From positions 192,001 to 256,000 of the forward strand of contig JBEGVH010000006.1 in the NCBI GenBank assembly GCA_041178425.1: a DNA stretch of 64,000 nucleotides. Reading direction: 5' to 3'. The DNA comes from Pseudomonadota bacterium (lineage in GTDB: Bacteria; Bdellovibrionota; Bdellovibrionia; Bdellovibrionales; Bdellovibrionaceae). Positions 1 through 64,000 of this stretch are shown here, piece after piece (the first letter of the stretch is position 1; every line of letters starts with the position of its first letter). A program made the translations under genes and the position numbers. The notes under the pieces were generated by a model. That model had not been told where the DNA came from. It did not search any database and worked only from the letters and a program-made list of their open reading frames with translations.

Positions 1-768
1 TAATGAACTCTGGTTCGTTGAACTTCCGTTGGATATACCAGCGCTAAGAGTCGCTGTGACGGGGGCCACTTGCGCGGTCCATGCCGAGCACGTCGCTTCG
101 GCGCCCACATTGCCAGCTCTGTCTATAGATCTTATTTTAAAAAAGTATTGGGTTCCATTCGACAGAGATAGCCCTGTTAATCGAGAGCCTGACTGAAAAG
201 AAGTCCAATCCTGCACCACTGAATTGTCAGTGAATTGAATCAATTGAATCTCATTCCTCGCCCAACCACTAATAGCATCACTGCCAGGTGTTAAAAGCAA
301 AGTGGGTGATTCTTGAAGAGTGTTTTCGGGAAATCCACTCGCCAAGCAAATCGGAGCTGCGGGCCCGGTAATGTCGTACTGAATTGAAAATTCATTCGAC
401 GCACTATTGGTGTCGTTCAGAGGGTTGGTCGCCGCGTCTCCACTCACTACAACCGTTTGCTTGCCCTCGATAACTGGCACTAATTCGAAAGTGTAAACAG
501 AATCAGAAACTTTGGTAAAATGGTTGAGCTGCCCACCACCCAAAGTTACTTTGATATCGCTGCTCTCAAATCCTTCAATATTCTCACTGAACGTCACAGT
601 AAGGGGAATCTCCCCTCGGTTCGTATAATTGGATTCAGTAGAAGTCAGAGTGGTTGAAATAATTTTTAATGAAGGGGTGTCAACAGAGGCACTGAATTCA
701 CACCCAAGGGTGAGGGTGAGTAAAATGAGGTACACACAATTAAAAACAAAACCCTGCTTTTTTAACAT
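1..768 (-). CDS. Lipoprotein with bacterial Ig-like domain(s); runs off the window start
   Basis: Not in the ORF track; translated by hand from ATG 768: MLKKQGFVFNCVYLILLTLTLGC (lipobox), then IPLTVTFSENIEGFESSDIKV...YTFELVP...FSIQYDITGPAAP, a typical Big-domain pattern. Confidence 0.7.
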   Translation of the reverse strand, partial: MLKKQGFVFNCVYLILLTLTLGCEFSASVDTPSLKIISTTLTSTESNYTNRGEIPLTVTFSENIEGFESSDIKVTLGGGQLNHFTKVSDSVYTFELVPVIEGKQTVVVSGDAATNPLNDTNSASNEFSIQYDITGPAAPICLASGFPENTLQESPTLLLTPGSDAISGWARNEIQLIQFTDNSVVQDWTSFQSGSRLTGLSLSNGTQYFFKIRSIDRAGNVGAEATCSAWTAQVAPVTATLSAGISNGSSTNQSSL

Positions 769-905
769 AAATATTGATTATTTATCGACAAAAAAGCCTT
801 TCAACTTTAGTCTGTGCGCAGAGATTATCAAAAAAAGACACTATTGTTTCAACTTAAAGCAAATCATCCCTCACCGACAAAGAAATCTAGGTTTTTTGCG
901 AGATT

Positions 906-1976
906 TTACTTCAATATCAGTGTCTCACCGAGTTTCGGTAGAAAGAATGCATCCGCAGAAAGATTGGCCTTTTGCAACTCTTCACGAAGAGCCTTTCGGG
1001 GTTCATCAAAACCCTCATCAGTTAGCTGAAACACTTCAAAATGAATGGCAAAACTTTTTTTGCAGTTTAAATCGAGGTGAGCCTTAACGGCATCTTCGGG
1101 ATTCATGTGTTGATCTTTCATAAAGGAGCGGGGCTCATAGGCACCAATAGGTAAAAGACTCAATTCGATGTCACCCACTCTGTCTTTGATCATTTTAAAG
1201 TGCGGTCCATACCCTGTATCGCCGGCAAAATAGACTTTTCTGCCAGACATTGTGAGCACAAAACCACCCCACAGAGCTAAATTGCGATCACCCACTCCGC
1301 GAGCCGACCAGTGCTGTGCTGGCACGAGCTGAACAGGACCCAGCGATTGCCACCAATCAAGCTCTGTAATACCCTCAATGCCCTCGTCTCTTAGAAATTT
1401 GGCATTTCCAAGAGGAACAATAAACTGCGGATGAAATCGCTCATAAAGAGCTTTAAGACTAGGAAGATCCATATGATCGTAGTGATTGTGGCTCACCACC
1501 ACATAGTCCACCGCCGGCAATTGCTCAATGGTCACCGCCGGCTTTTGATGACGTCGTGGACCAGCAAATGTCACGGGGCTTGCCCGTTCGCTGAATTGCG
1601 GATCGGTTAAAACCGAAATATTTTCATCTTGAATGTAAGTCGTCGCATGTCCGATGGCTGTAATATGAATACTCGCTGCCTTCCCTTGATCAACAAGGAC
1701 GGGGATCGCGGTGCCTGCTGAGGCGTTTGCAGGCCATTCTGTTGCGCTTCCCGAAAGCTTCCACTTTAAAACATCCCAAAGAGTTTTTGTATTGTTTGCC
1801 CCCCAGGGGTTAAAAAATTTTTCTCCATCAAAATGATCCGATCGAGATGGCATAACAACCCCTCCTCGTGACGAACAAGCATTGAGAGTTAAAGCAAAAA
1901 ATAAGAGAGTTTTAAAAAATCTAGTGTTCACAAAACTTTTTTTAACTCTTTGGGGCTTGAATAGGCTCGTCGGCAA
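906..1976 (-). CDS. MBL-fold metallo-hydrolase (NAPE-PLD/RomA-like), probable lipoprotein
   Basis: SHNHYDHMD, GHAT, PAQHWSAR, YFAGDTGY and PIGAYEP motifs; LNAC lipobox-like. Start codon uncertain. Confidence 0.85.
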   Translation of the reverse strand: MPTSLFKPQRVKKSFVNTRFFKTLLFFALTLNACSSRGGVVMPSRSDHFDGEKFFNPWGANNTKTLWDVLKWKLSGSATEWPANASAGTAIPVLVDQGKAASIHITAIGHATTYIQDENISVLTDPQFSERASPVTFAGPRRHQKPAVTIEQLPAVDYVVVSHNHYDHMDLPSLKALYERFHPQFIVPLGNAKFLRDEGIEGITELDWWQSLGPVQLVPAQHWSARGVGDRNLALWGGFVLTMSGRKVYFAGDTGYGPHFKMIKDRVGDIELSLLPIGAYEPRSFMKDQHMNPEDAVKAHLDLNCKKSFAIHFEVFQLTDEGFDEPRKALREELQKANLSADAFFLPKLGETLILK

Positions 1977-2355
1977 TTAATTTGCCCTCACGAAAATACC
2001 AGACTCCTTTTTGCTGACGAAATTTACTCAGCTCATGATGCGTCGACGTGACACCCGTTTTTAGATCTTTAAAGTGCGCCCTAAATTCAACGAGGGCTTT
2101 GTTTGCTTCTTGCTTCGCATTTAAAACTTCAAGGCGGGTAAACTCCACTGACCCCGCCCAATCGGAATTACTTTTAAGATCAAATTGATCTCGGGTTTGC
2201 GGATCATGTGTATTGAATAAATAGATCATGTTTTTAACAACGAACGCTGAGTATCTAGATCGCATCAGCTTCTCGGCTGTGTTCGGAACGGCGCCCTGGT
2301 CGATATACTCACCACAACATTTTTCATAATCAAGATCGGTACCGCAATAGCACAT
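1942..2355 (-). CDS. ychJ: YchJ family (SEC-C motif/NTF2-like) protein
   Basis: CYCG...CC zinc motif, AEKLMRSRYSAF, VEFRA and HHELSKF...WYF. Confidence 0.85.
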   Translation of the reverse strand: MCYCGTDLDYEKCCGEYIDQGAVPNTAEKLMRSRYSAFVVKNMIYLFNTHDPQTRDQFDLKSNSDWAGSVEFTRLEVLNAKQEANKALVEFRAHFKDLKTGVTSTHHELSKFRQQKGVWYFREGKLIADEPIQAPKS

Positions 2356-2371
2356 AGTCAGACTCCACGTT

Positions 2372-3556
2372 TCAAATACGAACTTTAGAAATGTTTTTAT
2401 TGAGTTTTTGTAATCCATCAAGAACCGGCTTTGCAACACCTGAGTCGATCAGATACTTTCCGGCCGGATTATAGATGTACTCAAAGGGATGTCTTTGGCC
2501 CGACGGGCATTTTTTAGTTTTACTTCGGATGCACGGGTGCGCCGCTGCGCCGCTGATTTGTTGATGAGCTTCAGTTAAGGTACTTTGTGGTAAAAACAAA
2601 TATTCAGCGACTCGCTGAATAAAACTTTCGAGAAAACCTTCGGAGCCAATACTTGCTAGAGTTCGTTTTGTGAGAGGCCCATTGAGTTTGCGAACACCGT
2701 CGGCCCCGTGAAGTCGAACGTTAAGAATCTGCATTTCGCCTATTTCGGTTCTTCGAGCGATCTCTTTGAAAGACAGCGGACGATAAAAATCAGAGGAGAC
2801 TCTTGATGTCCATTTACTAACCTTGGGATCGATTTTTGGAAGCTTAACCAGACTCTCTCTCGCTTTTTGAATAATGGCCACAAAGGCCAAACTCTGATGA
2901 AGGCCTAATTTTTCACGATCGAGAGAAGCCACAAAAAAATCGTTGATGGCAACGAGCTCTTCTACAACCCGTTCTCCTTGGCCAATCGTCATCCATAAGG
3001 AGAGTTGATGCAATTTCCAGCGAGTCATCTTTAGAAGGGCAAGCAAAGGGAGCTCTTTGAGAGCCAAGGGGTTACGACATTCGGCGCCCTTTAATTGCAC
3101 GAGCTGATCAAACCGTTGGAGATAAAGTTCTTTTTCAGCCAATTCTCCTCGAACCGTTCTGATCGACTCTTTTGGAAGGAGGCAGGGATCTTTGCAGCCT
3201 TCAATTTTTGAAAAATCGCCTTTGATTTCTTTGGGAACCTGATAAAACTGTTCATTGTTCATGAGTGAGAGTAGCCTCTCGCCTTCAATTTGAAAATTAA
3301 GCTCAGGCGCAACCGCGATACCAAGAAGACTTCCACATTCCTTTTTAGAAAGGAGATCCTCGTCCGTTGACCGAGTTAAAATTTCGAGGGTTTTTTTATC
3401 AACGGGAGTGTCGTAATGATTAAGAGTAGTCAGAGCAAAAACGCCCGCGAACGCCATGATTCCTAAAACCCACAAAAAGTTTACTATTCGTGTTTTCATT
3501 GGGCCCCTCAACATCCTTGTTAATGCAGGTCTTTTGAACATAGACAACAGCTTCAT
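2372..3556 (-). CDS. Hypothetical membrane-anchored exported protein
   Basis: 394-aa ORF with one N-terminal hydrophobic helix and paired Cys; no family recognised. Confidence 0.6.
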   Translation of the reverse strand: MKLLSMFKRPALTRMLRGPMKTRIVNFLWVLGIMAFAGVFALTTLNHYDTPVDKKTLEILTRSTDEDLLSKKECGSLLGIAVAPELNFQIEGERLLSLMNNEQFYQVPKEIKGDFSKIEGCKDPCLLPKESIRTVRGELAEKELYLQRFDQLVQLKGAECRNPLALKELPLLALLKMTRWKLHQLSLWMTIGQGERVVEELVAINDFFVASLDREKLGLHQSLAFVAIIQKARESLVKLPKIDPKVSKWTSRVSSDFYRPLSFKEIARRTEIGEMQILNVRLHGADGVRKLNGPLTKRTLASIGSEGFLESFIQRVAEYLFLPQSTLTEAHQQISGAAAHPCIRSKTKKCPSGQRHPFEYIYNPAGKYLIDSGVAKPVLDGLQKLNKNISKVRI

Positions 3557-3627
3557 TGTACCGATATTCTTCTCTTTTTAAACAAAAAAACATAGCCTTT
3601 GCTGGAGTTCCTTGTTTATAAACACCT

Positions 3628-4374
3628 ATGACTTTAGACGAAAAATCCTCGCACATTGTTTATTCTGATGGCGCTTGTTCAGGCAACCCAGGTATTGGTG
3701 GCTGGGCTTTCATCCACTGGACCCCCAACAACATGGTTCGAGAGGGATCAGGCTGCGATCCCTCCACCACTAATAACCGTATGGAGATGACTGGCGCTCT
3801 AGAGGCTCTTCGATCGATTCCTCGAGGGGAATCAATCATTGTACTCACAGACTCTGTTTATTTAATTCGTGGTATTACCCAGTGGATTTTTGGCTGGCAA
3901 CGACGTGGTTGGAAGAACGCAGAAGGCAAAGACGTTCTCAATAAGGACATTTGGGAAGAGCTTGCTCGCGCTTGTCGAGATAAAAAAATTGAGTGGCGTT
4001 ATGTGCGAGGTCACACAGGAATCGCTGGCAATGAAAGGGTCGATGAATTGGCGGTTGCCCAGTCGCAAAGACGCCCTCTTGCTGGTTATTCCGGGCCCTA
4101 CTCTGGGTATCGCGTGGCGATTCTCCCATTGCCGGAGAAAGTGGCTATTCCTGAAATGAAAAAGCAAAATGGGGCAACGAGCGACAAATCAAAAACTTTT
4201 TACTTAAGCATGGTCAATGGCGTTGTGGAGCAACATTCCACGTGGGATCAATGTCAGTCTCGGGTTAAGGGAGTTTCTCAGGCTAAATTTAAAAAGGTTC
4301 AATCAGACCAAGAAGCCCAAGACGTTCTTAAAGCTTGGGGGGCGGCAACGTCTCAGACAACTCTGAAGAGGTGA
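3628..4374 (+). CDS. rnhA: Ribonuclease HI with C-terminal hybrid-binding (Cauli_VI/viroplasmin-like) domain
   Basis: YSDGACSGNPG, TTNNRME, TDSVY, W.Y.RGHTG..GNERVD motifs; C-terminal STWDQCQSRVKGVSQAKFKK. Confidence 0.92.
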   Translation: MTLDEKSSHIVYSDGACSGNPGIGGWAFIHWTPNNMVREGSGCDPSTTNNRMEMTGALEALRSIPRGESIIVLTDSVYLIRGITQWIFGWQRRGWKNAEGKDVLNKDIWEELARACRDKKIEWRYVRGHTGIAGNERVDELAVAQSQRRPLAGYSGPYSGYRVAILPLPEKVAIPEMKKQNGATSDKSKTFYLSMVNGVVEQHSTWDQCQSRVKGVSQAKFKKVQSDQEAQDVLKAWGAATSQTTLKR

Positions 4375-5392
4375 TCTCTAAAATCGGATGAGCCACAGTG
4401 ATTCCGGCGGTGCGAAGAGCCGATAAACACTCTCTGATTACGGCATCCGCGGCCGTTGCATATTTGCCGTAGTCGTCGATAGAGTAGATCACTTTTACAA
4501 TCACCCACGAATCAGAAGGCTCTGAAACGAGCGCTATGGGCTTAGGATTTTTGCAAATGTTTGGGACTCGTTCGAGCGCTTGTTTTAAGATTTGAACAGT
4601 GCGATCTAGATCCTCACTATAGGCAATTCTCAGAGACTGAGCTCGAGCAATGGGGATTTCTGGGCGCGTCCAATTGTTTATCTGAGATTGAGCCATAAAA
4701 CGGTTCGGAATATTCACGATCTCATCATAAAGGCCTACTAAAATTGTTGAGCGCCACGTGATCTCTAAAACCTGACCAGTTATTTTTTGAATTCCTGAGG
4801 TGACTTCAATCCAATCGCCAATCTCGAAACTATTATCAATTTGCAAAGAAATTCCCGCAAATAAATTACCAAGCGTGTCTTGAAGAGCCAGACCGAGAAT
4901 AATCGAGAACGCCGCTGACGTGGCGAGCAGTGGTGCTACCTGAATGCCAAAAACGGTTGTGATGAGCCAACCCCCTAAAAAGAGAGAGAGCACAAGAGTA
5001 AAAATATTAACAAGAAGCAAAGGAACAGCGGTTCTCACCGATGTGAGAAATAAATACTGCAACAAAAGAATACGGCAAATTTGAATAAACGTGATGCACC
5101 CTACAATGGCCGTCGCGAGCCCCAGATAAGGAAGCACACGCAAAACCAATGATTCCTCTTTGATGGTGGTGCCAATGGAAAAAGCGGTAAACAGAACTGT
5201 CATCGTGAGAAGTTGTTTATTAAGATTAACAAACCGCGCGTGAAGATTGCGATGACGTTCTTCAGAAAGGCGCTTTAAAAATGATTTGTAAAAAAACCAA
5301 GAAAAAAGAACTAAGACCCAAAGAAGAATGAACACTTCCCATTGAATGAGATTTTCAAGCGGAACAAGGATTTGCAACCAGGGTTTATTCAT
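4328..5392 (-). CDS. MscS family mechanosensitive channel
   Basis: GLALQDTLGNLFAGI, FEIGDWIEV and ITWRST...IPN motifs; several TM helices. Confidence 0.92.
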   Translation of the reverse strand: MNKPWLQILVPLENLIQWEVFILLWVLVLFSWFFYKSFLKRLSEERHRNLHARFVNLNKQLLTMTVLFTAFSIGTTIKEESLVLRVLPYLGLATAIVGCITFIQICRILLLQYLFLTSVRTAVPLLLVNIFTLVLSLFLGGWLITTVFGIQVAPLLATSAAFSIILGLALQDTLGNLFAGISLQIDNSFEIGDWIEVTSGIQKITGQVLEITWRSTILVGLYDEIVNIPNRFMAQSQINNWTRPEIPIARAQSLRIAYSEDLDRTVQILKQALERVPNICKNPKPIALVSEPSDSWVIVKVIYSIDDYGKYATAADAVIRECLSALRTAGITVAHPILEITSSELSETLPPPKL

Positions 5393-5667
5393 AGTCTCTA
5401 TTCTATCGTTTTTTAGATGAAAAAAAACTTAGACTGGACCAACTTAACGGAGCCTATTCGATAGTCTGAGTGGTATCAAAGTTTTTGACAGTGGTTTAGC
5501 AAAAATCGGCCTTGGCATACCTTGGAAAAATTAGGAATCAATTAAATTTATTTAAACTCACACACACAGGTCTTAGGCTTGCACTTTAGCTTAATCACTA
5601 GTCTAAGATCAGCAGGTTTTTTCACCCAGAGAACATCTTATTGGTTTTTAAATATAAGGAGTTTGAT

Positions 5668-6471
5668 ATGAAGTACTGGGTTATCATAAGCTTAATTTTT
5701 GTGAATGCCTTCGCAGAGGCGAAGATTTCTCGTCGATGGAAGCAAAGAGGCGGCAAAGCGACGTACTCAAGAAACTGGAAATCGAACTACTCGAGTCCTA
5801 GTAGAGATGTGCCTCAAATAAAGTGCGATTTACCTGCCACTTCGGCCACGGGTCCGGTTCCGTCTGAGGTAGAGAGTTCTTTGAAAAACCTCGTGGCACA
5901 GGCCAAATCAATGGGAATCAGTCCTACGGCTGTTCGTGACACCACCAATTATTACCGAGAAAACTATGCCCGACTGAAAAACAAATGTTACTTTAGTATT
6001 GTCGATTTTAATATCGTCGATACTAAGAACCGATTCTTTATCTTTGATGTTAAAAATGGATCTATCGAAGCCATCAAAACATCCCAGGGCAGAGGCTCTG
6101 ATAAAAATAACGATGGTTTCGCCGATAGTTTTTCAAACAAATCTGGCAGCAATGCTTCGTCTCTCGGCTTTTATGAAACTGACACTACTTACAAAGGCAA
6201 GCACGGAGTTTCACTCAAGCTCGATGGAAAAAGTCCAGGTTTAAACACCAACGCTAAAAGTCGCGCGGTGGTCATTCACTCTGCAGCCTATGTTCGTGGT
6301 GGGGGCCGCAGCCAAGGTTGCTTTGCGCTTGAAGAGAACAACTTGAGAGAGGTTATCGGAAAACTTAAAAATGGCGCTCTCATCTACGCCTATCACCGAA
6401 GTCTCTCAAACAATGATTTAAACAACCAATATGCGCAAGCTGACACAGAGGGAAACACCGGAACCCTCTAG
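5668..6471 (+). CDS. Murein L,D-transpeptidase catalytic-domain protein (YkuD_2 type), secreted
   Basis: SSLGFY, RAVVIHSAAY and GRSQGCFA (His/Cys pair); signal peptide; AAGGAG RBS before ATG 5668. Confidence 0.85.
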   Translation: MKYWVIISLIFVNAFAEAKISRRWKQRGGKATYSRNWKSNYSSPSRDVPQIKCDLPATSATGPVPSEVESSLKNLVAQAKSMGISPTAVRDTTNYYRENYARLKNKCYFSIVDFNIVDTKNRFFIFDVKNGSIEAIKTSQGRGSDKNNDGFADSFSNKSGSNASSLGFYETDTTYKGKHGVSLKLDGKSPGLNTNAKSRAVVIHSAAYVRGGGRSQGCFALEENNLREVIGKLKNGALIYAYHRSLSNNDLNNQYAQADTEGNTGTL

Positions 6472-6515
6472 AATAGTGCTAGAACATCCCGTCTTTTGAT
6501 CAAGACTTTTATAAA

Positions 6516-6559
6516 AATAAATAAAAAAGGGATTCGGAAGAATCCCTTTTTTATTTATT
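6516..6559. terminator. Bidirectional intrinsic terminator
   Basis: 20-bp inverted repeat AATAAATAAAAAAGGGATTC-GGAA-GAATCCCTTTTTTATTTATT between convergent genes. Confidence 0.85.
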
Positions 6560-6567
6560 CGGCCTAT

Positions 6568-7101
6568 TTAAAGCACTCTGAGAAGGATGTAAGTCATTAG
6601 CGCACCGATGGTGAAATAAGCCAGACCTAAAAAACGTTCTGAATACCCAATTTTATCAGCCTGAGTTCCAGATGCCTCGAGGGCTTGGATTTTTTCTCTG
6701 AGATAGGTGATTTCATGTTTCAATTCTGATGCTTCGTGATCGGAAATTCTTTTGGAGCTGTGCCAATGGCTCGCCAAAAAAACCTGCGGGGTAAAGCCAG
6801 GATTTTTCTCCTGAAGTAGCAAATACCACTGAAGAGCGCGAAAAATATGAGGAGGCGGAGGGGTGATTTTTTTAGTCCAACGAGTCCAGGCTGAAGGATC
6901 GACCATTAAAAGCTGGGAAATTTTTCGTGCCGATAAACCCAGTCGAAACCGAATATCCTCGAGATCTCCGATTTGCGAACGAATAACATCGACCTCAGCT
7001 TCATACGACATTCGATCAGCGGTTTTAGATCGCCATTTTGAGTTGTTTTCGTTAAACCCTAAATGCCCGATTTTTTGTGGTTCGAGATCCATCTTGCCCA
7101 C
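6568..7101 (-). CDS. XRE-like HTH protein with coiled coil and C-terminal TM anchor
   Basis: IRFRLGLSARKISQLLMVDPSAWTRW HTH pattern; hydrophobic C-terminus FLGLAYFTIGALMTYILL. Confidence 0.65.
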   Translation of the reverse strand: MGKMDLEPQKIGHLGFNENNSKWRSKTADRMSYEAEVDVIRSQIGDLEDIRFRLGLSARKISQLLMVDPSAWTRWTKKITPPPPHIFRALQWYLLLQEKNPGFTPQVFLASHWHSSKRISDHEASELKHEITYLREKIQALEASGTQADKIGYSERFLGLAYFTIGALMTYILLRVL

Positions 7102-7425
7102 CTTTTAATCATTTACCATATTGTGAAACGCAATATTTACATGTACAATAGAACATATTTAGTTGTATTTCAAACGACTGCAGCTAATTTGATTCTAAAT
7201 AATATTACGTTACAAAGCAATTTTTATTTACCCCCTGCGGCTACCCTTGTATTTTCAACTTTACCTAAATATTATAGTTATAAGTTTAAGTGCTAAATAT
7301 TTGATATTTAGTCATAAAACGAAATAGGAGTTGGTTTTCTTTTGTTTTACTGAGGCTCACATATAGATAACGCGAGGCGCATTTTGATTTTTCACAATTA
7401 AAATTTCACTCGCGAGGATGAAGCG

Positions 7426-7950
7426 ATGCGCTATAATTTGAATAAAAATAAGTACCTTCTCGACCCTGAAGTTCAAGCACTCGAGTATCTCTTGAAGCGC
7501 CATCAGGACTTGGATCAGAGAAACTGTCTGCTTATATGGGTAGCGTTAAAGACGGGCGCCAGAGCCCAAGAAGTTTTGAACATTCGAGTGAACGACCTTT
7601 CAGCCTACGACCAAACAATTTTTATCCGAGGCCTTAAGGGAAGTAATGATCGAGAGATCCCCGTTCAAAAAGAGGTTTTTCGGCGCCTAGAACTACTCTC
7701 TAATAAACTCTCTTCTCACGATCTCGTGTTTGATATTTCCTACATGAGGCTCTATCAGATTTGGGATCTCTACCGCCCTTGCAAAAAAAGTTTTCATAGC
7801 TTGCGCCATACCTTTGCAATTAACCTTTATAAAAAAACCAGAGACTTGCGACTCGTTCAGGTAGCCCTCGGGCACCGTAACATCAATAACACGATGGTTT
7901 ATGCAGATTACGTCTACTCAAAAGAAGAGCTTAAAAAACTCATCTTATAA
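7426..7950 (+). CDS. Small FimB/FimE-like tyrosine recombinase (catalytic domain only)
   Basis: TGARAQE (R), GLKG (K), HSLRH, LGHRNINNTMVY (H,Y) all intact; 174 aa with no N-terminal core-binding domain. Confidence 0.88.
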   Translation: MRYNLNKNKYLLDPEVQALEYLLKRHQDLDQRNCLLIWVALKTGARAQEVLNIRVNDLSAYDQTIFIRGLKGSNDREIPVQKEVFRRLELLSNKLSSHDLVFDISYMRLYQIWDLYRPCKKSFHSLRHTFAINLYKKTRDLRLVQVALGHRNINNTMVYADYVYSKEELKKLIL

Positions 7951-8028
7951 AAACACTTCGTTGACAACTTTGCCCATTATCCGTCAAGTAAGAGCCTAAC
8001 TCTTTTCTCTAGTAATTAAGGGGGCTTA

Positions 8029-9441
8029 ATGACACTTCCTAATCCAATTAAAGGCCATGTTGCAGTCGTCGAAGACGATAACGAAATGCGAAGCATGCTT
8101 GAGGATTATTTTCGAGCACAAGACTATCAAGTGTCTGCATTTAGTTCTGCTATAGAAGCCCTAGAAAAGCTCCGTCCCATCGATCCACCCGATGTGATTG
8201 TGTCAGATATTCGAATGCCAAAAATGGACGGTCTCGATTTCACCGTAAAAATCAAAGATAAGTTCCCAGAAACTTGCGTTGTTCTAATTACTGCCTTTGG
8301 AAGTATTGAAACAGCAATTGAGGCCATTCGTCGAGGAGCCTACGATTATTTAACAAAACCTTTTAAATTAGCCGGTCTTGAAGTTGTCATCAATAGAGCG
8401 ATAAACTTTCAAAAACTCAAAAAAGAAAACAAACAGCTTCGCGCCATCCAGAGAACCTCCTATGGGGCTCAAGGACTCATTGGCAAAAATCCGGCCATGA
8501 AAGAAGTTTTTGATGTTATGAATCGAGTGGCCCCATCCATGGCCAACATTCTTATTACTGGCGAAGTAGGCACCGGAAAAGAAATGGTGGCTCGAGCGAT
8601 TCATCAATTGAGTCCCCGTGCCGACCAACCTTTTGTGGCGATAAACTGCACATCGATTCCAGAGGCCCTTTTTGAATCAGAGCTTTTTGGTCACGTAAAA
8701 GGCGCCTATCCTGGAGCAAGTCACGATAAAAAAGGCCTTTTCGATGAAGCTTACGGCGGCACCCTCTTTATCGATGAAATTGGCGACCTTGAGCCAACGC
8801 TTCAGGCAAAACTTCTTAGAGCCATTCAAGATCAAAAAATCAAGCCTGTTGGATCAACAGAGCAACACGCTGTCGACGTGAGAATTATCGCTGCCACTCA
8901 CAAGGATCTTCGGCAAGCCATTCGTCTCAATAACTTTCGCGAAGATCTCTATTATCGTTTAGCTGTGGTACCAATCAACATTCCACCCCTACGCTACCGC
9001 CAAGATGATATTCCTGCTTTGACTCAGCACTTTATGGAAAAATACTCGGCAATCAATAATGTGGCCGTGAAAGCCTTTTCGCCTTCGGCTCTTTCAAAAT
9101 TGGTCAACTCTCGTTGGGAGGGGAACGTCCGTGAGCTTGAGAATGTGATAGAAAGAGTGGTCATTCTCGCTAAGCACACTCTCGTTGATGAAAACGATAT
9201 CCAACTCAATGAACAAACAGACACTGATAAATTTTTTGGTAAAGCCATTGAGTCTTATCCGACGATTGAAGATTTAGAGAAAAAATATATCCAGTATATT
9301 CTCGTTAAAACTGGAGGAAAAAAGGAAAAAGCAGCGCAAATCTTAGGAATCAATCGCCGTACCCTCTATCGCAAAGAACGAGAATACGGGCTCGTTGAAG
9401 ATCTTGGTCACGACGTCGAGTTTGAAGGCGACCAAGATTAA
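8029..9441 (+). CDS. NtrC-family response regulator (REC-AAA+-Fis HTH) with altered GAFTGA loop
   Basis: VEDD/SDIRMP receiver, GEVGTGKE, ESELFGHVKGAYPGA, FIDEIG, FREDLYYRL, AAQILGINRRTLYRK. Confidence 0.92.
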   Translation: MTLPNPIKGHVAVVEDDNEMRSMLEDYFRAQDYQVSAFSSAIEALEKLRPIDPPDVIVSDIRMPKMDGLDFTVKIKDKFPETCVVLITAFGSIETAIEAIRRGAYDYLTKPFKLAGLEVVINRAINFQKLKKENKQLRAIQRTSYGAQGLIGKNPAMKEVFDVMNRVAPSMANILITGEVGTGKEMVARAIHQLSPRADQPFVAINCTSIPEALFESELFGHVKGAYPGASHDKKGLFDEAYGGTLFIDEIGDLEPTLQAKLLRAIQDQKIKPVGSTEQHAVDVRIIAATHKDLRQAIRLNNFREDLYYRLAVVPINIPPLRYRQDDIPALTQHFMEKYSAINNVAVKAFSPSALSKLVNSRWEGNVRELENVIERVVILAKHTLVDENDIQLNEQTDTDKFFGKAIESYPTIEDLEKKYIQYILVKTGGKKEKAAQILGINRRTLYRKEREYGLVEDLGHDVEFEGDQD

Positions 9442-9446
9442 CTGCT

Positions 9447-10577
9447 ATGCCGACTAATGAAATTCTTCAGCAACTTGCCGATCACAAATACGCCATTGAT
9501 CAATCCTCGATTGTGGCAATCACCGATGCCAATGGTGTAATTACTTACGTCAATGAACGCTTTTGTAATGTATCTGGTTATCAACCTGAAGAGTTGGTGG
9601 GAAAAACTCACTCGATATTAAATTCTAAGTACCACCCTTTGAGTTTCTTCCAAGTGATGTGGAAGACCATCAAAGGCGGTGGTGTTTGGCGAGGAGAAGT
9701 GCGAAATCGACGCAAGGATGGATCTTATTACTGGGTTGATACCACCATAGTCCCCTTTCGGAACTCGCAAGGTGCAATTTATCAATTTCTTTCCATTCGA
9801 AACGAAATTACTGATCTTAAAGAGGCTCAACGAGTCATCTCAGAACAACAAGCCCGCCTCGCTGTGGCCTCAAAATTCTCTGGACTTGGTGAAATGGCCG
9901 CCAATCTCACTCACGAAATCAATAATCCCTTGGCGGCTATTTTAGGCCGATGCGAAATGCTTTTGACCAACCTGGAGCGTGCCGAGCTCGACAAAGAGTA
10001 TGTGCGAAAATCTGTAGAAACGATCGAATTTACCGCTCGTCGTATTGAAAAAATCATCCGCAGTATGCGCAGTTTTTCGGTGGCGCGAGATGGAGATCCC
10101 TTTGAAATCAAATCACTTCAATCTATCGTCGACGAAACAATCGATTTTGTTCAGCAACGTTTTAAAGATCACGGAATTGATCTTCTGGTAAACCCAATTC
10201 CGCCCCATCTTGAACTTGAATGCCGCGGCACCGAAGTTAGCCAGGTTCTTTTGAATCTTTTCAATAATGCTTTTGATGCCGTACGTTCTTACGAGGAAAA
10301 GTGGGTCAAAGTCGAAGTGTTCTCGCTTGGCGATTCTCAAATTCAGATTTATGTTACTGATAGTGGAAATGGAATTGATTTAGAGGTGGCACAGAGAATT
10401 TTTCAACCCTTCTTTTCTACCAAAGAAAAACAATACGGTACAGGACTTGGGCTCAGCATTTCAAAAGGGCTTATAGAAAAGCACAATGGTTCAATTGAGA
10501 TCGAGCATAGCTTTCCAAAGACGCGATTTGTGATCACTCTCCCTCTCAGGCAGCCAAACCCCTCTTTAAAGGCCTAG
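9447..10577 (+). CDS. Cytoplasmic PAS-domain sensor histidine kinase
   Basis: PAS (ITDANGVITYVN...NRRKDGSYYWV), H-box THEINNPL, N, G1 and G2 boxes; no TM helix. Confidence 0.92.
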   Translation: MPTNEILQQLADHKYAIDQSSIVAITDANGVITYVNERFCNVSGYQPEELVGKTHSILNSKYHPLSFFQVMWKTIKGGGVWRGEVRNRRKDGSYYWVDTTIVPFRNSQGAIYQFLSIRNEITDLKEAQRVISEQQARLAVASKFSGLGEMAANLTHEINNPLAAILGRCEMLLTNLERAELDKEYVRKSVETIEFTARRIEKIIRSMRSFSVARDGDPFEIKSLQSIVDETIDFVQQRFKDHGIDLLVNPIPPHLELECRGTEVSQVLLNLFNNAFDAVRSYEEKWVKVEVFSLGDSQIQIYVTDSGNGIDLEVAQRIFQPFFSTKEKQYGTGLGLSISKGLIEKHNGSIEIEHSFPKTRFVITLPLRQPNPSLKA

Positions 10578-11062
10578 TAAACATCGATAATCTCGTACTC
10601 CTTCTCTGTTTTTCCGAGGTCGACGGTAACCAGATCTCCTTTTTTTGTCTGCAAGAGCGCTTCACCGAGGGGAGTGCTTGGGGTGACCACCTGCACGCGA
10701 ATTCCATCGACCACAACGGCAATACCGCCCCCTTTGGGCATAAAAAATAGTGTGTTTTTTTTATCATCACACTCAACGTCAATGAGCGCCGTTGCTGTGA
10801 TGGCAGAATCAGAATTAAATTTTTGGAGCGCAATATGTTTAAAATCATACAAGGCCTCTTTTAACTCGGCCACGCGCTGAGCCTGTCCTCGGGCTACATA
10901 GGACGCTTCGAGGGCTCGCGTATCGTATTCGTTTTCGGGCTTGCTTTCTTCGTTCGTAGCATCTTGATGGGCGACCTTTGCGGCATTGATTGCCACCTCC
11001 AACTCTTTTTCGATTTGATCAACAATCGCATCTATCACTTTTTTCTTATCAAGTCTCGCCAT
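10574..11062 (-). CDS. GreA/GreB-like elongation factor family protein
   Basis: ENEYDTRALEASY coiled coil and VVTPSTPLGEALL...GD C-terminal motif; GGAG RBS before ATG 11062. Confidence 0.8.
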   Translation of the reverse strand: MARLDKKKVIDAIVDQIEKELEVAINAAKVAHQDATNEESKPENEYDTRALEASYVARGQAQRVAELKEALYDFKHIALQKFNSDSAITATALIDVECDDKKNTLFFMPKGGGIAVVVDGIRVQVVTPSTPLGEALLQTKKGDLVTVDLGKTEKEYEIIDVY

Positions 11063-11362
11063 GAGGTCTCCGTGTCTTCGTTCAAGCGCCGTTGAGTTGA
11101 TTAGTGGAGTCCTCATTATATCCCCCTCTGTGAACAAATGAAAAGTGTTTCGCTGGTGTCAAGATGTAGGAGTGTTTTTGATTTCTGTGAACTCAAGAAT
11201 CATTAAGGGCTGAATGGCTAATGATGCTAATGGTTTAGGCAATAGTTTGGGCTATTAAATGGCTGCCAGATGTAAAAAACTCAGCGCCTCTGATTTCAAA
11301 TCGAATACTGAGCTTATGTTGATGGTATGGCATTTGTTAGTAGTCCTTGTATGGAGAAATCT

Positions 11363-12565
11363 ATGGCGAAAAACATGCGTTTATTCATCCTTGTTGGAAG
11401 TGCTCTGGTCACTGTAAATACTTCAGTGGTGTTTGCTAGTAAAACTCTAAAGCCACAGTCTCTGCCTGAGCTTCCACCAGCTCTAGAGAGATTATCACCC
11501 ATTGATCTTAAAGGATCATTCATGGATCCACGAGTTCCTCGAGACCAAGGCCCATGGTTTGAAGGTTGGTATTATCGAATTAATGATAAAAATTCTAACC
11601 GATCGATTGCAATTATAGCCACTAGCTATCTTGACCCGCAGGAGACTTTTTCGGTTACTAAACCCATGAAAGGCTATATTGCCGTTTTAGTGAGTCACGG
11701 ACCGCAAATGCCCCTTCAGGTTTATGAGTACTTTCCGCAACAAACGTTTCTTTACATGAATAACAAACTTCTCTCTCATAGTTCAAAGTATGGAGAAAAA
11801 CCATCCTTTACCTGGGTTGCAGAAAAGTATGGGAGCATTTCTGCGACGGAAGTAGATCTTTCTCTCCCTGATATCACGGTAAAAGCGAAGTTCAAGGATC
11901 GAATTCCATGGAGTGCTTCCTTTAGCGATTGGGGGCCAGGTGGTATTTCAACGTATATTAATGCTGTTCCCTTAAAGTGGTTTGTTTATAGCCTTGGCTC
12001 CCAAGCAACGTATGAACTTCGATCTGCTCAGGGGTCTATTATCCAACAAGGTGAAGGTTATGCTCACCAAGAAAAAAACTGGGGTGATTCGTTCCCAAAT
12101 CGTTGGATATGGATGCAGGGAATTCATGCTGATAATCAAGCCCAGTTGGCCTTGGCTGGAGGCGTGGTTCGAGTGGCGGGTATAGATATAGAAAAGTGGG
12201 TCGTTGCCTATAAGGCGCCTGGTCTTGATATCCGGTTCGAAAGCGACCAACTCCATACCGAATTCTTTAAAAAGATTGATGGTCGAGGTGGAAAATTTGA
12301 ATTTTTAGCTTCGGACCTCAACTATGTTATGACGGTGAAAGCTAAAAGCTTAGCCCAACAGTTCGGATCGGTCTCAATCCCAACACTAAATGGCTACCGA
12401 AAAAACGGTGCCAAAGAGTCTTTTTCGACGACGATCGAAATAGAAGTTTTCAAAAATACCTTTCCTTTTACGGCCCGCTCTCGGCAACTTGTTGATAAGC
12501 GCGTGATTTCGAATGCGGCCCTTGAGTTCGGTAACCAATATATGCAGACAGGCTCAGCCCAATAA
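11363..12565 (+). CDS. Tocopherol cyclase (VTE1)-like protein with signal peptide
   Basis: WFEGWYYRI, GYAHQEKNWGDSFPNRWIWMQ, LALAGG and AALEFG motifs. Confidence 0.75.
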   Translation: MAKNMRLFILVGSALVTVNTSVVFASKTLKPQSLPELPPALERLSPIDLKGSFMDPRVPRDQGPWFEGWYYRINDKNSNRSIAIIATSYLDPQETFSVTKPMKGYIAVLVSHGPQMPLQVYEYFPQQTFLYMNNKLLSHSSKYGEKPSFTWVAEKYGSISATEVDLSLPDITVKAKFKDRIPWSASFSDWGPGGISTYINAVPLKWFVYSLGSQATYELRSAQGSIIQQGEGYAHQEKNWGDSFPNRWIWMQGIHADNQAQLALAGGVVRVAGIDIEKWVVAYKAPGLDIRFESDQLHTEFFKKIDGRGGKFEFLASDLNYVMTVKAKSLAQQFGSVSIPTLNGYRKNGAKESFSTTIEIEVFKNTFPFTARSRQLVDKRVISNAALEFGNQYMQTGSAQ

Positions 12566-12766
12566 GCTGAGCCTCGACCTCGCTTTATCCAGACTAAATT
12601 CATCGATTGAATCTAACGAAAAAGCGAGCCCACGAGGGCTCCCTGAATCCTAAGCTCTATCAATCAATAAAATCGCCTTGGATGTGGAGTCTCACCTAAC
12701 AAGCCAAATGGAGGCAACAGATGAGTGTCGAAGCCTTGAGGGTTGGCACTCATCAATGACTTTCTG

Positions 12767-14476
12767 CTAAGGAACGAATGGTGCCAATACTGGAATCACG
12801 GCCACCGGGGGCAGTTGATCATTAGGTGAAGATCGAATCTCTTCCTTTTTCTCAAATAAGTTGGTGCTTGCTTTGTTGTAGGCCGCGTATCCTAAACCTT
12901 GATCAATGCTACCGAGCAAATAACCAACGAGTTTCAATTTCGGATTTTTAAACTTTTCAGCAAGATCGTTGGTCCATCTTAACATTTTAATATCCAGGTG
13001 AACCTGGCTGCCACCAATCAGAATCTCCCACGCCGTATCAAAAGACACCCTTGAAATATCTGATTTACCTTGAACCAAAATATTAACCGATGTCGAATCC
13101 ACCAAAGTTATCATTGAGCAGATGGCATACTTGGTTGCAAGTCCCGCCCCTTTTCTAGAAAGCGCTTCGGAGGCTCCAGACAAGAGACTGGTTTGCAAGG
13201 TCATATAAGAGAGATTCTGAAGTAATCCCTTATCGTTTGCTACCTGATTAATAAAATCTCGAGATGATTGCACTGGATGATCCAAAACGAGGGGTGCACT
13301 CGAAAAACTCCAGTATCCCCTTGCATACGACTCGACCGCTAACTGTACGGTCTGTGCTGTAGCAATGTATCCTTTTCTGTCCCAAATAGAGGTGCTGAGG
13401 TCGCGTAAAGATGATCCGATTCTCATAAGGGCACGAGAAAAAATAGCTCTTCGTGATACCCACTGTAGAGCTTCACTTTCGGATGTAAAGCGAACCATTT
13501 TATTGGTTCCTATTGATCCAGAGATCTCTGCGCCCTTAGCCAAATAGTTCAGACCGACCTTTGCTGAGGTTTCTTCTTCAGCGTTGATTGTTGTTTTGTT
13601 GATAAGGCCCTTTTTCCAAACTTTTTGTTCTTCAATGGCAGTTTTAAAATAGGCTTTCATCGATGATACGGTTGAACCATTAAGAGCTTTCACCGCAAGA
13701 AACTTGATTCCTCGAAAAATGATACCATTACCCACAAACAGCGCCACATCGCCCATGATTCGATTGTGCCGTTCTTCAATTTGAGATGTCGTCCATCGAT
13801 AAAGAAGTTGAGACCAACCGTCTTTACTGACTCTCTGTAGTTCTTTAAGAAGATAAGGATCTTTACCAGACTCCTTGAGATCACTGATCTTGTAATCCAA
13901 ATCAAGCAGATCAATTTGGGTACGTTCAAATTCCTTGGCGGTATCAATTTCGCCCTGAACAGTCATAAATAAGTTCTGCAATAACTCTTTTCCGATGAGC
14001 GTCGCAAGCCAACGAGGTTCGTTCAATGAAAACTCAAGGACAATAGCGCGGGCCGTGGGCCAAACATCACTGCTTGTGGCTGTTCGACGAAAGCTCTTAA
14101 CAATGGCTCCTTCGGAGTAAAACCAAGCATCAATGATGTGATCGGCGTTTGTGTCTCTTCCCCTTAGTACAACAAGACTAGTCTCTTTTGCTAACCAATG
14201 CGCCTCGATGAGCGATACTTCAACGGCATTTTCGCCATGACGATTGATGTAATACTCAATTTTGTAGCGAAAGGTTTTTTGATCGGGGGTTGTAATAACA
14301 CGAACCTCTCGACGATCTAAGAGGTCAACCTGAGGCTTTACATCCTGAGCCAAGGCCTCTTGGGCTAACAAGCAGAGCGCTGCCACCACGACAACCAACG
14401 AGGCTACCACCAAAGTCGAAAATTTACGGAGACGGAGACCGATTCCAAAAACGTCCAGGTTTCTAATTGAAGACAT
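12767..14476 (-). CDS. Hypothetical exported/membrane protein
   Basis: 569-aa ORF with signal peptide ending ALA-Q; sigma-54 promoter upstream. Confidence 0.65.
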   Translation of the reverse strand: MSSIRNLDVFGIGLRLRKFSTLVVASLVVVVAALCLLAQEALAQDVKPQVDLLDRREVRVITTPDQKTFRYKIEYYINRHGENAVEVSLIEAHWLAKETSLVVLRGRDTNADHIIDAWFYSEGAIVKSFRRTATSSDVWPTARAIVLEFSLNEPRWLATLIGKELLQNLFMTVQGEIDTAKEFERTQIDLLDLDYKISDLKESGKDPYLLKELQRVSKDGWSQLLYRWTTSQIEERHNRIMGDVALFVGNGIIFRGIKFLAVKALNGSTVSSMKAYFKTAIEEQKVWKKGLINKTTINAEEETSAKVGLNYLAKGAEISGSIGTNKMVRFTSESEALQWVSRRAIFSRALMRIGSSLRDLSTSIWDRKGYIATAQTVQLAVESYARGYWSFSSAPLVLDHPVQSSRDFINQVANDKGLLQNLSYMTLQTSLLSGASEALSRKGAGLATKYAICSMITLVDSTSVNILVQGKSDISRVSFDTAWEILIGGSQVHLDIKMLRWTNDLAEKFKNPKLKLVGYLLGSIDQGLGYAAYNKASTNLFEKKEEIRSSPNDQLPPVAVIPVLAPFVP

Positions 14477-14535
14477 GCAAACTCCGATGTCGGAAAACTC
14501 TCTCCGATAATCGGTGAAGAGCTATTGCTGGTGAG

Positions 14536-14551
14536 AGCAATGAATGTGCCA
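14536..14551 (-). promoter_or_regulatory. Sigma-54 (-24/-12) promoter
   Basis: TGGCAC-ATTCA-TTGCT, an exact match to the TGGCAC-N5-TTGC consensus, 60 bp upstream of ATG 14476. Confidence 0.75.
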
Positions 14552-14777
14552 CCGACAATTGAAAAGTTTCTCTGATGCGATTGAAATCGACACCCATTGC
14601 GATCAAATGTAAATTCAACAACCTAACCTTTTTGGTTAGATATTAAAGCTTAGGTTGTTGAATTCCCTGGTTTTTTCGAAAGTTGATCACCTTTTAAGTA
14701 TAACTCAATTAACGATGACTGTGAAAAAGTAAAAATCTGGAGCCACTTTGAGGCCAAGACAACAAGTCATTATTTGC

Positions 14778-15158
14778 TTATTTTTGAAACCCTTTCAAAG
14801 ACACCCTCAGAGTGGCGAAAGCCGTGAGGGTCATCATCAAAAGAAAACTTAGGTTCGAAAACGAGTGCCATTGACTACCCGTGATTCCGAAAAAAGTCTC
14901 GGTATTAAAATCACCTTGCCAAGAGACTAGGCGTAACACTGAAATCGGAAGAACTGCAGCAAACAAAAACTGAAAACCTGCAAAAACGAGAAACCTTCGC
15001 TGTTGACCACGAAAAGTGATAGCCAAAAGAGCTGTCGTCAAAAAAACACCGTTGGCCAAAAGCGAAAGCCATTTTTTTTCGCCAGGCAATTTAAAAATTA
15101 AAATGATCAATGGAATCACAATGAGCTGCCAAAGAAGCAAAGATCGTGGATTTGTCAT
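14778..15158 (-). CDS. Small 4-TM membrane protein
   Basis: Four hydrophobic helices; ATGA overlap with the upstream nucleotidyltransferase gene. Confidence 0.7.
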   Translation of the reverse strand: MTNPRSLLLWQLIVIPLIILIFKLPGEKKWLSLLANGVFLTTALLAITFRGQQRRFLVFAGFQFLFAAVLPISVLRLVSWQGDFNTETFFGITGSQWHSFSNLSFLLMMTLTAFATLRVSLKGFQK

Positions 15159-15838
15159 AAAAGTACCTCGGTTGAAAGAATGGAAGTGTCTCGAGTAAGA
15201 TCTCGAAAATGATCTAACGGGCACTCACCCAATCGACCCTCTAATACTTTTGGAGAGTCCTCTCGTTGACTCTGACGTTGCGATTCAAAGAGAGAGTGCC
15301 CGATGCTTCCTCTGAAGCCGAGCACGCCCCAGGCGCGCTCTTCGGCCCTCAAGGCTTTGTTTGGCTTTTCTGATACCTCAAACAAATGGGCGCTTATCTT
15401 TCTAAGAAAGCCCCAATTTTGACAATCACTCACTGAATGACTACCTACCATCACGTCATGATCATCCAAGCCTATATTTATTTGGTCCAAAACATCCACT
15501 GGAGAAAACTCAACGTCAGGAAGTATGAGAATATTCTTATTGGTCCAATAAGCGTGAGATAGAGACATTGTTGTTGTCCAGTCGGGGGTAGAATCAACGA
15601 GACACAGCTTGACCATGGGAAACTGAAGGGTCAGAAAATCAATTAACAATTGCTTGTCATGTCTCGTGATAACAACGGCATTCCAATGTCGCTCTTGAGC
15701 CCACATTAAAGGGGCTTGAATGAGAGGTTCCCCTGAATTGGGACGCAACAGAAGCTCCTTTGCCGGTGGAGAACCCACGCGAGTGCCAAAGCCAGCCGCA
15801 GGAATTAGAACTGTTGGAGCTTCGCAAATTTCGTTCAT
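15155..15838 (-). CDS. Sugar-phosphate nucleotidyltransferase-like protein
   Basis: LIPAAGFGTRV...AKELL, LPD and EKP motifs. Confidence 0.75.
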   Translation of the reverse strand: MNEICEAPTVLIPAAGFGTRVGSPPAKELLLRPNSGEPLIQAPLMWAQERHWNAVVITRHDKQLLIDFLTLQFPMVKLCLVDSTPDWTTTMSLSHAYWTNKNILILPDVEFSPVDVLDQINIGLDDHDVMVGSHSVSDCQNWGFLRKISAHLFEVSEKPNKALRAEERAWGVLGFRGSIGHSLFESQRQSQREDSPKVLEGRLGECPLDHFRDLTRDTSILSTEVLL

Positions 15839-15918
15839 TCAAGCTTGGGATTTAATGGGTTGAAAACCGAATGTCATCATTTAATTTGACTCCCCCGCCG
15901 TTCTTGCGATGATTAACT

Positions 15919-16626
15919 ATGTCACTTATTGAGTTAAATGGAATTCATAAATCGTATGTGCTCGGCGACAATAAAGTTCATGCCCTAAGAGGAATCAGTC
16001 TCTCTCTTGCCAAGGGTGAGTTTGCGGCTCTCATTGGAGCTTCAGGATCGGGAAAAAGCACTCTGCTTCATTTGCTTGGAACAATCGATGAGCCTGATGA
16101 AGGCCAATTTCTTTTGGATGGTGAAAACGTGCTTTCTTTATCAGAAGACGAGCGAAGCCTTCTTCGAAATAGAAAAATTGGTTTTATTTTTCAGAGCTTT
16201 CACCTTGTTCCTGTTTTGAATGTTTTCGAAAATGTTGAATTGCCGCTCCTCGTTCAAAAAGATTTGAGCAAAGAAGAGATTCGAAAGAGAGTCACCCAAG
16301 CCCTCGACGACGTGGGACTTGTTGAACTTGGCCACTACCCTCCTAACAAACTTTCGGGTGGTCAAAGACAACGAGTGGCTATTGCCAGAGCGTTGGTGAC
16401 CCACCCCTCCTTAATCCTCGCCGACGAGCCGACAGCCAATTTAGACTCAACAACCACGAATAAAATTGTGGATCTCCTTCTCGAACTCAATCAGAAAAGA
16501 AATGTTACATTTCTTTTCTGCACCCACGATGAAAAACTGATGAGTCGGGTCAACCGCCAAATTCGAATACAAGATGGTAAAATCGTGGCCGACACAAAAA
16601 TAAATACAAACTTTCCGGGAGCCTAA
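15919..16626 (+). CDS. ABC transporter ATP-binding protein (LolD/MacB type)
   Basis: GASGSGKST, LSGGQRQRVAIARAL, LADEPTANLD and THD motifs. Confidence 0.95.
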   Translation: MSLIELNGIHKSYVLGDNKVHALRGISLSLAKGEFAALIGASGSGKSTLLHLLGTIDEPDEGQFLLDGENVLSLSEDERSLLRNRKIGFIFQSFHLVPVLNVFENVELPLLVQKDLSKEEIRKRVTQALDDVGLVELGHYPPNKLSGGQRQRVAIARALVTHPSLILADEPTANLDSTTTNKIVDLLLELNQKRNVTFLFCTHDEKLMSRVNRQIRIQDGKIVADTKINTNFPGA

Positions 16627-17981
16627 TGAGACTTTGGCTTCTTGCTCTAAAAAATCTTTGGCGGAATCCGCGACGAACTATTGTCACCGGCCTTGCCATG
16701 TCGATCGGATTTGCCGGGCTGAGCCTTTTTAACGGCTATGTTCGCCGCATTGAAATCTCTTTAGCCCTTGGTTCAGTGTACGTTAATCATATGGGCCATT
16801 TGATGATCATGAAGAAAAACTGGATAGAAAAAGGACTCACGAGACCGGCCCTCTATTCTTTAAATCAAGAAGATCAGGCTCGTATCAAAACTTTTTTGAC
16901 TCCTTACGAAGACGCAATAGCTTATCAGGCGCCGCTGTTCATTGGAACTGGCCTCATTAGCAACGGCTGCCGAAGTGTGCCTTTTTTTCTAAAAGGTCTA
17001 ACCCCCGATTTTAAAAAGTGGGTCTTTACCAATGATGGTTTTCTTAAATGGGCGCAAAATTCAAAACCAAAATATTTTCGTGGAAAAGACTTTACCTTTT
17101 TTGAAGAGTCAGAATCAGCGCTGATGCTAACAGAAAATCTTGCTCGCCTGCTGAACAAACAAAATCTCTACACAAATCAGGAGTCAATGACCCCGGCTAA
17201 AATAATTGATTGCACTTCAATGTTAGATAAAGCTTCGGCCAGCAAAGACCCCTCGGTTCAACTCATGGCAAAAACACTTGATGGAGGACTGTCAGCCATC
17301 GACGCCAATGTGGTTGGTCATTTTAGCCTTGGTTTTATTTTTCTGGAAGATATGGGTGTACAGACGTCGTTGGCTTTGGCTCAAAGACTTTTCGATACTC
17401 AATCGATTTCTCGATGGATCACCTTTTTAAAGGATCCAAGCACTTTAAAAAAATGGAAGCTCAAAATAAAGCCGCAATTTGAAAAGCTGTTCCCAGACTT
17501 TGAGATGTTATTTTATGATGAAGAAAGAATTAATCCCTTTTATACTGGAACCGTAAGTTTTCTAAATAGTCTTTCGTTCTTTTTCGTGATTATCGCTGGA
17601 TTCGCAGTGAGTTTAGCGATTCTTAATTCTCTCACTATAAATATTATTGAGCGCTCACAGGAAATTGGAACTCTGAGGGCTCTAGGTTTCAAACAGTCAC
17701 AGTTAGCCTGGCTCTTAGGTCGAGAAATGCTTCTTTTATCGCTTCTGAGCTTGGTTGCGGGCCTGATGATCACCGAAATTGTGGCCGCTTTGATCAATCA
17801 AGTTAACCTTACCTTTGAACCCCCAGGGGCCTCTGGCCCAGTAAAATTGGAAGTCGCTCTCGACGGGCAGTTTCAATTTGTGGTATTCCTAGCTTTAACC
17901 GTTTTAGTCGGTGTTGGCAGTTTTTTTCTAGCAAAACGAAAACTTCGGTCGAATATTGTGGAACTACTCGTTCAAAGTTAG
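16626..17981 (+). CDS. ABC permease, FtsX/LolE-like
   Basis: ALKNLWRNPRRT N-terminus, ERSQEIGTLRALG, large periplasmic loop. Confidence 0.9.
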   Translation: MRLWLLALKNLWRNPRRTIVTGLAMSIGFAGLSLFNGYVRRIEISLALGSVYVNHMGHLMIMKKNWIEKGLTRPALYSLNQEDQARIKTFLTPYEDAIAYQAPLFIGTGLISNGCRSVPFFLKGLTPDFKKWVFTNDGFLKWAQNSKPKYFRGKDFTFFEESESALMLTENLARLLNKQNLYTNQESMTPAKIIDCTSMLDKASASKDPSVQLMAKTLDGGLSAIDANVVGHFSLGFIFLEDMGVQTSLALAQRLFDTQSISRWITFLKDPSTLKKWKLKIKPQFEKLFPDFEMLFYDEERINPFYTGTVSFLNSLSFFFVIIAGFAVSLAILNSLTINIIERSQEIGTLRALGFKQSQLAWLLGREMLLLSLLSLVAGLMITEIVAALINQVNLTFEPPGASGPVKLEVALDGQFQFVVFLALTVLVGVGSFFLAKRKLRSNIVELLVQS

Positions 17982-18026
17982 AACAAAAGACACCGTTGGC
18001 ACGACACCTAAAGGGAGAATTTAAAA

Positions 18027-18770
18027 ATGATCAAATTAATTCTTTTACTGACACTCTCGCTTCTGGCTCTGAGTCCCCTCTCTCTTGCCGAAACGATTGA
18101 CGTTCAGAAAATCCTTGAGTTTTCCGATCGCACCCGTGGAGGAATCGATGAGGGGCTAGAATGGACCGTCAATCTGACGACAGCCGAAGATGGCGAAACG
18201 TCTGAACGCAGATTTTTCATTAAAAATAAGCGTGAGGACTCGTTTGTTGAGAGCATGGCTCCTCAGAAATACAAAGGCGAGGTCTTCGTATTTAATGGCC
18301 GAACCATTTGGTTTTTCAAGCCTGGTCTTCGAAAACCAATTGCGATCTCATCAAAGCAAAAGCTCAGTGGCGTTGCCTCAAATGGAGATATCGCGTCAAC
18401 TAACTATGTGCGCGACTACTCCGGAACTTTTATTAAGTTGGAGCCAATAGAGAATGAGGAATGCTACCTTCTCCATCTAAAATCCAAAGCAAACGATACA
18501 ACCTATGATCAAATCAACTATTGGGTATCGAAAAAGTCTGGACTCGCCATTAAATCTGACTTTCTCTCTGTCAGCGGCAAAATCATGAAGACGGCTTTTT
18601 TTAAATATCAAAATAAAATCACCTATAAAAATGAAACCTATCCCTTCGTGAGTGAAATGAGAATAATTGACAGTAAGAACAGTCAAAATCAGAGTACGCT
18701 CATCTATTCTTCTCCAAAAATAAGAAATCATTCTACAAGTCTTTTTAATGTTAACAACTTGGTGAGATAA
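18027..18770 (+). CDS. LolA-like outer-membrane lipoprotein-sorting protein
   Basis: Signal peptide; WFFKPGLRKPIAIS...SNGDIA and TYDQINYWV motifs; lies within the ABC operon. Confidence 0.8.
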   Translation: MIKLILLLTLSLLALSPLSLAETIDVQKILEFSDRTRGGIDEGLEWTVNLTTAEDGETSERRFFIKNKREDSFVESMAPQKYKGEVFVFNGRTIWFFKPGLRKPIAISSKQKLSGVASNGDIASTNYVRDYSGTFIKLEPIENEECYLLHLKSKANDTTYDQINYWVSKKSGLAIKSDFLSVSGKIMKTAFFKYQNKITYKNETYPFVSEMRIIDSKNSQNQSTLIYSSPKIRNHSTSLFNVNNLVR

Positions 18771-18772
18771 CG

Positions 18773-20107
18773 GTGATCAATCAGCTCTTTTTGAGAATGG
18801 CATTAAGAAATGTGAAAGCTCATTGGAGACAGAGCTTAGCCGCTATCCTGTCGGTCACCGCCGGATTTATCGCTTACGTGATTTTTGATGGCTATCTTCG
18901 AGATATTTATCGAGCCTATACAGATTACAATCAGAATCTTGAGATGTATGGAGACTTGATGGTAGAGCGCGAGGGTTTTTCTGACGTTGAAGGCCGATCA
19001 GACCCATGGGCGTTCGCGCTAACGGAGGCCGATCAACTGTTCATTTTTAAATTTTTAGAAAATCACAGATATGAAGTCAGCGCTGCCGCTCGTTTTATAC
19101 AAATTTCCGGGAGCTTAGAGACTGGACAGGCCTCTTCTGTTTTTCAAGGAATCGCCTATGACATCGAACCGGCAGCTATCATTAGAGGGCAATGGGGTTG
19201 GGACACCTATTGGGGACATCCGTTGCATAAAACAAAGAATGTTGATCTCAAAATGATAACAGGTTTGAGGCTGGCACAAAAGTTAGGATGCCTTCCGGAT
19301 AAGATTGAGGGGCTCGAGAGATACCTCCTCGATCTTGAACGATATCCTAAAGCTCGTTCTTTTAACTGCGAAAATGAAGAGTTTCAACTTTCTGCAATGA
19401 CCGAATCGGGCCAAGTGAACGCCATTGATCTATCGATTTCAGGAATACAAGATAAAGGGTTTCGAGATTTGGACTCTCGCTATGTTGTCTTACCTTTAGA
19501 GACAGCCCAAAAACTTTTTAACACCAAAAAGGTCAGTTACTTCTCGATCAAACTGAAGAAGAATGAATCTCTCTCAAAGTTCATTACCGAGTTTAATCAA
19601 AGTCTTAACGCTGAATTCGCTCATCTAAAAATGATGCCCTGGCAAAAACATCCTGTTGGAGAAATGTATCGAAAGACTTTATCCCTGCTCGATGTTATTA
19701 GAACATTTTTGATCTCTGTAATTATTTTTATTGGTTCAATGTCTGTTTTTAATATCATGGTAAAATCTGTCAAAGAGCGAACAAAAGAGATGGGAATGCT
19801 GAGGAGCCTCGGTTTTTTTCCAAGACAGATTCGACTTCTTTTTTATCTAGAAACACTTCTTTGGAGCGGATTAGGATGCTTTTCAGGCACGATCCTTTCT
19901 CTTCTGTTATCGTGGTTTTTTAATGCGGCAGAGTGGACCTATCCTTCCGGTCAGTTTTCTTTTGAGGCCCCTTTTATTATTGCCGTAGCACCATCGATTT
20001 ATGCTAGCGGTGTGATATTAATGTCTTTCATCTCATTGTTGGCGTGTTGGCTTGCCATTCGTAAAACCAGCGAATCGAATATTGCCAATTTGCTTTTGCA
20101 TCATTAA
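18773..20107 (+). CDS. ABC permease, FtsX/LolE-like (second subunit)
   Basis: MALRNV N-terminus, ERTKEMGMLRSLG, three C-terminal TM helices. Confidence 0.9.
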   Translation: MINQLFLRMALRNVKAHWRQSLAAILSVTAGFIAYVIFDGYLRDIYRAYTDYNQNLEMYGDLMVEREGFSDVEGRSDPWAFALTEADQLFIFKFLENHRYEVSAAARFIQISGSLETGQASSVFQGIAYDIEPAAIIRGQWGWDTYWGHPLHKTKNVDLKMITGLRLAQKLGCLPDKIEGLERYLLDLERYPKARSFNCENEEFQLSAMTESGQVNAIDLSISGIQDKGFRDLDSRYVVLPLETAQKLFNTKKVSYFSIKLKKNESLSKFITEFNQSLNAEFAHLKMMPWQKHPVGEMYRKTLSLLDVIRTFLISVIIFIGSMSVFNIMVKSVKERTKEMGMLRSLGFFPRQIRLLFYLETLLWSGLGCFSGTILSLLLSWFFNAAEWTYPSGQFSFEAPFIIAVAPSIYASGVILMSFISLLACWLAIRKTSESNIANLLLHH

Positions 20108-20123
20108 TTAGGGGGATCAATTA

Positions 20124-21410
20124 ATGCCCAATTTAAATCGAAGCCGAAGTCTTCTCCTTGCCTGTATTTACCTTGGCTACGCTGGCTTTATGCTGATAAA
20201 AACATCGATTATCGCCGGAGGTCCAGCGCTCCTGAACGATGCTTCTTTGGGACTCACCAAATCCGATTGGTCTTCGATGCTCGCTTTTGGCACAATAGGT
20301 GGCATCATCGGAAAATTCATTAGCGGATGGTCTGCAGATCGTTGGGGAGGTAAATCAACCTTTACGGCTGGATTACTTTTCGCGTCCCTTGGTATTGCCC
20401 ATTTCAGTCATCAATCGTCTGCCTTTGCTTTTGCAGCCACCTATTCAGCGATTCTTCTCTGCAATTCCTCAGGCTGGCCGTCAATGGCCAAACTGATCGG
20501 AAACTGGTTCGAACCGCATCAGTACGGGAGAGTGTGGGGACTCATTTCAACTTCTAGTCGCGTAGGAACCATCAGCGCCACTCTGATCGTCTCTGCGCTT
20601 CTGCGAAATATGGAATGGCGGCAGATGCTTTTAATATCTGCTACCATCGGAGGTTCGCTTTTTATTATCGCATATTTATTTATCAAAGAATATCCTGCCA
20701 TTCCTATCAACAGAGCGATGGGAAACGCCACCAAAGAAGCAGAGGCAAACGCTGTCCACCCCTTTGCGGCACTCAATCTGAACGATGCGATTAAAGAGTT
20801 TTTTCGTAGTCGACGTTTTTATCTGATTTGCGCATCGATGATGGGTCTTACCATTCTTTGGGACTTCATCAATTTTGTTCCCGTCTACCTAAAGGAAAGC
20901 CTTAAGATCAGTGCCTCTGACGCGGCGATGGCCACCTCATCGCTCCCCCTCGGTTCTCTTGTTTCGGTGTTACTCGGTGGATTTATATTTGACAAATTAT
21001 CACGTCATTTAGTTGCAAAAATTATTGGACTCTATCTATTCTGTACAGTTTTGTGTATAACAACACTTTTTTTGCTTCCAAATATTTCAATCGCAGACAC
21101 TAGCAAAATGACTATAACACTCGCTTGTTTGTTCATTTTTGGATTTACGGTTTCACCGGCCTACTATCTCCCAATGAGTATTTTTTCGATTGCCTTCGGA
21201 GGGCCCCACTCCGGATTCCTTATCGCTCTGATTGATGTTTGTGGCTACGGAGCATCGGTTTTATTTAGTTTTGCTGCTGGTCGAATTTTTGGAGGCTCTG
21301 AATCCTGGGCGCCTTTTTTAATAGCTCTCATCGCTGTGGCAATCGCAGCGATGACTTTTACTTTTTGGTTTTTAAAAAATGAAGCAAAGTTGGCAGAAGC
21401 AAAAAGCTAG
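20124..21410 (+). CDS. MFS transporter (GlpT/UhpC-like)
   Basis: GKFISGWSADRWG and GWPSMAKLIGNWF motifs; ~12 TM helices. Confidence 0.85.
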   Translation: MPNLNRSRSLLLACIYLGYAGFMLIKTSIIAGGPALLNDASLGLTKSDWSSMLAFGTIGGIIGKFISGWSADRWGGKSTFTAGLLFASLGIAHFSHQSSAFAFAATYSAILLCNSSGWPSMAKLIGNWFEPHQYGRVWGLISTSSRVGTISATLIVSALLRNMEWRQMLLISATIGGSLFIIAYLFIKEYPAIPINRAMGNATKEAEANAVHPFAALNLNDAIKEFFRSRRFYLICASMMGLTILWDFINFVPVYLKESLKISASDAAMATSSLPLGSLVSVLLGGFIFDKLSRHLVAKIIGLYLFCTVLCITTLFLLPNISIADTSKMTITLACLFIFGFTVSPAYYLPMSIFSIAFGGPHSGFLIALIDVCGYGASVLFSFAAGRIFGGSESWAPFLIALIAVAIAAMTFTFWFLKNEAKLAEAKS

Positions 21411-21425
21411 AGGCAAAAATGAGTC

Positions 21426-21785
21426 CTAAGCTTTTCTTACAAATTCCGATTTTAAATTCATGGCGCCAATGCCATCAATTTTACACGCAATGTCGTGCCC
21501 ATCACCACCGTCTGTTAGACGAATGTTCTTTACCTTGGTTCCACCTTTAACAACGAGCGAAGACCCTTTAACCTTGAGGTCTTTAATGACAATCACGGCA
21601 TCGCCATCAGACAGCACGTTACCATTAGCATCACGAATGAGCCCGTCGTCGACAACTGAGTCAGCGGTAGAGGATTCTGCCACAAACTGACTCCATTCAT
21701 TACCACACTCTGGACAAATCCAAAGTGAGGCATCGGCATAGACATGAGTAGAACTACATTTTGGGCAAACCATAGATTCAGACAT
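21426..21785 (-). CDS. yjdM: Zinc-ribbon protein YjdM (PhnA family)
   Basis: CPKC...[27 protein letters not shown] and LKSEFVRK. Confidence 0.92.
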
Positions 21786-21882
21786 AATGTTCCTAACGTG
21801 ATTTTAATACTATTTGAGACACCGATAACATAATCATGAGACTTTTGACCATGATCGCCCTTTAGTTTTCTGCTCTGCATCT

Positions 21883-23115
21883 TTAATGCTCACTGGCATG
21901 ATCTTGAAAAATTAAACTGATTACAGCGGCAAGCACGACGGCCTTGGCGATCTCCGTGAGAATTGGATATTGGGAAATTCTTGGGGCTCTACGAGAGCTA
22001 GGGGCTTCCAATCCATAAGCATGCTCATCCAGATCTTTATCTCTAGAATGGGTGCTAAAGGAGAGCTGTTGAAGAGCTTCCTCAGACACCTTAAAATCCA
22101 TCTGATTTCCTATGTTCAGCTGCAACACCTTCGCAAGAGCTTTAAAATCTAAGTGTTCGGCTTCTTGTTGCTCTTGTAAAAAATCAATTAAACGCGGATC
22201 TCTGGATCGAATAGCTTCAACGAGACCCCGCGAAAAATTCAAGTAAGATTCAATTTGAGCCCCATCAACGGTACTGTTAAAAAGTCTGAACTCGACAGTA
22301 CCCAGCGACTTTAAAGATTTAAGATTAAGTCCTCGATAGCGACTCAATTGGTTTTCTAGCAAATGAGAGGCTTGCAATGCCTTGTTGGTTACGGACTCGA
22401 GGTAATCAACCATGGCTATGTCTGTAGGCTCAGACCATTGTTCGCGGTAGCGTGTTTTTTGAAAGTGATCGTTCACCTGATAATCAATCGACGAAAATAG
22501 CTGCATCAGAGAAGCCAGTTCGTGAGCTTTTGCCTTCGGAAAGCCGACATGTATGTGCACACCAGCACTGCTTGGCTCTGCTTTTAGTCCTGTTGAGGTT
22601 TTGAGTTTTTCTATGAGCTCCTGAAACGTTTGAAAATCTTGCCTGTTTCTTAAAATAGGGCTCACAATTTCAATGCCCTCATAGCCCATCGGACTCCGAA
22701 TAGAAGCATCAACCGTGAATTCATAGATGTATTCGTGCTGCAAATACTCATAACTAACAAAAACACTTGAATCAGCTAGTAGTTCGGTCTGCGATAACCG
22801 AAGATTTTTGTATTCGGAGTTTTGAGAAAGAAATTTTAAAGCAGCCTCTGCTAAGTCTGATCGGCGCAAACTCGAGGGAAAGATCGCTTCCACCTCAATT
22901 CCAATGGTCGTCTCTTCTTTGAATGAAGAGACTTTCTGAGGATATCTCAAAAACTTTAATCCCCAAAAAAGTTGATCTATCGAGCGCCCATCGGAAAACA
23001 GCTGTCGACACTGAATCGGAGCTTTACTTTCGATTTTTGCAGAAATGGGCATTGCTGCCAAAACTAGATTAAGAGACAATAATGCACTTAGTACTCGGCG
23101 CTGATTGAGATTCAT
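21883..23115 (-). CDS. Amidoligase (COOH-NH2 ligase, Amidoligase_2-like) with signal peptide and hydrophobic C-terminus
   Basis: IGIEVE, DASI, GIEIVSPIL, SAGVHIHVG, RYRGLNL and TVEFRLFNST motifs. Confidence 0.82.
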   Translation of the reverse strand: MNLNQRRVLSALLSLNLVLAAMPISAKIESKAPIQCRQLFSDGRSIDQLFWGLKFLRYPQKVSSFKEETTIGIEVEAIFPSSLRRSDLAEAALKFLSQNSEYKNLRLSQTELLADSSVFVSYEYLQHEYIYEFTVDASIRSPMGYEGIEIVSPILRNRQDFQTFQELIEKLKTSTGLKAEPSSAGVHIHVGFPKAKAHELASLMQLFSSIDYQVNDHFQKTRYREQWSEPTDIAMVDYLESVTNKALQASHLLENQLSRYRGLNLKSLKSLGTVEFRLFNSTVDGAQIESYLNFSRGLVEAIRSRDPRLIDFLQEQQEAEHLDFKALAKVLQLNIGNQMDFKVSEEALQQLSFSTHSRDKDLDEHAYGLEAPSSRRAPRISQYPILTEIAKAVVLAAVISLIFQDHASEH

Positions 23116-23818
23116 TAGGGCCTCACCTTATACCCCCATTCCTTTCAAATATGAGACCCTAATGAAGCATTATCTAATCAAAAGTAGTTGAGTTTAAACG
23201 AATCGCCCCCCTCATCACCAACCCTCAGGTGTTAGCCTTCTAACAGCAGCGACAAATTTACGCCATCCCTTCACCTTGTCCAATACGACTAAAGAGAGGG
23301 ATGATGCAACGAAACGAAACAGAGGTACTGAAAATGAACCAATCTCAATAACATACTTTTAGAAGATCTAGACGCCCCCAATTTCAACGAGGTCAGTAAC
23401 AAAAATGTTAATTCACCCCATTGAAATCGGTGTTTTTCAAGAGAGATGTCGACTGATAGGATTTACCCGCAGTTTCATTTGCGGCAAATGATTGTGATCC
23501 CTGCCAGCTCATGCTGCTCACATAGAGACTAACTACTTTTGCCCGGATCTTTCTAATCTCATGAACCAAAATGCGCCCGCGCGCCATAACCGAAATAAGC
23601 AGCCAAACGGCTTTCTCGCTCAAAATCCGGTTCATTGATTCAATGGCTTCTTCCGCCTTTTTCTAGATGGTTTTCCCTTTATTGATGACCTTCTTCATTC
23701 GTGACCTCATTCTGGTTTCCTGCGTGGATTTTAGATACCCAGCACTAGAACATAAGTGAGGTCATGTTTCAAATTTCAACTAAGGATAAACCAGTTCCTT
23801 AGAAAAGGTCAGCACACT

Positions 23819-24478
23819 TCATTGTTTATCTTCCGGGACAAGAAGCTCAACAACATCTTTCGTTCGATCATAAAAACAAGCCAGGCTCATTTCCCAAAGG
23901 GTGTTTTTGGGAATCACTCCGTCTTTAGCGGCCTGAGCGTCAGAAACTTTCGAATAGTCTCCATAATGCTGTAGCTTAAGGTTCGGAACTTCAGGGTTGC
24001 GAAACTTCATCGTCGTCTGAACAATATCAGATGTTTCTCGGTCGCTAAAATTAATATCAGCAGCAAATACATCGCCAATGACTGTCGTATTTCTCTCTTC
24101 GATAGCCTTGGCACCATTCTGGGTCTCATGAAGCAACAAGAAGCTCAGAGACATAGAGGGTCTATCAGCGAGCCTATCCTTATCCTCAGTTTGAACATAA
24201 AGATCCATCTTGTACCCTTTATTCAAATTGAAAATTAAGCGGCCACTCCGGCAAGTTGCAGACCATGTCACATTGCACGACGAAATAGGGATTTCTATCT
24301 TTTTAAACTTAGTATCAACAACCCGATCCGACTGTGGATTATTAATAAAGGAATGAATGAGCATACAGGCTACCCGTTTCACTGGGGGCTGCGGGGTCGG
24401 CTCTGAGGTCGCCTGAGGTGCCGCAAAGACCTGATTTAGACTAAGCACTGTTAGAATAATTATTGGATAGAGTTTCAT
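23819..24478 (-). CDS. Hypothetical secreted protein
   Basis: Signal peptide ending VFA-A; AAGGAGG RBS; four Cys. Confidence 0.7.
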   Translation of the reverse strand: MKLYPIIILTVLSLNQVFAAPQATSEPTPQPPVKRVACMLIHSFINNPQSDRVVDTKFKKIEIPISSCNVTWSATCRSGRLIFNLNKGYKMDLYVQTEDKDRLADRPSMSLSFLLLHETQNGAKAIEERNTTVIGDVFAADINFSDRETSDIVQTTMKFRNPEVPNLKLQHYGDYSKVSDAQAAKDGVIPKNTLWEMSLACFYDRTKDVVELLVPEDKQ

Positions 24479-24589
24479 ATTAAACCTCCTTTATTTGGTT
24501 TGTGGGACACTCTTTAACTCAATGCACCAATCAGAAATAGATAGAAATTTAGTACGCTCCCTAAGGTAAGGCGTCCATAAAGTCATTCT

Positions 24590-24605
24590 CGGCCTTTCTT
24601 TTGCA
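24590..24605 (+). promoter_or_regulatory. Probable sigma-54 promoter
   Basis: CGGCCT-TTCTT-TTGCA (GG-N10-GC) upstream of a GGAGG RBS and GTG 24649. Confidence 0.5.
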
Positions 24606-24648
24606 GAATTTCGTAGTAATCGAACCCATTTGAGACCAGGAGGTTCAG

Positions 24649-25107
24649 GTGTTATTTGGGTGCAAAACATTTTTACGTTTGCTGCCAGGAAAAGGCCTCA
24701 AACCCCTCCTCCAGGGAGGCTTCTCTATTTTATTTATCGGTCTCTTTAGTACACTTTTTTTATTTAGCAGTAGAACTTGGCCAACCCTAAATTTGTTTTA
24801 CTCTTCAGATACTAGCCTAAATCGTTCACCGGCAGAAAATGGCGAGGGCCGGGGTGGTGGTGGCTCAGCTCTCTATTGGAATAATGTTCTTGGCCCCAGC
24901 ACATTTTTGGACTTGGTCAATGACTCACGTTATTCGACCTCAAACGATCAAATAGACGAACCTCTGAAAACTTTCCATAAACGAATTCGAACCTCCGTGG
25001 AGTTTCAGATCCTTGGGTTTACAGGAATAAGCAATTCAAATGGTTTTTGGCTTTCCCAAAGCCCCCCCGAAAGCCGGTCGCAAAAGGCCTCCAGAGGGAG
25101 CGTTTAG
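24649..25107 (+). pseudogene. Probable 5' part of an exported-protein gene interrupted by the 146-bp repeat
   Basis: RBS and promoter present, hydrophobic segment, RSPAENGEGRGGGG; the last ~28 codons are read from the repeat starting at 25023. Confidence 0.4.
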
Positions 25108-25168
25108 CCTCTGGATCCAGTTTTCTTGTGGGGCAAATATTATGTTGAGGTGACGGAAGGGCTAATCA
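25023..25168 (+). repeat. 146-bp direct repeat, copy 1
   Basis: AGGAATAAGCAATTC...GGGCTAATCA matches 31954-32099 except at 2 positions. Confidence 0.95.
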
Positions 25169-26023
25169 GAAAAGTCTAGGGGAGTTGGCGGTCGTATGGC
25201 CACTCGGCGAACCCTTGATACAAGATTTGATCACGGGGCTCAGTTTTACCGACTAAAAGAAGATATTATTTCTCTTCATAAACTTTGGTGTGACCAAGCT
25301 GTAACTCAGTCATGGTTTGAATCCGACGAGGGAAATCATTGGTGCGCTAAACTTGGAATGACGACTCTGGCGAAAACTCTGGCCTCAAATCTCGAGATTG
25401 GCCTAGAAAAACAAATAAGCACCATCACTTTTGAAAATGGTTTGTGGAAAATCGCATCGGATAAAAACGAAGAGTGGATTTGTCGCAACCTCATTCTCAC
25501 TTCACCTATGCCTCAATCGGTGAAGCTTCTCGAAGGAGCAATAAATCAAATGAGTTTTAAAAAAGATAAATTTCTCGAATTAAAAAAAATTGAGTACACC
25601 AAAGCCCTTATCGCTCTTGTGACACTAGAAGAAGAAATATTTATTCACGAATCAGGCTATCTTGAATTTAGCTCGGGTGATTTCTTTTCAATTGCTGATC
25701 AAAAACGAAAAGCAGTTAGTGAAACGCCAGCTCTTAGCATAACCATGTCACCTCAATTCTCAGAAGAATTTTTTGAAGAAAAAGACGATGTGATACTTGC
25801 AGCGATCTTAAAGAAATTTTCTAGTCAGTATCCTGAAATGAAAATCAAAGCAGCAGAGCTGAAAAAGTGGCGCTATTGTCGTCCAACGTCTCAAGATAAA
25901 AATCTCTTTTGCGAAATTGCCAACAATTTATTTTTAATTGGAGATGTCTTTGGCGGCAGCAGTCTCCTCGGGGCCGTGAGATCCGCTGAAAGCTTATGTC
26001 AGCATTTACAAAGTCGAATATAA
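25169..26023 (+). pseudogene. 5'-truncated renalase-like FAD-dependent oxidoreductase
   Basis: The frame begins EKSRGVGGRMATRR...FDHGAQF exactly at the repeat boundary. In-frame TAA at 25163; the GxGxxG FAD-binding start is missing. KWRY and GAVRSA present. Confidence 0.8.
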
Positions 26024-26025
26024 AT

Positions 26026-26445
26026 ATGTTTAAAAATAATACGCATTCAACAATTTTAAAAATAGCTGCCATCTATAATTTAGTTTGGGGAGCTTTTATA
26101 ATCTTGGCCCCCAACGCTTTATTTGATTTTGCAGGCCTTCCTCGCATGCAAAACTACATTGGCATCTGGCAGTGTGTAGGAATGATCGTTGGAGTTTACG
26201 GCATTGGTTATTGGGTCGCGGCCCTTGATCCCAATCGCCACTTGCCAATTGTCTTGGTGGGTTTTTTAGGAAAAATTTTTGGACCCATTGGATTTGTTCA
26301 AGCGTATTATCAAGGCGTATTTAACGCTAAATTTGGTTTGACAATTCTTACCAATGATATCATTTGGTGGATTCCTTTCTATCTCATTCTTAACTCTAAT
26401 AAAGATGAAATCATAAAAACATTTAATCCATTCAAGGAAAAATAA
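26026..26445 (+). CDS. Conserved 4-TM membrane protein
   Basis: AIYNLVWG, IWQCVGMIVGVYG, GKIFGPIGF and NDIIWW; tightly packed with neighbours. Confidence 0.75.
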   Translation: MFKNNTHSTILKIAAIYNLVWGAFIILAPNALFDFAGLPRMQNYIGIWQCVGMIVGVYGIGYWVAALDPNRHLPIVLVGFLGKIFGPIGFVQAYYQGVFNAKFGLTILTNDIIWWIPFYLILNSNKDEIIKTFNPFKEK

Positions 26446-26447
26446 TC

Positions 26448-26915
26448 ATGACTATTAACATACAAAAACGACTTCACCATCGCACTCCATACTTACTCAT
26501 TGATGAAGTGATAGAGCACTCGCATAAGCAATTGCACGCAAGAAAACTCTCTACTCAAAATGATTTCTTTCAAGCAGGCCATTTTCCAAATGCTCCAGTT
26601 GTACCGGGGGCGATGATGCAAGAGATGACGACCCAAGCAGCGGGGCTTCTTATTGCAGAATACTACTCACCGGTAGCAGATTATGATAGCGAAAAAACTA
26701 AAGGCTATGCTTTAGGAGTGCTCAGAGCAATTCACCAAGCAAAGTATAAAAAATTTGTTCGCCCACAAGATATTCTAGATATCAAAGTTGAACTCATAGA
26801 AAAAATTGAAGATGCTTTTTATTTTAAAGCACACATCGAAGTTGATGGAAATAAAGTTATGAGCAATGAGTTTACACTCATTAATATTGCGGAAGAAAAG
26901 TTAATCGGAAATTAA
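26448..26915 (+). CDS. FabZ/FabA-like hotdog-fold dehydratase
   Basis: LHHRTPYLLID and GHFPNAPVVPGAMMQEM motifs. Confidence 0.85.
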   Translation: MTINIQKRLHHRTPYLLIDEVIEHSHKQLHARKLSTQNDFFQAGHFPNAPVVPGAMMQEMTTQAAGLLIAEYYSPVADYDSEKTKGYALGVLRAIHQAKYKKFVRPQDILDIKVELIEKIEDAFYFKAHIEVDGNKVMSNEFTLINIAEEKLIGN

Positions 26916-27156
26916 ATTTTTTCAAAAATGAAAAATATTGTCCTTGAAGTAGTTTGATTATTTAAATTCAAAATTGATTCGTGCTAACTCACCAGAAAAA
27001 TTCTTTTGAATGAAAGATATTTTGGTGAGAATTGCGAATCAGTCCTGCAAGATTTGCTTTGCTACTTCTCACCAGTTTTTTAATCTTAGCATATTTCAAT
27101 ATGTGTTTTAAAAAATTTAAGCTGAATTAAATTTCTCAGGCATGAGACTTAACTAG

Positions 27157-27903
27157 TTAAATCGCCGACCAGCCACCATCGTTTGCGAGAACCGCTCCAG
27201 TGATATTGCTCGAGTCATCGCTAGCAAGCCACAAAATACTTGCCGCCAGTTGCTCAGGCTCGGCCATATTTGGTGAGATGCCTTGAAACACAGGAGTTAG
27301 CCTGTCGTTAGCAAGAGCAGATTTATAAGGAGCTTCGATCGATGTTTTCACTCCACCCGGAGCGACGACGTTGCAGCGAATGCCTTTATCTGAATACATA
27401 AAAGAAGTGCTTCTAGATAAACCAATCAGCGCGTGTTTGGAAGTTGTATAAGTAGCTCCAGCACACGCTCCGCGAAGTCCTGCTTCAGAACTTATATTGA
27501 CGAAATTTCCCTTACCAGCTTTAAGCATCAGAGGAAGAGCTGCGCGAGTGAGTCGCATGGGCCCTGTTAAATTGACCGCAAGAACTTTCTCCCACGTCTC
27601 ATCGTCGACTTCAGCAACCGGAAGAAATCCATCCATGATGCCAGCGTTGTTGATAACAATATCAACTTTTCCTTCACACGCTTTTATAAGAGCATTTGCT
27701 GTTTCTTGTTTTGAAACATCTCCGGCCACTGTGATGATGGCATATTCTTTTAATTGTGATTTTAATTCAGACAAGCGAGACTCATTCCAATCACTAGCAA
27801 TAATTTTGGCGCCTTCTTTGGCGAGTCGATGCACACAAGCTTTGCCTATACCTGCGCCTGCACCAGTGACGATAACGGTTTTATTTTGAAATCTATTATC
27901 CAT
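27157..27903 (-). CDS. Classical SDR oxidoreductase
   Basis: TGAGAGIG, NNAG, YTTSK and DGGW motifs; AAGGAG RBS. Confidence 0.92.
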   Translation of the reverse strand: MDNRFQNKTVIVTGAGAGIGKACVHRLAKEGAKIIASDWNESRLSELKSQLKEYAIITVAGDVSKQETANALIKACEGKVDIVINNAGIMDGFLPVAEVDDETWEKVLAVNLTGPMRLTRAALPLMLKAGKGNFVNISSEAGLRGACAGATYTTSKHALIGLSRSTSFMYSDKGIRCNVVAPGGVKTSIEAPYKSALANDRLTPVFQGISPNMAEPEQLAASILWLASDDSSNITGAVLANDGGWSAI

Positions 27904-27995
27904 TAAAATCTCCTTGAAGATAAACACTTGGAGATCGTTGCATCTGATTTGTTGTGTGAATATGATAAAAATTAGTTTAAAAACATAGATAAATT

Positions 27996-28022
27996 AAATA
28001 AAAAGAGAGGATTGCTCCTCCC
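27996..28022 (-). terminator. Intrinsic terminator of small-peptide gene copy 1
   Basis: Minus strand GGGAGG-AGCAAT-CCTCTC followed by TTTTTATTT. Confidence 0.7.
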
Positions 28023-28029
28023 TAAACCA

Positions 28030-28119
28030 TTAGAGTAAATCCCTTAACGATCTTAAAATCATTGCTAGTAATTTTAAAATCAGGATAATAGCCTCTAACA
28101 ATTTTAGAACCTTGAACAT
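28030..28119 (-). CDS. 29-aa hydrophobic peptide, TisB-like type I toxin candidate (MFKVLKLLEAIILILKLLAMILRSLRDLL)
   Basis: Below the ORF-track size cutoff. GGAAGG SD, own terminator, a frame-preserved paralogue at 31326-31415, and an ILILKL core shared with TisB. Confidence 0.7.
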   Translation of the reverse strand: MFKVLKLLEAIILILKLLAMILRSLRDLL

Positions 28120-28166
28120 CCTTGCCTTCCTGAAAGATTGACCTTCATTGGTCAGGAGCTCACGGT

Positions 28167-28203
28167 TTGTATCTTTAAATGTTTATGGTAAAATATTTTT
28201 ACC
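28167..28203 (+). promoter_or_regulatory. Sigma-70-like promoter for the sRNA with overlapping palindrome
   Basis: TTGTAT-16 nt-TAAAAT with an extended TG; GGTAAAA-TAT-TTTTACC palindrome at 28187-28203. Confidence 0.5.
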
Positions 28204-28272
28204 CTAAGCTACGGTTTGCTAGACCGTATATTTTAGAACCTTGAAAACCCCTCATACTACGAGGGGTTTTTT
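28201..28272 (+). ncRNA. Candidate antitoxin sRNA (IstR/OhsC-like), divergent from the toxin
   Basis: 5' hairpin TACGGTTT-GCT-AGACCGTA; 16-nt ATTTTAGAACCTTGAA (28230-28245) identical to 28101-28116, hence antisense to toxin codons 2-7; terminator AAAACCCCTC-ATACTAC-GAGGGGTTTT-TT. Confidence 0.65.
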
Positions 28273-28339
28273 ATTTGTCCTGATTTCAAAATGAATACGT
28301 ACAATTTTTTTGAAATGAATTGATAAAAATCTGAAGATT

Positions 28340-28600
28340 TTATTTTTTATCTTCTGAGTTACCCCAGCGCCACTTAAGTGGCTCTCCATAGCGATACATA
28401 ATGTAAAAATTTGCAATGGTGATGGCAACGATATAACCATACCATATGTAAAGAACTGTTTTACTCATCGGGTGGATTAAAATAAGTGGAGCAACGATAG
28501 AAGTGGAATATCCCAGAGTAATAAGCCAGCCCTGCCAAGTACAGGGAGTCCAACCAATTCCATATTTTTTTCTTTTAAACCAAATGATTTTTTCACTCAT
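28340..28600 (-). CDS. Small 2-TM membrane protein
   Basis: WFKRKKYGIGWTPCTWQGW and GEPLKWRWG motifs flanking two TM helices. Confidence 0.8.
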   Translation of the reverse strand: MSEKIIWFKRKKYGIGWTPCTWQGWLITLGYSTSIVAPLILIHPMSKTVLYIWYGYIVAITIANFYIMYRYGEPLKWRWGNSEDKK

Positions 28601-28684
28601 AGTTTTATTATAAATCGAACTTGAACTTCCTGATTCATTTGTTAGACTTTTTTAATATTTAATTTGAATAAGAAGGTAGTAGCA

Positions 28685-29428
28685 ATGGCCAAAACAATTT
28701 TAATTCCAATTCCATCTAATGATTTTGATCCCACAGAATGTGCTGTTCCTTGGAAAATTCTTGTAGAGAATGGAGTTCAAGTTAAATTTGCAACTCCAAA
28801 TGGTGAAGTTGCTCAATGTGATCAAAGAATGCTTCACGGGTATGATCTTGGACCACTTTCTCCTGTACTCTCTGCTGACAAGAACGGCAAAATGGCATAT
28901 TTTGAACTTGAAAAAAATCATGAATTTCAACATCCCCTTGCTTGGGAGAATATAGTACCAGAGCAATTCGATGGAATTATTCTTCCAGGAGGACACGCTC
29001 AGGGAATGAAAGAATATCTTGAATCTGAACAACTAAAAAAATGCGTGAGTGTTTTTTTTCAATCCAATAAACCTGTGGGAGCCATTTGCCACGGAGTTGT
29101 CTTGGCCGCACGGAGTTCTATAAACGGAGTGAGTATTTTAAAGGGACGCAAAACAACGGCTCTTCTTTCGAGTCAAGAAATGCTGGCGTGGGGCTTAACC
29201 TGTTTGTGGTTGGGAAGTTATTATCGAACTTATTCTCAAACGGTAGAAGCTGAAGTGAAGTCTTGTTTAAATTCTCCAGATGATTTTTTGAAAGGACCGG
29301 TGCCCATCAAGAGAGATAACATGAATGATTTAGAAAGTGGTTTTACAGTTCGCGATGGAAATTATCTATCTGCTCGCTGGCCGGGTGATGCTCATCGATT
29401 CGGAATTGAGTTTTTAAAAATGCTTTAA
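28685..29428 (+). CDS. DJ-1/PfpI (class I glutamine amidotransferase-like) protein
   Basis: DFDPTECAVPW, LPGGH, GAICHG and SARWPGD motifs. Confidence 0.9.
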   Translation: MAKTILIPIPSNDFDPTECAVPWKILVENGVQVKFATPNGEVAQCDQRMLHGYDLGPLSPVLSADKNGKMAYFELEKNHEFQHPLAWENIVPEQFDGIILPGGHAQGMKEYLESEQLKKCVSVFFQSNKPVGAICHGVVLAARSSINGVSILKGRKTTALLSSQEMLAWGLTCLWLGSYYRTYSQTVEAEVKSCLNSPDDFLKGPVPIKRDNMNDLESGFTVRDGNYLSARWPGDAHRFGIEFLKML

Positions 29429-29512
29429 AAATAATCTTTAAATAATTTCAAAATTATTGCTGGTAATTTAAAGATTAGGATAAATCCATGGAATTATCTT
29501 AAGAAAATTCAT

Positions 29513-29992
29513 TTAAAAACTCACACTGCAAGTTTCTCGAATTAAAAATCGTTTGTAAATATCACATGAGTATATGCTGATCACAGTAAGTTCATTTTTA
29601 TTAATTTCAACTAATTCTTTAAATGAACTTAAAATATGCCCTCCACATTGACGGTCGTCACTCCCTGTTCCATCAGTCTTGTAAGTAATCATACCATTTT
29701 CAACATAGCGATCTTCGTCTTGAAAAAATGAAACAACATAAGGGTTGGATTCTCTATATTGGGGAAATCTATTATCGTTATTTCCATCTACTTCGATAAT
29801 AAATGCACTACCCATATTATCGGCAACAATTCTGCAATGACCTTGCTTAACGATTTGGTTGTTCTGAGTTACTTTAAACTCACCAGGACGATTTAAAAGT
29901 CTAATTATTTCTGTTGGGAGATTGAAATTATTTGCAAGAGTATCTCTAGGTATCATATAGATCGACAGGAGCGATAAAAGTAATAGTTTCAT
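29513..29992 (-). CDS. Hypothetical secreted protein
   Basis: Signal-like N-terminus, four Cys, AAGGA RBS. Confidence 0.6.
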   Translation of the reverse strand: MKLLLLSLLSIYMIPRDTLANNFNLPTEIIRLLNRPGEFKVTQNNQIVKQGHCRIVADNMGSAFIIEVDGNNDNRFPQYRESNPYVVSFFQDEDRYVENGMITYKTDGTGSDDRQCGGHILSSFKELVEINKNELTVISIYSCDIYKRFLIRETCSVSF

Positions 29993-30139
29993 CTTAAATC
30001 CTTTTAAAAATATTTTTTAAAAGATAACATTAAATTTAAGTGGTTTATCTATTTAATTACTTATAGGGTAAAGATTACACTTTATTGCTTTGATACCCTT
30101 CATTTTATGAAATTTTTCTGAAATGAAATCTGCAAGCGA

Positions 30140-31201
30140 TTACTCACACTGCTCAGGATTTTTAAAAGCTGCGCGAATTTGTTTGCTGGTTTTTAGTGAT
30201 AATGAATCGACTGTCCAATCTTCGTAATCATGTTGATAAAGCTTTTCGTAAATGAAAGCTAAAGTTCCCACGCGAATTCTGTTTCCAATAATTCCTTGAG
30301 TGAGGTATCCCCAAAAATGATACTGAAGCCCCGGGATATCATCTCCGTCGACAAGCTTTTCCATTTTATAAGAAACGACTGATGAAGTTGTGCGATTGAC
30401 AGTTAGAGCGTCCCCGCTGAAAATCCAAGGGATGACTCCCAGGGCGACAATGGGATCACCATAAATCTCAAGTGCCTTGTGAAAAAGTTTTTCAGGTGTA
30501 ACTGAAAAATTTTCTTGTTGTAATAACCACAAAAATAGTGGAGAAGAAAAATGATTATACTTTTGCGACTCATAAATAAATTGATTGAACATTTTATGAT
30601 CAGGATTTCCAACTCCAAGTTTAAAAAGATTCTTCTCTTTTACTCCCTCTTTTTTCTGCATAATGGGAAGACCGTTGCTATCGAGAGAAGGAAAAGAATA
30701 GTTAGCAACAGCAGGCATATGCTCTTCGATTTGTTCAATTAGGTTAGCTTCATTTCTTAATTGAAATTTAGGCTCTTCGCCATTGAGATACGAAATGTGG
30801 CGCATTCTTGCGAGGTGGATAAAAGATGAAAGATAATTCTCTGTAGGATCTTTCAGCTCTCTTTTGGGATTGCCATAAAGAATAAAGGCATTTTGCAAAT
30901 AGTATTCAGAGCGATCCATTGGAAAGCCGGGTAGACCTGTGATTTTTTCAATAGGTTTCGGCAGCGACAATCCAGCGGGGATTGGATAGGCATCAACCCA
31001 AGGATCAATATCTTTTCTTAGAATATCTAAAATCTCGACTCTAATTTTGTGAAGTGATTTATCAGGATATGTTTTTTTAATTGATTGTGAAACCTGGCAA
31101 GCAAACTTATCCATGCGCTCTTTTGTGAAATAAATATCAAGCGCAAAAGAAGAATGACTTGCGAGGGCAGTTAATATTAAAATGATTGTTTTTTTCAACA
31201 T
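30140..31201 (-). CDS. Hypothetical secreted protein
   Basis: Signal peptide ending SFA-L; 353-aa ORF; QYHFWGY motif. Confidence 0.7.
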   Translation of the reverse strand: MLKKTIILILTALASHSSFALDIYFTKERMDKFACQVSQSIKKTYPDKSLHKIRVEILDILRKDIDPWVDAYPIPAGLSLPKPIEKITGLPGFPMDRSEYYLQNAFILYGNPKRELKDPTENYLSSFIHLARMRHISYLNGEEPKFQLRNEANLIEQIEEHMPAVANYSFPSLDSNGLPIMQKKEGVKEKNLFKLGVGNPDHKMFNQFIYESQKYNHFSSPLFLWLLQQENFSVTPEKLFHKALEIYGDPIVALGVIPWIFSGDALTVNRTTSSVVSYKMEKLVDGDDIPGLQYHFWGYLTQGIIGNRIRVGTLAFIYEKLYQHDYEDWTVDSLSLKTSKQIRAAFKNPEQCE

Positions 31202-31325
31202 GGGAAAAGAATAGCAAGATTTACAATAGTCGAAGCACGGATTGAAAAAGCTTCATAGGTGAAAAAAATATGTCTAACGTTTTGACAGTTAAAATAAAAA
31301 GGGAGGATTTCTCCTCCCCCAAATC

Positions 31326-31415
31326 TTAAAGATACTTCCTTAACGACTCTAAAATTATTGTTAGTAATTTTAGAATCAGGATTAGTAGCTTTAATGATTT
31401 TAAAACCTTGAGAAT
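31326..31415 (-). pseudogene. Second TisB-like peptide gene with ATT in place of ATG (xLKVLKSLKLLILILKLLTIILESLRKYL)
   Basis: Codon-for-codon alignment with 28030-28119, same leader hairpins and terminator (unit ~31292-31463); no adjacent sRNA. Confidence 0.6.
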
Positions 31416-31460
31416 CCTTGCCTCCAAAAGATCGCCTTCATTGGCGCGGAAGCTCTCGGC

Positions 31461-31961
31461 TTGAAAAAATATCCCTCAATAGAATTCAGCATTGATCTAA
31501 ATCCAGCTAAAATTGATCTAAAATCAGAAGGGATTGATATTGCCATTAGACCTGGAATTCAAAAAGATTCTGGTCTATTTATTCGGAAATTAGATGAAAT
31601 TCAACCCGCGCTTTTTGCCTCATTAGAATATATAAAAAAAAATGGTCGGCCTAAAAATTATGAAGATTTGAAAAAACATAAATTAATTTCAACCAAGATA
31701 ATAAATCTCGATGGCGAATCTTATAAGCCTGCCATTCTTGCTAATAGTATGTCTTTTGTAAAACAAGTCACCCTTGAGAGTGCAGCCATAGGATGCTTGG
31801 CCGAAGAATTTATTATGAATGAAAAAAAATCAGGTAAACTTGTTCGCTTATTTCCAGAAAAAAATTTACCTAAATCTCCCATCTATTTGGTTTTTACCAA
31901 TAAAAAATTAGCCAAGCGGGTTTCTTTACTGGTTCAAGAAATAATTGAATTTAAGGAATAA
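31461..31961 (+). pseudogene. 5'-truncated LysR-type regulator (substrate-binding domain only)
   Basis: KYPSIEFSI...IDLKSEGIDIAIR...LFASLEYIKKNGRP; no HTH; starts at the edge of the toxin repeat and ends inside the 146-bp repeat. Confidence 0.8.
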
Positions 31962-32099
31962 GCAATTCAAATGGTTTTTGGCTTTCCCAAAGCCCCCCCG
32001 AAAGCCGGTCGCAAAAGGCCTCCAGAGGGAGCGTTTAGCCTCTGGATCCAGTTTTTTTGTGGGGCAAATATTATGTTGAGGTGGCGGAAGGGCTAATCA
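31954..32099 (+). repeat. 146-bp direct repeat, copy 2
   Basis: Matches 25023-25168. Confidence 0.95.
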
Positions 32100-32195
32100 C
32101 CAGGAAAACAACCGATTTTGACACTTTTTGACAATAGGTGGCTAAAAACTGGCTTCACCAATCTTCGGGCCGCATTACCCGCCAGCAAAGTGGGC

Positions 32196-32355
32196 TCGAA
32201 GCGTGGGGAGGGAAATTCCTGAGGAGGGAGCAACTGAGGGCTCCGGCGAACGTGATGTGTTGGTCAGCCCCGAAGGGGCCTGACCACGCCGGCGTAGGCC
32301 ATGGAATGGCCGCACCGAAGTGCTACCTCCTCAGGAATTTCCTCCCACCCTTCGA
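32196..32355. repeat. Structured palindromic element, copy A
   Basis: 87-nt core (32234-32320) shared with 62281-62367, enclosed by a ~35-bp imperfect inverted repeat. Confidence 0.85.
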
Positions 32356-32422
32356 TTTCACGAAGGACCCCACAGAGGATGGATAGGAATTGACACCGGT
32401 CAAAAAGTAGCGAAAGTCGTCT

Positions 32423-33268
32423 GTGATGAACAATACTGATTTTCGCATCGGCATACTTAGCTTCAATCACCCAGAAATCACTGAGCGCGCCATTCAGTCG
32501 TGCTTGGATGCCGTTCCATCGGCCCCTATCACCTTATTGCACAATGGGAGTGAGCCGCGCTGGATTGAACGACTCCAAAAAAATTTTCCTGCTATTGATC
32601 ATGTTATTTTAAGTGAAAACGGAGGCTTCACAGGTGGCGCCAACGCACTCATTGAACGCGTTATCTCTCAATCGGAGTGGTGTTTATTTTTAACTAACGA
32701 CGTTCAACTATTAAAAGCACAGATACCCGATCGCATTGGCTTAGTGGCTCCCCTTATTCATCGCAGAAAAAAAGGGCTTATTGATTCCATGGGTGCTCTC
32801 TTCTTTCCACACTCAGGCCATTTAGAACATTGCCGAAGCCACGAACGTTTTATTTATCTTCCACAAAAGGCTCTACGCTATGTGCCTGGCACGGCCTTTT
32901 GGATTCATCGTGAGGTCTATCAAAAAGTTGGCGGCTTTGATGTTAGTCTCGACACTTACTGGGAAGACGTTGATTACTCTCAAAAAATTCAGCAACAGGA
33001 ACAAGCCCTTTATTATTGTGAAAAAACTGAACTTCTTCACAGCGTGGGAAAAACCTGTCATAAAATCAAAAAATACACAGCTTATCTTTTTGTTAGAAAC
33101 AAGTATTATGTTTCATTGAGGTATTTAAAAAAACCATTTGATCGAGGTCTATTTCGGTTTTGGTTTTGGATGAGGTGGCTGACTGAGACCCTAAATGTAG
33201 CCTTTCGTGGAAACAAAGAGGTCTTAGCCATTAAGCTTCAGATCGCTAAAGACCTCTTGTTAAAATAA
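32423..33268 (+). CDS. GT2 family glycosyltransferase
   Basis: ILSFN, ENGGFTGGAN, FLTND, VGGFD and YWEDVD motifs. Confidence 0.88.
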   Translation: MMNNTDFRIGILSFNHPEITERAIQSCLDAVPSAPITLLHNGSEPRWIERLQKNFPAIDHVILSENGGFTGGANALIERVISQSEWCLFLTNDVQLLKAQIPDRIGLVAPLIHRRKKGLIDSMGALFFPHSGHLEHCRSHERFIYLPQKALRYVPGTAFWIHREVYQKVGGFDVSLDTYWEDVDYSQKIQQQEQALYYCEKTELLHSVGKTCHKIKKYTAYLFVRNKYYVSLRYLKKPFDRGLFRFWFWMRWLTETLNVAFRGNKEVLAIKLQIAKDLLLK

Positions 33269-33287
33269 GATCGAACGCAACAGTCTT

Positions 33288-33851
33288 TTATTCTATGACA
33301 TATTGAAAATTAACATTCACAACTTGGCCTCCAGAGGCCCCTTCAAAAGGCTTTCCTCCCATTTTATCGTAGGACAACTCCAATCCCAATTCACTCGTTA
33401 GGAGAACATTAAAACCCAGGCTTAGTTGAATATCGGTTCCTCTTACTTTGTAGCTATTAACACTGCAACTGGCCCCAGAAACCCCTTCGCAGCTCTTAGA
33501 GGCATTCACACTTATCACCGGACCACCAAAAACCAAAACACGCTCGCCAAGATGCAATCCAGCTGTTAGCGGCACGTTGATATTAGAAATTTTTAGATTT
33601 ACTTCGCTGTTACCCGAACCAATATTCAATGAGTTTTGAGCCAGAAGAGCCCCAAGTCGTACATCCACTGAATCAGTCATGGGTTGATAAAATAGAGCAC
33701 CGAACTGAAGACTTTGATCGTTATTGATATCTACACCCGTACTGCTATCGATATGCACCTGAGACACTCCAAGCGTCAATCCTACCCGCTGTGCAAAGGC
33801 TGAAGTGCTAAAGCCAACTAAAAGAGAGAAAATAAAAAGACTGTTTTTCAT
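33288..33851 (-). CDS. Outer-membrane beta-barrel (8-stranded, OmpA-like) protein
   Basis: Signal peptide ending AFA-Q, amphipathic strands, INVPL and terminal VNFQY. Confidence 0.7.
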   Translation of the reverse strand: MKNSLFIFSLLVGFSTSAFAQRVGLTLGVSQVHIDSSTGVDINNDQSLQFGALFYQPMTDSVDVRLGALLAQNSLNIGSGNSEVNLKISNINVPLTAGLHLGERVLVFGGPVISVNASKSCEGVSGASCSVNSYKVRGTDIQLSLGFNVLLTSELGLELSYDKMGGKPFEGASGGQVVNVNFQYVIE

Positions 33852-33916
33852 AGGAACACTCCTCCTACGAAAAGCATCCTGATTTTCCATGGGATTGTCT
33901 AGTAAACTTATTTTAC

Positions 33917-34666
33917 TTACACTGCATTATCGAGCAGTGCGAATTCTTCGAGTAATTGGAGAATAATATGGTGAACCCTTCGCCTTTGAACATCAACACC
34001 CTGATCGGCGGTAAAAAACAAATCAGTAATACCCTTTAACTCAAGGCGATCGCGTCGATGTTTTTCAAGCGACTCCCCTTTTTTTACAATTTTTATAAAT
34101 CGATTATTTTTCTTAAAGTGCAGATAAATATCTTGTTCTGCCACCTCATCGGGGGAAATGGTTTCAACAGAACGACTCGCAAAACGATCATCGTCGGCCA
34201 TCTTTTCTAAGCGAAAGTAGCCGTAAAAAGCACAGCCGTGAGATGTTTCCTGCATGAAACAATAATTGCTCATTTTTACTAAAAAATTTAACTCAAGATG
34301 AGTGGGATCATTCATCTGAAAGTTTTCGATAAAATATAGTTTGGCTCCTGAAGATTTGATCACATTTTGCAGCTGCTTTAGTAGCGGTTCAAAAATCGGC
34401 TTAAGATTATTTTTTGGAAAATCAGAACCAACCAAAATCAAGCTGGAAAAGTTTTGGGTTTCAATTACGATACCTGTAATATTATAAATCTCGTGCGTAT
34501 CTTCGAAAGAAACGTGCTCACCCGCTTCAAAACGCTCAGTGCAGACCATCTGTAAGGCAAGCAAAGAAACGTCGTCGCGCATCTGAGTTTGTCGACCTTG
34601 ACTCGAACTACCTTTGCCTCTGACGTAGATTTTCTCTGAGTAACCTTTTTTGGATTTTCCCGTCAT
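33917..34666 (-). CDS. Hypothetical cytoplasmic protein
   Basis: 249-aa ORF filling the gap; no motif recognised with confidence. Confidence 0.6.
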   Translation of the reverse strand: MTGKSKKGYSEKIYVRGKGSSSQGRQTQMRDDVSLLALQMVCTERFEAGEHVSFEDTHEIYNITGIVIETQNFSSLILVGSDFPKNNLKPIFEPLLKQLQNVIKSSGAKLYFIENFQMNDPTHLELNFLVKMSNYCFMQETSHGCAFYGYFRLEKMADDDRFASRSVETISPDEVAEQDIYLHFKKNNRFIKIVKKGESLEKHRRDRLELKGITDLFFTADQGVDVQRRRVHHIILQLLEEFALLDNAV

Positions 34667-34780
34667 ACCCTAATAACACTAGGATTTACAGAATTCTTCA
34701 ACCAATTACCCCTCAGAGGGCCATCAAAAACCCACCAAGGTCTAGATGGCGAGAAAGTCTTGTATCGAAAAAGGGCGGAC

Positions 34781-35935
34781 TTAGCCCTTAACCGAAATTT
34801 TAGATGCGGCTTTGATGGCCAAGCTCTTCGCTTTCTCAACGGTTGAGCTTCTTGATAAAACCACAGCCATTCGTCGAAATGGCCTCATCGTTGGCTTACC
34901 AAAAATGCGCACATCGACATCTTTTAATTCGAGCGCTTTGTCGACTCCAGAGAATTTTGGTTGTTTCTCTGACTCTTTGGTTGCAAGAACAACAGCCGAT
35001 GCACTAGGGCCGTAATACTTTATGTCTGTGATCGGCAATCCTAAAACCGCACGAGCATGAAGATCAAATTCAGATAGGTTTTGCGAGATCAAAGTCACCA
35101 TTCCCGTATCGTGAGGACGCGGTGATAACTCAGAGAAATAAACATCATTTTTTGTAATAAAAAATTCGACACCAAATATTCCCGCTCCGCCAAGACGATC
35201 GGTCATTTTTTTTGCCATTTTTTGAGCCTTTTTTAATAACTCAGGCTTTATTTTTGCTGGCATCCAAGACTCGCGATAATCACCTCGTTCTTGCCGATGA
35301 CCAATCGGGGCAACAAACAGGGTTTTCCCTTTTCGTTGCTTCACCGTTAGTAAAGTGATCTCGAATTCAAAGGGAATAAACTCTTCAACGATTACTTTTT
35401 TCTTATCTCCGCGCATCCCTTCACAAGCATAATTCCAGGCCGTTTTTATTTGCTTTGACGATTTGATGATCGATTGCCCTTTGCCCGAGGATGACATGAC
35501 CGGTTTAATCACACAAGGGTAACCAATCTTGTCTGCGGCAGCGATCAACTCGACTTCACTCTGAGCATAAGCGTAGTTTGCCGTCTTGAGTTTAAGTTCA
35601 TGACTAGCTACATCACGAATAGCATCCCGATTCATTGTAAGATGGGCCGCTTCTGCTGTTGGAATAATGGTGAAGCCTTTGTTTTCAAGCTCCAGGAGTT
35701 TCTCTGTGCGAATCGCCTCAATCTCAGGAACAATCAAATCAGGTTTATGCTTTTTTACTAATCGATCAATTTCGTCCCCATCAAGCATGTCGATTACTTC
35801 ATAGGTATCCGCCACCTGCATGGCAGGAGCCCCTTCGTATCGATCAACGGCGATGACATATTGGCCTAATCTTTTTGCTGAAATCACAAATTCTTTTCCT
35901 AATTCACCTGAGCCCAAAAGCATAATTTTTTTCAT
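34781..35935 (-). CDS. purT: Formate-dependent phosphoribosylglycinamide formyltransferase
   Basis: [34 protein letters not shown] and [10 protein letters not shown] motifs. Confidence 0.97.
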
Positions 35936-36588
35936 AAACTTTCTCCTGTCATTAAGATCGCACGAACGGGGGAGGCTTCTGCCCCTTCGAGCTTCAAGGG
36001 GAGCGCAATAAGCTGGTACCGACCTGACGGAACTCTTTCTAAAGTTAATCCCTCAAGAATGGCGATTCGATTTTTATAGAAGGTCTGGTGGGCGTCGAGC
36101 GTTTTACTGTTGGAATGATCCATCGACGGGGTATCAATTCCGATCAATACAACACCCTTTTGTGAAAGCCAATCGATTGTTTCAACACTCAAGTGAGTGA
36201 ATTCGTCTTGCCAGACACTCAGATCGCGAAGAGAGTGGCTTTTAAATAAAATGCGAGGTGCTGAAATGGTCACACCAGAAAGATCAGAAGGATTTACAGC
36301 TCCACGGCAATGAGTCACATCAATCACTTGGCAGTCGCCAAGATAGGTTTCGAGTGAGCATTGATCAATACTCACTCCGTCTTGATGGTAGTGCGATGGA
36401 GCATCAGCATGAGCTCCAATATGAAGAGTTGTTTGAATTGAGCTAAGACTAAGATGGTTCCCATTTTTAAAATCTAGTGAAATTCTTTTTTCGAAAGGAA
36501 CATCACCAGGAAAAACTGCCAGCCTATTATTAATCGGAGGAGAAATATCAAAAATCTGCCGCCTGAACTTTGGAGATTGTATCGTCAA
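35932..36588 (-). CDS. kynB: Kynurenine formamidase (cyclase family)
   Basis: [29 protein letters not shown] and ASPVRA motifs; kynA nearby. Confidence 0.88.
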
Positions 36589-37832
36589 CCTAACAACTCC
36601 TCAACTCTCGGTTTAATTTTCTCCATGAACACTTTCATATTCTTTTTTATCTGCTCATTATTGTGATTATTAAAATCAAACCAAAGCATGAGTCTATCAT
36701 CTCGATGATATTTTTTGACGATCGCCTGTGCCACTTCCTCGGGGTTTCCTGCAATAGAATTCTCAACGGCGCCCGCTACTTTTTTTGGATCGAGTGTTTT
36801 TTCCATGGCGACCCAATAATTTTCCCAAGCCTTTTTTGAATGTTCTCGAGCCTTCGCTGACTGTTCTTGAGGCGACAGACCTTCGCTGTCATCGACAAAA
36901 ATCAGAGCTGTGCGAGGCATGAGAGACCGACTCCAAGCGCCACCCTGAGGATGAAAATCACGAGTCATGCGCCGGTGAGTTTCCTCTATGACATCGGCAG
37001 GGGTGATCGAAAGATTAAAAACTCCCGTAGGCAGAATTTCGTTGGCCATTCGCTGGGTTTCTGGATCATGAGACCCAATAGTCAGCCGCAACTTATCGAG
37101 TGGCGCTTCAAAAGGGATGATTCCTACCTTATCAAAGACAAAAAACGGAAGATGAAGGATTTTTTCTCCATCCCAACGGCGCCAATCTTCTTTGGCCAAA
37201 CCTTGCACTTTCTCCCAGGTGTTTTGATCTCGAAAGTCTTCTCGACGAAGATAAATGGGGCCAATCTCCTTGCTCGCAAACTTATCGCCGCGCAAGGCCT
37301 TGAGCATAATGAGGGTCGCTTCTTGAAAAACCTTGTTTTTAACTACATCCCATGCAGCTTCATCCACTAAATCTCGCGGACGAATTCCATAAGCATGATA
37401 AGAAAACGGAAAACGACCAGCAGCAAAACCAAATTCTAAAAGGCGCTTTTCGTTCGGGCGGAGCGCATGGAGCGAAAGAAAGGTTTTTACAGCTTCAGCA
37501 TGAGCCAGAGGGCCACCATTAGATAAAATATTTCGAATGGCCGATCCAACATTGAGATTTTTGGTTTGACTAAAAATAATATGAGCAAGCTGGAGTATGT
37601 CAGTATTAAGTCCAATTTCCCCTTTGAAGTGTGGTATCACAGCGCCAGGGTTTTCTTTCTGAACCTGACAAGACAAATGAGTTTCCGCAAGCCAGGCGGT
37701 ACCAAAACCGAGTTGATCGGCCAACTGCACTTGATCGAAAAAGTTTTCCCACATGGTTCTCTCTGTTGGGAGATAACCATCCACCTCTGTTTGGCAAATC
37801 GAAAAAAAGATGTCGTATTTCATGGCAGACAT
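36585..37832 (-). CDS. Luciferase-like (LLM class) flavin-dependent monooxygenase
   Basis: LADQLGFGTAWLAETH, TKNLNVGSAI, LEFGFAAG and AGNPEEVA motifs; stop overlaps the kynB start. Confidence 0.85.
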   Translation of the reverse strand: MSAMKYDIFFSICQTEVDGYLPTERTMWENFFDQVQLADQLGFGTAWLAETHLSCQVQKENPGAVIPHFKGEIGLNTDILQLAHIIFSQTKNLNVGSAIRNILSNGGPLAHAEAVKTFLSLHALRPNEKRLLEFGFAAGRFPFSYHAYGIRPRDLVDEAAWDVVKNKVFQEATLIMLKALRGDKFASKEIGPIYLRREDFRDQNTWEKVQGLAKEDWRRWDGEKILHLPFFVFDKVGIIPFEAPLDKLRLTIGSHDPETQRMANEILPTGVFNLSITPADVIEETHRRMTRDFHPQGGAWSRSLMPRTALIFVDDSEGLSPQEQSAKAREHSKKAWENYWVAMEKTLDPKKVAGAVENSIAGNPEEVAQAIVKKYHRDDRLMLWFDFNNHNNEQIKKNMKVFMEKIKPRVEELLG

Positions 37833-37981
37833 TAGAAACAAAAGAACTTTAATTGTCAGTCTTTTCTCACCGCGCAATTAAATAAATATCGATGACTCAA
37901 GGAAATAGCTAAAAAGAGAAAACTTGGCTCAGGACGAATATCTCCCCACCGCTCAGATCTGCAGTAGGGAGAGTGAAAACT

Positions 37982-39361
37982 TTAATCTTCGTAGTCGATG
38001 GGCTCAAGAGGGGGTGTGTTTAATGGCGCAACCGTGTAGTCCGGAACAATGACACCCGACATTCCTGACGCTGGCAAAGATTTAGGATGGGCATACTTGT
38101 AAAATCGCCCTGTATCGACCAAGAAATGCCCATTAAACTCGCTACCGTAAATGCGATAGATATTGCCAAGAGCTCCTGTGCCAGCGCCAATAAAGCCTGG
38201 CGAAAAACGATATTTTCTCACAGTCGGATATTGGTCAATATTGTAAACACCTTCTTCTAGCCATTCAGAGGCCGGAACACCTCGGTCTAAGACTGCCTGA
38301 CGCTCGATCGTAGCGGCTCTTGAATCATTGATGGGGCTCGACTTGGTAAGAATATAGAAAAAAGGAACGCGCTGTTTCTGTGATTTATAGCTATACAGCG
38401 AAGGCTGCCAAACCGCTTCTCTGGCATAAACACGAATAATCGGCGTGCCCGCTGCTATAATATGGCGAAGGAAAGCAACGGCCCCATTTTCAAGGCGAGT
38501 GCACCCTGAGCTACGAGCATCATTAATGCTGCTTAAGAAAAGATTACGTGTAACATCAATAAACTTAGGGCCATCAGAACCCCAACCGGCTGTTCCATGA
38601 ATCCATTGGTAGTTGGCCTTGGGTCCTAGAATGGCAGCGAACCATCCGAAGGCTCCTCTCATTTGACCATTTTTATTGGGCATCACATCGCTATCAAACC
38701 AGTCACTAAAATCAGAGCCTGGAGGTGGCACTGGTGGATAGTCTTTAGAGTACCAAGCTGGATAATGGCCTTCACCATCTTCGTGAAATTTATCCCAGTA
38801 CTGGATTTTATTTACGCCCAGATGTGTGTACCATTCCTCTGGAGAGAAAAGGCTATTCTTTCTTCGACCCACCACCATGTCGGATTCAAAAACCAAGCGA
38901 TGAGGGCATCCCGCATACTTTGTGCACTTTTCATAAACTCGAGTCACTTCAGTCGCAACGTTTTGCACCACAAAGTATTGAGTCGAAATATTATTCTGTG
39001 AATTCTTTGCTGATAAATACTCAGCGCTCACATAGAGGCGATCGTAGGCGTTAAGTGACACTCCCCTGCCCGAAACTACTTTCACTTCTACAAAGGGATT
39101 TGCGTCGTCGAGCAAACTAACAATCGAGACGAGATCATTCCGGTGCAGACGCCCAATGGCCTCTTCTTCTTTAACAGGAGCAAGACGAACTTTAATGGTA
39201 TCAGCATCCACAAAGTAATTCAGACCAACTTTTAATTTTGCCTTTGCCGATGGTACGACTGGTTTAGAGTCCGAAAATAAAAAAGACTGTGCCATGGAAA
39301 CTTCGCCCACCGCGAGAATGCTGGCACAAAGAAAACCCACCAAAAAAGACCACTGAATCAT
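37982..39361 (-). CDS. Secreted L,D-transpeptidase with SH3-like N-terminal domain
   Basis: VVG, GAFGW, WIHGT and SSGCTRL motifs; IKVRLAP...YVSAEYL SH3-like segment. Confidence 0.8.
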   Translation of the reverse strand: MIQWSFLVGFLCASILAVGEVSMAQSFLFSDSKPVVPSAKAKLKVGLNYFVDADTIKVRLAPVKEEEAIGRLHRNDLVSIVSLLDDANPFVEVKVVSGRGVSLNAYDRLYVSAEYLSAKNSQNNISTQYFVVQNVATEVTRVYEKCTKYAGCPHRLVFESDMVVGRRKNSLFSPEEWYTHLGVNKIQYWDKFHEDGEGHYPAWYSKDYPPVPPPGSDFSDWFDSDVMPNKNGQMRGAFGWFAAILGPKANYQWIHGTAGWGSDGPKFIDVTRNLFLSSINDARSSGCTRLENGAVAFLRHIIAAGTPIIRVYAREAVWQPSLYSYKSQKQRVPFFYILTKSSPINDSRAATIERQAVLDRGVPASEWLEEGVYNIDQYPTVRKYRFSPGFIGAGTGALGNIYRIYGSEFNGHFLVDTGRFYKYAHPKSLPASGMSGVIVPDYTVAPLNTPPLEPIDYED

Positions 39362-39591
39362 AGATAAACCCCTTTAAACAAAAGTTCGGCTCAACGCTGA
39401 ATCTGGTGGGTGTGACTAAAAAAAGGTAGTTTTTCAATGCAGAGTTGTAAAATTACCAGAACTTAAGTTGCCCTAGACATCGTATTAGCTCGCCTTCTGA
39501 TTAATTTTTAGGCATTCCATGAAGTTTAATTAAGCTGACACTCCCGTCATCGAAAGCTGAGATAGGCGCTTCTTTTGAGGAGGAGGCCTAA

Positions 39592-40461
39592 ATGAAAGAA
39601 GAAAATCTGAATCCCGAAATATCCCATGTCAGTGATACGGCTCTTTGGGTGGCGACTTATCGAGCCGAAGAAACAAAGCGAAAAGATGCCCTTTTTAAAG
39701 ACCCTTTAGCAGAAATCTTAGCCGGAGAAAGAGGCAAAAGAATTGCCAAGAAAATGCGGGCAACAAAGTACCTCTCGTGGTCGGTCATCATTCGTACAGC
39801 CACCATTGACGACCTGATTGAAGAAGCACTCAGCGAGGGCGTTGATACCGTTGTCAATCTCGGTGCGGGTTTAGATACTCGTCCGTATCGCATGAACCTT
39901 AATCGGAATCTCCTTTGGTTCGAGGCGGATTTTCCAGACATCATTGATCTCAAAAACGATCGTCTCAAAAACGAAAAACCCAACTGTCAAATCGAGCGAA
40001 GAGCCATTGATTTAACCAATCCAGAAGCACGACAAGCTTTTTTTCAAACCGTCAATGCTCAATGTCGCAAGGCCTTGATTATCACCGAAGGTGTTATTCC
40101 CTATCTCTCGAATGAGGACGTGGCAGCCCTCGCAAAAGATCTTCGCCAACACAATCATTTTAAATTTTGGATTCTTGAATATTTTCCCTCTGAACTTCCG
40201 CTTTCTCGTCCATTCAAAAAACTGCAATCGAAACTTACGAAGGCACCGCTTATCTTCAAACCCAAAGATTGGAACGTTTTTTTTAATCAACTCGGATGGA
40301 GAACCAAAGACCTTCGTTTTCTCAATGAGGAAGCCGAGAAATTACATCGCCCCTTTCCTCTCTCATGGTGGCAAAAATTAGGACGATTTTTTCTGCGCAA
40401 AAAGACCAAAGAAAAGCTAAGGCAAGCTCTCGCCTATGCGCTGATTGAACCAAATCTTTGA
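39592..40461 (+). CDS. SAM-dependent methyltransferase (LCM/TIGR00027-like)
   Basis: VSDTALWVATYRA, VVNLGAGLDTRPYR and ITEGVIPYL motifs. Confidence 0.9.
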   Translation: MKEENLNPEISHVSDTALWVATYRAEETKRKDALFKDPLAEILAGERGKRIAKKMRATKYLSWSVIIRTATIDDLIEEALSEGVDTVVNLGAGLDTRPYRMNLNRNLLWFEADFPDIIDLKNDRLKNEKPNCQIERRAIDLTNPEARQAFFQTVNAQCRKALIITEGVIPYLSNEDVAALAKDLRQHNHFKFWILEYFPSELPLSRPFKKLQSKLTKAPLIFKPKDWNVFFNQLGWRTKDLRFLNEEAEKLHRPFPLSWWQKLGRFFLRKKTKEKLRQALAYALIEPNL

Positions 40462-40549
40462 AACCCTGCATATAAGCGAGATAAATTCTCTCGATTTACC
40501 CATGAAAGTATGATTGCATCGCCAAGTCTGTTTTCATGGAGGGGGAATT

Positions 40550-41335
40550 ATGTTGTTGGATCTTACCAACAAAAGGGCTTTAGTGTGTGGTGCATCCCAG
40601 GGGATTGGCGAAGCGACAGCTCATGCTCTCGCCGATATGGGCGCCGAAGTCATTCTTATTGCTCGAACCGGTGATAAACTCGAGGCCATTCGACAAAAAC
40701 TCTCCAATGCTAAAAATCAAAAACACCAAGCGCTGGCCTTCGATCTCACGTCGCGCGACCTCTTAACCAATCACCTTAATGATTGTCTTGCTAAGGGGCC
40801 CATCAGTATCGTTATCAATAATGCTGGCGGCCCTAAGGCGGGCTCCTTGCTTGATGCTAGCGACGAAGATTTTCTCAGTGGCTTTCATGCGCACATTCTT
40901 GCGGCCTCCCTTATTGCAAAAAAACTAGCTCCGGGAATGAAAGAGCAAAAGTTCGGTCGCTTTATCAATATAATATCAACATCGGTAAAAGCACCTATTG
41001 CCAATCTCGGGGTTTCAAACACCATCAGAGGTGCTATGGCGAATTGGGCTAAATCGATGGCCACCGAACTGGCTCCCTACGGCATAACCGTCAATAATGT
41101 GCTCCCTGGTTACACCGAAACCCCACGCTTAGAAGCTCTGGCTCAGGCGGCCGCCCAAAGACAAAACAAAACCGCCGATGAAATTAAGCAAACCTGGAAG
41201 GCTGCGACACCCGCAGGTCGCTTTGCCTCCCCTGCCGAAGTTGCCGACGCCATCGCTTTTTTAGCCAGCCCCTCGGCCGGCTTCATCAATGGCATCAACC
41301 TCCCTGTTGATGGAGGTCGAACACCATGTCTTTAA
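40550..41335 (+). CDS. SDR oxidoreductase of the Trp-catabolic operon (atypical SxxxR active site)
   Basis: GASQGIG, NNAGGP, LGVSNTIR and VDGGRT motifs; overlaps the next gene. Confidence 0.88.
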   Translation: MLLDLTNKRALVCGASQGIGEATAHALADMGAEVILIARTGDKLEAIRQKLSNAKNQKHQALAFDLTSRDLLTNHLNDCLAKGPISIVINNAGGPKAGSLLDASDEDFLSGFHAHILAASLIAKKLAPGMKEQKFGRFINIISTSVKAPIANLGVSNTIRGAMANWAKSMATELAPYGITVNNVLPGYTETPRLEALAQAAAQRQNKTADEIKQTWKAATPAGRFASPAEVADAIAFLASPSAGFINGINLPVDGGRTPCL

Positions 41336-42774
41336 TCGAAATTAAAAATTTTATTGGTGGCGAGTTTTGTTCGGCTAAATCGAATACGACGATTGAAAAT
41401 TTTGAACCCGCTACAGGCCGTGTTTACTCCACCATTCCGCGCTCCCATACCGCCGATGTTAATGCTGCCGTTCAAGCGGCAAAAAAAGCATTTCCGGCAT
41501 GGTCTTCAACATCGGCCGAAGAGCGGGCCCAATATCTCAATAAAATAGCTGATGGTATTGAAAAACGTCTTCTTCAATTTGCTAGGGCAGAATCTCGCGA
41601 CCAAGGGAAGCCGGTATGGTTGGCCGAGTCCATGGATATCCCTCGCGCGGCCCATAATTTTCGTTTTTTTGCTGGTCAGATTCTTTATCAAAAAGATGAA
41701 GCTCACGAAATCTCGGGCAAAGCTTATAATTTCACCCTGCGAAAACCGGTTGGTGTTGCGGGCCTTATCTCTCCATGGAATTTACCCCTTTATCTTTTAA
41801 CTTGGAAAATTGCTCCTGCCATTGCCTTTGGTAACACGGTGGTTTGCAAACCCTCTGAACTGACTCCAATGACGGCCTTCTTGCTCTGTGAAATTTTTCA
41901 AGACGTTGGCCTCCCGCCAGGAGTCGTTAATATTCTCTTTGGCTATGGAGCCGAAGCGGGTGAACCAATTGTTCAGCACCCAGAGGTGCCCCTAATTAGT
42001 TTCACCGGAGGAACCACAACAGGTAAGCGGCTAAGTGCCAGCGCCGCTCCATTGATCAAAAAACTATCGCTTGAGCTGGGTGGAAAAAACGCCAATATGA
42101 TTTTTGCCGATTGTCATCTTGATGAAGCCATCGAAACGTCTCTGCGTTCGAGCTTTCTGAACCAAGGTGAAATCTGTCTCTGTGGATCTCGCCTCTTTGT
42201 GGAGCAATCCATATACACAACTTTTGTTGAGCGCTTTGTTAGCAAAGTAAAAAACCTTAAGGTTGGCGACCCTAAAAATGCTGACCACTTTATTGGTGCT
42301 CTCGTCAGTAAAGATCACCTCGAGAAGGTGCGATCGTATGTGACCTTGGCTCAGCAAGAGGGTGGCAAAATTGAAACTGGATTAGAACCAATTCCCCTCG
42401 ATAGCGATCACCAAAATGGATACTTTATGCGTCCAACAGTGATCACGGGTCTTTCTTCTCATTGTCGTGTCATGCAAGAAGAAATTTTTGGGCCTGTGGT
42501 CACCATTGCTCCTTTTTCCACAGAAGAAGAAGTCATCGCTATGGCCAACTCAGTTGAGTATGGATTGGCCGCCAGTCTTTGGACAAAAGACATTCAAAGG
42601 GTTCATCGTATGGCACGCGCCTTAGAGGTTGGAACACTTTGGGTGAACACTTGGATGATGCGTGATTTAAGAGTGCCCTTTGGTGGAATGAAAATGTCGG
42701 GAGTAGGCCGCGAAGGTGGTGTGCATTCTTTAGAGTTTTTCACAGAAGCCACTAACGTTTGCGTAAAATACTAA
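41326..42774 (+). CDS. amnC: 2-aminomuconate/2-hydroxymuconate semialdehyde dehydrogenase
   Basis: ISPWNLPLYLLTWKIAPA, LELGGKN, NQGEICLCGSR, EEIFGPV and RDLRVPFGG (ALDH8/HMSADH type). Confidence 0.88.
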   Translation: MSLIEIKNFIGGEFCSAKSNTTIENFEPATGRVYSTIPRSHTADVNAAVQAAKKAFPAWSSTSAEERAQYLNKIADGIEKRLLQFARAESRDQGKPVWLAESMDIPRAAHNFRFFAGQILYQKDEAHEISGKAYNFTLRKPVGVAGLISPWNLPLYLLTWKIAPAIAFGNTVVCKPSELTPMTAFLLCEIFQDVGLPPGVVNILFGYGAEAGEPIVQHPEVPLISFTGGTTTGKRLSASAAPLIKKLSLELGGKNANMIFADCHLDEAIETSLRSSFLNQGEICLCGSRLFVEQSIYTTFVERFVSKVKNLKVGDPKNADHFIGALVSKDHLEKVRSYVTLAQQEGGKIETGLEPIPLDSDHQNGYFMRPTVITGLSSHCRVMQEEIFGPVVTIAPFSTEEEVIAMANSVEYGLAASLWTKDIQRVHRMARALEVGTLWVNTWMMRDLRVPFGGMKMSGVGREGGVHSLEFFTEATNVCVKY

Positions 42775-42825
42775 AACTTTTTTTAAACAAAGCACTACAA
42801 AAGTAAAATTTAGGACAGGTGAATT

Positions 42826-43770
42826 ATGGCAACAACGAGCAAAAAAAACACAGGCAAAGGTGCGATCGTCGCGGGATGCTTGGCTCCCCATCCACCCCAC
42901 TTGGTCTATGCAGAAAACCCACCTCAAAATGAACCGCGTTCCGAGTGTGGCTGGGAAACTCTTCGCTGGGCCTATGAATCCATGCGAAACGATTTAAGCC
43001 AAATTGAACACGATGTCCTCGTGATCTTTTCTCCTCATTGGAGAACCTATGTTGGCACTCATATTCTTGCAACCCCCCATTTAAAATCTTTGTCTGTGGA
43101 TCCTATCTTTCCAAATCTCTTTCGCTACCACTACGACATCAACGTCGATGTAGATCTTGCCAACACAATTCATGACGTTTGTCAGAGCAAAAATATTCCT
43201 ACCAAACTTATGACTAACCCTGATTTTCGCGTAGACTATGGCACCATCGTCACAGGACACCTTACGAATCCAAAATGGGACAAACCCATCGTCACCCTTT
43301 CAACTAATTGTGTGGCATCTTACTACAACCTTGATCGCATGCAGGCTCTCATGATGGAGCTTGGCGCCGCAACAAAAGAAGCCATCGAAAAAAGTGGCAA
43401 AAAAGCCATTCTTCTTGCAAGCCACTCTCTCTCTCATCGCCATTTTACCGTCGAAAATGAAATTCCCGAAGACATGAGCAAAGAGCACATCACCAATCAC
43501 AGCCTCTACTTGTGGGACATGAAAATGATTAAACTCATGAAAGAAGGGCGATCTCGCGAGATGATTGACCTAATTCCTGACTTCACAGAGCAAACTATTG
43601 CTGAGTCAGATTCAGGAGGTCTGACTTGGATGATGAAGGCCATGGACTTTCCGACCTACCCAGCAAAAGTTCACGGTTACGGAACAGTGATTGGCACTGG
43701 TAATGCCGTTGCCCATTGGGCACCACCAACAACAACAAAACCTCAGCCTCTCGCAGAGAAAGGAATCTAA
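42826..43770 (+). CDS. amnB: 2-aminophenol 1,6-dioxygenase, beta (catalytic) subunit
   Basis: LAPHPPHLVYAENPPQNEPRS..GWE.LRWAYE, SPHW, SVDPIFPN, FRVDYGT, PEDMSKE and GYGTVIGTGNAV, closely matching AmnB/CnbCb as recalled. Confidence 0.92.
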   Translation: MATTSKKNTGKGAIVAGCLAPHPPHLVYAENPPQNEPRSECGWETLRWAYESMRNDLSQIEHDVLVIFSPHWRTYVGTHILATPHLKSLSVDPIFPNLFRYHYDINVDVDLANTIHDVCQSKNIPTKLMTNPDFRVDYGTIVTGHLTNPKWDKPIVTLSTNCVASYYNLDRMQALMMELGAATKEAIEKSGKKAILLASHSLSHRHFTVENEIPEDMSKEHITNHSLYLWDMKMIKLMKEGRSREMIDLIPDFTEQTIAESDSGGLTWMMKAMDFPTYPAKVHGYGTVIGTGNAVAHWAPPTTTKPQPLAEKGI

Positions 43771-43772
43771 GG

Positions 43773-44771
43773 ATGGCCGCTTCTCATTCACAAAACCCCA
43801 TTATTAAAGGTTATGTTTTACCGGGCCTCATTCAGCCCCTTCTCACTCCGGATGCAAACCCTGGATACCGAAAAGTGAGAAACGCTTTTGAACAAGTGCG
43901 GGCTGAAATTGAAAACACCGATGCTGACCTGATTCTCATTTACAGCACCCTTTGGCCCTCAATTCTTGGGCATCAGATTCAGGCCCTTCCAGAGCCTGAA
44001 TGGACACTCGTTGAAGAAGAATTTCACGATCTAGGTTCTGTGCCCTACAAGCTCCGTATCGATAGTGAATTTGCCGAGTGTTACAATAAACACGCCCTCC
44101 AGAGAGGATTGCAAAGTCGAACTATTGCTTATCATGGTTTTCCTATTGATAGTGGATCAATCGTGGCTTTGCAGCTGATCAACCCAAACAATCGGCTTCC
44201 GGCCGTTATTGTTTCGAGCAATATTTACGCTGATCGTGCTGAGACCGTGGTGCTCGCTAAAGCCGCCGTATCTGCTCTTAAAGAGCAAGGCAAGCGCGCC
44301 GTGGCGGTGATCATCTCGACTTTATCAAATCGCCTCCATACGAATTATATCGATCCAAAAGATGATTGCATCAATTCTCTCAAAGACCAGGAATGGAACT
44401 TGAAAATTCTTGAGTTCCTCGAAAAAGGGCGCCTCGAAGATGTTGCTCAACTCTCTCGACAAATTCACCGCGAAGCGCGAGTCAAAAAAGTTTCCAACTT
44501 TAAGCCTTTCTGGTGGCTCTCTTCTGTGATGGGGGCCCACAATCGCTACACCGGTAAAGTTTTTGAATATCAACCTATTTATGGAACAGGATGCGCCGTC
44601 GTTGGTTTAACTCCCGCTCCCCATGCTTCTCGTGACCTTGAATTCGATGAGGATGCTCCAGAACATTACACGGGCGAACGGAATGTTCTTAGCGCCAGCG
44701 GGGAATCGATGGCCGATTTTTCCTCTCAACAAGTGTTATGTAACACAGATGATGAGGGCATAGAGCAATGA
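43773..44771 (+). CDS. amnA: 2-aminophenol 1,6-dioxygenase, alpha subunit, with acidic C-terminal extension
   Basis: IYSTLW, YHGFPIDSG, SSNIY, DQEWNLKIL and PIYGTGCAVV motifs. Confidence 0.85.
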   Translation: MAASHSQNPIIKGYVLPGLIQPLLTPDANPGYRKVRNAFEQVRAEIENTDADLILIYSTLWPSILGHQIQALPEPEWTLVEEEFHDLGSVPYKLRIDSEFAECYNKHALQRGLQSRTIAYHGFPIDSGSIVALQLINPNNRLPAVIVSSNIYADRAETVVLAKAAVSALKEQGKRAVAVIISTLSNRLHTNYIDPKDDCINSLKDQEWNLKILEFLEKGRLEDVAQLSRQIHREARVKKVSNFKPFWWLSSVMGAHNRYTGKVFEYQPIYGTGCAVVGLTPAPHASRDLEFDEDAPEHYTGERNVLSASGESMADFSSQQVLCNTDDEGIEQ

Positions 44772-45862
44772 AAAATCCAGATCTCAAAATCTCAGATGTT
44801 TACCCCTCCAGTCCGTTTGGAGAAAAAATTCCAGGAATTCCCACTGGCCGGGACGTCGAATGGCAGCCACTCATCGATTACCGTCGTAATGGTGTGAGTG
44901 AAAACACCATTCACGGAGCCATTGCTTGGTACAGCGGCGATGAATTGATTCACTCGTTCGGAGGAAACGTTCTTTGTTATGGTCGCAGCATGATGAAACT
45001 TTTTTATATGAAAGTGTTCAGCCAAGAACTTGCAAACACTACCACTTGGCAACAAAAAGCCATCAGCGTTTCAAGTCATAATGGGGCCGCCGAACACATC
45101 GAGGCAGCGCAATCCCTATTGACTGAGAGTGAATGGGGACTCATGCAAACCCCACTTGATCTACCCTTAGTACAATTTGGCCGACAGGTGCGACGCCCTC
45201 GCCGCTGGTACAATAACTCCTCTGGGCACCACGCAGCGATTCTTCTTGGTTGCCGAATGAAGGGCTGGAATCGCGCGGGCTACACACTGCCTAATCACGA
45301 AGTTTATAAAGAATACGTTCAAGTTGTTCGTCGCTATTTAGGTGCCGACTGGAAACCACTCCGTATCGCCCGCGATGGTGATGGCCTGCCAACGGTAGCA
45401 ATGACCGTCAACGAACTGGCTCGTTGTTATGCGGGCCTCGCTAAACATCGCGAACAAGATTGGGTCTGGGAAAGCATGGTTCGCCATCCAGACTTAGTGG
45501 GTGGTTTTAATCGTCTTGATACAACAGTGATAAAGTCTTGCCATGGGCAAGTGATTGCCAAAGAGGGCGCCGACGGGCTTCTTGGAATGGCGATCTCGCA
45601 TCCTGACTATCCCAACGGTCTTGGCGTAGTGATTAAGATTGCTCACGGATGGAACCCACAAGCCACCTGGTACATTGCAAGAGGTATTTTAGGAGTGCTA
45701 GGCTTTGAGCTGCGCAATCCTTATCCCTTACGCCGACAAAAAGCCTTTTTGGTTCCGCAAATTGTGCCTGATAAATTTGTAAAAAAACTCGAAACAATTC
45801 CAACGTGGGACGAATGGGATCCTGATCACGATCGTTGGTACATGGGAGATTTAAATGTCTGA
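44768..45862 (+). CDS. Asparaginase II (Rhizobium AnsA/ReAV class 3)-family hydrolase with altered metal site
   Basis: RSMMK, SSHNG...H, NNSSGHH, DGDGLP, AKEGADG and IKIAHG motifs. Confidence 0.82.
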   Translation: MKNPDLKISDVYPSSPFGEKIPGIPTGRDVEWQPLIDYRRNGVSENTIHGAIAWYSGDELIHSFGGNVLCYGRSMMKLFYMKVFSQELANTTTWQQKAISVSSHNGAAEHIEAAQSLLTESEWGLMQTPLDLPLVQFGRQVRRPRRWYNNSSGHHAAILLGCRMKGWNRAGYTLPNHEVYKEYVQVVRRYLGADWKPLRIARDGDGLPTVAMTVNELARCYAGLAKHREQDWVWESMVRHPDLVGGFNRLDTTVIKSCHGQVIAKEGADGLLGMAISHPDYPNGLGVVIKIAHGWNPQATWYIARGILGVLGFELRNPYPLRRQKAFLVPQIVPDKFVKKLETIPTWDEWDPDHDRWYMGDLNV

Positions 45863-46283
45863 AACTCAATCTGAAAAAATCAACACCAATAAAGCACCAG
45901 AACCTGTCGGAGCTTATCCTCATGCTCGCCGTTTTGGCGACCTTCTTTTTTTGTCGGGCGTCGGCCCTCGCAAACCTGGAACAAAAAAAATTCCAGGGGT
46001 TGAACTCGACGATAATGGAGCTATCGCATCTTATGACGTGGTTACTCAAACAGAGTCAGTGATTGAAAATATTCGCATCATTTTAGAAGCCTCCGGTAGC
46101 TCTCTCGATAAAATTATCGATGTGCAGGTTTTTCTCACCAACATGAAAGCTGATTTTAAGGCCTTTAACGAGGTTTACGCAAAACACTTTACTTCTATTG
46201 GTGCTACTCGCACAACGATTGAGGTAGGAGCTCTACCAACACCCATCGCTGTTGAATTTAAAGTGATTGCCGCGGCTAAATAA
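45855..46283 (+). CDS. amnD: RidA-family 2-aminomuconate deaminase
   Basis: APEPVGAYPHARR.GDLLFLSGVGPR, FNEVY and RTTIEV..LPTPIAVEFK; operon context. Confidence 0.8.
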   Translation: MSETQSEKINTNKAPEPVGAYPHARRFGDLLFLSGVGPRKPGTKKIPGVELDDNGAIASYDVVTQTESVIENIRIILEASGSSLDKIIDVQVFLTNMKADFKAFNEVYAKHFTSIGATRTTIEVGALPTPIAVEFKVIAAAK

Positions 46284-46305
46284 TTTTTATCGAGGAGTTT
46301 ATTCA

Positions 46306-47418
46306 ATGATTAAAAATCAAAAACCTGTTTATTATCCTGATTACCTTCAATTATTTAAACTCTTGGATAGTCAGCATCCAAAAAGTCTTGAAGCCGGCAA
46401 AGAGGCTCACGATGAAATGCTCTTTATCGTTGTTCACCAGGCCTATGAACTTTGGTTTAAGCAGATTCTTCATGAACTAAAGCCGGTGCTCACCATTTTC
46501 AACAAAGAGCGCGTTGAAGAGCATGAACTTGGGTTTATCTTGGCGCGCTTCGAGCGGGTGATTAAAATTCAATCCCTGTTTCAGTCTCAGTTAGAAGTTC
46601 TCGAAACCATGACTCCTATGGATTTTCTTGAGTTCCGCGATCTCTTAATTCCAGCTTCTGGCTTTCAAAGCGTTCAGTTCAAAACGATTGAAACAGTGAT
46701 GGGCCTAACAACTGCCACTCGGTACACCGTCGACCGCGAGTCTTTCTTGGGCCGCCTCAGCGCCGGAGATAAAAAACAAATCGAAGACCTTGAAAAACAT
46801 GACTCTCTCTTTAAATTAATGGAGCGATGGCTAATTCGACTCCCCTTCACCGAAAAAACCAGCTTTGTTTTTTGGCAACAGTACGAAGCGGCTGTTGATG
46901 CGATGCTCGCAAAGGATGAAGCCGTCATTAATGACAACCCTCATACGAGCGATTTCGAAAAAAATATTCAAAAGGATTATCTTCAAACCACAAAACGAAC
47001 CTTTCAGAGTCTTTTCGATGATACAATTCACGATGAACTGATTTCAAAGGGTCAACGACGACTTGCTCGAAAGGCCATTCTCAATGCCTTGTTTATCTTT
47101 CTCTACCGCGACGAGCCGCTGATGCACCTGCCGTACAAGCTTTTAAATGCCCTCATTGATATTGATGAAAATTTCACCAGCTGGCGCCATCGCCATGCCA
47201 TGATGGCTCACCGAATGCTCGGAACAAAAATTGGAACCGGCGGAACGTCAGGGCAGGAATACCTAAAAAAGGCAGCAGACCAAAACCGAGTTTATCTCGA
47301 TCTTTTTAATCTATCGACCTTCATTATTCCAAAGTCAGCACTTCCGGTGCTTCCTCCTTCTTTAAGGCAAGAACTCAATTTTCACTATGCCTCAAAAACA
47401 GAAGGGATGAACCATTGA
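46306..47418 (+). CDS. kynA: Tryptophan 2,3-dioxygenase
   Basis: YPDYLQL, HDEMLFIVVHQAYELWFKQ, PASGFQSVQF and GTGGTSG..YL motifs. Confidence 0.96.
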   Translation: MIKNQKPVYYPDYLQLFKLLDSQHPKSLEAGKEAHDEMLFIVVHQAYELWFKQILHELKPVLTIFNKERVEEHELGFILARFERVIKIQSLFQSQLEVLETMTPMDFLEFRDLLIPASGFQSVQFKTIETVMGLTTATRYTVDRESFLGRLSAGDKKQIEDLEKHDSLFKLMERWLIRLPFTEKTSFVFWQQYEAAVDAMLAKDEAVINDNPHTSDFEKNIQKDYLQTTKRTFQSLFDDTIHDELISKGQRRLARKAILNALFIFLYRDEPLMHLPYKLLNALIDIDENFTSWRHRHAMMAHRMLGTKIGTGGTSGQEYLKKAADQNRVYLDLFNLSTFIIPKSALPVLPPSLRQELNFHYASKTEGMNH

Positions 47419-47553
47419 GGTGACCCCGTCGTAAAAATGGAGAGAGGGCAATATTTATTTCACCACCTCTCCTTGATTATTGTAGCAGTTTTACTTGCCC
47501 ATTAATGCCCCTTTCTGTAGTTTGCCGATTCGAAATTCAAAGGGGGCCTGGTC

Positions 47554-48267
47554 ATGAAAGCATTTGCTTTATCTTTTATCCTTCAATTAGCTATTAGCTG
47601 TCCTATTTTTGCAGAAACGTCCAAAGACAACCTTCCTGACCTTGTGTCTCCCGATGAGCTTCAAGAAGAACTTCAATTACCCGAAGCCAAAACCCTTGTT
47701 TTTGATGGTGAATTTGAGACCTTAGGCATCGAAGAATGGTCCGACATGAATGGCATCGACCTCACCCAGCATTTTGAGGTCGTAGTTGTTGTAAACAAAG
47801 CGAAAAGCGGACCAGAAGCTCAAAAAGCCCAAGTTTATTTGAGCGGCCGCCACTACAAAACCTTCACGGTTTCGACCGGTCGCGAAAAACTCGAGCTCGC
47901 TCCTAGTGGTAAAGTCTACCGCTCCGTCACACCCCAGGGCTGGTTTCGCCCCATTTACTTTAGCCCGAATCACTTTTCTGAAACTTGGAAAGCCCCAATG
48001 CCATGGGCCGTTTTTTTCAACGGCGGCATTGCTCTTCATGCCACCACTCGAAGCCACTATGACGAACTTGGCCAACGAGCCTCGGGCGGCTGCGTTCGCT
48101 TGCACCACGATGATGCAAAAGAACTTTATCATCTGATAAAAAACGCAGGAAAAGGGGCTGTACCAAAATTTAAACAATCAGGTAGAATCATCCGTGACTC
48201 TATGGGAAGAATTAAATTAGAGCATAATTACAATACTTTGATCATTGTTGAGAATTCTCAAGGATAG
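47554..48267 (+). CDS. Secreted L,D-transpeptidase (YkuD)
   Basis: VSTG, TPQG and MPWAVFFNGGIALHAT...ASGGCVRL motifs. Confidence 0.9.
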   Translation: MKAFALSFILQLAISCPIFAETSKDNLPDLVSPDELQEELQLPEAKTLVFDGEFETLGIEEWSDMNGIDLTQHFEVVVVVNKAKSGPEAQKAQVYLSGRHYKTFTVSTGREKLELAPSGKVYRSVTPQGWFRPIYFSPNHFSETWKAPMPWAVFFNGGIALHATTRSHYDELGQRASGGCVRLHHDDAKELYHLIKNAGKGAVPKFKQSGRIIRDSMGRIKLEHNYNTLIIVENSQG

Positions 48268-48282
48268 ATTCAAAGTTCATAC

Positions 48283-49089
48283 TTACTGATAAATATCTCC
48301 GAAATGCGACCGACAATGTTCTTCGAGGGCAGGGTATTCATAAACGACCTTGCCTTCAAACCCCGACGCCGAATAGACACAACGGCAGTTCTCATCGAGT
48401 TTGATTTCAGTTAATTGCGGCAGGGCTGTCGAAGGCGCAATCAATCCAGCGATTGCATTTCCATCCACATTAGGTGTGTTGATCTTGTAAATATTAGAAT
48501 CGTTCAAGTGACTCAATTCTGTTGTTGTTAGGTCTTGATTCGAGGGAGTGCAGGAAGCATTTGAGCGCAAAGCAAGAATATCTTTGGCTCGAAACTCCCT
48601 TGCACATGTGTAGTCGCTGGTTCGCTGAACCGTTTCTAATACTTTCGTTTCGCAATAAAATGAAAACTCCTCACAGAGAAATCGATTTCGGATCAACTGA
48701 GTGCTGACCGTTGCCTCACAACTCAATCCGTCCGCTTGGGGACTCATGAGTATCTCATGTTCTACGTCGCTATAAAGTAACTCTGACTCCCTAACAATGG
48801 CAGGATAACTCACCTGCTGGGCCGTTGGAACAATCGTGGGTGTGGGCGTTGCCGTGGGAGTGGGCGTTGGTGTTACGGTGGGAGTGACTGTTGGACTCGG
48901 AGTGACCGTGGGCGTCGGCGTTGCTGTCGGTGTTTCTGTGGGTTCGGGAGTGGGAGTTCCCGTTCCAATCGGCTCGGGTGTGCTCAATGGGATCGGTTTA
49001 GAGGGAAGATCTCTAAAAAAAACATTCTGAGAACACGCCATGTTCGTCAGCGACAAGAGAATGACTGTTAAAAATGAAAGTTGAACCAT
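48283..49089 (-). CDS. Hypothetical lipoprotein with Pro/Thr linker
   Basis: Signal ending MAC, (TP)n tract at ~48835-48985, Cys-rich C-domain; GGGCCT-CACTT-TTGCT sigma-54-like site at 49127-49142. Confidence 0.7.
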
Positions 49090-49283
49090 CCCCTTTTTCA
49101 AAAAGCCTCCCCTGCCAAACACAAGAAGCAAAAGTGAGGCCCGCTCTAGAGGGCTCCTGTTCGTCTTGGCTGATTAGGCCCTAGACACCTGAGTAAAGAG
49201 TTCCGTACACTCAGAGAAGGAAGTCTCACTTTTAGACGTTAGTCTTGTTTCTCAATATGGAGCAATCACGCTAGGATGGATCT

Positions 49284-50456
49284 ATGGCACAAAAATTAAG
49301 TTTCATTTTCTTCGTCTCCACGATGCTTTTAATGACAAGCGCGGGATGCTATTACATCGGAAAAAAAATCCTTTGGACCTTTCCTGATCTTCAAACAAAA
49401 AGGATTTATGTTTTTATTACACTTTTTTTGTTTGTTCTCGTTCAGGCATTGGGGCCTTTTTTGTATCGCATGAACCCGTCCTCTGAAGCGCGCCCCTTTA
49501 TTCTGCAGTGGATCACCTATGTATCACTCGGTTTTATGGCCAGTCTTTTGTTCTACTTTTTAGCTGCCGAGACCATCGCATGGTTCGTAAAAAAAATTCC
49601 CCTCTTTATGCAATCCCCAGAGCAAGCTGAAAACCTAGAACGCCGTTTATTTTTAGGGGTTGGGCTCTTTTCTCTAGCTTCTGCCACAGCAGGAACGCTC
49701 ACAGCCATCGAGGGTCCACAAATCGAAAATGTCGAAGTGCCACTCAAGCCACTTCCTCCTGAGTTTCATCAATTTAAGATTGCGCAAATCTCCGACCTTC
49801 ATGTAGGCCCCACGATCAATCGGGATTATGCCCAAAAGGTCGTTGACCTCACTTTAGCTCAAAAACCCGACGTCATTGTACTCACTGGCGACATGGTAGA
49901 CGGCTATCCTGAACAATTGCGATCACAATTAGAACCCCTTAAATCTCTCACTGCGCCCCATGGAATTTATTACTGCTCTGGCAATCACGAATACTATTGG
50001 GGCGGGCCTCAATGGTGCGAAGAATTCAAAAACATGGGCTTTGAGGTTTTAAACAATGAGCACCGATTCATTACAAAAGGAGAATCTAAAGTTTGCATCG
50101 GAGGAATTCCCGACATTAAAGCGCATCAGTTTATTCCCGAGCACCGAGCCGATGCCGTTAAAACTTTTTCAGGTGTTTCATCTGAAACAACCAAAATTCT
50201 ACTCGCTCATCAGCCCGCCGCTTATAAACAGTCACTCGAAGCCGGCGTTCATCTTCAGCTCTCTGGCCATACGCACGGTGGACAATTTTTCCCTTGGAGC
50301 ATCTTCGTAGCCCTCACTCAAAAATTTTATCGCGGACTCTATTTTCATGAGAATCTTTGGGTGTATACTAACCGCGGAACGGGTTATTGGGGGCCTCCGC
50401 AGCGTTTTGCCATACCACCCGAAATAACTCTCATCACCTTAAAGAAGGAAAGCTAA
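49284..50456 (+). CDS. Membrane-bound metallophosphoesterase (YkuE/YaeI-like)
   Basis: SDLH, TGDMVD, GNHE, LAHQP and SGHTHGGQ motifs. Confidence 0.92.
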   Translation: MAQKLSFIFFVSTMLLMTSAGCYYIGKKILWTFPDLQTKRIYVFITLFLFVLVQALGPFLYRMNPSSEARPFILQWITYVSLGFMASLLFYFLAAETIAWFVKKIPLFMQSPEQAENLERRLFLGVGLFSLASATAGTLTAIEGPQIENVEVPLKPLPPEFHQFKIAQISDLHVGPTINRDYAQKVVDLTLAQKPDVIVLTGDMVDGYPEQLRSQLEPLKSLTAPHGIYYCSGNHEYYWGGPQWCEEFKNMGFEVLNNEHRFITKGESKVCIGGIPDIKAHQFIPEHRADAVKTFSGVSSETTKILLAHQPAAYKQSLEAGVHLQLSGHTHGGQFFPWSIFVALTQKFYRGLYFHENLWVYTNRGTGYWGPPQRFAIPPEITLITLKKES

Positions 50457-50756
50457 ATGTCTCAGGAAACCCAAGGCGAATTAGATGTTGTACAAAAAAC
50501 AGATGTTCCCCGTCGGTTCAAGGTGATTTTACTTAATGATGACTTCACTCCGATGAACTTCGTGACGCTCGTTCTGCAACGCTATTTCAACAAAACAGAA
50601 GAAGAGGCAGAAAAGATTATGCTCGATGTTCACCAGCAAGGGGCGGGAGTGGCTGGCATTTACACAAAAGAAATTGCCGAGATGAAAGTTCACCAGGTTA
50701 ATAGCGTATCGAAGCAAAATGAATATCCACTCAAAACCATCATGGAGGCTGAATAA
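50457..50756 (+). CDS. clpS: Clp protease adaptor ClpS
   Basis: VILLNDDFTPMNFV, MLDVH and YPL motifs. Confidence 0.96.
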   Translation: MSQETQGELDVVQKTDVPRRFKVILLNDDFTPMNFVTLVLQRYFNKTEEEAEKIMLDVHQQGAGVAGIYTKEIAEMKVHQVNSVSKQNEYPLKTIMEAE

Positions 50757-53062
50757 TGTTAAGTCGAGAATTAGAACGCCTACTTTCTGAAGCGGCCGAA
50801 TCGGCAAAAAAGAAACGCCATGAATTTATCACCAGCGAACACATTCTTCTCACGCTCACTCGTTCCCCCTTTATTGTAGAGATTATCGAGGCCTGCGGTG
50901 GCAACATCCAGCAGTTAAAAAAACAACTCGAAGTGGATATCAAGAAAAATAGTCCCGTGGTCTCAAAAGAACAAATCGAACTCGCCGGCGGAGAGAGTCT
51001 CTGGATGCCAGAGTTTACGCTCGCCGCTCACCGCCTCCTACAAAGAGCTGCGATGCAAGTTCAGAGCTCTGGCAAAAAAGAAGTGACGGTTGCACACGTT
51101 CTTATTGCCCTCTACTACGAAAACAATTCCCCCGCCGCTTTTTATCTGAACCAACAGGGAATCCGTCAATTCGATATCATACAATACATCTCTCACGGTC
51201 GTGCCCCAACTCCCGTAGAGCCGGCCACCGAACAAGAGGGTGAGACCACCTCCGGAACCCAGAATCTTCTCGATTCAGTTTGTGTAAACCTGAATGAAAA
51301 AGTTCGGCGTGGCCAATCTGATCCTATGATTGGACGAGACGATGTGATTGAACGAGCCATCCAGATACTTTGCCGCCGCAGCAAAAACAACCCCCTCTTT
51401 ATTGGCGAACCCGGTGTTGGAAAAACAGCCCTCGCCGAGGGTATCGCCCAACGCATCGAAGAGGGTAAGGTTCCGGATCGGCTCGAAAAGGCTGTCATCT
51501 ATGCTCTCGACATGGGAAGCCTCATGGCCGGCACTAAGTTCCGCGGAGATTTCGAAACGAAAATTAAAAATATCCTTAAAGAGCTCGCCGCTCAGCCCAA
51601 GGCTATTTTAATGATCGACGAAATTCATACTTTAGTGGGAGCCGGCGCGACTAATGGTGGCAGCCTTGATGCGGCCAATCTCTTAAAACCCATGCTCGCC
51701 GATGGACGCCTCAGCTGCATCGGAACCACCACCCACCAAGAATATCGCCAACACTTCGAAAAAGACCGCGCCCTGAATCGCCGTTTTCAACGCATCGATG
51801 TGAACGAACCCACCCTCGAAGAAAGCATCGCCATTCTTCAAGGGCTACAATCGCGCTATGAGGAGTTTCATAAAGTTCGATTCACTCCCGCAGCTCTCCG
51901 AGCGGCCGTTGAACTCTCATCCAAATATCTTCATGGTCGCCACCTTCCGGATAAAGCCATCGACGTTATCGACGAGGCAGGATCTCGAGTTAAACTTCAA
52001 CCCGACTTGGCTCCTCAAGGACTGATCGATGAAAAAGTGATCGAAAAAGTGATCGCGTCGATCACGCAAATCCCCGTAGGAACAATTACACTCAATGACG
52101 TTCAACAATTGCGTGATCTTGATAAAAAACTCAAAGCTCACATCTTTGGCCAAGAAGAAGCGATCAGCACCCTCGTGAATGCGATTAAACTCTCGCGCTC
52201 AGGATTGAGTCGCGAAAACAAACCGATAGGCGCCTTTTTATTTAGTGGCCCCACCGGGGTCGGTAAAACAGAGGTTTGCAAACAGCTCGCTCAAATCATG
52301 GGGCTGCCATTGGTGCGCTTTGATATGAGCGAATACATGGAAAAACACGCCGTTTCTCGACTGGTTGGCGCGCCTCCCGGTTATGTTGGCTTTGAACAGG
52401 GTGGAATGTTGACTGAGGCGGTGAATCGTTCGCCCTATTGTGTTTTACTGATGGACGAAATCGAAAAAGCTCATCCTGATATTTGGCCCATTCTCTTGCA
52501 AGTGATGGATGCTGGCCGATTAACAGACAGCAATGGTCGAACCTCTGATATGCGTCATGTGATTCTTGTAATGACGACGAACGCTGGAGCAGCAGACGTG
52601 GCCAAGGGTCGCATTGGAATCGGACAAGACGATCGACAAGGCATCTCCCTCAGTGCTATAAAAAATGTCTTCACTCCAGAGTTTCTCAACCGCCTCGATG
52701 CGATTGTGGCCTTTAAGGATCTCAACGAAGAGATTATACTTCAGGTGGTGGATAAATTTATTCATGAGCTTAGCCTTCAGTTGCTCGCTAAAAACGTGAC
52801 CATCGACGTGAGTCCATCCGCTCGCCAATTTTTGGTAAAAAAAGGTTACGATCGAGCCTATGGAGCTCGTCCGATGGCGCGTGCCATCGACGAACATCTT
52901 AAAAAACTTTTGGTTGATGAACTGCTCTTTGGCCCCCTCTCTCAAGGCGGAGAAGTTCTTGTAGATTGGCCACCAAACGCCGAAAAGCTAGTGATTTCAA
53001 CGCGTTCAAAAGTATTAGCACTCGCCACCCTTGACAAAACAAAAACAGAACCGATTATATGA
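50756..53062 (+). CDS. clpA: ATP-dependent Clp protease ATPase ClpA
   Basis: Two AAA+ modules (GEPGVGKT, GPTGVGKT), no M-domain, IGIG loop; follows clpS. Confidence 0.96.
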   Translation: MLSRELERLLSEAAESAKKKRHEFITSEHILLTLTRSPFIVEIIEACGGNIQQLKKQLEVDIKKNSPVVSKEQIELAGGESLWMPEFTLAAHRLLQRAAMQVQSSGKKEVTVAHVLIALYYENNSPAAFYLNQQGIRQFDIIQYISHGRAPTPVEPATEQEGETTSGTQNLLDSVCVNLNEKVRRGQSDPMIGRDDVIERAIQILCRRSKNNPLFIGEPGVGKTALAEGIAQRIEEGKVPDRLEKAVIYALDMGSLMAGTKFRGDFETKIKNILKELAAQPKAILMIDEIHTLVGAGATNGGSLDAANLLKPMLADGRLSCIGTTTHQEYRQHFEKDRALNRRFQRIDVNEPTLEESIAILQGLQSRYEEFHKVRFTPAALRAAVELSSKYLHGRHLPDKAIDVIDEAGSRVKLQPDLAPQGLIDEKVIEKVIASITQIPVGTITLNDVQQLRDLDKKLKAHIFGQEEAISTLVNAIKLSRSGLSRENKPIGAFLFSGPTGVGKTEVCKQLAQIMGLPLVRFDMSEYMEKHAVSRLVGAPPGYVGFEQGGMLTEAVNRSPYCVLLMDEIEKAHPDIWPILLQVMDAGRLTDSNGRTSDMRHVILVMTTNAGAADVAKGRIGIGQDDRQGISLSAIKNVFTPEFLNRLDAIVAFKDLNEEIILQVVDKFIHELSLQLLAKNVTIDVSPSARQFLVKKGYDRAYGARPMARAIDEHLKKLLVDELLFGPLSQGGEVLVDWPPNAEKLVISTRSKVLALATLDKTKTEPII

Positions 53063-53127
53063 GCTAAACGATCCCCTTTACAGATTCAATCTTAGAGGGG
53101 ATAACGAGATTTAAAACTCAACAGAGG

Positions 53128-54054
53128 GTGTTTATGACATTTTTAAAGCGAATATTTCTCTTCTTACTCACAAACATTTTGGTCATTGCCACAATCAATA
53201 TTTTGATTGGCCTTCTTTCTGCTTTTTTTGGAATTCAAATTCATCCAGGAACCTACAGTGGGCTTTTGATTTTTAGTGCACTGATGGGTACGGGCGGAGC
53301 CTTCATTTCTCTCCTTCTGTCAAAAACCATGGCGAAATGGAGCATGGGAGTGGAGATCATTGACGCCCAAACGGCTAACTCAGAACAGCGGGCCTTGGTG
53401 GCCCTCGTTCATGATCTCGCTCGCAAAGCGAACCTTCCGGCGATGCCCGAAGTTGGTTATTATAATAGCCCCGACATCAATGCTTTCGCCACAGGGCCCA
53501 GCAAAGGAAACTCTCTTGTTGCTGTGTCGACGGGTCTGCTTCAGCGCATGAGTAAAGATGAAGTTGAAGGCGTTTTAGGGCACGAAATTGCCCACATCGC
53601 CAACGGAGACATGGTTACACTGACTCTTGTTCAGGGGATCGTGAATACATTTACCATTTTCTTAGCGCGCGTACTTTCTGGAATCGTTAGCAGCCAGGTT
53701 GAAGAGAAAAACCGTTTCATGGTGCGCTGGATGATGACTCAGTTGTTTGATGTTTTGTTTGCGATTCTTGGGTCGATCGTTGTGAACTACTTCTCTCGCC
53801 TGCGCGAATTCCGCGCCGATGCGGGAAGTGCAAAGATCACGAGCAGAGAAAAAATGATTGCCGCTCTTCAAAAATTACAACTGGCCTATGGTTCGCCACT
53901 CCGAGCTGAAGAAGAGCCTGAAAGTGCCAATGCATTTAGTGCCTTCAAGATTTCTACTCGATCAAGAAAAGGCTTCATGCACCTCTTCTCTTCTCACCCA
54001 CCCCTTGAAGAACGAATTGCAAAACTTCAAACGTTTAACGGTGGCGTGAGGTAA
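53128..54054 (+). CDS. htpX: Zinc metalloprotease HtpX
   Basis: NAFATG, HEIAHIANGDM, FSRLREFRAD and SHPPLEERI motifs. Confidence 0.95.
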   Translation: MFMTFLKRIFLFLLTNILVIATINILIGLLSAFFGIQIHPGTYSGLLIFSALMGTGGAFISLLLSKTMAKWSMGVEIIDAQTANSEQRALVALVHDLARKANLPAMPEVGYYNSPDINAFATGPSKGNSLVAVSTGLLQRMSKDEVEGVLGHEIAHIANGDMVTLTLVQGIVNTFTIFLARVLSGIVSSQVEEKNRFMVRWMMTQLFDVLFAILGSIVVNYFSRLREFRADAGSAKITSREKMIAALQKLQLAYGSPLRAEEEPESANAFSAFKISTRSRKGFMHLFSSHPPLEERIAKLQTFNGGVR

Positions 54055-54073
54055 GCCTGCCGCAGAGTCTGAT

Positions 54074-55150
54074 TTAACGGCTTAAGCAAGGCAATCGAGG
54101 ATCGCGGGCGCATTCGACCGCCCGAAAGGCGTTCACAATACCACTTGAAGCACATTTACTTTTTAGTGCAGGAATCACCGACGCCGTTCGCATCAAAATT
54201 TGTTTAGTTTGAGCGGCTGTTAGCTGTGGATTTACTGATCGAACTAAACCGGCAATGGCCGCCACAATGGGGGTTGAAAACGATGTTCCGTTACCAGTGT
54301 ACCATTTGCCGTCGGGCCAAGCCCCCCACAGATTCTCTCCTGGGGCAGCGATATGCACTTTGGTGGGGCTATAGTTAGCATTTTCCCACCACTTTCCGCT
54401 TTGGTCAGTAGAACCAACCGTCATTAAATTATCCATTTCGAAGTTAGCGGGATAAATACCATACTTATCGTTGGAATCTCCGTCATTGCCCGAAGAGACA
54501 ACCACGAGAATATCTTTAGCTTCGGCTCGCCTGAGGGCATTGTGCAAATCCCGATCGTATCCCTCACCAGCCGTTGAAATATTCATAATTTTAACGCCCA
54601 TGCGGGTCGCATAATCGATCGACTTTAATAGGTCTTCGTCGTCTCCAGCTCCATCAGCGTCTAAAAAACGAAGTGAAACTAAGCGGCAAAGCGGGCAAAT
54701 GCCCATTCCGCCTTCTCCGTTGCTTCTTTGAGCAGCTATTATGCTTGCAATGAAGGTTCCATGGCCATTGTCATCAAAAGGGAGAGGCCCTCCCTCATTA
54801 AAGTTCCAACCGATATAATCATCGACAAAACCATTGCGATCATCATCGATACCGTTAAAGGGAATTTCGGCCGAGTTTTCGAAAAGAGCTGGCCGCAAAT
54901 CGGGATGATTGTAATGGATTCCTGAATCAATCACAGCTATGGCAGTGTGAGGAGAACCGTATGTCATTTGCCAAGCTTCAAGAATATTCATGGCTGGAAA
55001 ATACCAGTATTTTTGCCCGTGCGGATCGGGCCGCTGCGCTTCTTGCGGAGGGACGGGCTCTAAGACGGGAATTTTATTTTTGCGCTTTCCCGCGGCGGCA
55101 GACAATGAAATAAAAGTGACCAAACCCAAAGAAAAAAGGATTTTTTTCAA
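54074..55150 (-). CDS. Secreted S8 subtilisin-like serine protease
   Basis: AVIDSG, GHGT, SGN and GTSFSTP catalytic motifs; signal peptide. Confidence 0.93.
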   Translation of the reverse strand: MKKILFSLGLVTFISLSAAAGKRKNKIPVLEPVPPQEAQRPDPHGQKYWYFPAMNILEAWQMTYGSPHTAIAVIDSGIHYNHPDLRPALFENSAEIPFNGIDDDRNGFVDDYIGWNFNEGGPLPFDDNGHGTFIASIIAAQRSNGEGGMGICPLCRLVSLRFLDADGAGDDEDLLKSIDYATRMGVKIMNISTAGEGYDRDLHNALRRAEAKDILVVVSSGNDGDSNDKYGIYPANFEMDNLMTVGSTDQSGKWWENANYSPTKVHIAAPGENLWGAWPDGKWYTGNGTSFSTPIVAAIAGLVRSVNPQLTAAQTKQILMRTASVIPALKSKCASSGIVNAFRAVECARDPRLPCLSR

Positions 55151-55243
55151 AGCGGCAATCTCCTCAAATCTGACTGTTTAGGGCCCCACATAGACGATTC
55201 TGGGACCCTAAAGTCAAGGAGGAAATTAAGCCCTATTAATATT

Positions 55244-55714
55244 TTAATGATTGGTTTTCATGACAGGTTCTTTCGAAACGACCTTACTACGATCCGTTCG
55301 AACTTGAATGACCGCTCCATCACTCACATCCTGAACCGCTAAAGAATCCATCTCGGCCATATTCACAGAATCAGCCGCTGCCAAATGATTCGCCTCATAG
55401 CCACCGAGTGCCGCCAAAACGCGATCCACCGCTTCTTCATCTGCTTTGACCTTTTTAACTTTTAAGCGCGTCGCTTTAGCCTGCTTCTTAACGAAGGGTC
55501 TTTGATACAAATAAGCCGGTCGAGCCGCGGCTGAAGCCAGCGTTCGCTTTTCCGGCAGCGGAATAACTCCGCGTTGAGCAGTATGGTGCACCGGAATAAA
55601 CCTGTTTTGTTTGTATTTGCCTTGGCGCTCGTAGGCATGAGAAGCCTTTTGGCCACCTGCTGCTAATGCGTTAAAACCAATCAGACTCAAAACTAAGATC
55701 ATTGCATATTTCAT
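55244..55714 (-). CDS. Hypothetical secreted basic protein
   Basis: Signal peptide ending ALA-A; GGGGG RBS. Confidence 0.6.
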   Translation of the reverse strand: MKYAMILVLSLIGFNALAAGGQKASHAYERQGKYKQNRFIPVHHTAQRGVIPLPEKRTLASAAARPAYLYQRPFVKKQAKATRLKVKKVKADEEAVDRVLAALGGYEANHLAAADSVNMAEMDSLAVQDVSDGAVIQVRTDRSKVVSKEPVMKTNH

Positions 55715-56111
55715 ATTATTTCCCCCACGACTCAAGAATAAAAAAAAGATGTGCTTTTTTCTATTCTCGAAACTTACGCACCTGTGCAACTATTAGTCGA
55801 CTCACTACAAATGTTTTTGCGATAGCCACACAAAAACCCTTAAACTTAAAAACCCGCGAACAAAATCAAAGCATCCATATTAGATTTTTCAATAAAACAC
55901 CCTCTCATTTTGAAACAAAGGGGTCTCAGTCCATCTCAACGTCGTGAAATTAGACAGTCCTACTACCGTCTCAAATCCAGCCACTTTTTTACTCCCACTT
56001 TACGTCTTACTCAGAAACACCTACACTTAAAAAGATCCGCGACCCTAAACATTTTGAAACGTCACCGGTAGGGTTTGAAGCCGATACATAATTTTGTTAT
56101 CGAGGGGGACT

Positions 56112-57656
56112 ATGTTTATCCAAAAATCATTGCGTCGACGATCACGCTCCTACATAGCCCTAAGCCTTTCGGTGGTGCTCATTTTGGAGCAACCTCTTTA
56201 TGCGGGGGCAGCGGGCGCATCGAGTCCAACCGCCAATGGAAGCACCGTTAACAGTTCCGTCGCTGCGATGAAGGCAGCCGAAGCTGAGCCTAGTGAACCC
56301 CTTAATCCAGATTTGGTCTTGGTTCCCTTGTTTTGCGAGTCACGAGTTCTTATGGAGTGTAGCTTCGAAAAAACTCTGGCCGATGCAGAAAAAAACAGAG
56401 CCGAAATTGAAGCCCTCAAAAAGGTTGACTGTTCCTCAACTACTTTTGATGCGATTTTAGGATCTGTATCCTCAATCTTCTCCGCAGCACCCTCAGAAGG
56501 TGCAGCACAAAATGCGGCTACGGTAGCTGCCGGTGCCGCAGCGACTCAGACGGCAGCCGAAACAAAAAAATCCGAATGTGCGGCTAAGGTAGAGACTCAG
56601 ATAGCGAGTCTTGAAAAAATTAAGGCATCCATCGAAGCTGACAATGCAAAATGCGAATCATGGATTGCGCAGGTGGCGCAAAATTGTTTTCTCCAGGTCA
56701 AAGCCGAGCACTCTGCAGAGCTAGATCAGGGCGTCAGCGCTGCAACAATCGCCAGAAATGAGTCGCAGGCTAGGAATACGGCAGCCTTACAAAAGGCTAA
56801 TGCCACTGCCGAATCATGGGTTGAAAAAACCACCGCCTTCCTTGAAAAATATGGATTTGTCATGCTCGCTGCCATTGGCGGTATCATTGGCCTCATCATG
56901 GCGCTCTCCAGCTCAGGAAAAAAGAAGCAAGATCTGTTTCAAAATCAAATGCCTAACACCACAGCTAACACCCCCTCAAACAAAAATCCCAACGGAAACA
57001 ACAAGAATCCAGCCACCACAGATAACTCATCCGACAAGAACAATTCTGTGACTGACAACTCTCGCGCTGGCGCCTGTGGTACCGACTTAAAACCTCTAGA
57101 GTGTTTTGTTTCGTCTGGTTGTGATTTAAAATGTGTCAGTGATAAATACGGTGTTTCTAATTATGGAGGCATGGGCAACGACACCACTCGCATCGATAAG
57201 AATGGGCGAGCTGTCGATAGCACGAACTACAGCAATAAAAACCCCGGTAATTCTGATAGCACTAATTCCTCACAAGCCGCCAACACCGGTAGCGGTGGCG
57301 CGAGTGGCGCTGGCAAAATCGGTGGCGGTTCTTCAGGCACCCCCAATGCACCTGGCGAGACGGGGTCTTCGAATTCGGAAGGAGTTGGGGCTCGTTCGGT
57401 CGTGAGTTCTGGCGGTGGAGACGGTGAAGGCTATGCCGCCGGCGGAGGTTCTGGGTACGGAGGCGGTGATGGCTCTGGTCGAGGACCTGCGAACGATCGC
57501 TATAAACCGGGCGATATCGTTACAAAGTCGCAGGCCTTAAAGAATGCAATGGCGAATGGTCCGATTCTTCCACCGACCTCAAATCTTTTTGAGAGAATTT
57601 GGACCACCACTCGCAACCAATGCATTCGCGACGAAGTGATTTGTCAGAGCAAATAA
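56112..57656 (+). CDS. Hypothetical Cys-rich exported protein with central TM and Asn/Gly/Ser low-complexity region
   Basis: Signal peptide, coiled coils with Cys pairs, TM FVMLAAIGGIIGLIMAL, Gly-rich tail. Confidence 0.7.
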   Translation: MFIQKSLRRRSRSYIALSLSVVLILEQPLYAGAAGASSPTANGSTVNSSVAAMKAAEAEPSEPLNPDLVLVPLFCESRVLMECSFEKTLADAEKNRAEIEALKKVDCSSTTFDAILGSVSSIFSAAPSEGAAQNAATVAAGAAATQTAAETKKSECAAKVETQIASLEKIKASIEADNAKCESWIAQVAQNCFLQVKAEHSAELDQGVSAATIARNESQARNTAALQKANATAESWVEKTTAFLEKYGFVMLAAIGGIIGLIMALSSSGKKKQDLFQNQMPNTTANTPSNKNPNGNNKNPATTDNSSDKNNSVTDNSRAGACGTDLKPLECFVSSGCDLKCVSDKYGVSNYGGMGNDTTRIDKNGRAVDSTNYSNKNPGNSDSTNSSQAANTGSGGASGAGKIGGGSSGTPNAPGETGSSNSEGVGARSVVSSGGGDGEGYAAGGGSGYGGGDGSGRGPANDRYKPGDIVTKSQALKNAMANGPILPPTSNLFERIWTTTRNQCIRDEVICQSK

Positions 57657-57660
57657 TGAC

Positions 57661-60402
57661 TTACTTTTTCGCTGGCTCGAAGGTTTCGAACTTTTGCAAA
57701 TCTTTTTGCGAGGGTTCGAAGTCGACTTGATTCATCCACGAATCCCAAAGGAGCGAGCGGAACTCTTTTGGATCTAAGCCAAGCTCCACGAGGTGAGCCG
57801 TGATGGCCTGAAGCCATTCATCCACATTTCCCTTCCACTGAGCAACATCGGCCATATTGTACCGTTGAACCAAGAGAATTTTTTTATCGGCATTAAGCCC
57901 TTTATCAAGAAGTGCTCGAAAGTATTTGATCTGAAGAGCTGCCGTGGCTTCATTCACTGGAGCATCAAAAAACCGAGCCTCACCGCGATCGTAAACCTTG
58001 TTGAAATTTGGAAACCAATCCTGCTTTTGATTTCTGATGTCGAGGGTTTTTTCTAAATACTTCTCTGGAACAATAGACGTCATGAGAGCCGTAAGATTCA
58101 AGGGCACATACTTAGGCTTCCTGCCAACATAGGTGTTGAAATAACGGATATCATAAAGAAGAGTGCCTAATTGCTTCCAATCGCCTTCGAATTCAAAAAG
58201 TCGGCGAGCTCCATCCTCCGAAACCCTCACTGGATAAGCCGCATGCTGGCGCTTAGGATGCTGCCACAGAAACAAAATCAATGGCTCGTTCGATTCAAAA
58301 TAGCTAATCAAGTTTATCAATCGACGAGTGCCCTCTTTGGCTGGAAAATTCTTCATGAGCGGAGTTAAATCAAAATTAACATGAGCTCCACCCGCCGAGC
58401 GCCGTGGTTCCAAACCCCGCTGCCGAGACTCTTTATAGAGCTCTCGTATGCTTCCATCGATGGACTGCGGAGAAAATTTAGGTGTCACCACTTCGATGTG
58501 ACCTCCCCAAGCGTTCGTCACATTACCATCGGCATCGTAATTACGTTGAATACCATCCCACTCAAAGCGCCAAGCTTGACCATCACGATCGATTACTTTG
58601 TACTTTACAGCGATACCATGACCGTGACCTTCAGTTTCTGTTTTCTCGATCTCACCTTGACCTTCGCGTTTTGAAAACTGTTCGGCAAAACCTCGAATAT
58701 TGAGGTCGGCTTGCTCTCGAGTTTCAGGATTCATTTCAAAGGGCATCCTGAACGAATACTCTATTCCGAGGTCGAGCTGATTGATATTTAATGGTCCCTT
58801 TGAGGCCTTAATGGCAATGCTTGGAATTTGCATGGGACGTGGACGCAAATATCGCTCAAAATCTAAATCAAGACGGGTTTTTGTGCTAAAAACATAAACG
58901 GCCATTTGAAGATTTTCAAGAGCTTCAGCTCGAAGCTCAGACACTGACTTGGTTCCAGCTGACACGGACTTTAAAAAATTATCGGCAATAGCCACCAGTT
59001 TTTTTAAATAGATGTTTTGCTCGTCCGCAAAAAGCTTTCCTTTATAACCCAAAGAAAGGCGATTTTGCCACGGCAATAGAGGACTCAAAATTCGATTTCG
59101 AAAGTGATTTTTTGCATTCGCATGGGCTGACCATTTCATGTTGGGATGAGCCGCCTCAAAACTCTCGATGAGTTTGAGTTGAGCTTCGGTGATTGAACGA
59201 CTATCTAGCCAGGGCGAGATGATTTCGCGCATCGATGCTGATGGATTAAACTCATAACTTTGATAGTCTTTTAACCCCGAATAGTCGCCCGTTTCGAGTC
59301 GTGCAATTAAAAGGTTCTCAATAAATTCTCTTTTATTGCCTTTGTTGCCACTCCGAATCTCCCAGTCAGGAACCATGCCCTCTTGTTCTGGAATCTCTGC
59401 GGCGGCAGAAAAACTGCGCGCTCCAATCATGCGGTACTTATCTTTAAATTTCTCTGGTTGGTCTTTGATCAAGGCTTTTTGAAGGCGATCGAGAGAACGT
59501 CTTGTGTAAACCCCGAGAAACGGATGCGCCAGAACACTATCAACCTCTTCGGGATTTCGGTTCATTTGACGCCAAAAAAGGTACCAAGTTGAAGAATCGA
59601 GAAGCTCGATATAGTACGGCGCGATTTCTTTTCGAAGCCCCAATTCTGAAGGCCAAGCATGAAAGAGGTGTTGGTGACCGATTTTACCCTCGAGATATTG
59701 CTCGACTTGATCGCGTAGCTCATGAAACTGCACGCGATCAACAACCCCACGAGACAACCTTACCTCATAAGAGCCAAGATCATCACCCACCGTCACGAGT
59801 GGTGGAGCCTTAGAACCGGCGGCAATATCATTGAAGTTGAGAAAATCAAACTCAAAAAGAAAACTTCGATCCTTCACAGACAGCAGCTCGAAGGGGTTTT
59901 CACGATTTAAAAGGAGGTCCATTTTTTGTTCGAGGGTGGCCGACACCCAGAATTGCTCACCCACTTTGGGTGCCTCAATTTTAAGGTTGTTCAGCCAACC
60001 ATGAAGGCGACGCTCTCCCGTTAGAGTTTTCTCTTCTTCAAAACGAGCTTTGAGCTTTTGAATTCCCGAAGGCCTTAAAATTGGAAACCATTCGGCGATT
60101 TCTTCGTAAAATAAGCCCTCTTTTTCGAAACTTCGCACAATGGGAACGGAGGTTCCAAAGGATCGGTCTCCGACTGAAGTTAAAGGACGATGAAGGTGAA
60201 CTTCTCTATTAAAAATTCCAAGACTTTCAAACTTTGAAAAGGCAGTCGAGTCTTCCAAAAACAAAGAGCGACAGCGAAGCGCGAATTCAGCATCGGCAGC
60301 CAGCCCCTTCGACCAGGAACCATTCAAAACAATAATAGCGACAAGGTAATGCCAGATCCGTCCAGTCACGTTCAGCAATCGCATTCGTTCCTCCAGAGTC
60401 AT
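57661..60402 (-). CDS. Large secreted protein with C-terminal amidoligase domain and probable second N-terminal copy
   Basis: LGIEY, EWDG, IEVVTP, GGAHVNFD, KYVPLNL and GEARFF motifs; earlier DD..SYEVR, GHQHLF, KYRMIGAR and WEIRS. Confidence 0.7.
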   Translation of the reverse strand: MTLEERMRLLNVTGRIWHYLVAIIVLNGSWSKGLAADAEFALRCRSLFLEDSTAFSKFESLGIFNREVHLHRPLTSVGDRSFGTSVPIVRSFEKEGLFYEEIAEWFPILRPSGIQKLKARFEEEKTLTGERRLHGWLNNLKIEAPKVGEQFWVSATLEQKMDLLLNRENPFELLSVKDRSFLFEFDFLNFNDIAAGSKAPPLVTVGDDLGSYEVRLSRGVVDRVQFHELRDQVEQYLEGKIGHQHLFHAWPSELGLRKEIAPYYIELLDSSTWYLFWRQMNRNPEEVDSVLAHPFLGVYTRRSLDRLQKALIKDQPEKFKDKYRMIGARSFSAAAEIPEQEGMVPDWEIRSGNKGNKREFIENLLIARLETGDYSGLKDYQSYEFNPSASMREIISPWLDSRSITEAQLKLIESFEAAHPNMKWSAHANAKNHFRNRILSPLLPWQNRLSLGYKGKLFADEQNIYLKKLVAIADNFLKSVSAGTKSVSELRAEALENLQMAVYVFSTKTRLDLDFERYLRPRPMQIPSIAIKASKGPLNINQLDLGIEYSFRMPFEMNPETREQADLNIRGFAEQFSKREGQGEIEKTETEGHGHGIAVKYKVIDRDGQAWRFEWDGIQRNYDADGNVTNAWGGHIEVVTPKFSPQSIDGSIRELYKESRQRGLEPRRSAGGAHVNFDLTPLMKNFPAKEGTRRLINLISYFESNEPLILFLWQHPKRQHAAYPVRVSEDGARRLFEFEGDWKQLGTLLYDIRYFNTYVGRKPKYVPLNLTALMTSIVPEKYLEKTLDIRNQKQDWFPNFNKVYDRGEARFFDAPVNEATAALQIKYFRALLDKGLNADKKILLVQRYNMADVAQWKGNVDEWLQAITAHLVELGLDPKEFRSLLWDSWMNQVDFEPSQKDLQKFETFEPAKK

Positions 60403-60651
60403 CGTTCTTTAAGTGCGCTCCACTCAGTGCACCGACCATGCCAACCCCCCTTTCAACTAAACCAAGTTTGTTGATCCTCTTTGCCAATTTAGGCACTATT
60501 AAGACAAAAAAAGGCGCCTCCCAAAAGGCCTGGAACCTAGACTGGGACGCCTCGGGGTTATTAAAAAGATTTTATGGGCAATTTTACTAGGTCCGTTGTC
60601 TTACTGATAAAGCTCTGCTACATCGGTGCACTCTTTATGAGGTTCTTTTCC

Positions 60652-62193
60652 ATGAAACAGGTTAAACACTTAGGCACGTTCATTTTGATGGCAACCTTGA
60701 CCTTTTCGCACCCCTCGCTTGCCGAGGAGGTCGATGATTTTACTTCACCCATCGATCAACCTTCTGACGCCGCCCCTGTTCTGGATCTCGCCACCAACGC
60801 TCTTTTAGACGATCTCATTGTTTTACTCAATAAAAGCGCCAAAGGCTGCAACGACCCTTTAAAGTATGAACTCGCCACCAAAAAGCTCGATCAGAACTTT
60901 ACGGCGATTGGCAATGGCCTGCGAGCGGGCCCCGAAATTAGAGAGCTTCTTCAAAAACTAAAACAAGATCCAACCCATAAAAATCGCTATAAAAAGCGCA
61001 TGCGCCAGGTGGAAGAGGTTTGGTTGGCGGAGTTTCCCATCGGAAAACGAGAAATTTTTTCGCAACTGTTTAGTTCTATTGATTACTTTGGCCAACGAAA
61101 AATCGAAGACAGTGTTTATCATGGAATGGATTATCCTACCTGCTGCACCTCGCGTATCAATCTCAATGGCGTATTTGTGGGCCTCGATAAGGTTGATCAT
61201 TTTTTTGGAAACGGTGGTTTACTCTTTGAACAACTCCTAAAAATCACCCCCAGCGATCTCCCTCTCGCGATCAAGCTTAAAAAAATTATGGACATCAATG
61301 TTCGCCAAGAACATTCTCTCTGGGGCCTGAAGGGTTTGAGCCCAAAATCTTACGGTGATCTGGCCTCAAACTGGCAGGGCGTAAAATTTTATCGCCGTCT
61401 CTTTGATGTTGCACCCAATTATATTCAATGTTCAGACGGGGTTTTCAAAAAGAATCCACGGACTACTTTTCATATTGCCGACTACGTCGATGAACTTTGG
61501 AATGAATCCTTCAATTGTTCTTCCTTTATCAGCGAAAATGATTATGACCGTTTCAAAAAAAATCTTTCGATGATGGGCCTTTCTTGTCCTCGTAATCAAA
61601 GAACCTGTGACCGCCTGATCAAAAGACACAAGGCAGACCCCCTCTTCATTACTCACGCCGTAAACCCGGCTTGCAGTGGCAGCGAGCCAAATTTCAAATT
61701 TGTAGAAAATCCAGAACTCATCACTTGGGAAGAAGTTGGACTTTCACTCCGGGGTTTTACTTGGCCCATCATTAAAGATCTCGCCGTGCAAAAAGGAGGC
61801 GAATTCGTTGAAAAAGTTCGTCTTCGCTATTCATCAAAACATCACAAAAAAGATCCTCAATTAAGCGATGGTCGCGAAGCCTTTGACCAATTACGCCTTT
61901 GCAACCAAACAAATGAAGCGGCCCGATTAGACTGTCTCCAGCGCTACACCGAACCTGGTTTGGCACCCGACCAGATTAACAAGTTTAGTGCCATGACCGA
62001 CCATCAGATCGACATGTCTCCTCTCGACTATTGCCCACCCGACGCTGAAAAAAGTGAAGCAGCTCTTCATCCGAAACCTATTGGTGACTTCAGTTTGTGT
62101 TTTAAGACCAACTACAAAACCTACGAATCTATCGGGCGCGTCTACTTCCGTAAAAACAACGACGGCCCTAAAATCCTCCTCATGCGCTACTAG
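60652..62193 (+). CDS. Hypothetical secreted Cys-rich protein
   Basis: Signal peptide ending SLA-E; GLDKVDHFF, SYGDLASNWQG and WNESFNC segments; function not recognised. Confidence 0.65.
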   Translation: MKQVKHLGTFILMATLTFSHPSLAEEVDDFTSPIDQPSDAAPVLDLATNALLDDLIVLLNKSAKGCNDPLKYELATKKLDQNFTAIGNGLRAGPEIRELLQKLKQDPTHKNRYKKRMRQVEEVWLAEFPIGKREIFSQLFSSIDYFGQRKIEDSVYHGMDYPTCCTSRINLNGVFVGLDKVDHFFGNGGLLFEQLLKITPSDLPLAIKLKKIMDINVRQEHSLWGLKGLSPKSYGDLASNWQGVKFYRRLFDVAPNYIQCSDGVFKKNPRTTFHIADYVDELWNESFNCSSFISENDYDRFKKNLSMMGLSCPRNQRTCDRLIKRHKADPLFITHAVNPACSGSEPNFKFVENPELITWEEVGLSLRGFTWPIIKDLAVQKGGEFVEKVRLRYSSKHHKKDPQLSDGREAFDQLRLCNQTNEAARLDCLQRYTEPGLAPDQINKFSAMTDHQIDMSPLDYCPPDAEKSEAALHPKPIGDFSLCFKTNYKTYESIGRVYFRKNNDGPKILLMRY

Positions 62194-62242
62194 GATTTCA
62201 TCCCTCCAAATAAAGTCGACCTATCCCTTTTTTACCAAGACT

Positions 62243-62404
62243 CCCTTCTCGCAAAGTCTTTTTGCCAAGATATAGAAGATCTGAGGGCTCCGGCGAACGT
62301 GATGTGATGGCCGTTCCCGCTAGGGAGCGGCCACGCCGGCGGAGGCCATGGAATGGCCGTCCCGAAGAATTCTATATCTTGGCAAAAAGACCTACCGAGA
62401 AGGG
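62243..62404. repeat. Structured palindromic element, copy B
   Basis: Core 62281-62367 enclosed by a perfect 22-bp IR (GTCTTTTTGCCAAGATATAGAA / TTCTATATCTTGGCAAAAAGAC) plus a further 9-bp IR; between convergent genes. Confidence 0.85.
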
Positions 62405-62409
62405 GGCCT

Positions 62410-63123
62410 CTACACCTTGGCACCAGTGTTCGAATCGAAGACTGCCGTGGTAGAATCCCGTTTACCGAGGAAGCCTGGTCGTTTTTCAACGATGAATTCA
62501 GCGGATTGGAGTGTTCGCTTCAGGTTGCCTGTGCAAGCATACGTGGCGAACACAGACTGGTCTTGGACCACTTGTTTAAGGAAGAGTGCGAGGAATTCGG
62601 GAGTCCAGAGCTCGGGTGTGGTTTTTCCACTAAACGCATCAAAGAGCAAAGCGTGGTAATGAGCGGATGGAAGGCTTTGATCTTCGAGGGCGCCGCGGAT
62701 CTCCCAATCCCCTCTTTTATAGGCCTGAGCAAGCGCCGACTTAATATCTATTTCAGGATAATCTTTTTGAAAGAATTCGTAGAGTTTATCATAAACGGCT
62801 TCTTGGCGTTCTCCGCTGAGCCAACCTAAAAAGGCCTCAACCAACTCAGGTTTGATTTCGTAGGAGAGGAGCTTTAACTGTTTATTGTTTTTTAGCGCCT
62901 CAGCCATAGCCAAGAGTTCAATATAGCCAAGTCCAAGCCCCACCACTAGCACCTTCCAAGGCGTGAGTGCGGGCCATTTCTGCAAACGACGAATAGCATC
63001 CCCATAGATATACTGAGTTTCTGCATAGGCTCCACCTAAATGGTGCATCGGTTCATTGTCGCCACGAAGGCTGGGGCTGCCGTCGCCTGTCCATAAGATT
63101 TCAAAAGAACAAAGTTTTTCCAA
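62410..63123 (-). CDS. Stand-alone MnmC-type (MnmD) tRNA methyltransferase domain
   Basis: TGDGSPSL...EPMHH..GAYAET.YIY, VGLGLG, FDAFS...PELWT and PGFLGKR motifs. Confidence 0.85.
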   Translation of the reverse strand: MEKLCSFEILWTGDGSPSLRGDNEPMHHLGGAYAETQYIYGDAIRRLQKWPALTPWKVLVVGLGLGYIELLAMAEALKNNKQLKLLSYEIKPELVEAFLGWLSGERQEAVYDKLYEFFQKDYPEIDIKSALAQAYKRGDWEIRGALEDQSLPSAHYHALLFDAFSGKTTPELWTPEFLALFLKQVVQDQSVFATYACTGNLKRTLQSAEFIVEKRPGFLGKRDSTTAVFDSNTGAKV

Positions 63124-63173
63124 AAAGTGCCCCTTTCGTTGACATTGACGGGTGAGTTCTCTATCACGCCCCT

Positions 63174-64000
63174 ATGGAAAAAAATTGGGCCGGCCTTCCC
63201 TACTATCCCATCAGTCAGTTTTATTCCCATCGTTTCGGGGGTAAAGTCTATAAAATTCCCGTCTCTGTGGTGGATAATTGCCCCAACCGCATGGGCCTCA
63301 AAGGCATGGAAACCTGTGTTTTTTGTGATGTTTGGGGTTCTGCAGCCAAGAGTGAATCCTTCTCAATGACTCTTGATGAACAAATCACTAAGTACCATTC
63401 AGCCATCAAAACAAAGTACAAGGCCGAACACTTCTTGGTTTACTTTCAAGCCTACACCAATACGTTCTCGAAAGTTCAAACCCTGAGGGATAATTTTGAG
63501 AAAGCCCTGAGCTATGATTTTGTCAAAGGCTTGGTTATTGGCACTAGGCCAGATTGCCTGAGTCCCGCTGTGTTTAAAATGTGGAACGATTTCAATGAGC
63601 GCGCTTTTGTTGCCGTTGAATTAGGAGTGCAGAGTTTTTTTGATGACCATCTACAGTTTTTGAAGCGCGGCCACACTCGCGCTCAAACATTAAGTGCTAT
63701 TCACAAAATTGCCGAAAACACCAAAGTGGACCTGGGAATTCATTTGATGTTTGGAAACCCTGGCGAAACCGATGAACAGATTATTGAGACCGCCGATATT
63801 ATCAATCATCTTCCCATCACGAATGTTAAACTACACAATCTTCATGTTCTTAAACACACGCCCCTCGAAGATATTTATCAACGAGGCGAGTTTGCTCCCA
63901 TTGAGCGCGAACTGTACGCCCACCGAGTTAAAGTTTTCTTAAAACATCTCTCTCCGCGCGTAGCGGTCCACCGGCTAGCCGCCCTCTCCTCTCGTTGGGA
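63174..64000 (+). CDS. TIGR01212 (YhcC/YtqA=MnmL) radical SAM protein; runs off the window end
   Basis: Not in the ORF track; hand translation MEKNWAGLPYY...CPNRMGLKGMETCVFCD, YFQAYTNT, IGTRPDCL, ELGVQS, RGH, VKLHNLHVLK. Confidence 0.9.
   Translation, partial: MEKNWAGLPYYPISQFYSHRFGGKVYKIPVSVVDNCPNRMGLKGMETCVFCDVWGSAAKSESFSMTLDEQITKYHSAIKTKYKAEHFLVYFQAYTNTFSKVQTLRDNFEKALSYDFVKGLVIGTRPDCLSPAVFKMWNDFNERAFVAVELGVQSFFDDHLQFLKRGHTRAQTLSAIHKIAENTKVDLGIHLMFGNPGETDEQIIETADIINHLPITNVKLHNLHVLKHTPLEDIYQRGEFAPIERELYAHRVKVFLKHLSPRVAVHRLAALSSRW

Follow-up and report, generated by a model that had tools for sequence, protein, structure and literature searches.

A candidate kynureninase-independent route of tryptophan catabolism in a Bdellovibrio-like bacterium

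How might a bacterium that carries genes for converting tryptophan to kynurenine, together with genes of the 2-aminophenol type, connect the two when kynureninase is missing? The question is raised by a 64,000-nucleotide stretch of DNA (the window) from a Bdellovibrio-like bacterium of ~3 Mb, which comes from freshwater and estuarine metagenomes. We propose that two gene units in the window encode one kynureninase-independent tryptophan catabolic pathway with an aryl-migrating luciferase-like monooxygenase (LLM) and an aspartate-releasing hydrolase, a reading to which we assign a probability of about 0.55. If true, the route would be undescribed, and two unstudied enzymes would split kynurenine before known ring-opening enzymes act. 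We found no description of a kynureninase-free LLM/hydrolase route in the literature.

Gene content of the two units

The genes of interest, with the families or matches that support each assignment, are as follows:

34781-35935, minus strand: purT
35932-36588, minus strand: kynB, predicted arylformamidase, N-formylkynurenine to kynurenine (TIGR03035 and PF04199)
36585-37823, minus strand: LLM, divergent luciferase-like flavin monooxygenase, putative kynurenine Baeyer-Villiger oxygenase (PF00296)
40514-41335, plus strand: classical short-chain dehydrogenase/reductase, SDR (PF13561/PF00106)
41326-42774, plus strand: amnC-like 2-aminomuconate 6-semialdehyde dehydrogenase, ALDH (PF00171, TIGR03216, PDB matches)
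42826-43770, plus strand: amnB-like catalytic beta subunit of 2-aminophenol 1,6-dioxygenase (PF02900, LigB-type; PDB matches)
43773-44771, plus strand: amnA-like alpha subunit of the same dioxygenase (PF02900, LigB-type; PDB matches)
44768-45862, plus strand: divergent class-3-asparaginase-like serine hydrolase, putative beta-aspartyl-(2-aminophenol) hydrolase (PF06089)
45855-46283, plus strand: RidA-family 2-aminomuconate deaminase-like protein (PF01042, PDB match)
46267-47418, plus strand: predicted tryptophan 2,3-dioxygenase, TDO, long type (PF03301)

The sequence-only reading of this DNA had described the plus-strand operon from the SDR to the TDO gene, and we recovered every gene at its coordinates. 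The SDR, amnC-, amnB-, and amnA-like, asparaginase-II-like, RidA-like, and TDO genes form one tightly coupled operon, in which neighbors overlap or lie no more than 51 nt apart. On the minus strand, purT, kynB, and the LLM gene overlap by 4 nt at each junction. The LLM and SDR genes are separated by 2.6 to 2.7 kb, where two genes lie, one YkuD-like and one for an LCM-type methyltransferase. A single metagenome contig, record 9 of run X3, extends without gaps over positions 34700 to 48300 and shows 120 differences from the window, and a second contig (run X2) covers 44160 to 48296, from the amnA-like gene to TDO. These independent contigs confirmed the junction at which the TDO gene overlaps the RidA gene; the previously noted overlap of LLM and kynB, some 2.7 kb from the operon, was likewise present on an independent contig.

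For TDO and KynB, the predicted functions are family assignments. TDO scored 336 bits against PF03301 with the full profile covered, and KynB scored 218 bits against TIGR03035 (cut-off, 223). The ALDH scored 564 bits against PF00171 and 580 bits, under the cut-off of 693, against TIGR03216; each of its seven top PDB matches, at E = 3e-141 to 6e-138, was a 2-aminomuconate 6-semialdehyde dehydrogenase. The amnB-like protein aligned over 288 residues with 8ihg_A (E = 1.3e-104) and 3vsg_B (E = 3e-104). Its amnA-like partner scored 41 bits against PF02900 and matched 7txy_A (E = 7e-41) and 3vsg_A (E = 1e-37); the reading frame opens at 43716 with TTG, and an ATG at 43773 adjoins the amnB stop. The RidA-like protein (90 bits against PF01042) had the 2-aminomuconate deaminase 6izh as its top PDB match (E = 1.3e-25), both being 142 residues long. 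The amn labels given from sequence alone thus fit, as these PDB matches make the window copies close relatives of characterized 2-aminophenol pathway enzymes. The SDR matched only unnamed SDRs in the PDB and possibly reduces a ring-cleavage product.

Distribution of the module and of canonical pathway genes

Genome-wide searches of the host (3.06 Mb, 100% complete) agreed with the earlier observation that kynU, kmo, and nbaC are missing from the window. Neither kynureninase (kynU) nor 3-hydroxyanthranilate dioxygenase (nbaC) was found in the host genome; the search for the latter returned a match in four of five kynU-bearing relatives used as positive controls. FAD_binding_3 gave only three weak N-terminal matches (22 to 27 bits), and therefore the genome appears to have no KMO-like gene. 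One Amidohydro_2 gene exists; it adjoins dnaX, outside any aromatic context.

The distribution of the LLM across genomes was consistent with a kynureninase-independent route. In a sample of 401 genomes from the host's own phylum, all 58 with the LLM encoded TDO, compared to 217 of the 343 without it, and kynureninase occurred in none of the 58 versus 90 of the 343. Among 203 genera, 29 had the LLM and 53 had kynU; none had both. In a sample of 241 genomes from the class Thermoanaerobaculia, kynU was found in 0 of 52 LLM genomes versus 80 of 189 others, and TDO was found in 50 of 52 versus 53 of 189. The suggested anti-correlation with kynU and co-occurrence with kynA thus hold in two phyla, with Fisher values that overstate independence because LLM-positive genomes cluster in few lineages. 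The two LLM-positive Thermoanaerobaculia genomes without a TDO match count against our reading. TDO presence alone says little, because the gene is common without either LLM or kynU; in one genus (g4), for example, TDO was present in 26 of 26 genomes and both LLM and kynU in none.

Synteny also tied the genes together. We retrieved 80 loci with an LLM profile and counted neighbors scoring at least 100 bits. These included ALDH (65 loci), asparaginase-like (60), amnB-like (53), amnA-like (48), SDR (38), kynB (23), RidA (15), and TDO (6) genes. When restricted to the 38 loci flanked by 6 kb or more on both sides, the corresponding counts were 34, 34, 30, 29, 19, 14, 11, and 3. Module genes shared a strand, and an asparaginase-like gene came right after the LLM in 46 of the 80 loci, an ALDH gene in 22. 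An SDR gene immediately precedes the LLM in 38 of the 80; these loci are all of Bdellovibrionota type or similar, and Thermoanaerobaculia modules lack the SDR. Hosts belonged to Bdellovibrionota, Acidobacteriota, and Gammaproteobacteria, with one Planctomycetota metagenome-assembled genome. Recurrence in dozens of loci across several phyla places the module far beyond chance, and the proposed tie of LLM and hydrolase to amnBA/amnC, kynB, and TDO emerged as one conserved module. Two observations count against our reading: 8 of the 80 loci had no module gene within reach, and TDO lies outside the operon in same-genus loci and genomes (L005 and L006; G200 and G373).

The LLM, the hydrolase, and the proposed pathway

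The LLM is divergent. It scored 33 bits against PF00296, over its N-terminal part only, had no NCBIfam match, and belongs to a compact family (274 matches in 1.84 billion representatives). Its reading frame extends to 37877, and homologs begin at the Met at 37823, the likely start. The AF2 model (pLDDT 92.6) has the TIM-barrel LLM fold, and its structural neighbors include the type II Baeyer-Villiger enzyme 3,6-diketocamphane monooxygenase; the fold search left Baeyer-Villiger, hydroxylase, luciferase, SsuD/RutA, and F420 types undistinguished (TM 0.5 to 0.63, identity 12 to 19%). LLMs that work through a flavin peroxide attack carbonyl groups, and in Baeyer-Villiger chemistry an electron-rich aryl group is the preferred migrating group. 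We propose that this protein is a kynurenine Baeyer-Villiger oxygenase. Counting against this, every module lacks a flavin reductase gene and the host genome has no PF01613 protein; its single FMN_red gene stands in an unrelated context.

The hydrolase scored 156 bits against PF06089, with no NCBIfam match, and matched the asparaginase ReAIV at E = 4e-15. An Arg-Ser-x-x-Lys motif, a second Ser, and a second Lys were invariant across 14 module-linked homologs. In ReAV, mutation of any equivalent catalytic residue is reported to abolish activity, and the Arg to hold the alpha-carboxylate of the substrate (PMC12292245). Unlike class 3 asparaginases, which have a conserved Cys/Lys/Cys zinc site, the window hydrolase has Ser/His/Asp instead, a loss that counts against our reading. 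A canonical Asparaginase_II paralog elsewhere in the genome (352 bits; E = 6e-71 to ReAIV) is 23% identical to the operon hydrolase, which is therefore not the housekeeping enzyme. The proposed function of the operon copy is that of a beta-aspartyl-(2-aminophenol) hydrolase.

In the proposed pathway, TDO would open the indole ring of tryptophan and KynB would remove formate to give kynurenine. The LLM, with O2 and reduced FMN supplied from elsewhere, would form a flavin peroxide that attacks the aryl ketone and, by aryl migration, inserts oxygen between ring and carbonyl. The product would be the beta-aspartyl ester of 2-aminophenol, which may rearrange to N4-(2-hydroxyphenyl)asparagine. Having kept the Ser-Lys tandems and carboxylate-binding Arg of class 3 asparaginases, the hydrolase could form the usual beta-aspartyl-enzyme and release L-aspartate and 2-aminophenol. 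The next enzymes are close homologs of characterized ones: the AmnBA-like dioxygenase would yield 2-aminomuconate semialdehyde, the AmnC-like dehydrogenase 2-aminomuconate, and the RidA-type deaminase 4-oxalocrotonate and ammonia. The SDR probably acts on a downstream product. Homologs of the 4-oxalocrotonate decarboxylase and hydratase of related loci were not found in the host genome by tblastn, which counts against the scheme.

Order of steps and alternative explanations

Two observations bear on the order of steps. In a divergent sister subgroup of LLMs (31 to 37% identical), KynB and the asparaginase-like domain form a single fusion in all four fetched loci, which also contain amnBA, RidA, ALDH, and TDO. 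Furthermore, LLM, kynB, and TDO are all present in Alteromonas sp. a30, in an uncultured gammaproteobacterium, and in genomes G208 and G265. An asparaginase-like gene adjoins the LLM in three of these four genomes, and all four lack kynU and any LigB-family gene. Because this upper module occurs without a LigB-family dioxygenase, we place LLM and hydrolase before ring cleavage. No 2-aminophenol sink was recognized in these four genomes, which counts against our reading.

Together, the fusion and the LigB-less genomes favor the first of two routes envisaged from sequence alone, that of an aspartyl ester, and disfavor the second. In the latter, the LLM would replace KMO, AmnBA would open the ring of 3-hydroxykynurenine, and the hydrolase would then cleave the aspartyl side chain. 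Such a route is improbable, even though 3-hydroxykynurenine is an ortho-aminophenol, hydroxylases exist among LLMs, and a KMO-like gene is lacking. A Ser-Lys amidohydrolase scaffold would have to carry out C-C hydrolysis, and true 2-aminophenol dioxygenases are matched by the amnB-like protein at an E of 1e-104. Steps before ring cleavage are indicated both by the fusion and by the LigB-less genomes, all four of which have LLM, kynB, and TDO and three of which keep the hydrolase gene beside the LLM. The fusion would also suit a different order, in which the LLM oxidizes N-formylkynurenine, the hydrolase releases aspartate and 2-formamidophenol, and KynB acts last to give 2-aminophenol. Formylation of the amine would make an O-to-N shift unnecessary, and the order LLM, asparaginase-like, kynB, found in many loci, would fit consecutive hydrolase steps. 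However, fused domains need not catalyze consecutive steps, KynB scores as an ordinary arylformamidase, and kynB in the window is coupled to the LLM rather than to the hydrolase; we regard this order as unlikely, if worth bearing in mind, although the computed results do not favor either order over the other.

The remaining alternatives dispense with 2-aminophenol or with tryptophan. Alkyl migration would give O-anthraniloyl-serine, from which the hydrolase would release anthranilate and serine as a functional kynureninase substitute. Strict exclusion of LLM and kynU would be explained, as would the upper-module-only genomes, with no need for an aminophenol sink. Yet anthranilate is no Amn substrate, and of the 38 well-flanked loci 30 have amnBA/amnC beside the LLM; the ester would lack a beta-aspartyl acyl group, despite retention of the asparaginase scaffold and carboxylate-binding Arg; and in established Baeyer-Villiger chemistry aryl groups migrate ahead of primary alkyl groups. 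We consider this very unlikely. Our aspartate-releasing pathway would also be wrong if an aminophenol or nitroaromatic operon stood beside TDO and kynB by chance, with unrelated LLM and asparaginase genes and no tryptophan link. The Amn enzymes are reported to have been characterized in 2-aminophenol and nitroaromatic degraders (PMC3790839), and TDO is located elsewhere in same-genus genomes. Chance association nevertheless seems highly implausible: modules of several phyla repeatedly include kynB and TDO, the latter of two different types, LLM genomes in both samples nearly always carry TDO, exclusion of kynU is complete, the hydrolase is fused to KynB in the sister subgroup, and the bacterium in question is Bdellovibrio-like, has a genome of 3 Mb, and comes from freshwater and estuarine metagenomes.

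Genes of the system and their arrangement

All of the genes named in the sequence-only reading were recovered by ORF listing and by scans against Pfam and NCBIfam. They are listed here along with the neighboring purT gene.

Genes of the system in the window (position, strand, description)
34781-35935, minus: purT, overlapping kynB by 4 nt
35932-36588, minus: kynB, arylformamidase (TIGR03035, 218 bits; cut-off 223), overlapping the LLM gene by 4 nt
36585-37877, minus: LLM, luciferase-like monooxygenase (PF00296, 33 bits, N-terminal part only); aligned homologs start at the Met at 37823
40514-41335, plus: SDR, first gene of the plus-strand operon
41326-42774, plus: amnC-like aldehyde dehydrogenase (ALDH); 2-aminomuconate 6-semialdehyde dehydrogenase, E 3e-141; TIGR03216, 580 bits (cut-off 693)
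42826-43770, plus: LigB-type, amnB-like; 2-aminophenol 1,6-dioxygenase catalytic beta subunit, E 1.3e-104 to 8ihg_A
43773-44771, plus: LigB-type, amnA-like; 2-aminophenol 1,6-dioxygenase alpha subunit, E 7e-41 to 7txy_A
44768-45862, plus: asparaginase-like, Asparaginase_II family (PF06089, 156 bits)
45855-46283, plus: RidA; top PDB match 2-aminomuconate deaminase (6izh, E 1e-25)
46267-47418, plus: tryptophan 2,3-dioxygenase (TDO), long type (PF03301, 336 bits)

In the ORF listing, the seven plus-strand genes overlap or are separated from their neighbors by at most 51 nt. The seven best PDB matches of the ALDH were all 2-aminomuconate 6-semialdehyde dehydrogenase (E about 1e-140), and the amnB-, amnA-, and amnC-like proteins together with RidA are close homologs of solved enzymes of the 2-aminophenol pathway. 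This ring-cleavage part of the window is a close relative of that characterized pathway, with predicted enzyme activity. The SDR matched only unnamed SDRs in the PDB, and the LLM had no match in the NCBIfam scan.

The gene arrangement is not an assembly artifact, because independent metagenome contigs reproduce it. One such contig covers positions 34700 to 48300 with 120 differences and no gaps, and a contig from another run bridges the amnA-like gene to TDO. The two halves of the system are 2.7 kb apart, and at 37982-40461 this spacer encodes a YkuD-like protein of 459 aa, whose PF03734 match is weak, and a SAM methyltransferase of the LCM type. By comparison with two loci from the same genus (L005 and L006), this spacer looks like an insertion, because the halves are adjacent and divergent there; in both loci, TDO is on a different contig. 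The N-terminus of the YkuD-like protein resembles a signal peptide when its translation is judged by eye. A scan of 34500-48500 for promoters and terminators gave counts equal to those of shuffled sequences. Through their 4-nt overlaps, purT, kynB, and the LLM gene are translationally coupled, and the order of these genes is identical in the same-genus loci. No functional reason is evident, although PurT might conceivably use the formate from KynB.

Distribution of the module and of kynureninase

The sequence-only reading had noted that kynU, kmo, nbaC, and nbaD were missing from the window, and we extended the search to the whole host genome (3.06 Mb in 43 contigs, rated 100% complete). Going by the names of homologs, this genome falls among the Pseudobdellovibrionaceae/Bdellovibrionaceae. 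We found no kynureninase (kynU) in this genome using TIGR01814, a model that detects kynU in 90 of the 401 genomes of our phylum sample. A search for 3-hydroxyanthranilate dioxygenase (3-HAO) was negative for the host genome and for all standard controls but positive for four of five kynU-bearing relatives, within a few kilobases of kynU. Nor was there a KMO-like gene, as judged by the general FAD_binding_3 profile rather than a KMO-specific model; the only three matches scored 22 to 27 bits and were confined to profile positions 2-43. The search for ACMSD returned a single Amidohydro_2 gene, which we rejected as a piece of a hidden canonical pathway on account of its location beside dnaX. Relatives in the same family carry a canonical cluster of TDO, kynU, and 3-HAO.

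Some of the accessory functions were also missing. The host genome has no HpaC-type flavin reductase (PF01613) and one FMN_red gene in an unrelated context. We found no 4-oxalocrotonate decarboxylase, 2-oxopent-4-enoate hydratase, aldolase, or acetaldehyde dehydrogenase within the window, and three FAA_hydrolase-type proteins from related modules (L085 and L058) returned nothing from the host genome at E 1e-3 with tblastn.

To characterize co-occurrence, we used 401 genomes drawn evenly from the phylum, with an LLM threshold of E 1e-30 or better. Of the 58 LLM-positive genomes, 41 had an LLM of 47-100% identity and 17 had one of 31-37%; TDO was found in 275 genomes and kynU in 90. All 58 LLM genomes contained TDO, compared to 217 of the 343 without LLM, and none contained kynU, compared to 90 of 343. 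At the genus level (n = 203), there were 29 LLM genera and 53 kynU genera, with no genus having both. The two genes were complementary even inside families; in family f6, for example, one genus (g26) had the LLM in 6/6 genomes while another (g32) had kynU in 3/3. The pattern was repeated in 241 genomes of the class Thermoanaerobaculia, where 52 carried the LLM and 80 carried kynU with an overlap of zero, and where TDO was present in 50 of 52 LLM genomes versus 53 of 189 others. Four of these genomes are flagged as unpublished (G580 and G584 with LLM and TDO; G409 and G509 with kynU and TDO). After their removal, the LLM was found in 50 of 237 genomes and kynU in 78, again with no overlap, and TDO was found in 48/50 versus 51/187. 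The anti-correlation of LLM and kynU that had been predicted from the window was thus borne out in both samples (0/58 and 0/52), as was the association of LLM with TDO (58/58 and 50/52), and the module and kynU were mutually exclusive over 642 sampled genomes. Fisher values ranged from 2e-7 to 3e-20, which overstates the case because relatedness makes the genomes non-independent. A simple reading is also countered by the many genomes that have TDO but neither LLM nor kynU. In genus g4, all 26 genomes, most of them complete, have TDO, and none has the LLM or kynU. In the LLM-positive Thermoanaerobaculia, the TDO-family match is divergent (E 1e-13 to 1e-20) and short, its ORFs spanning about 235-330 aa. 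This protein covers only profile positions of about 12-135, is encoded away from the module, and is rare in the LLM-negative genomes of the sample.

We then characterized conservation of the module itself. An eleven-member LLM profile identified 405 loci on contigs from one genome per species, from which we took the best 80 with flanks of up to 10 kb. Six-frame ORFs from these loci were scored with the window's own proteins.

Module genes in the best 80 of 405 LLM loci (matches of at least 100 bits; all 80 loci, followed by the 38 loci with at least 6 kb on both sides)
ALDH: 65/80; 34/38
Asparaginase-like: 60/80; 34/38
amnB-like: 53/80; 30/38
amnA-like: 48/80; 29/38
SDR: 38/80; 19/38
kynB: 23/80; 14/38
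RidA: 15/80; 11/38
TDO: 6/80; 3/38

The linkage of LLM, asparaginase-like, and amn genes, previously described from the window alone, therefore recurs in the well-flanked loci (34, 30, and 29 of 38 for the asparaginase-like, amnB-like, and amnA-like genes, respectively). Module genes share the strand of the LLM, and the first gene 3' of the LLM was asparaginase-like in 46 of the 80 loci and ALDH in 22. The LLM stood alone in 8/80. Gene order recurred by lineage: SDR-LLM-ALDH-amnB-amnA-Asn-RidA in Bdellovibrionota (Asn being the asparaginase-like gene); (TDO)-(SDR)-LLM-Asn-ALDH-amnB-amnA-kynB in Oligoflexus, a Planctomycetota metagenome-assembled genome (MAG), and Acidobacteriota; and LLM-Asn-ALDH-amnB-amnA-(kynB) in Thermoanaerobaculia. 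We picked 109 unassigned ORFs from 16 of the 80 loci and scanned 56 against Pfam. Inserted ORFs encoded membrane proteins, porins, or secreted proteins that were specific to a lineage, or were spurious frames in high-GC sequence, and the 56 scanned ORFs included no further core enzyme or flavin reductase. Between ALDH and amnB, two Thermoanaerobaculia modules contain a conserved ORF of 433 to 449 aa without a Pfam match (L056:14700-15998 and L070:13626-14972). Its translations have a multi-pass membrane look by eye, and it may be a pathway transporter.

Order of the steps and the hydrolase

Two observations bear on the order in which the enzymes act. From the subgroup with LLMs that are 31-37% identical to that of the window, we retrieved four loci (L085 to L088). 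All four contained a single ORF of 511 to 566 codons, with an Asparaginase_II domain at the N-terminus and an arylformamidase (Cyclase) domain at the C-terminus.

Asparaginase_II-Cyclase fusions (locus and position, strand where noted, location)
L085:10634-12232: directly after LLM
L087:7782-9317, minus: directly after LLM
L086:16191-17822: 4-6 kb downstream of LLM
L088:14879-16576: 4-6 kb downstream of LLM

TDO is present in these loci, accompanied in two of the four by amnB, amnA, RidA, ALDH, and an FAA_hydrolase gene, which in L085 lies between ALDH and LLM. In addition, four genomes contain the upper genes only. They are the cultured Alteromonas sp. a30 (L035), an uncultured gammaproteobacterium (L020), and two members of the window's order, G208 (L089) and G265 (L090). 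Each has LLM, kynB, and TDO. The asparaginase-like gene adjoins the LLM in three of them, with G208 having an operon of LLM-Asn-kynB-TDO, and is nonadjacent in G265. None of the four contains an amnB-like gene, any other LigB-family (PF02900) member, or kynU, and no convincing aminophenol-handling enzyme was found among the neighbors of the four loci.

Because of the fusion to KynB and the upper module without LigB genes, the hydrolase is tied between TDO/KynB and ring cleavage, and the two uncharacterized enzymes are placed upstream of ring cleavage. The route that we favor, which was the main proposal of the sequence-only reading, would follow this order. After TDO and KynB have produced kynurenine, a flavin peroxide of the LLM would attack the aryl ketone, with migration of the electron-rich 2-aminophenyl group, to give the beta-aspartyl ester of 2-aminophenol, or the anilide after an acyl shift. 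The asparaginase-like enzyme would then form a beta-aspartyl-enzyme and release aspartate, with 2-aminophenol leaving in place of ammonia. Finally, Amn-type enzymes would convert 2-aminophenol to 4-oxalocrotonate and ammonia. In a less likely variant, the LLM would act on N-formylkynurenine and KynB would come last. The sequence-only reading had also offered an alternative, in which the LLM makes 3-hydroxykynurenine, AmnBA opens its ring, and the hydrolase acts last. Both orders employ the same genes, but the second is the opposite of what is suggested by the fusion, found in 4/4 subgroup loci, and by the upper-module genomes lacking LigB genes, while hydrolysis before ring cleavage fits both. 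We assign a probability of roughly 55% to the favored route as a whole. Considerably more likely is the broader statement that this is a kynureninase-free tryptophan route through Amn-type cleavage that needs the LLM and the hydrolase.

We also considered whether the asparaginase-like gene simply encodes an L-asparaginase. The operon protein belongs to the same family as the Rhizobium etli class 3 (PF06089) asparaginases ReAV and ReAIV, aligning with the latter at E 4e-15, and has the same catalytic residues. In ReAV, mutation of any of Arg47, Ser48, Lys51, Ser80, and Lys263 abolishes activity; Ser48 serves as the nucleophile in a mechanism with a beta-acyl-enzyme, while the alpha-carboxylate of the substrate is bound by Arg47 (PMC12292245). 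The equivalents of these pattern II residues, R73, S74, K77, S103, and K265, were invariant in an alignment of 14 module-linked members, where ReAV numbers were assigned via ReAIV motifs and the mapping is inferred from those motifs. We rejected the plain L-asparaginase reading because the host genome has a canonical Asparaginase_II paralog outside the window (contig C10:148278-149258, equivalent to L091:8279-9259), with 352 bits in Pfam and E 6e-71 to ReAIV. The two copies share only 23% identity; the paralog retains Cys/Lys/Cys at the zinc site and sits between genes for an OPT oligopeptide transporter and an MFS transporter. Together with the operon context, its presence argues against L-asparagine hydrolysis as the physiological activity. 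The proposed reaction would retain the same beta-aspartyl acyl group as ReAV and ReAIV with 2-aminophenol instead of ammonia as the leaving group. The module-linked genes also differ in their setting, being either part of a catabolic operon or joined to KynB in one ORF.

The zinc ligands are also changed. At the pattern I site (ReAV Cys135, Lys138, and Cys189), Ser/His/Asp stand in the window protein and in the two homologs closest to it; in the other module-linked members, both Cys are kept and the middle position is Lys, Glu, or Gln. Since the substitution is confined to these three proteins, zinc-site loss is lineage-specific and no marker of function. At the C-terminus, most module-linked members are extended by about 50 conserved residues.

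The LLM and relation to known pathways

The LLM belongs to a large but compact family, with more than 3,000 close homologs, the best 120 of which are all at least 59% identical; only 274 matches at E 1e-3 were found among 1.84 billion cluster representatives. Its profile had only marginal matches to the PDB (best E 3e-4). An AF2 model (pLDDT 92.6, pTM 0.90) has the TIM-barrel LLM fold, and a search with this model gave 155 matches in the PDB (E 1e-3 or better), with an LLM fold in every one of those listed. Foldseek neighbors included luciferases, RslO1, SsuD, RutA, F420 enzymes, and the type II Baeyer-Villiger 3,6-diketocamphane monooxygenase (4uwm, rank 15), so that both FMN-dependent and F420-dependent enzymes were represented. 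The fold does not name the reaction, because neighbors of many types are equally distant (TM 0.5-0.63, identity 12-19%), and as guides to reaction type neither the fold search nor the Atlas search narrowed the choice. Baeyer-Villiger oxygen insertion by the LLM is inferred from pathway logic only.

Like 3,6-diketocamphane monooxygenase, the window LLM has a TIM-barrel fold and no reductase domain, and therefore a separate flavin reductase would be needed. The window LLM differs in being about 80 residues longer than matched LLMs and in belonging to an isolated family with a putative Baeyer-Villiger activity and an amino acid as the proposed substrate. By function, aryl-ketone Baeyer-Villiger monooxygenases such as 4-hydroxyacetophenone monooxygenase would also be close, and the aryl migration proposed here resembles the conversion of hydroxyacetophenone to aryl acetate. 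Complex prediction for the LLM with the asparaginase-like protein scored 0.00, from which we drew no verdict. In a 1,501-aa database protein (P0125), the N-terminal part of an LLM is combined with GATase and ApbE (flavin transferase) domains; this protein could be an artifact of gene calling, and we set it aside as evidence.

Kynurenine has two known aerobic fates, both via PLP-dependent kynureninase. The proposed route shares the chemistry of TDO and KynB, as well as that of the steps from 2-aminomuconate semialdehyde onward, with the canonical pathways (kynA-kynB-kynU to anthranilate; KMO-kynureninase-3-HAO-ACMSD-AMSDH), whose kynU, 3-HAO, and KMO-like genes were not found here. It would be PLP independent, yield aspartate rather than alanine, and bypass the quinolinate branch point. 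The ring-cleavage genes resemble the 2-aminophenol meta-cleavage clusters (amn, cnb, and nbz) of Pseudomonas sp. AP-3, Comamonas sp. CNB-1, and Burkholderia xenovorans LB400. As in those clusters, amnC-amnB-amnA-...-deaminase occur in one operon. In contrast, the window has TDO, KynB, LLM, and the asparaginase-like hydrolase instead of a hydroxylaminobenzene mutase or nitroreductase feeder, and an SDR heads the operon. Homologs of the 4-oxalocrotonate decarboxylase and hydratase were not found in the host genome by tblastn, and the host is a small predatory-type bacterium rather than a pollutant degrader.

We found no description of the route in open-access papers or bioRxiv, and a paper on the ARO microcompartment of Actinobacteria does not mention kynurenine, tryptophan, luciferase, or asparaginase (PMC10470539). 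The system is best described as a catabolic pathway made from known superfamilies plus two new activities, which are predicted. We consider the following to be new: the counts by which the LLM excludes kynU and accompanies TDO in two phyla, the KynB fusion with an asparaginase-like domain, the upper module on its own (also in a cultured Alteromonas), the canonical asparaginase paralog in the same genome, and the structure-based identification of the Amn part. A more sweeping claim seems to us evenly balanced. It holds that PLP-dependent kynureninase is replaced by two enzymes, a Baeyer-Villiger kynurenine oxygenase that depends on flavin and a beta-aspartyl-aminophenol hydrolase that descends from class 3 asparaginases. 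Together they would form a third major tryptophan route, to aspartate and 2-aminophenol, in Bdellovibrionota, Acidobacteriota, a Planctomycetota MAG, and Gammaproteobacteria, and would provide the natural substrate of AmnAB. Going by Atlas taxa, the route may also occur in marine archaea. We speculate that upper-module-only carriers such as Alteromonas sp. a30 make free 2-aminophenol as a precursor of aminophenoxazinone (questiomycin-type) antibiotics.

If the route is real, two enzyme activities would be added: one that cleaves the aryl ketone of an amino acid by Baeyer-Villiger chemistry, and one in which a class 3 asparaginase has been put to a new use. The annotation of tryptophan catabolism in metagenomes would also change, with the LLM marking 58/401 phylum genomes and 52/241 Thermoanaerobaculia. 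Furthermore, the origin of the 2-aminophenol pathway before industrial nitroaromatics would be explained, with the "xenobiotic" AmnAB gaining a natural substrate, and 2-aminophenol, a reactive and bioactive compound, would be a normal metabolite of predatory and marine bacteria. With Alteromonas sp. a30 as a cultured carrier, the question can be addressed directly by simple in vitro assays.

Elsewhere in the window, positions 26000-32000 have a low GC content (0.35-0.38 versus about 0.44). This stretch includes a 353-aa ORF without a Pfam match and a 166-aa ORF, possibly a truncated regulator, whose only match is to the LysR substrate-binding domain.
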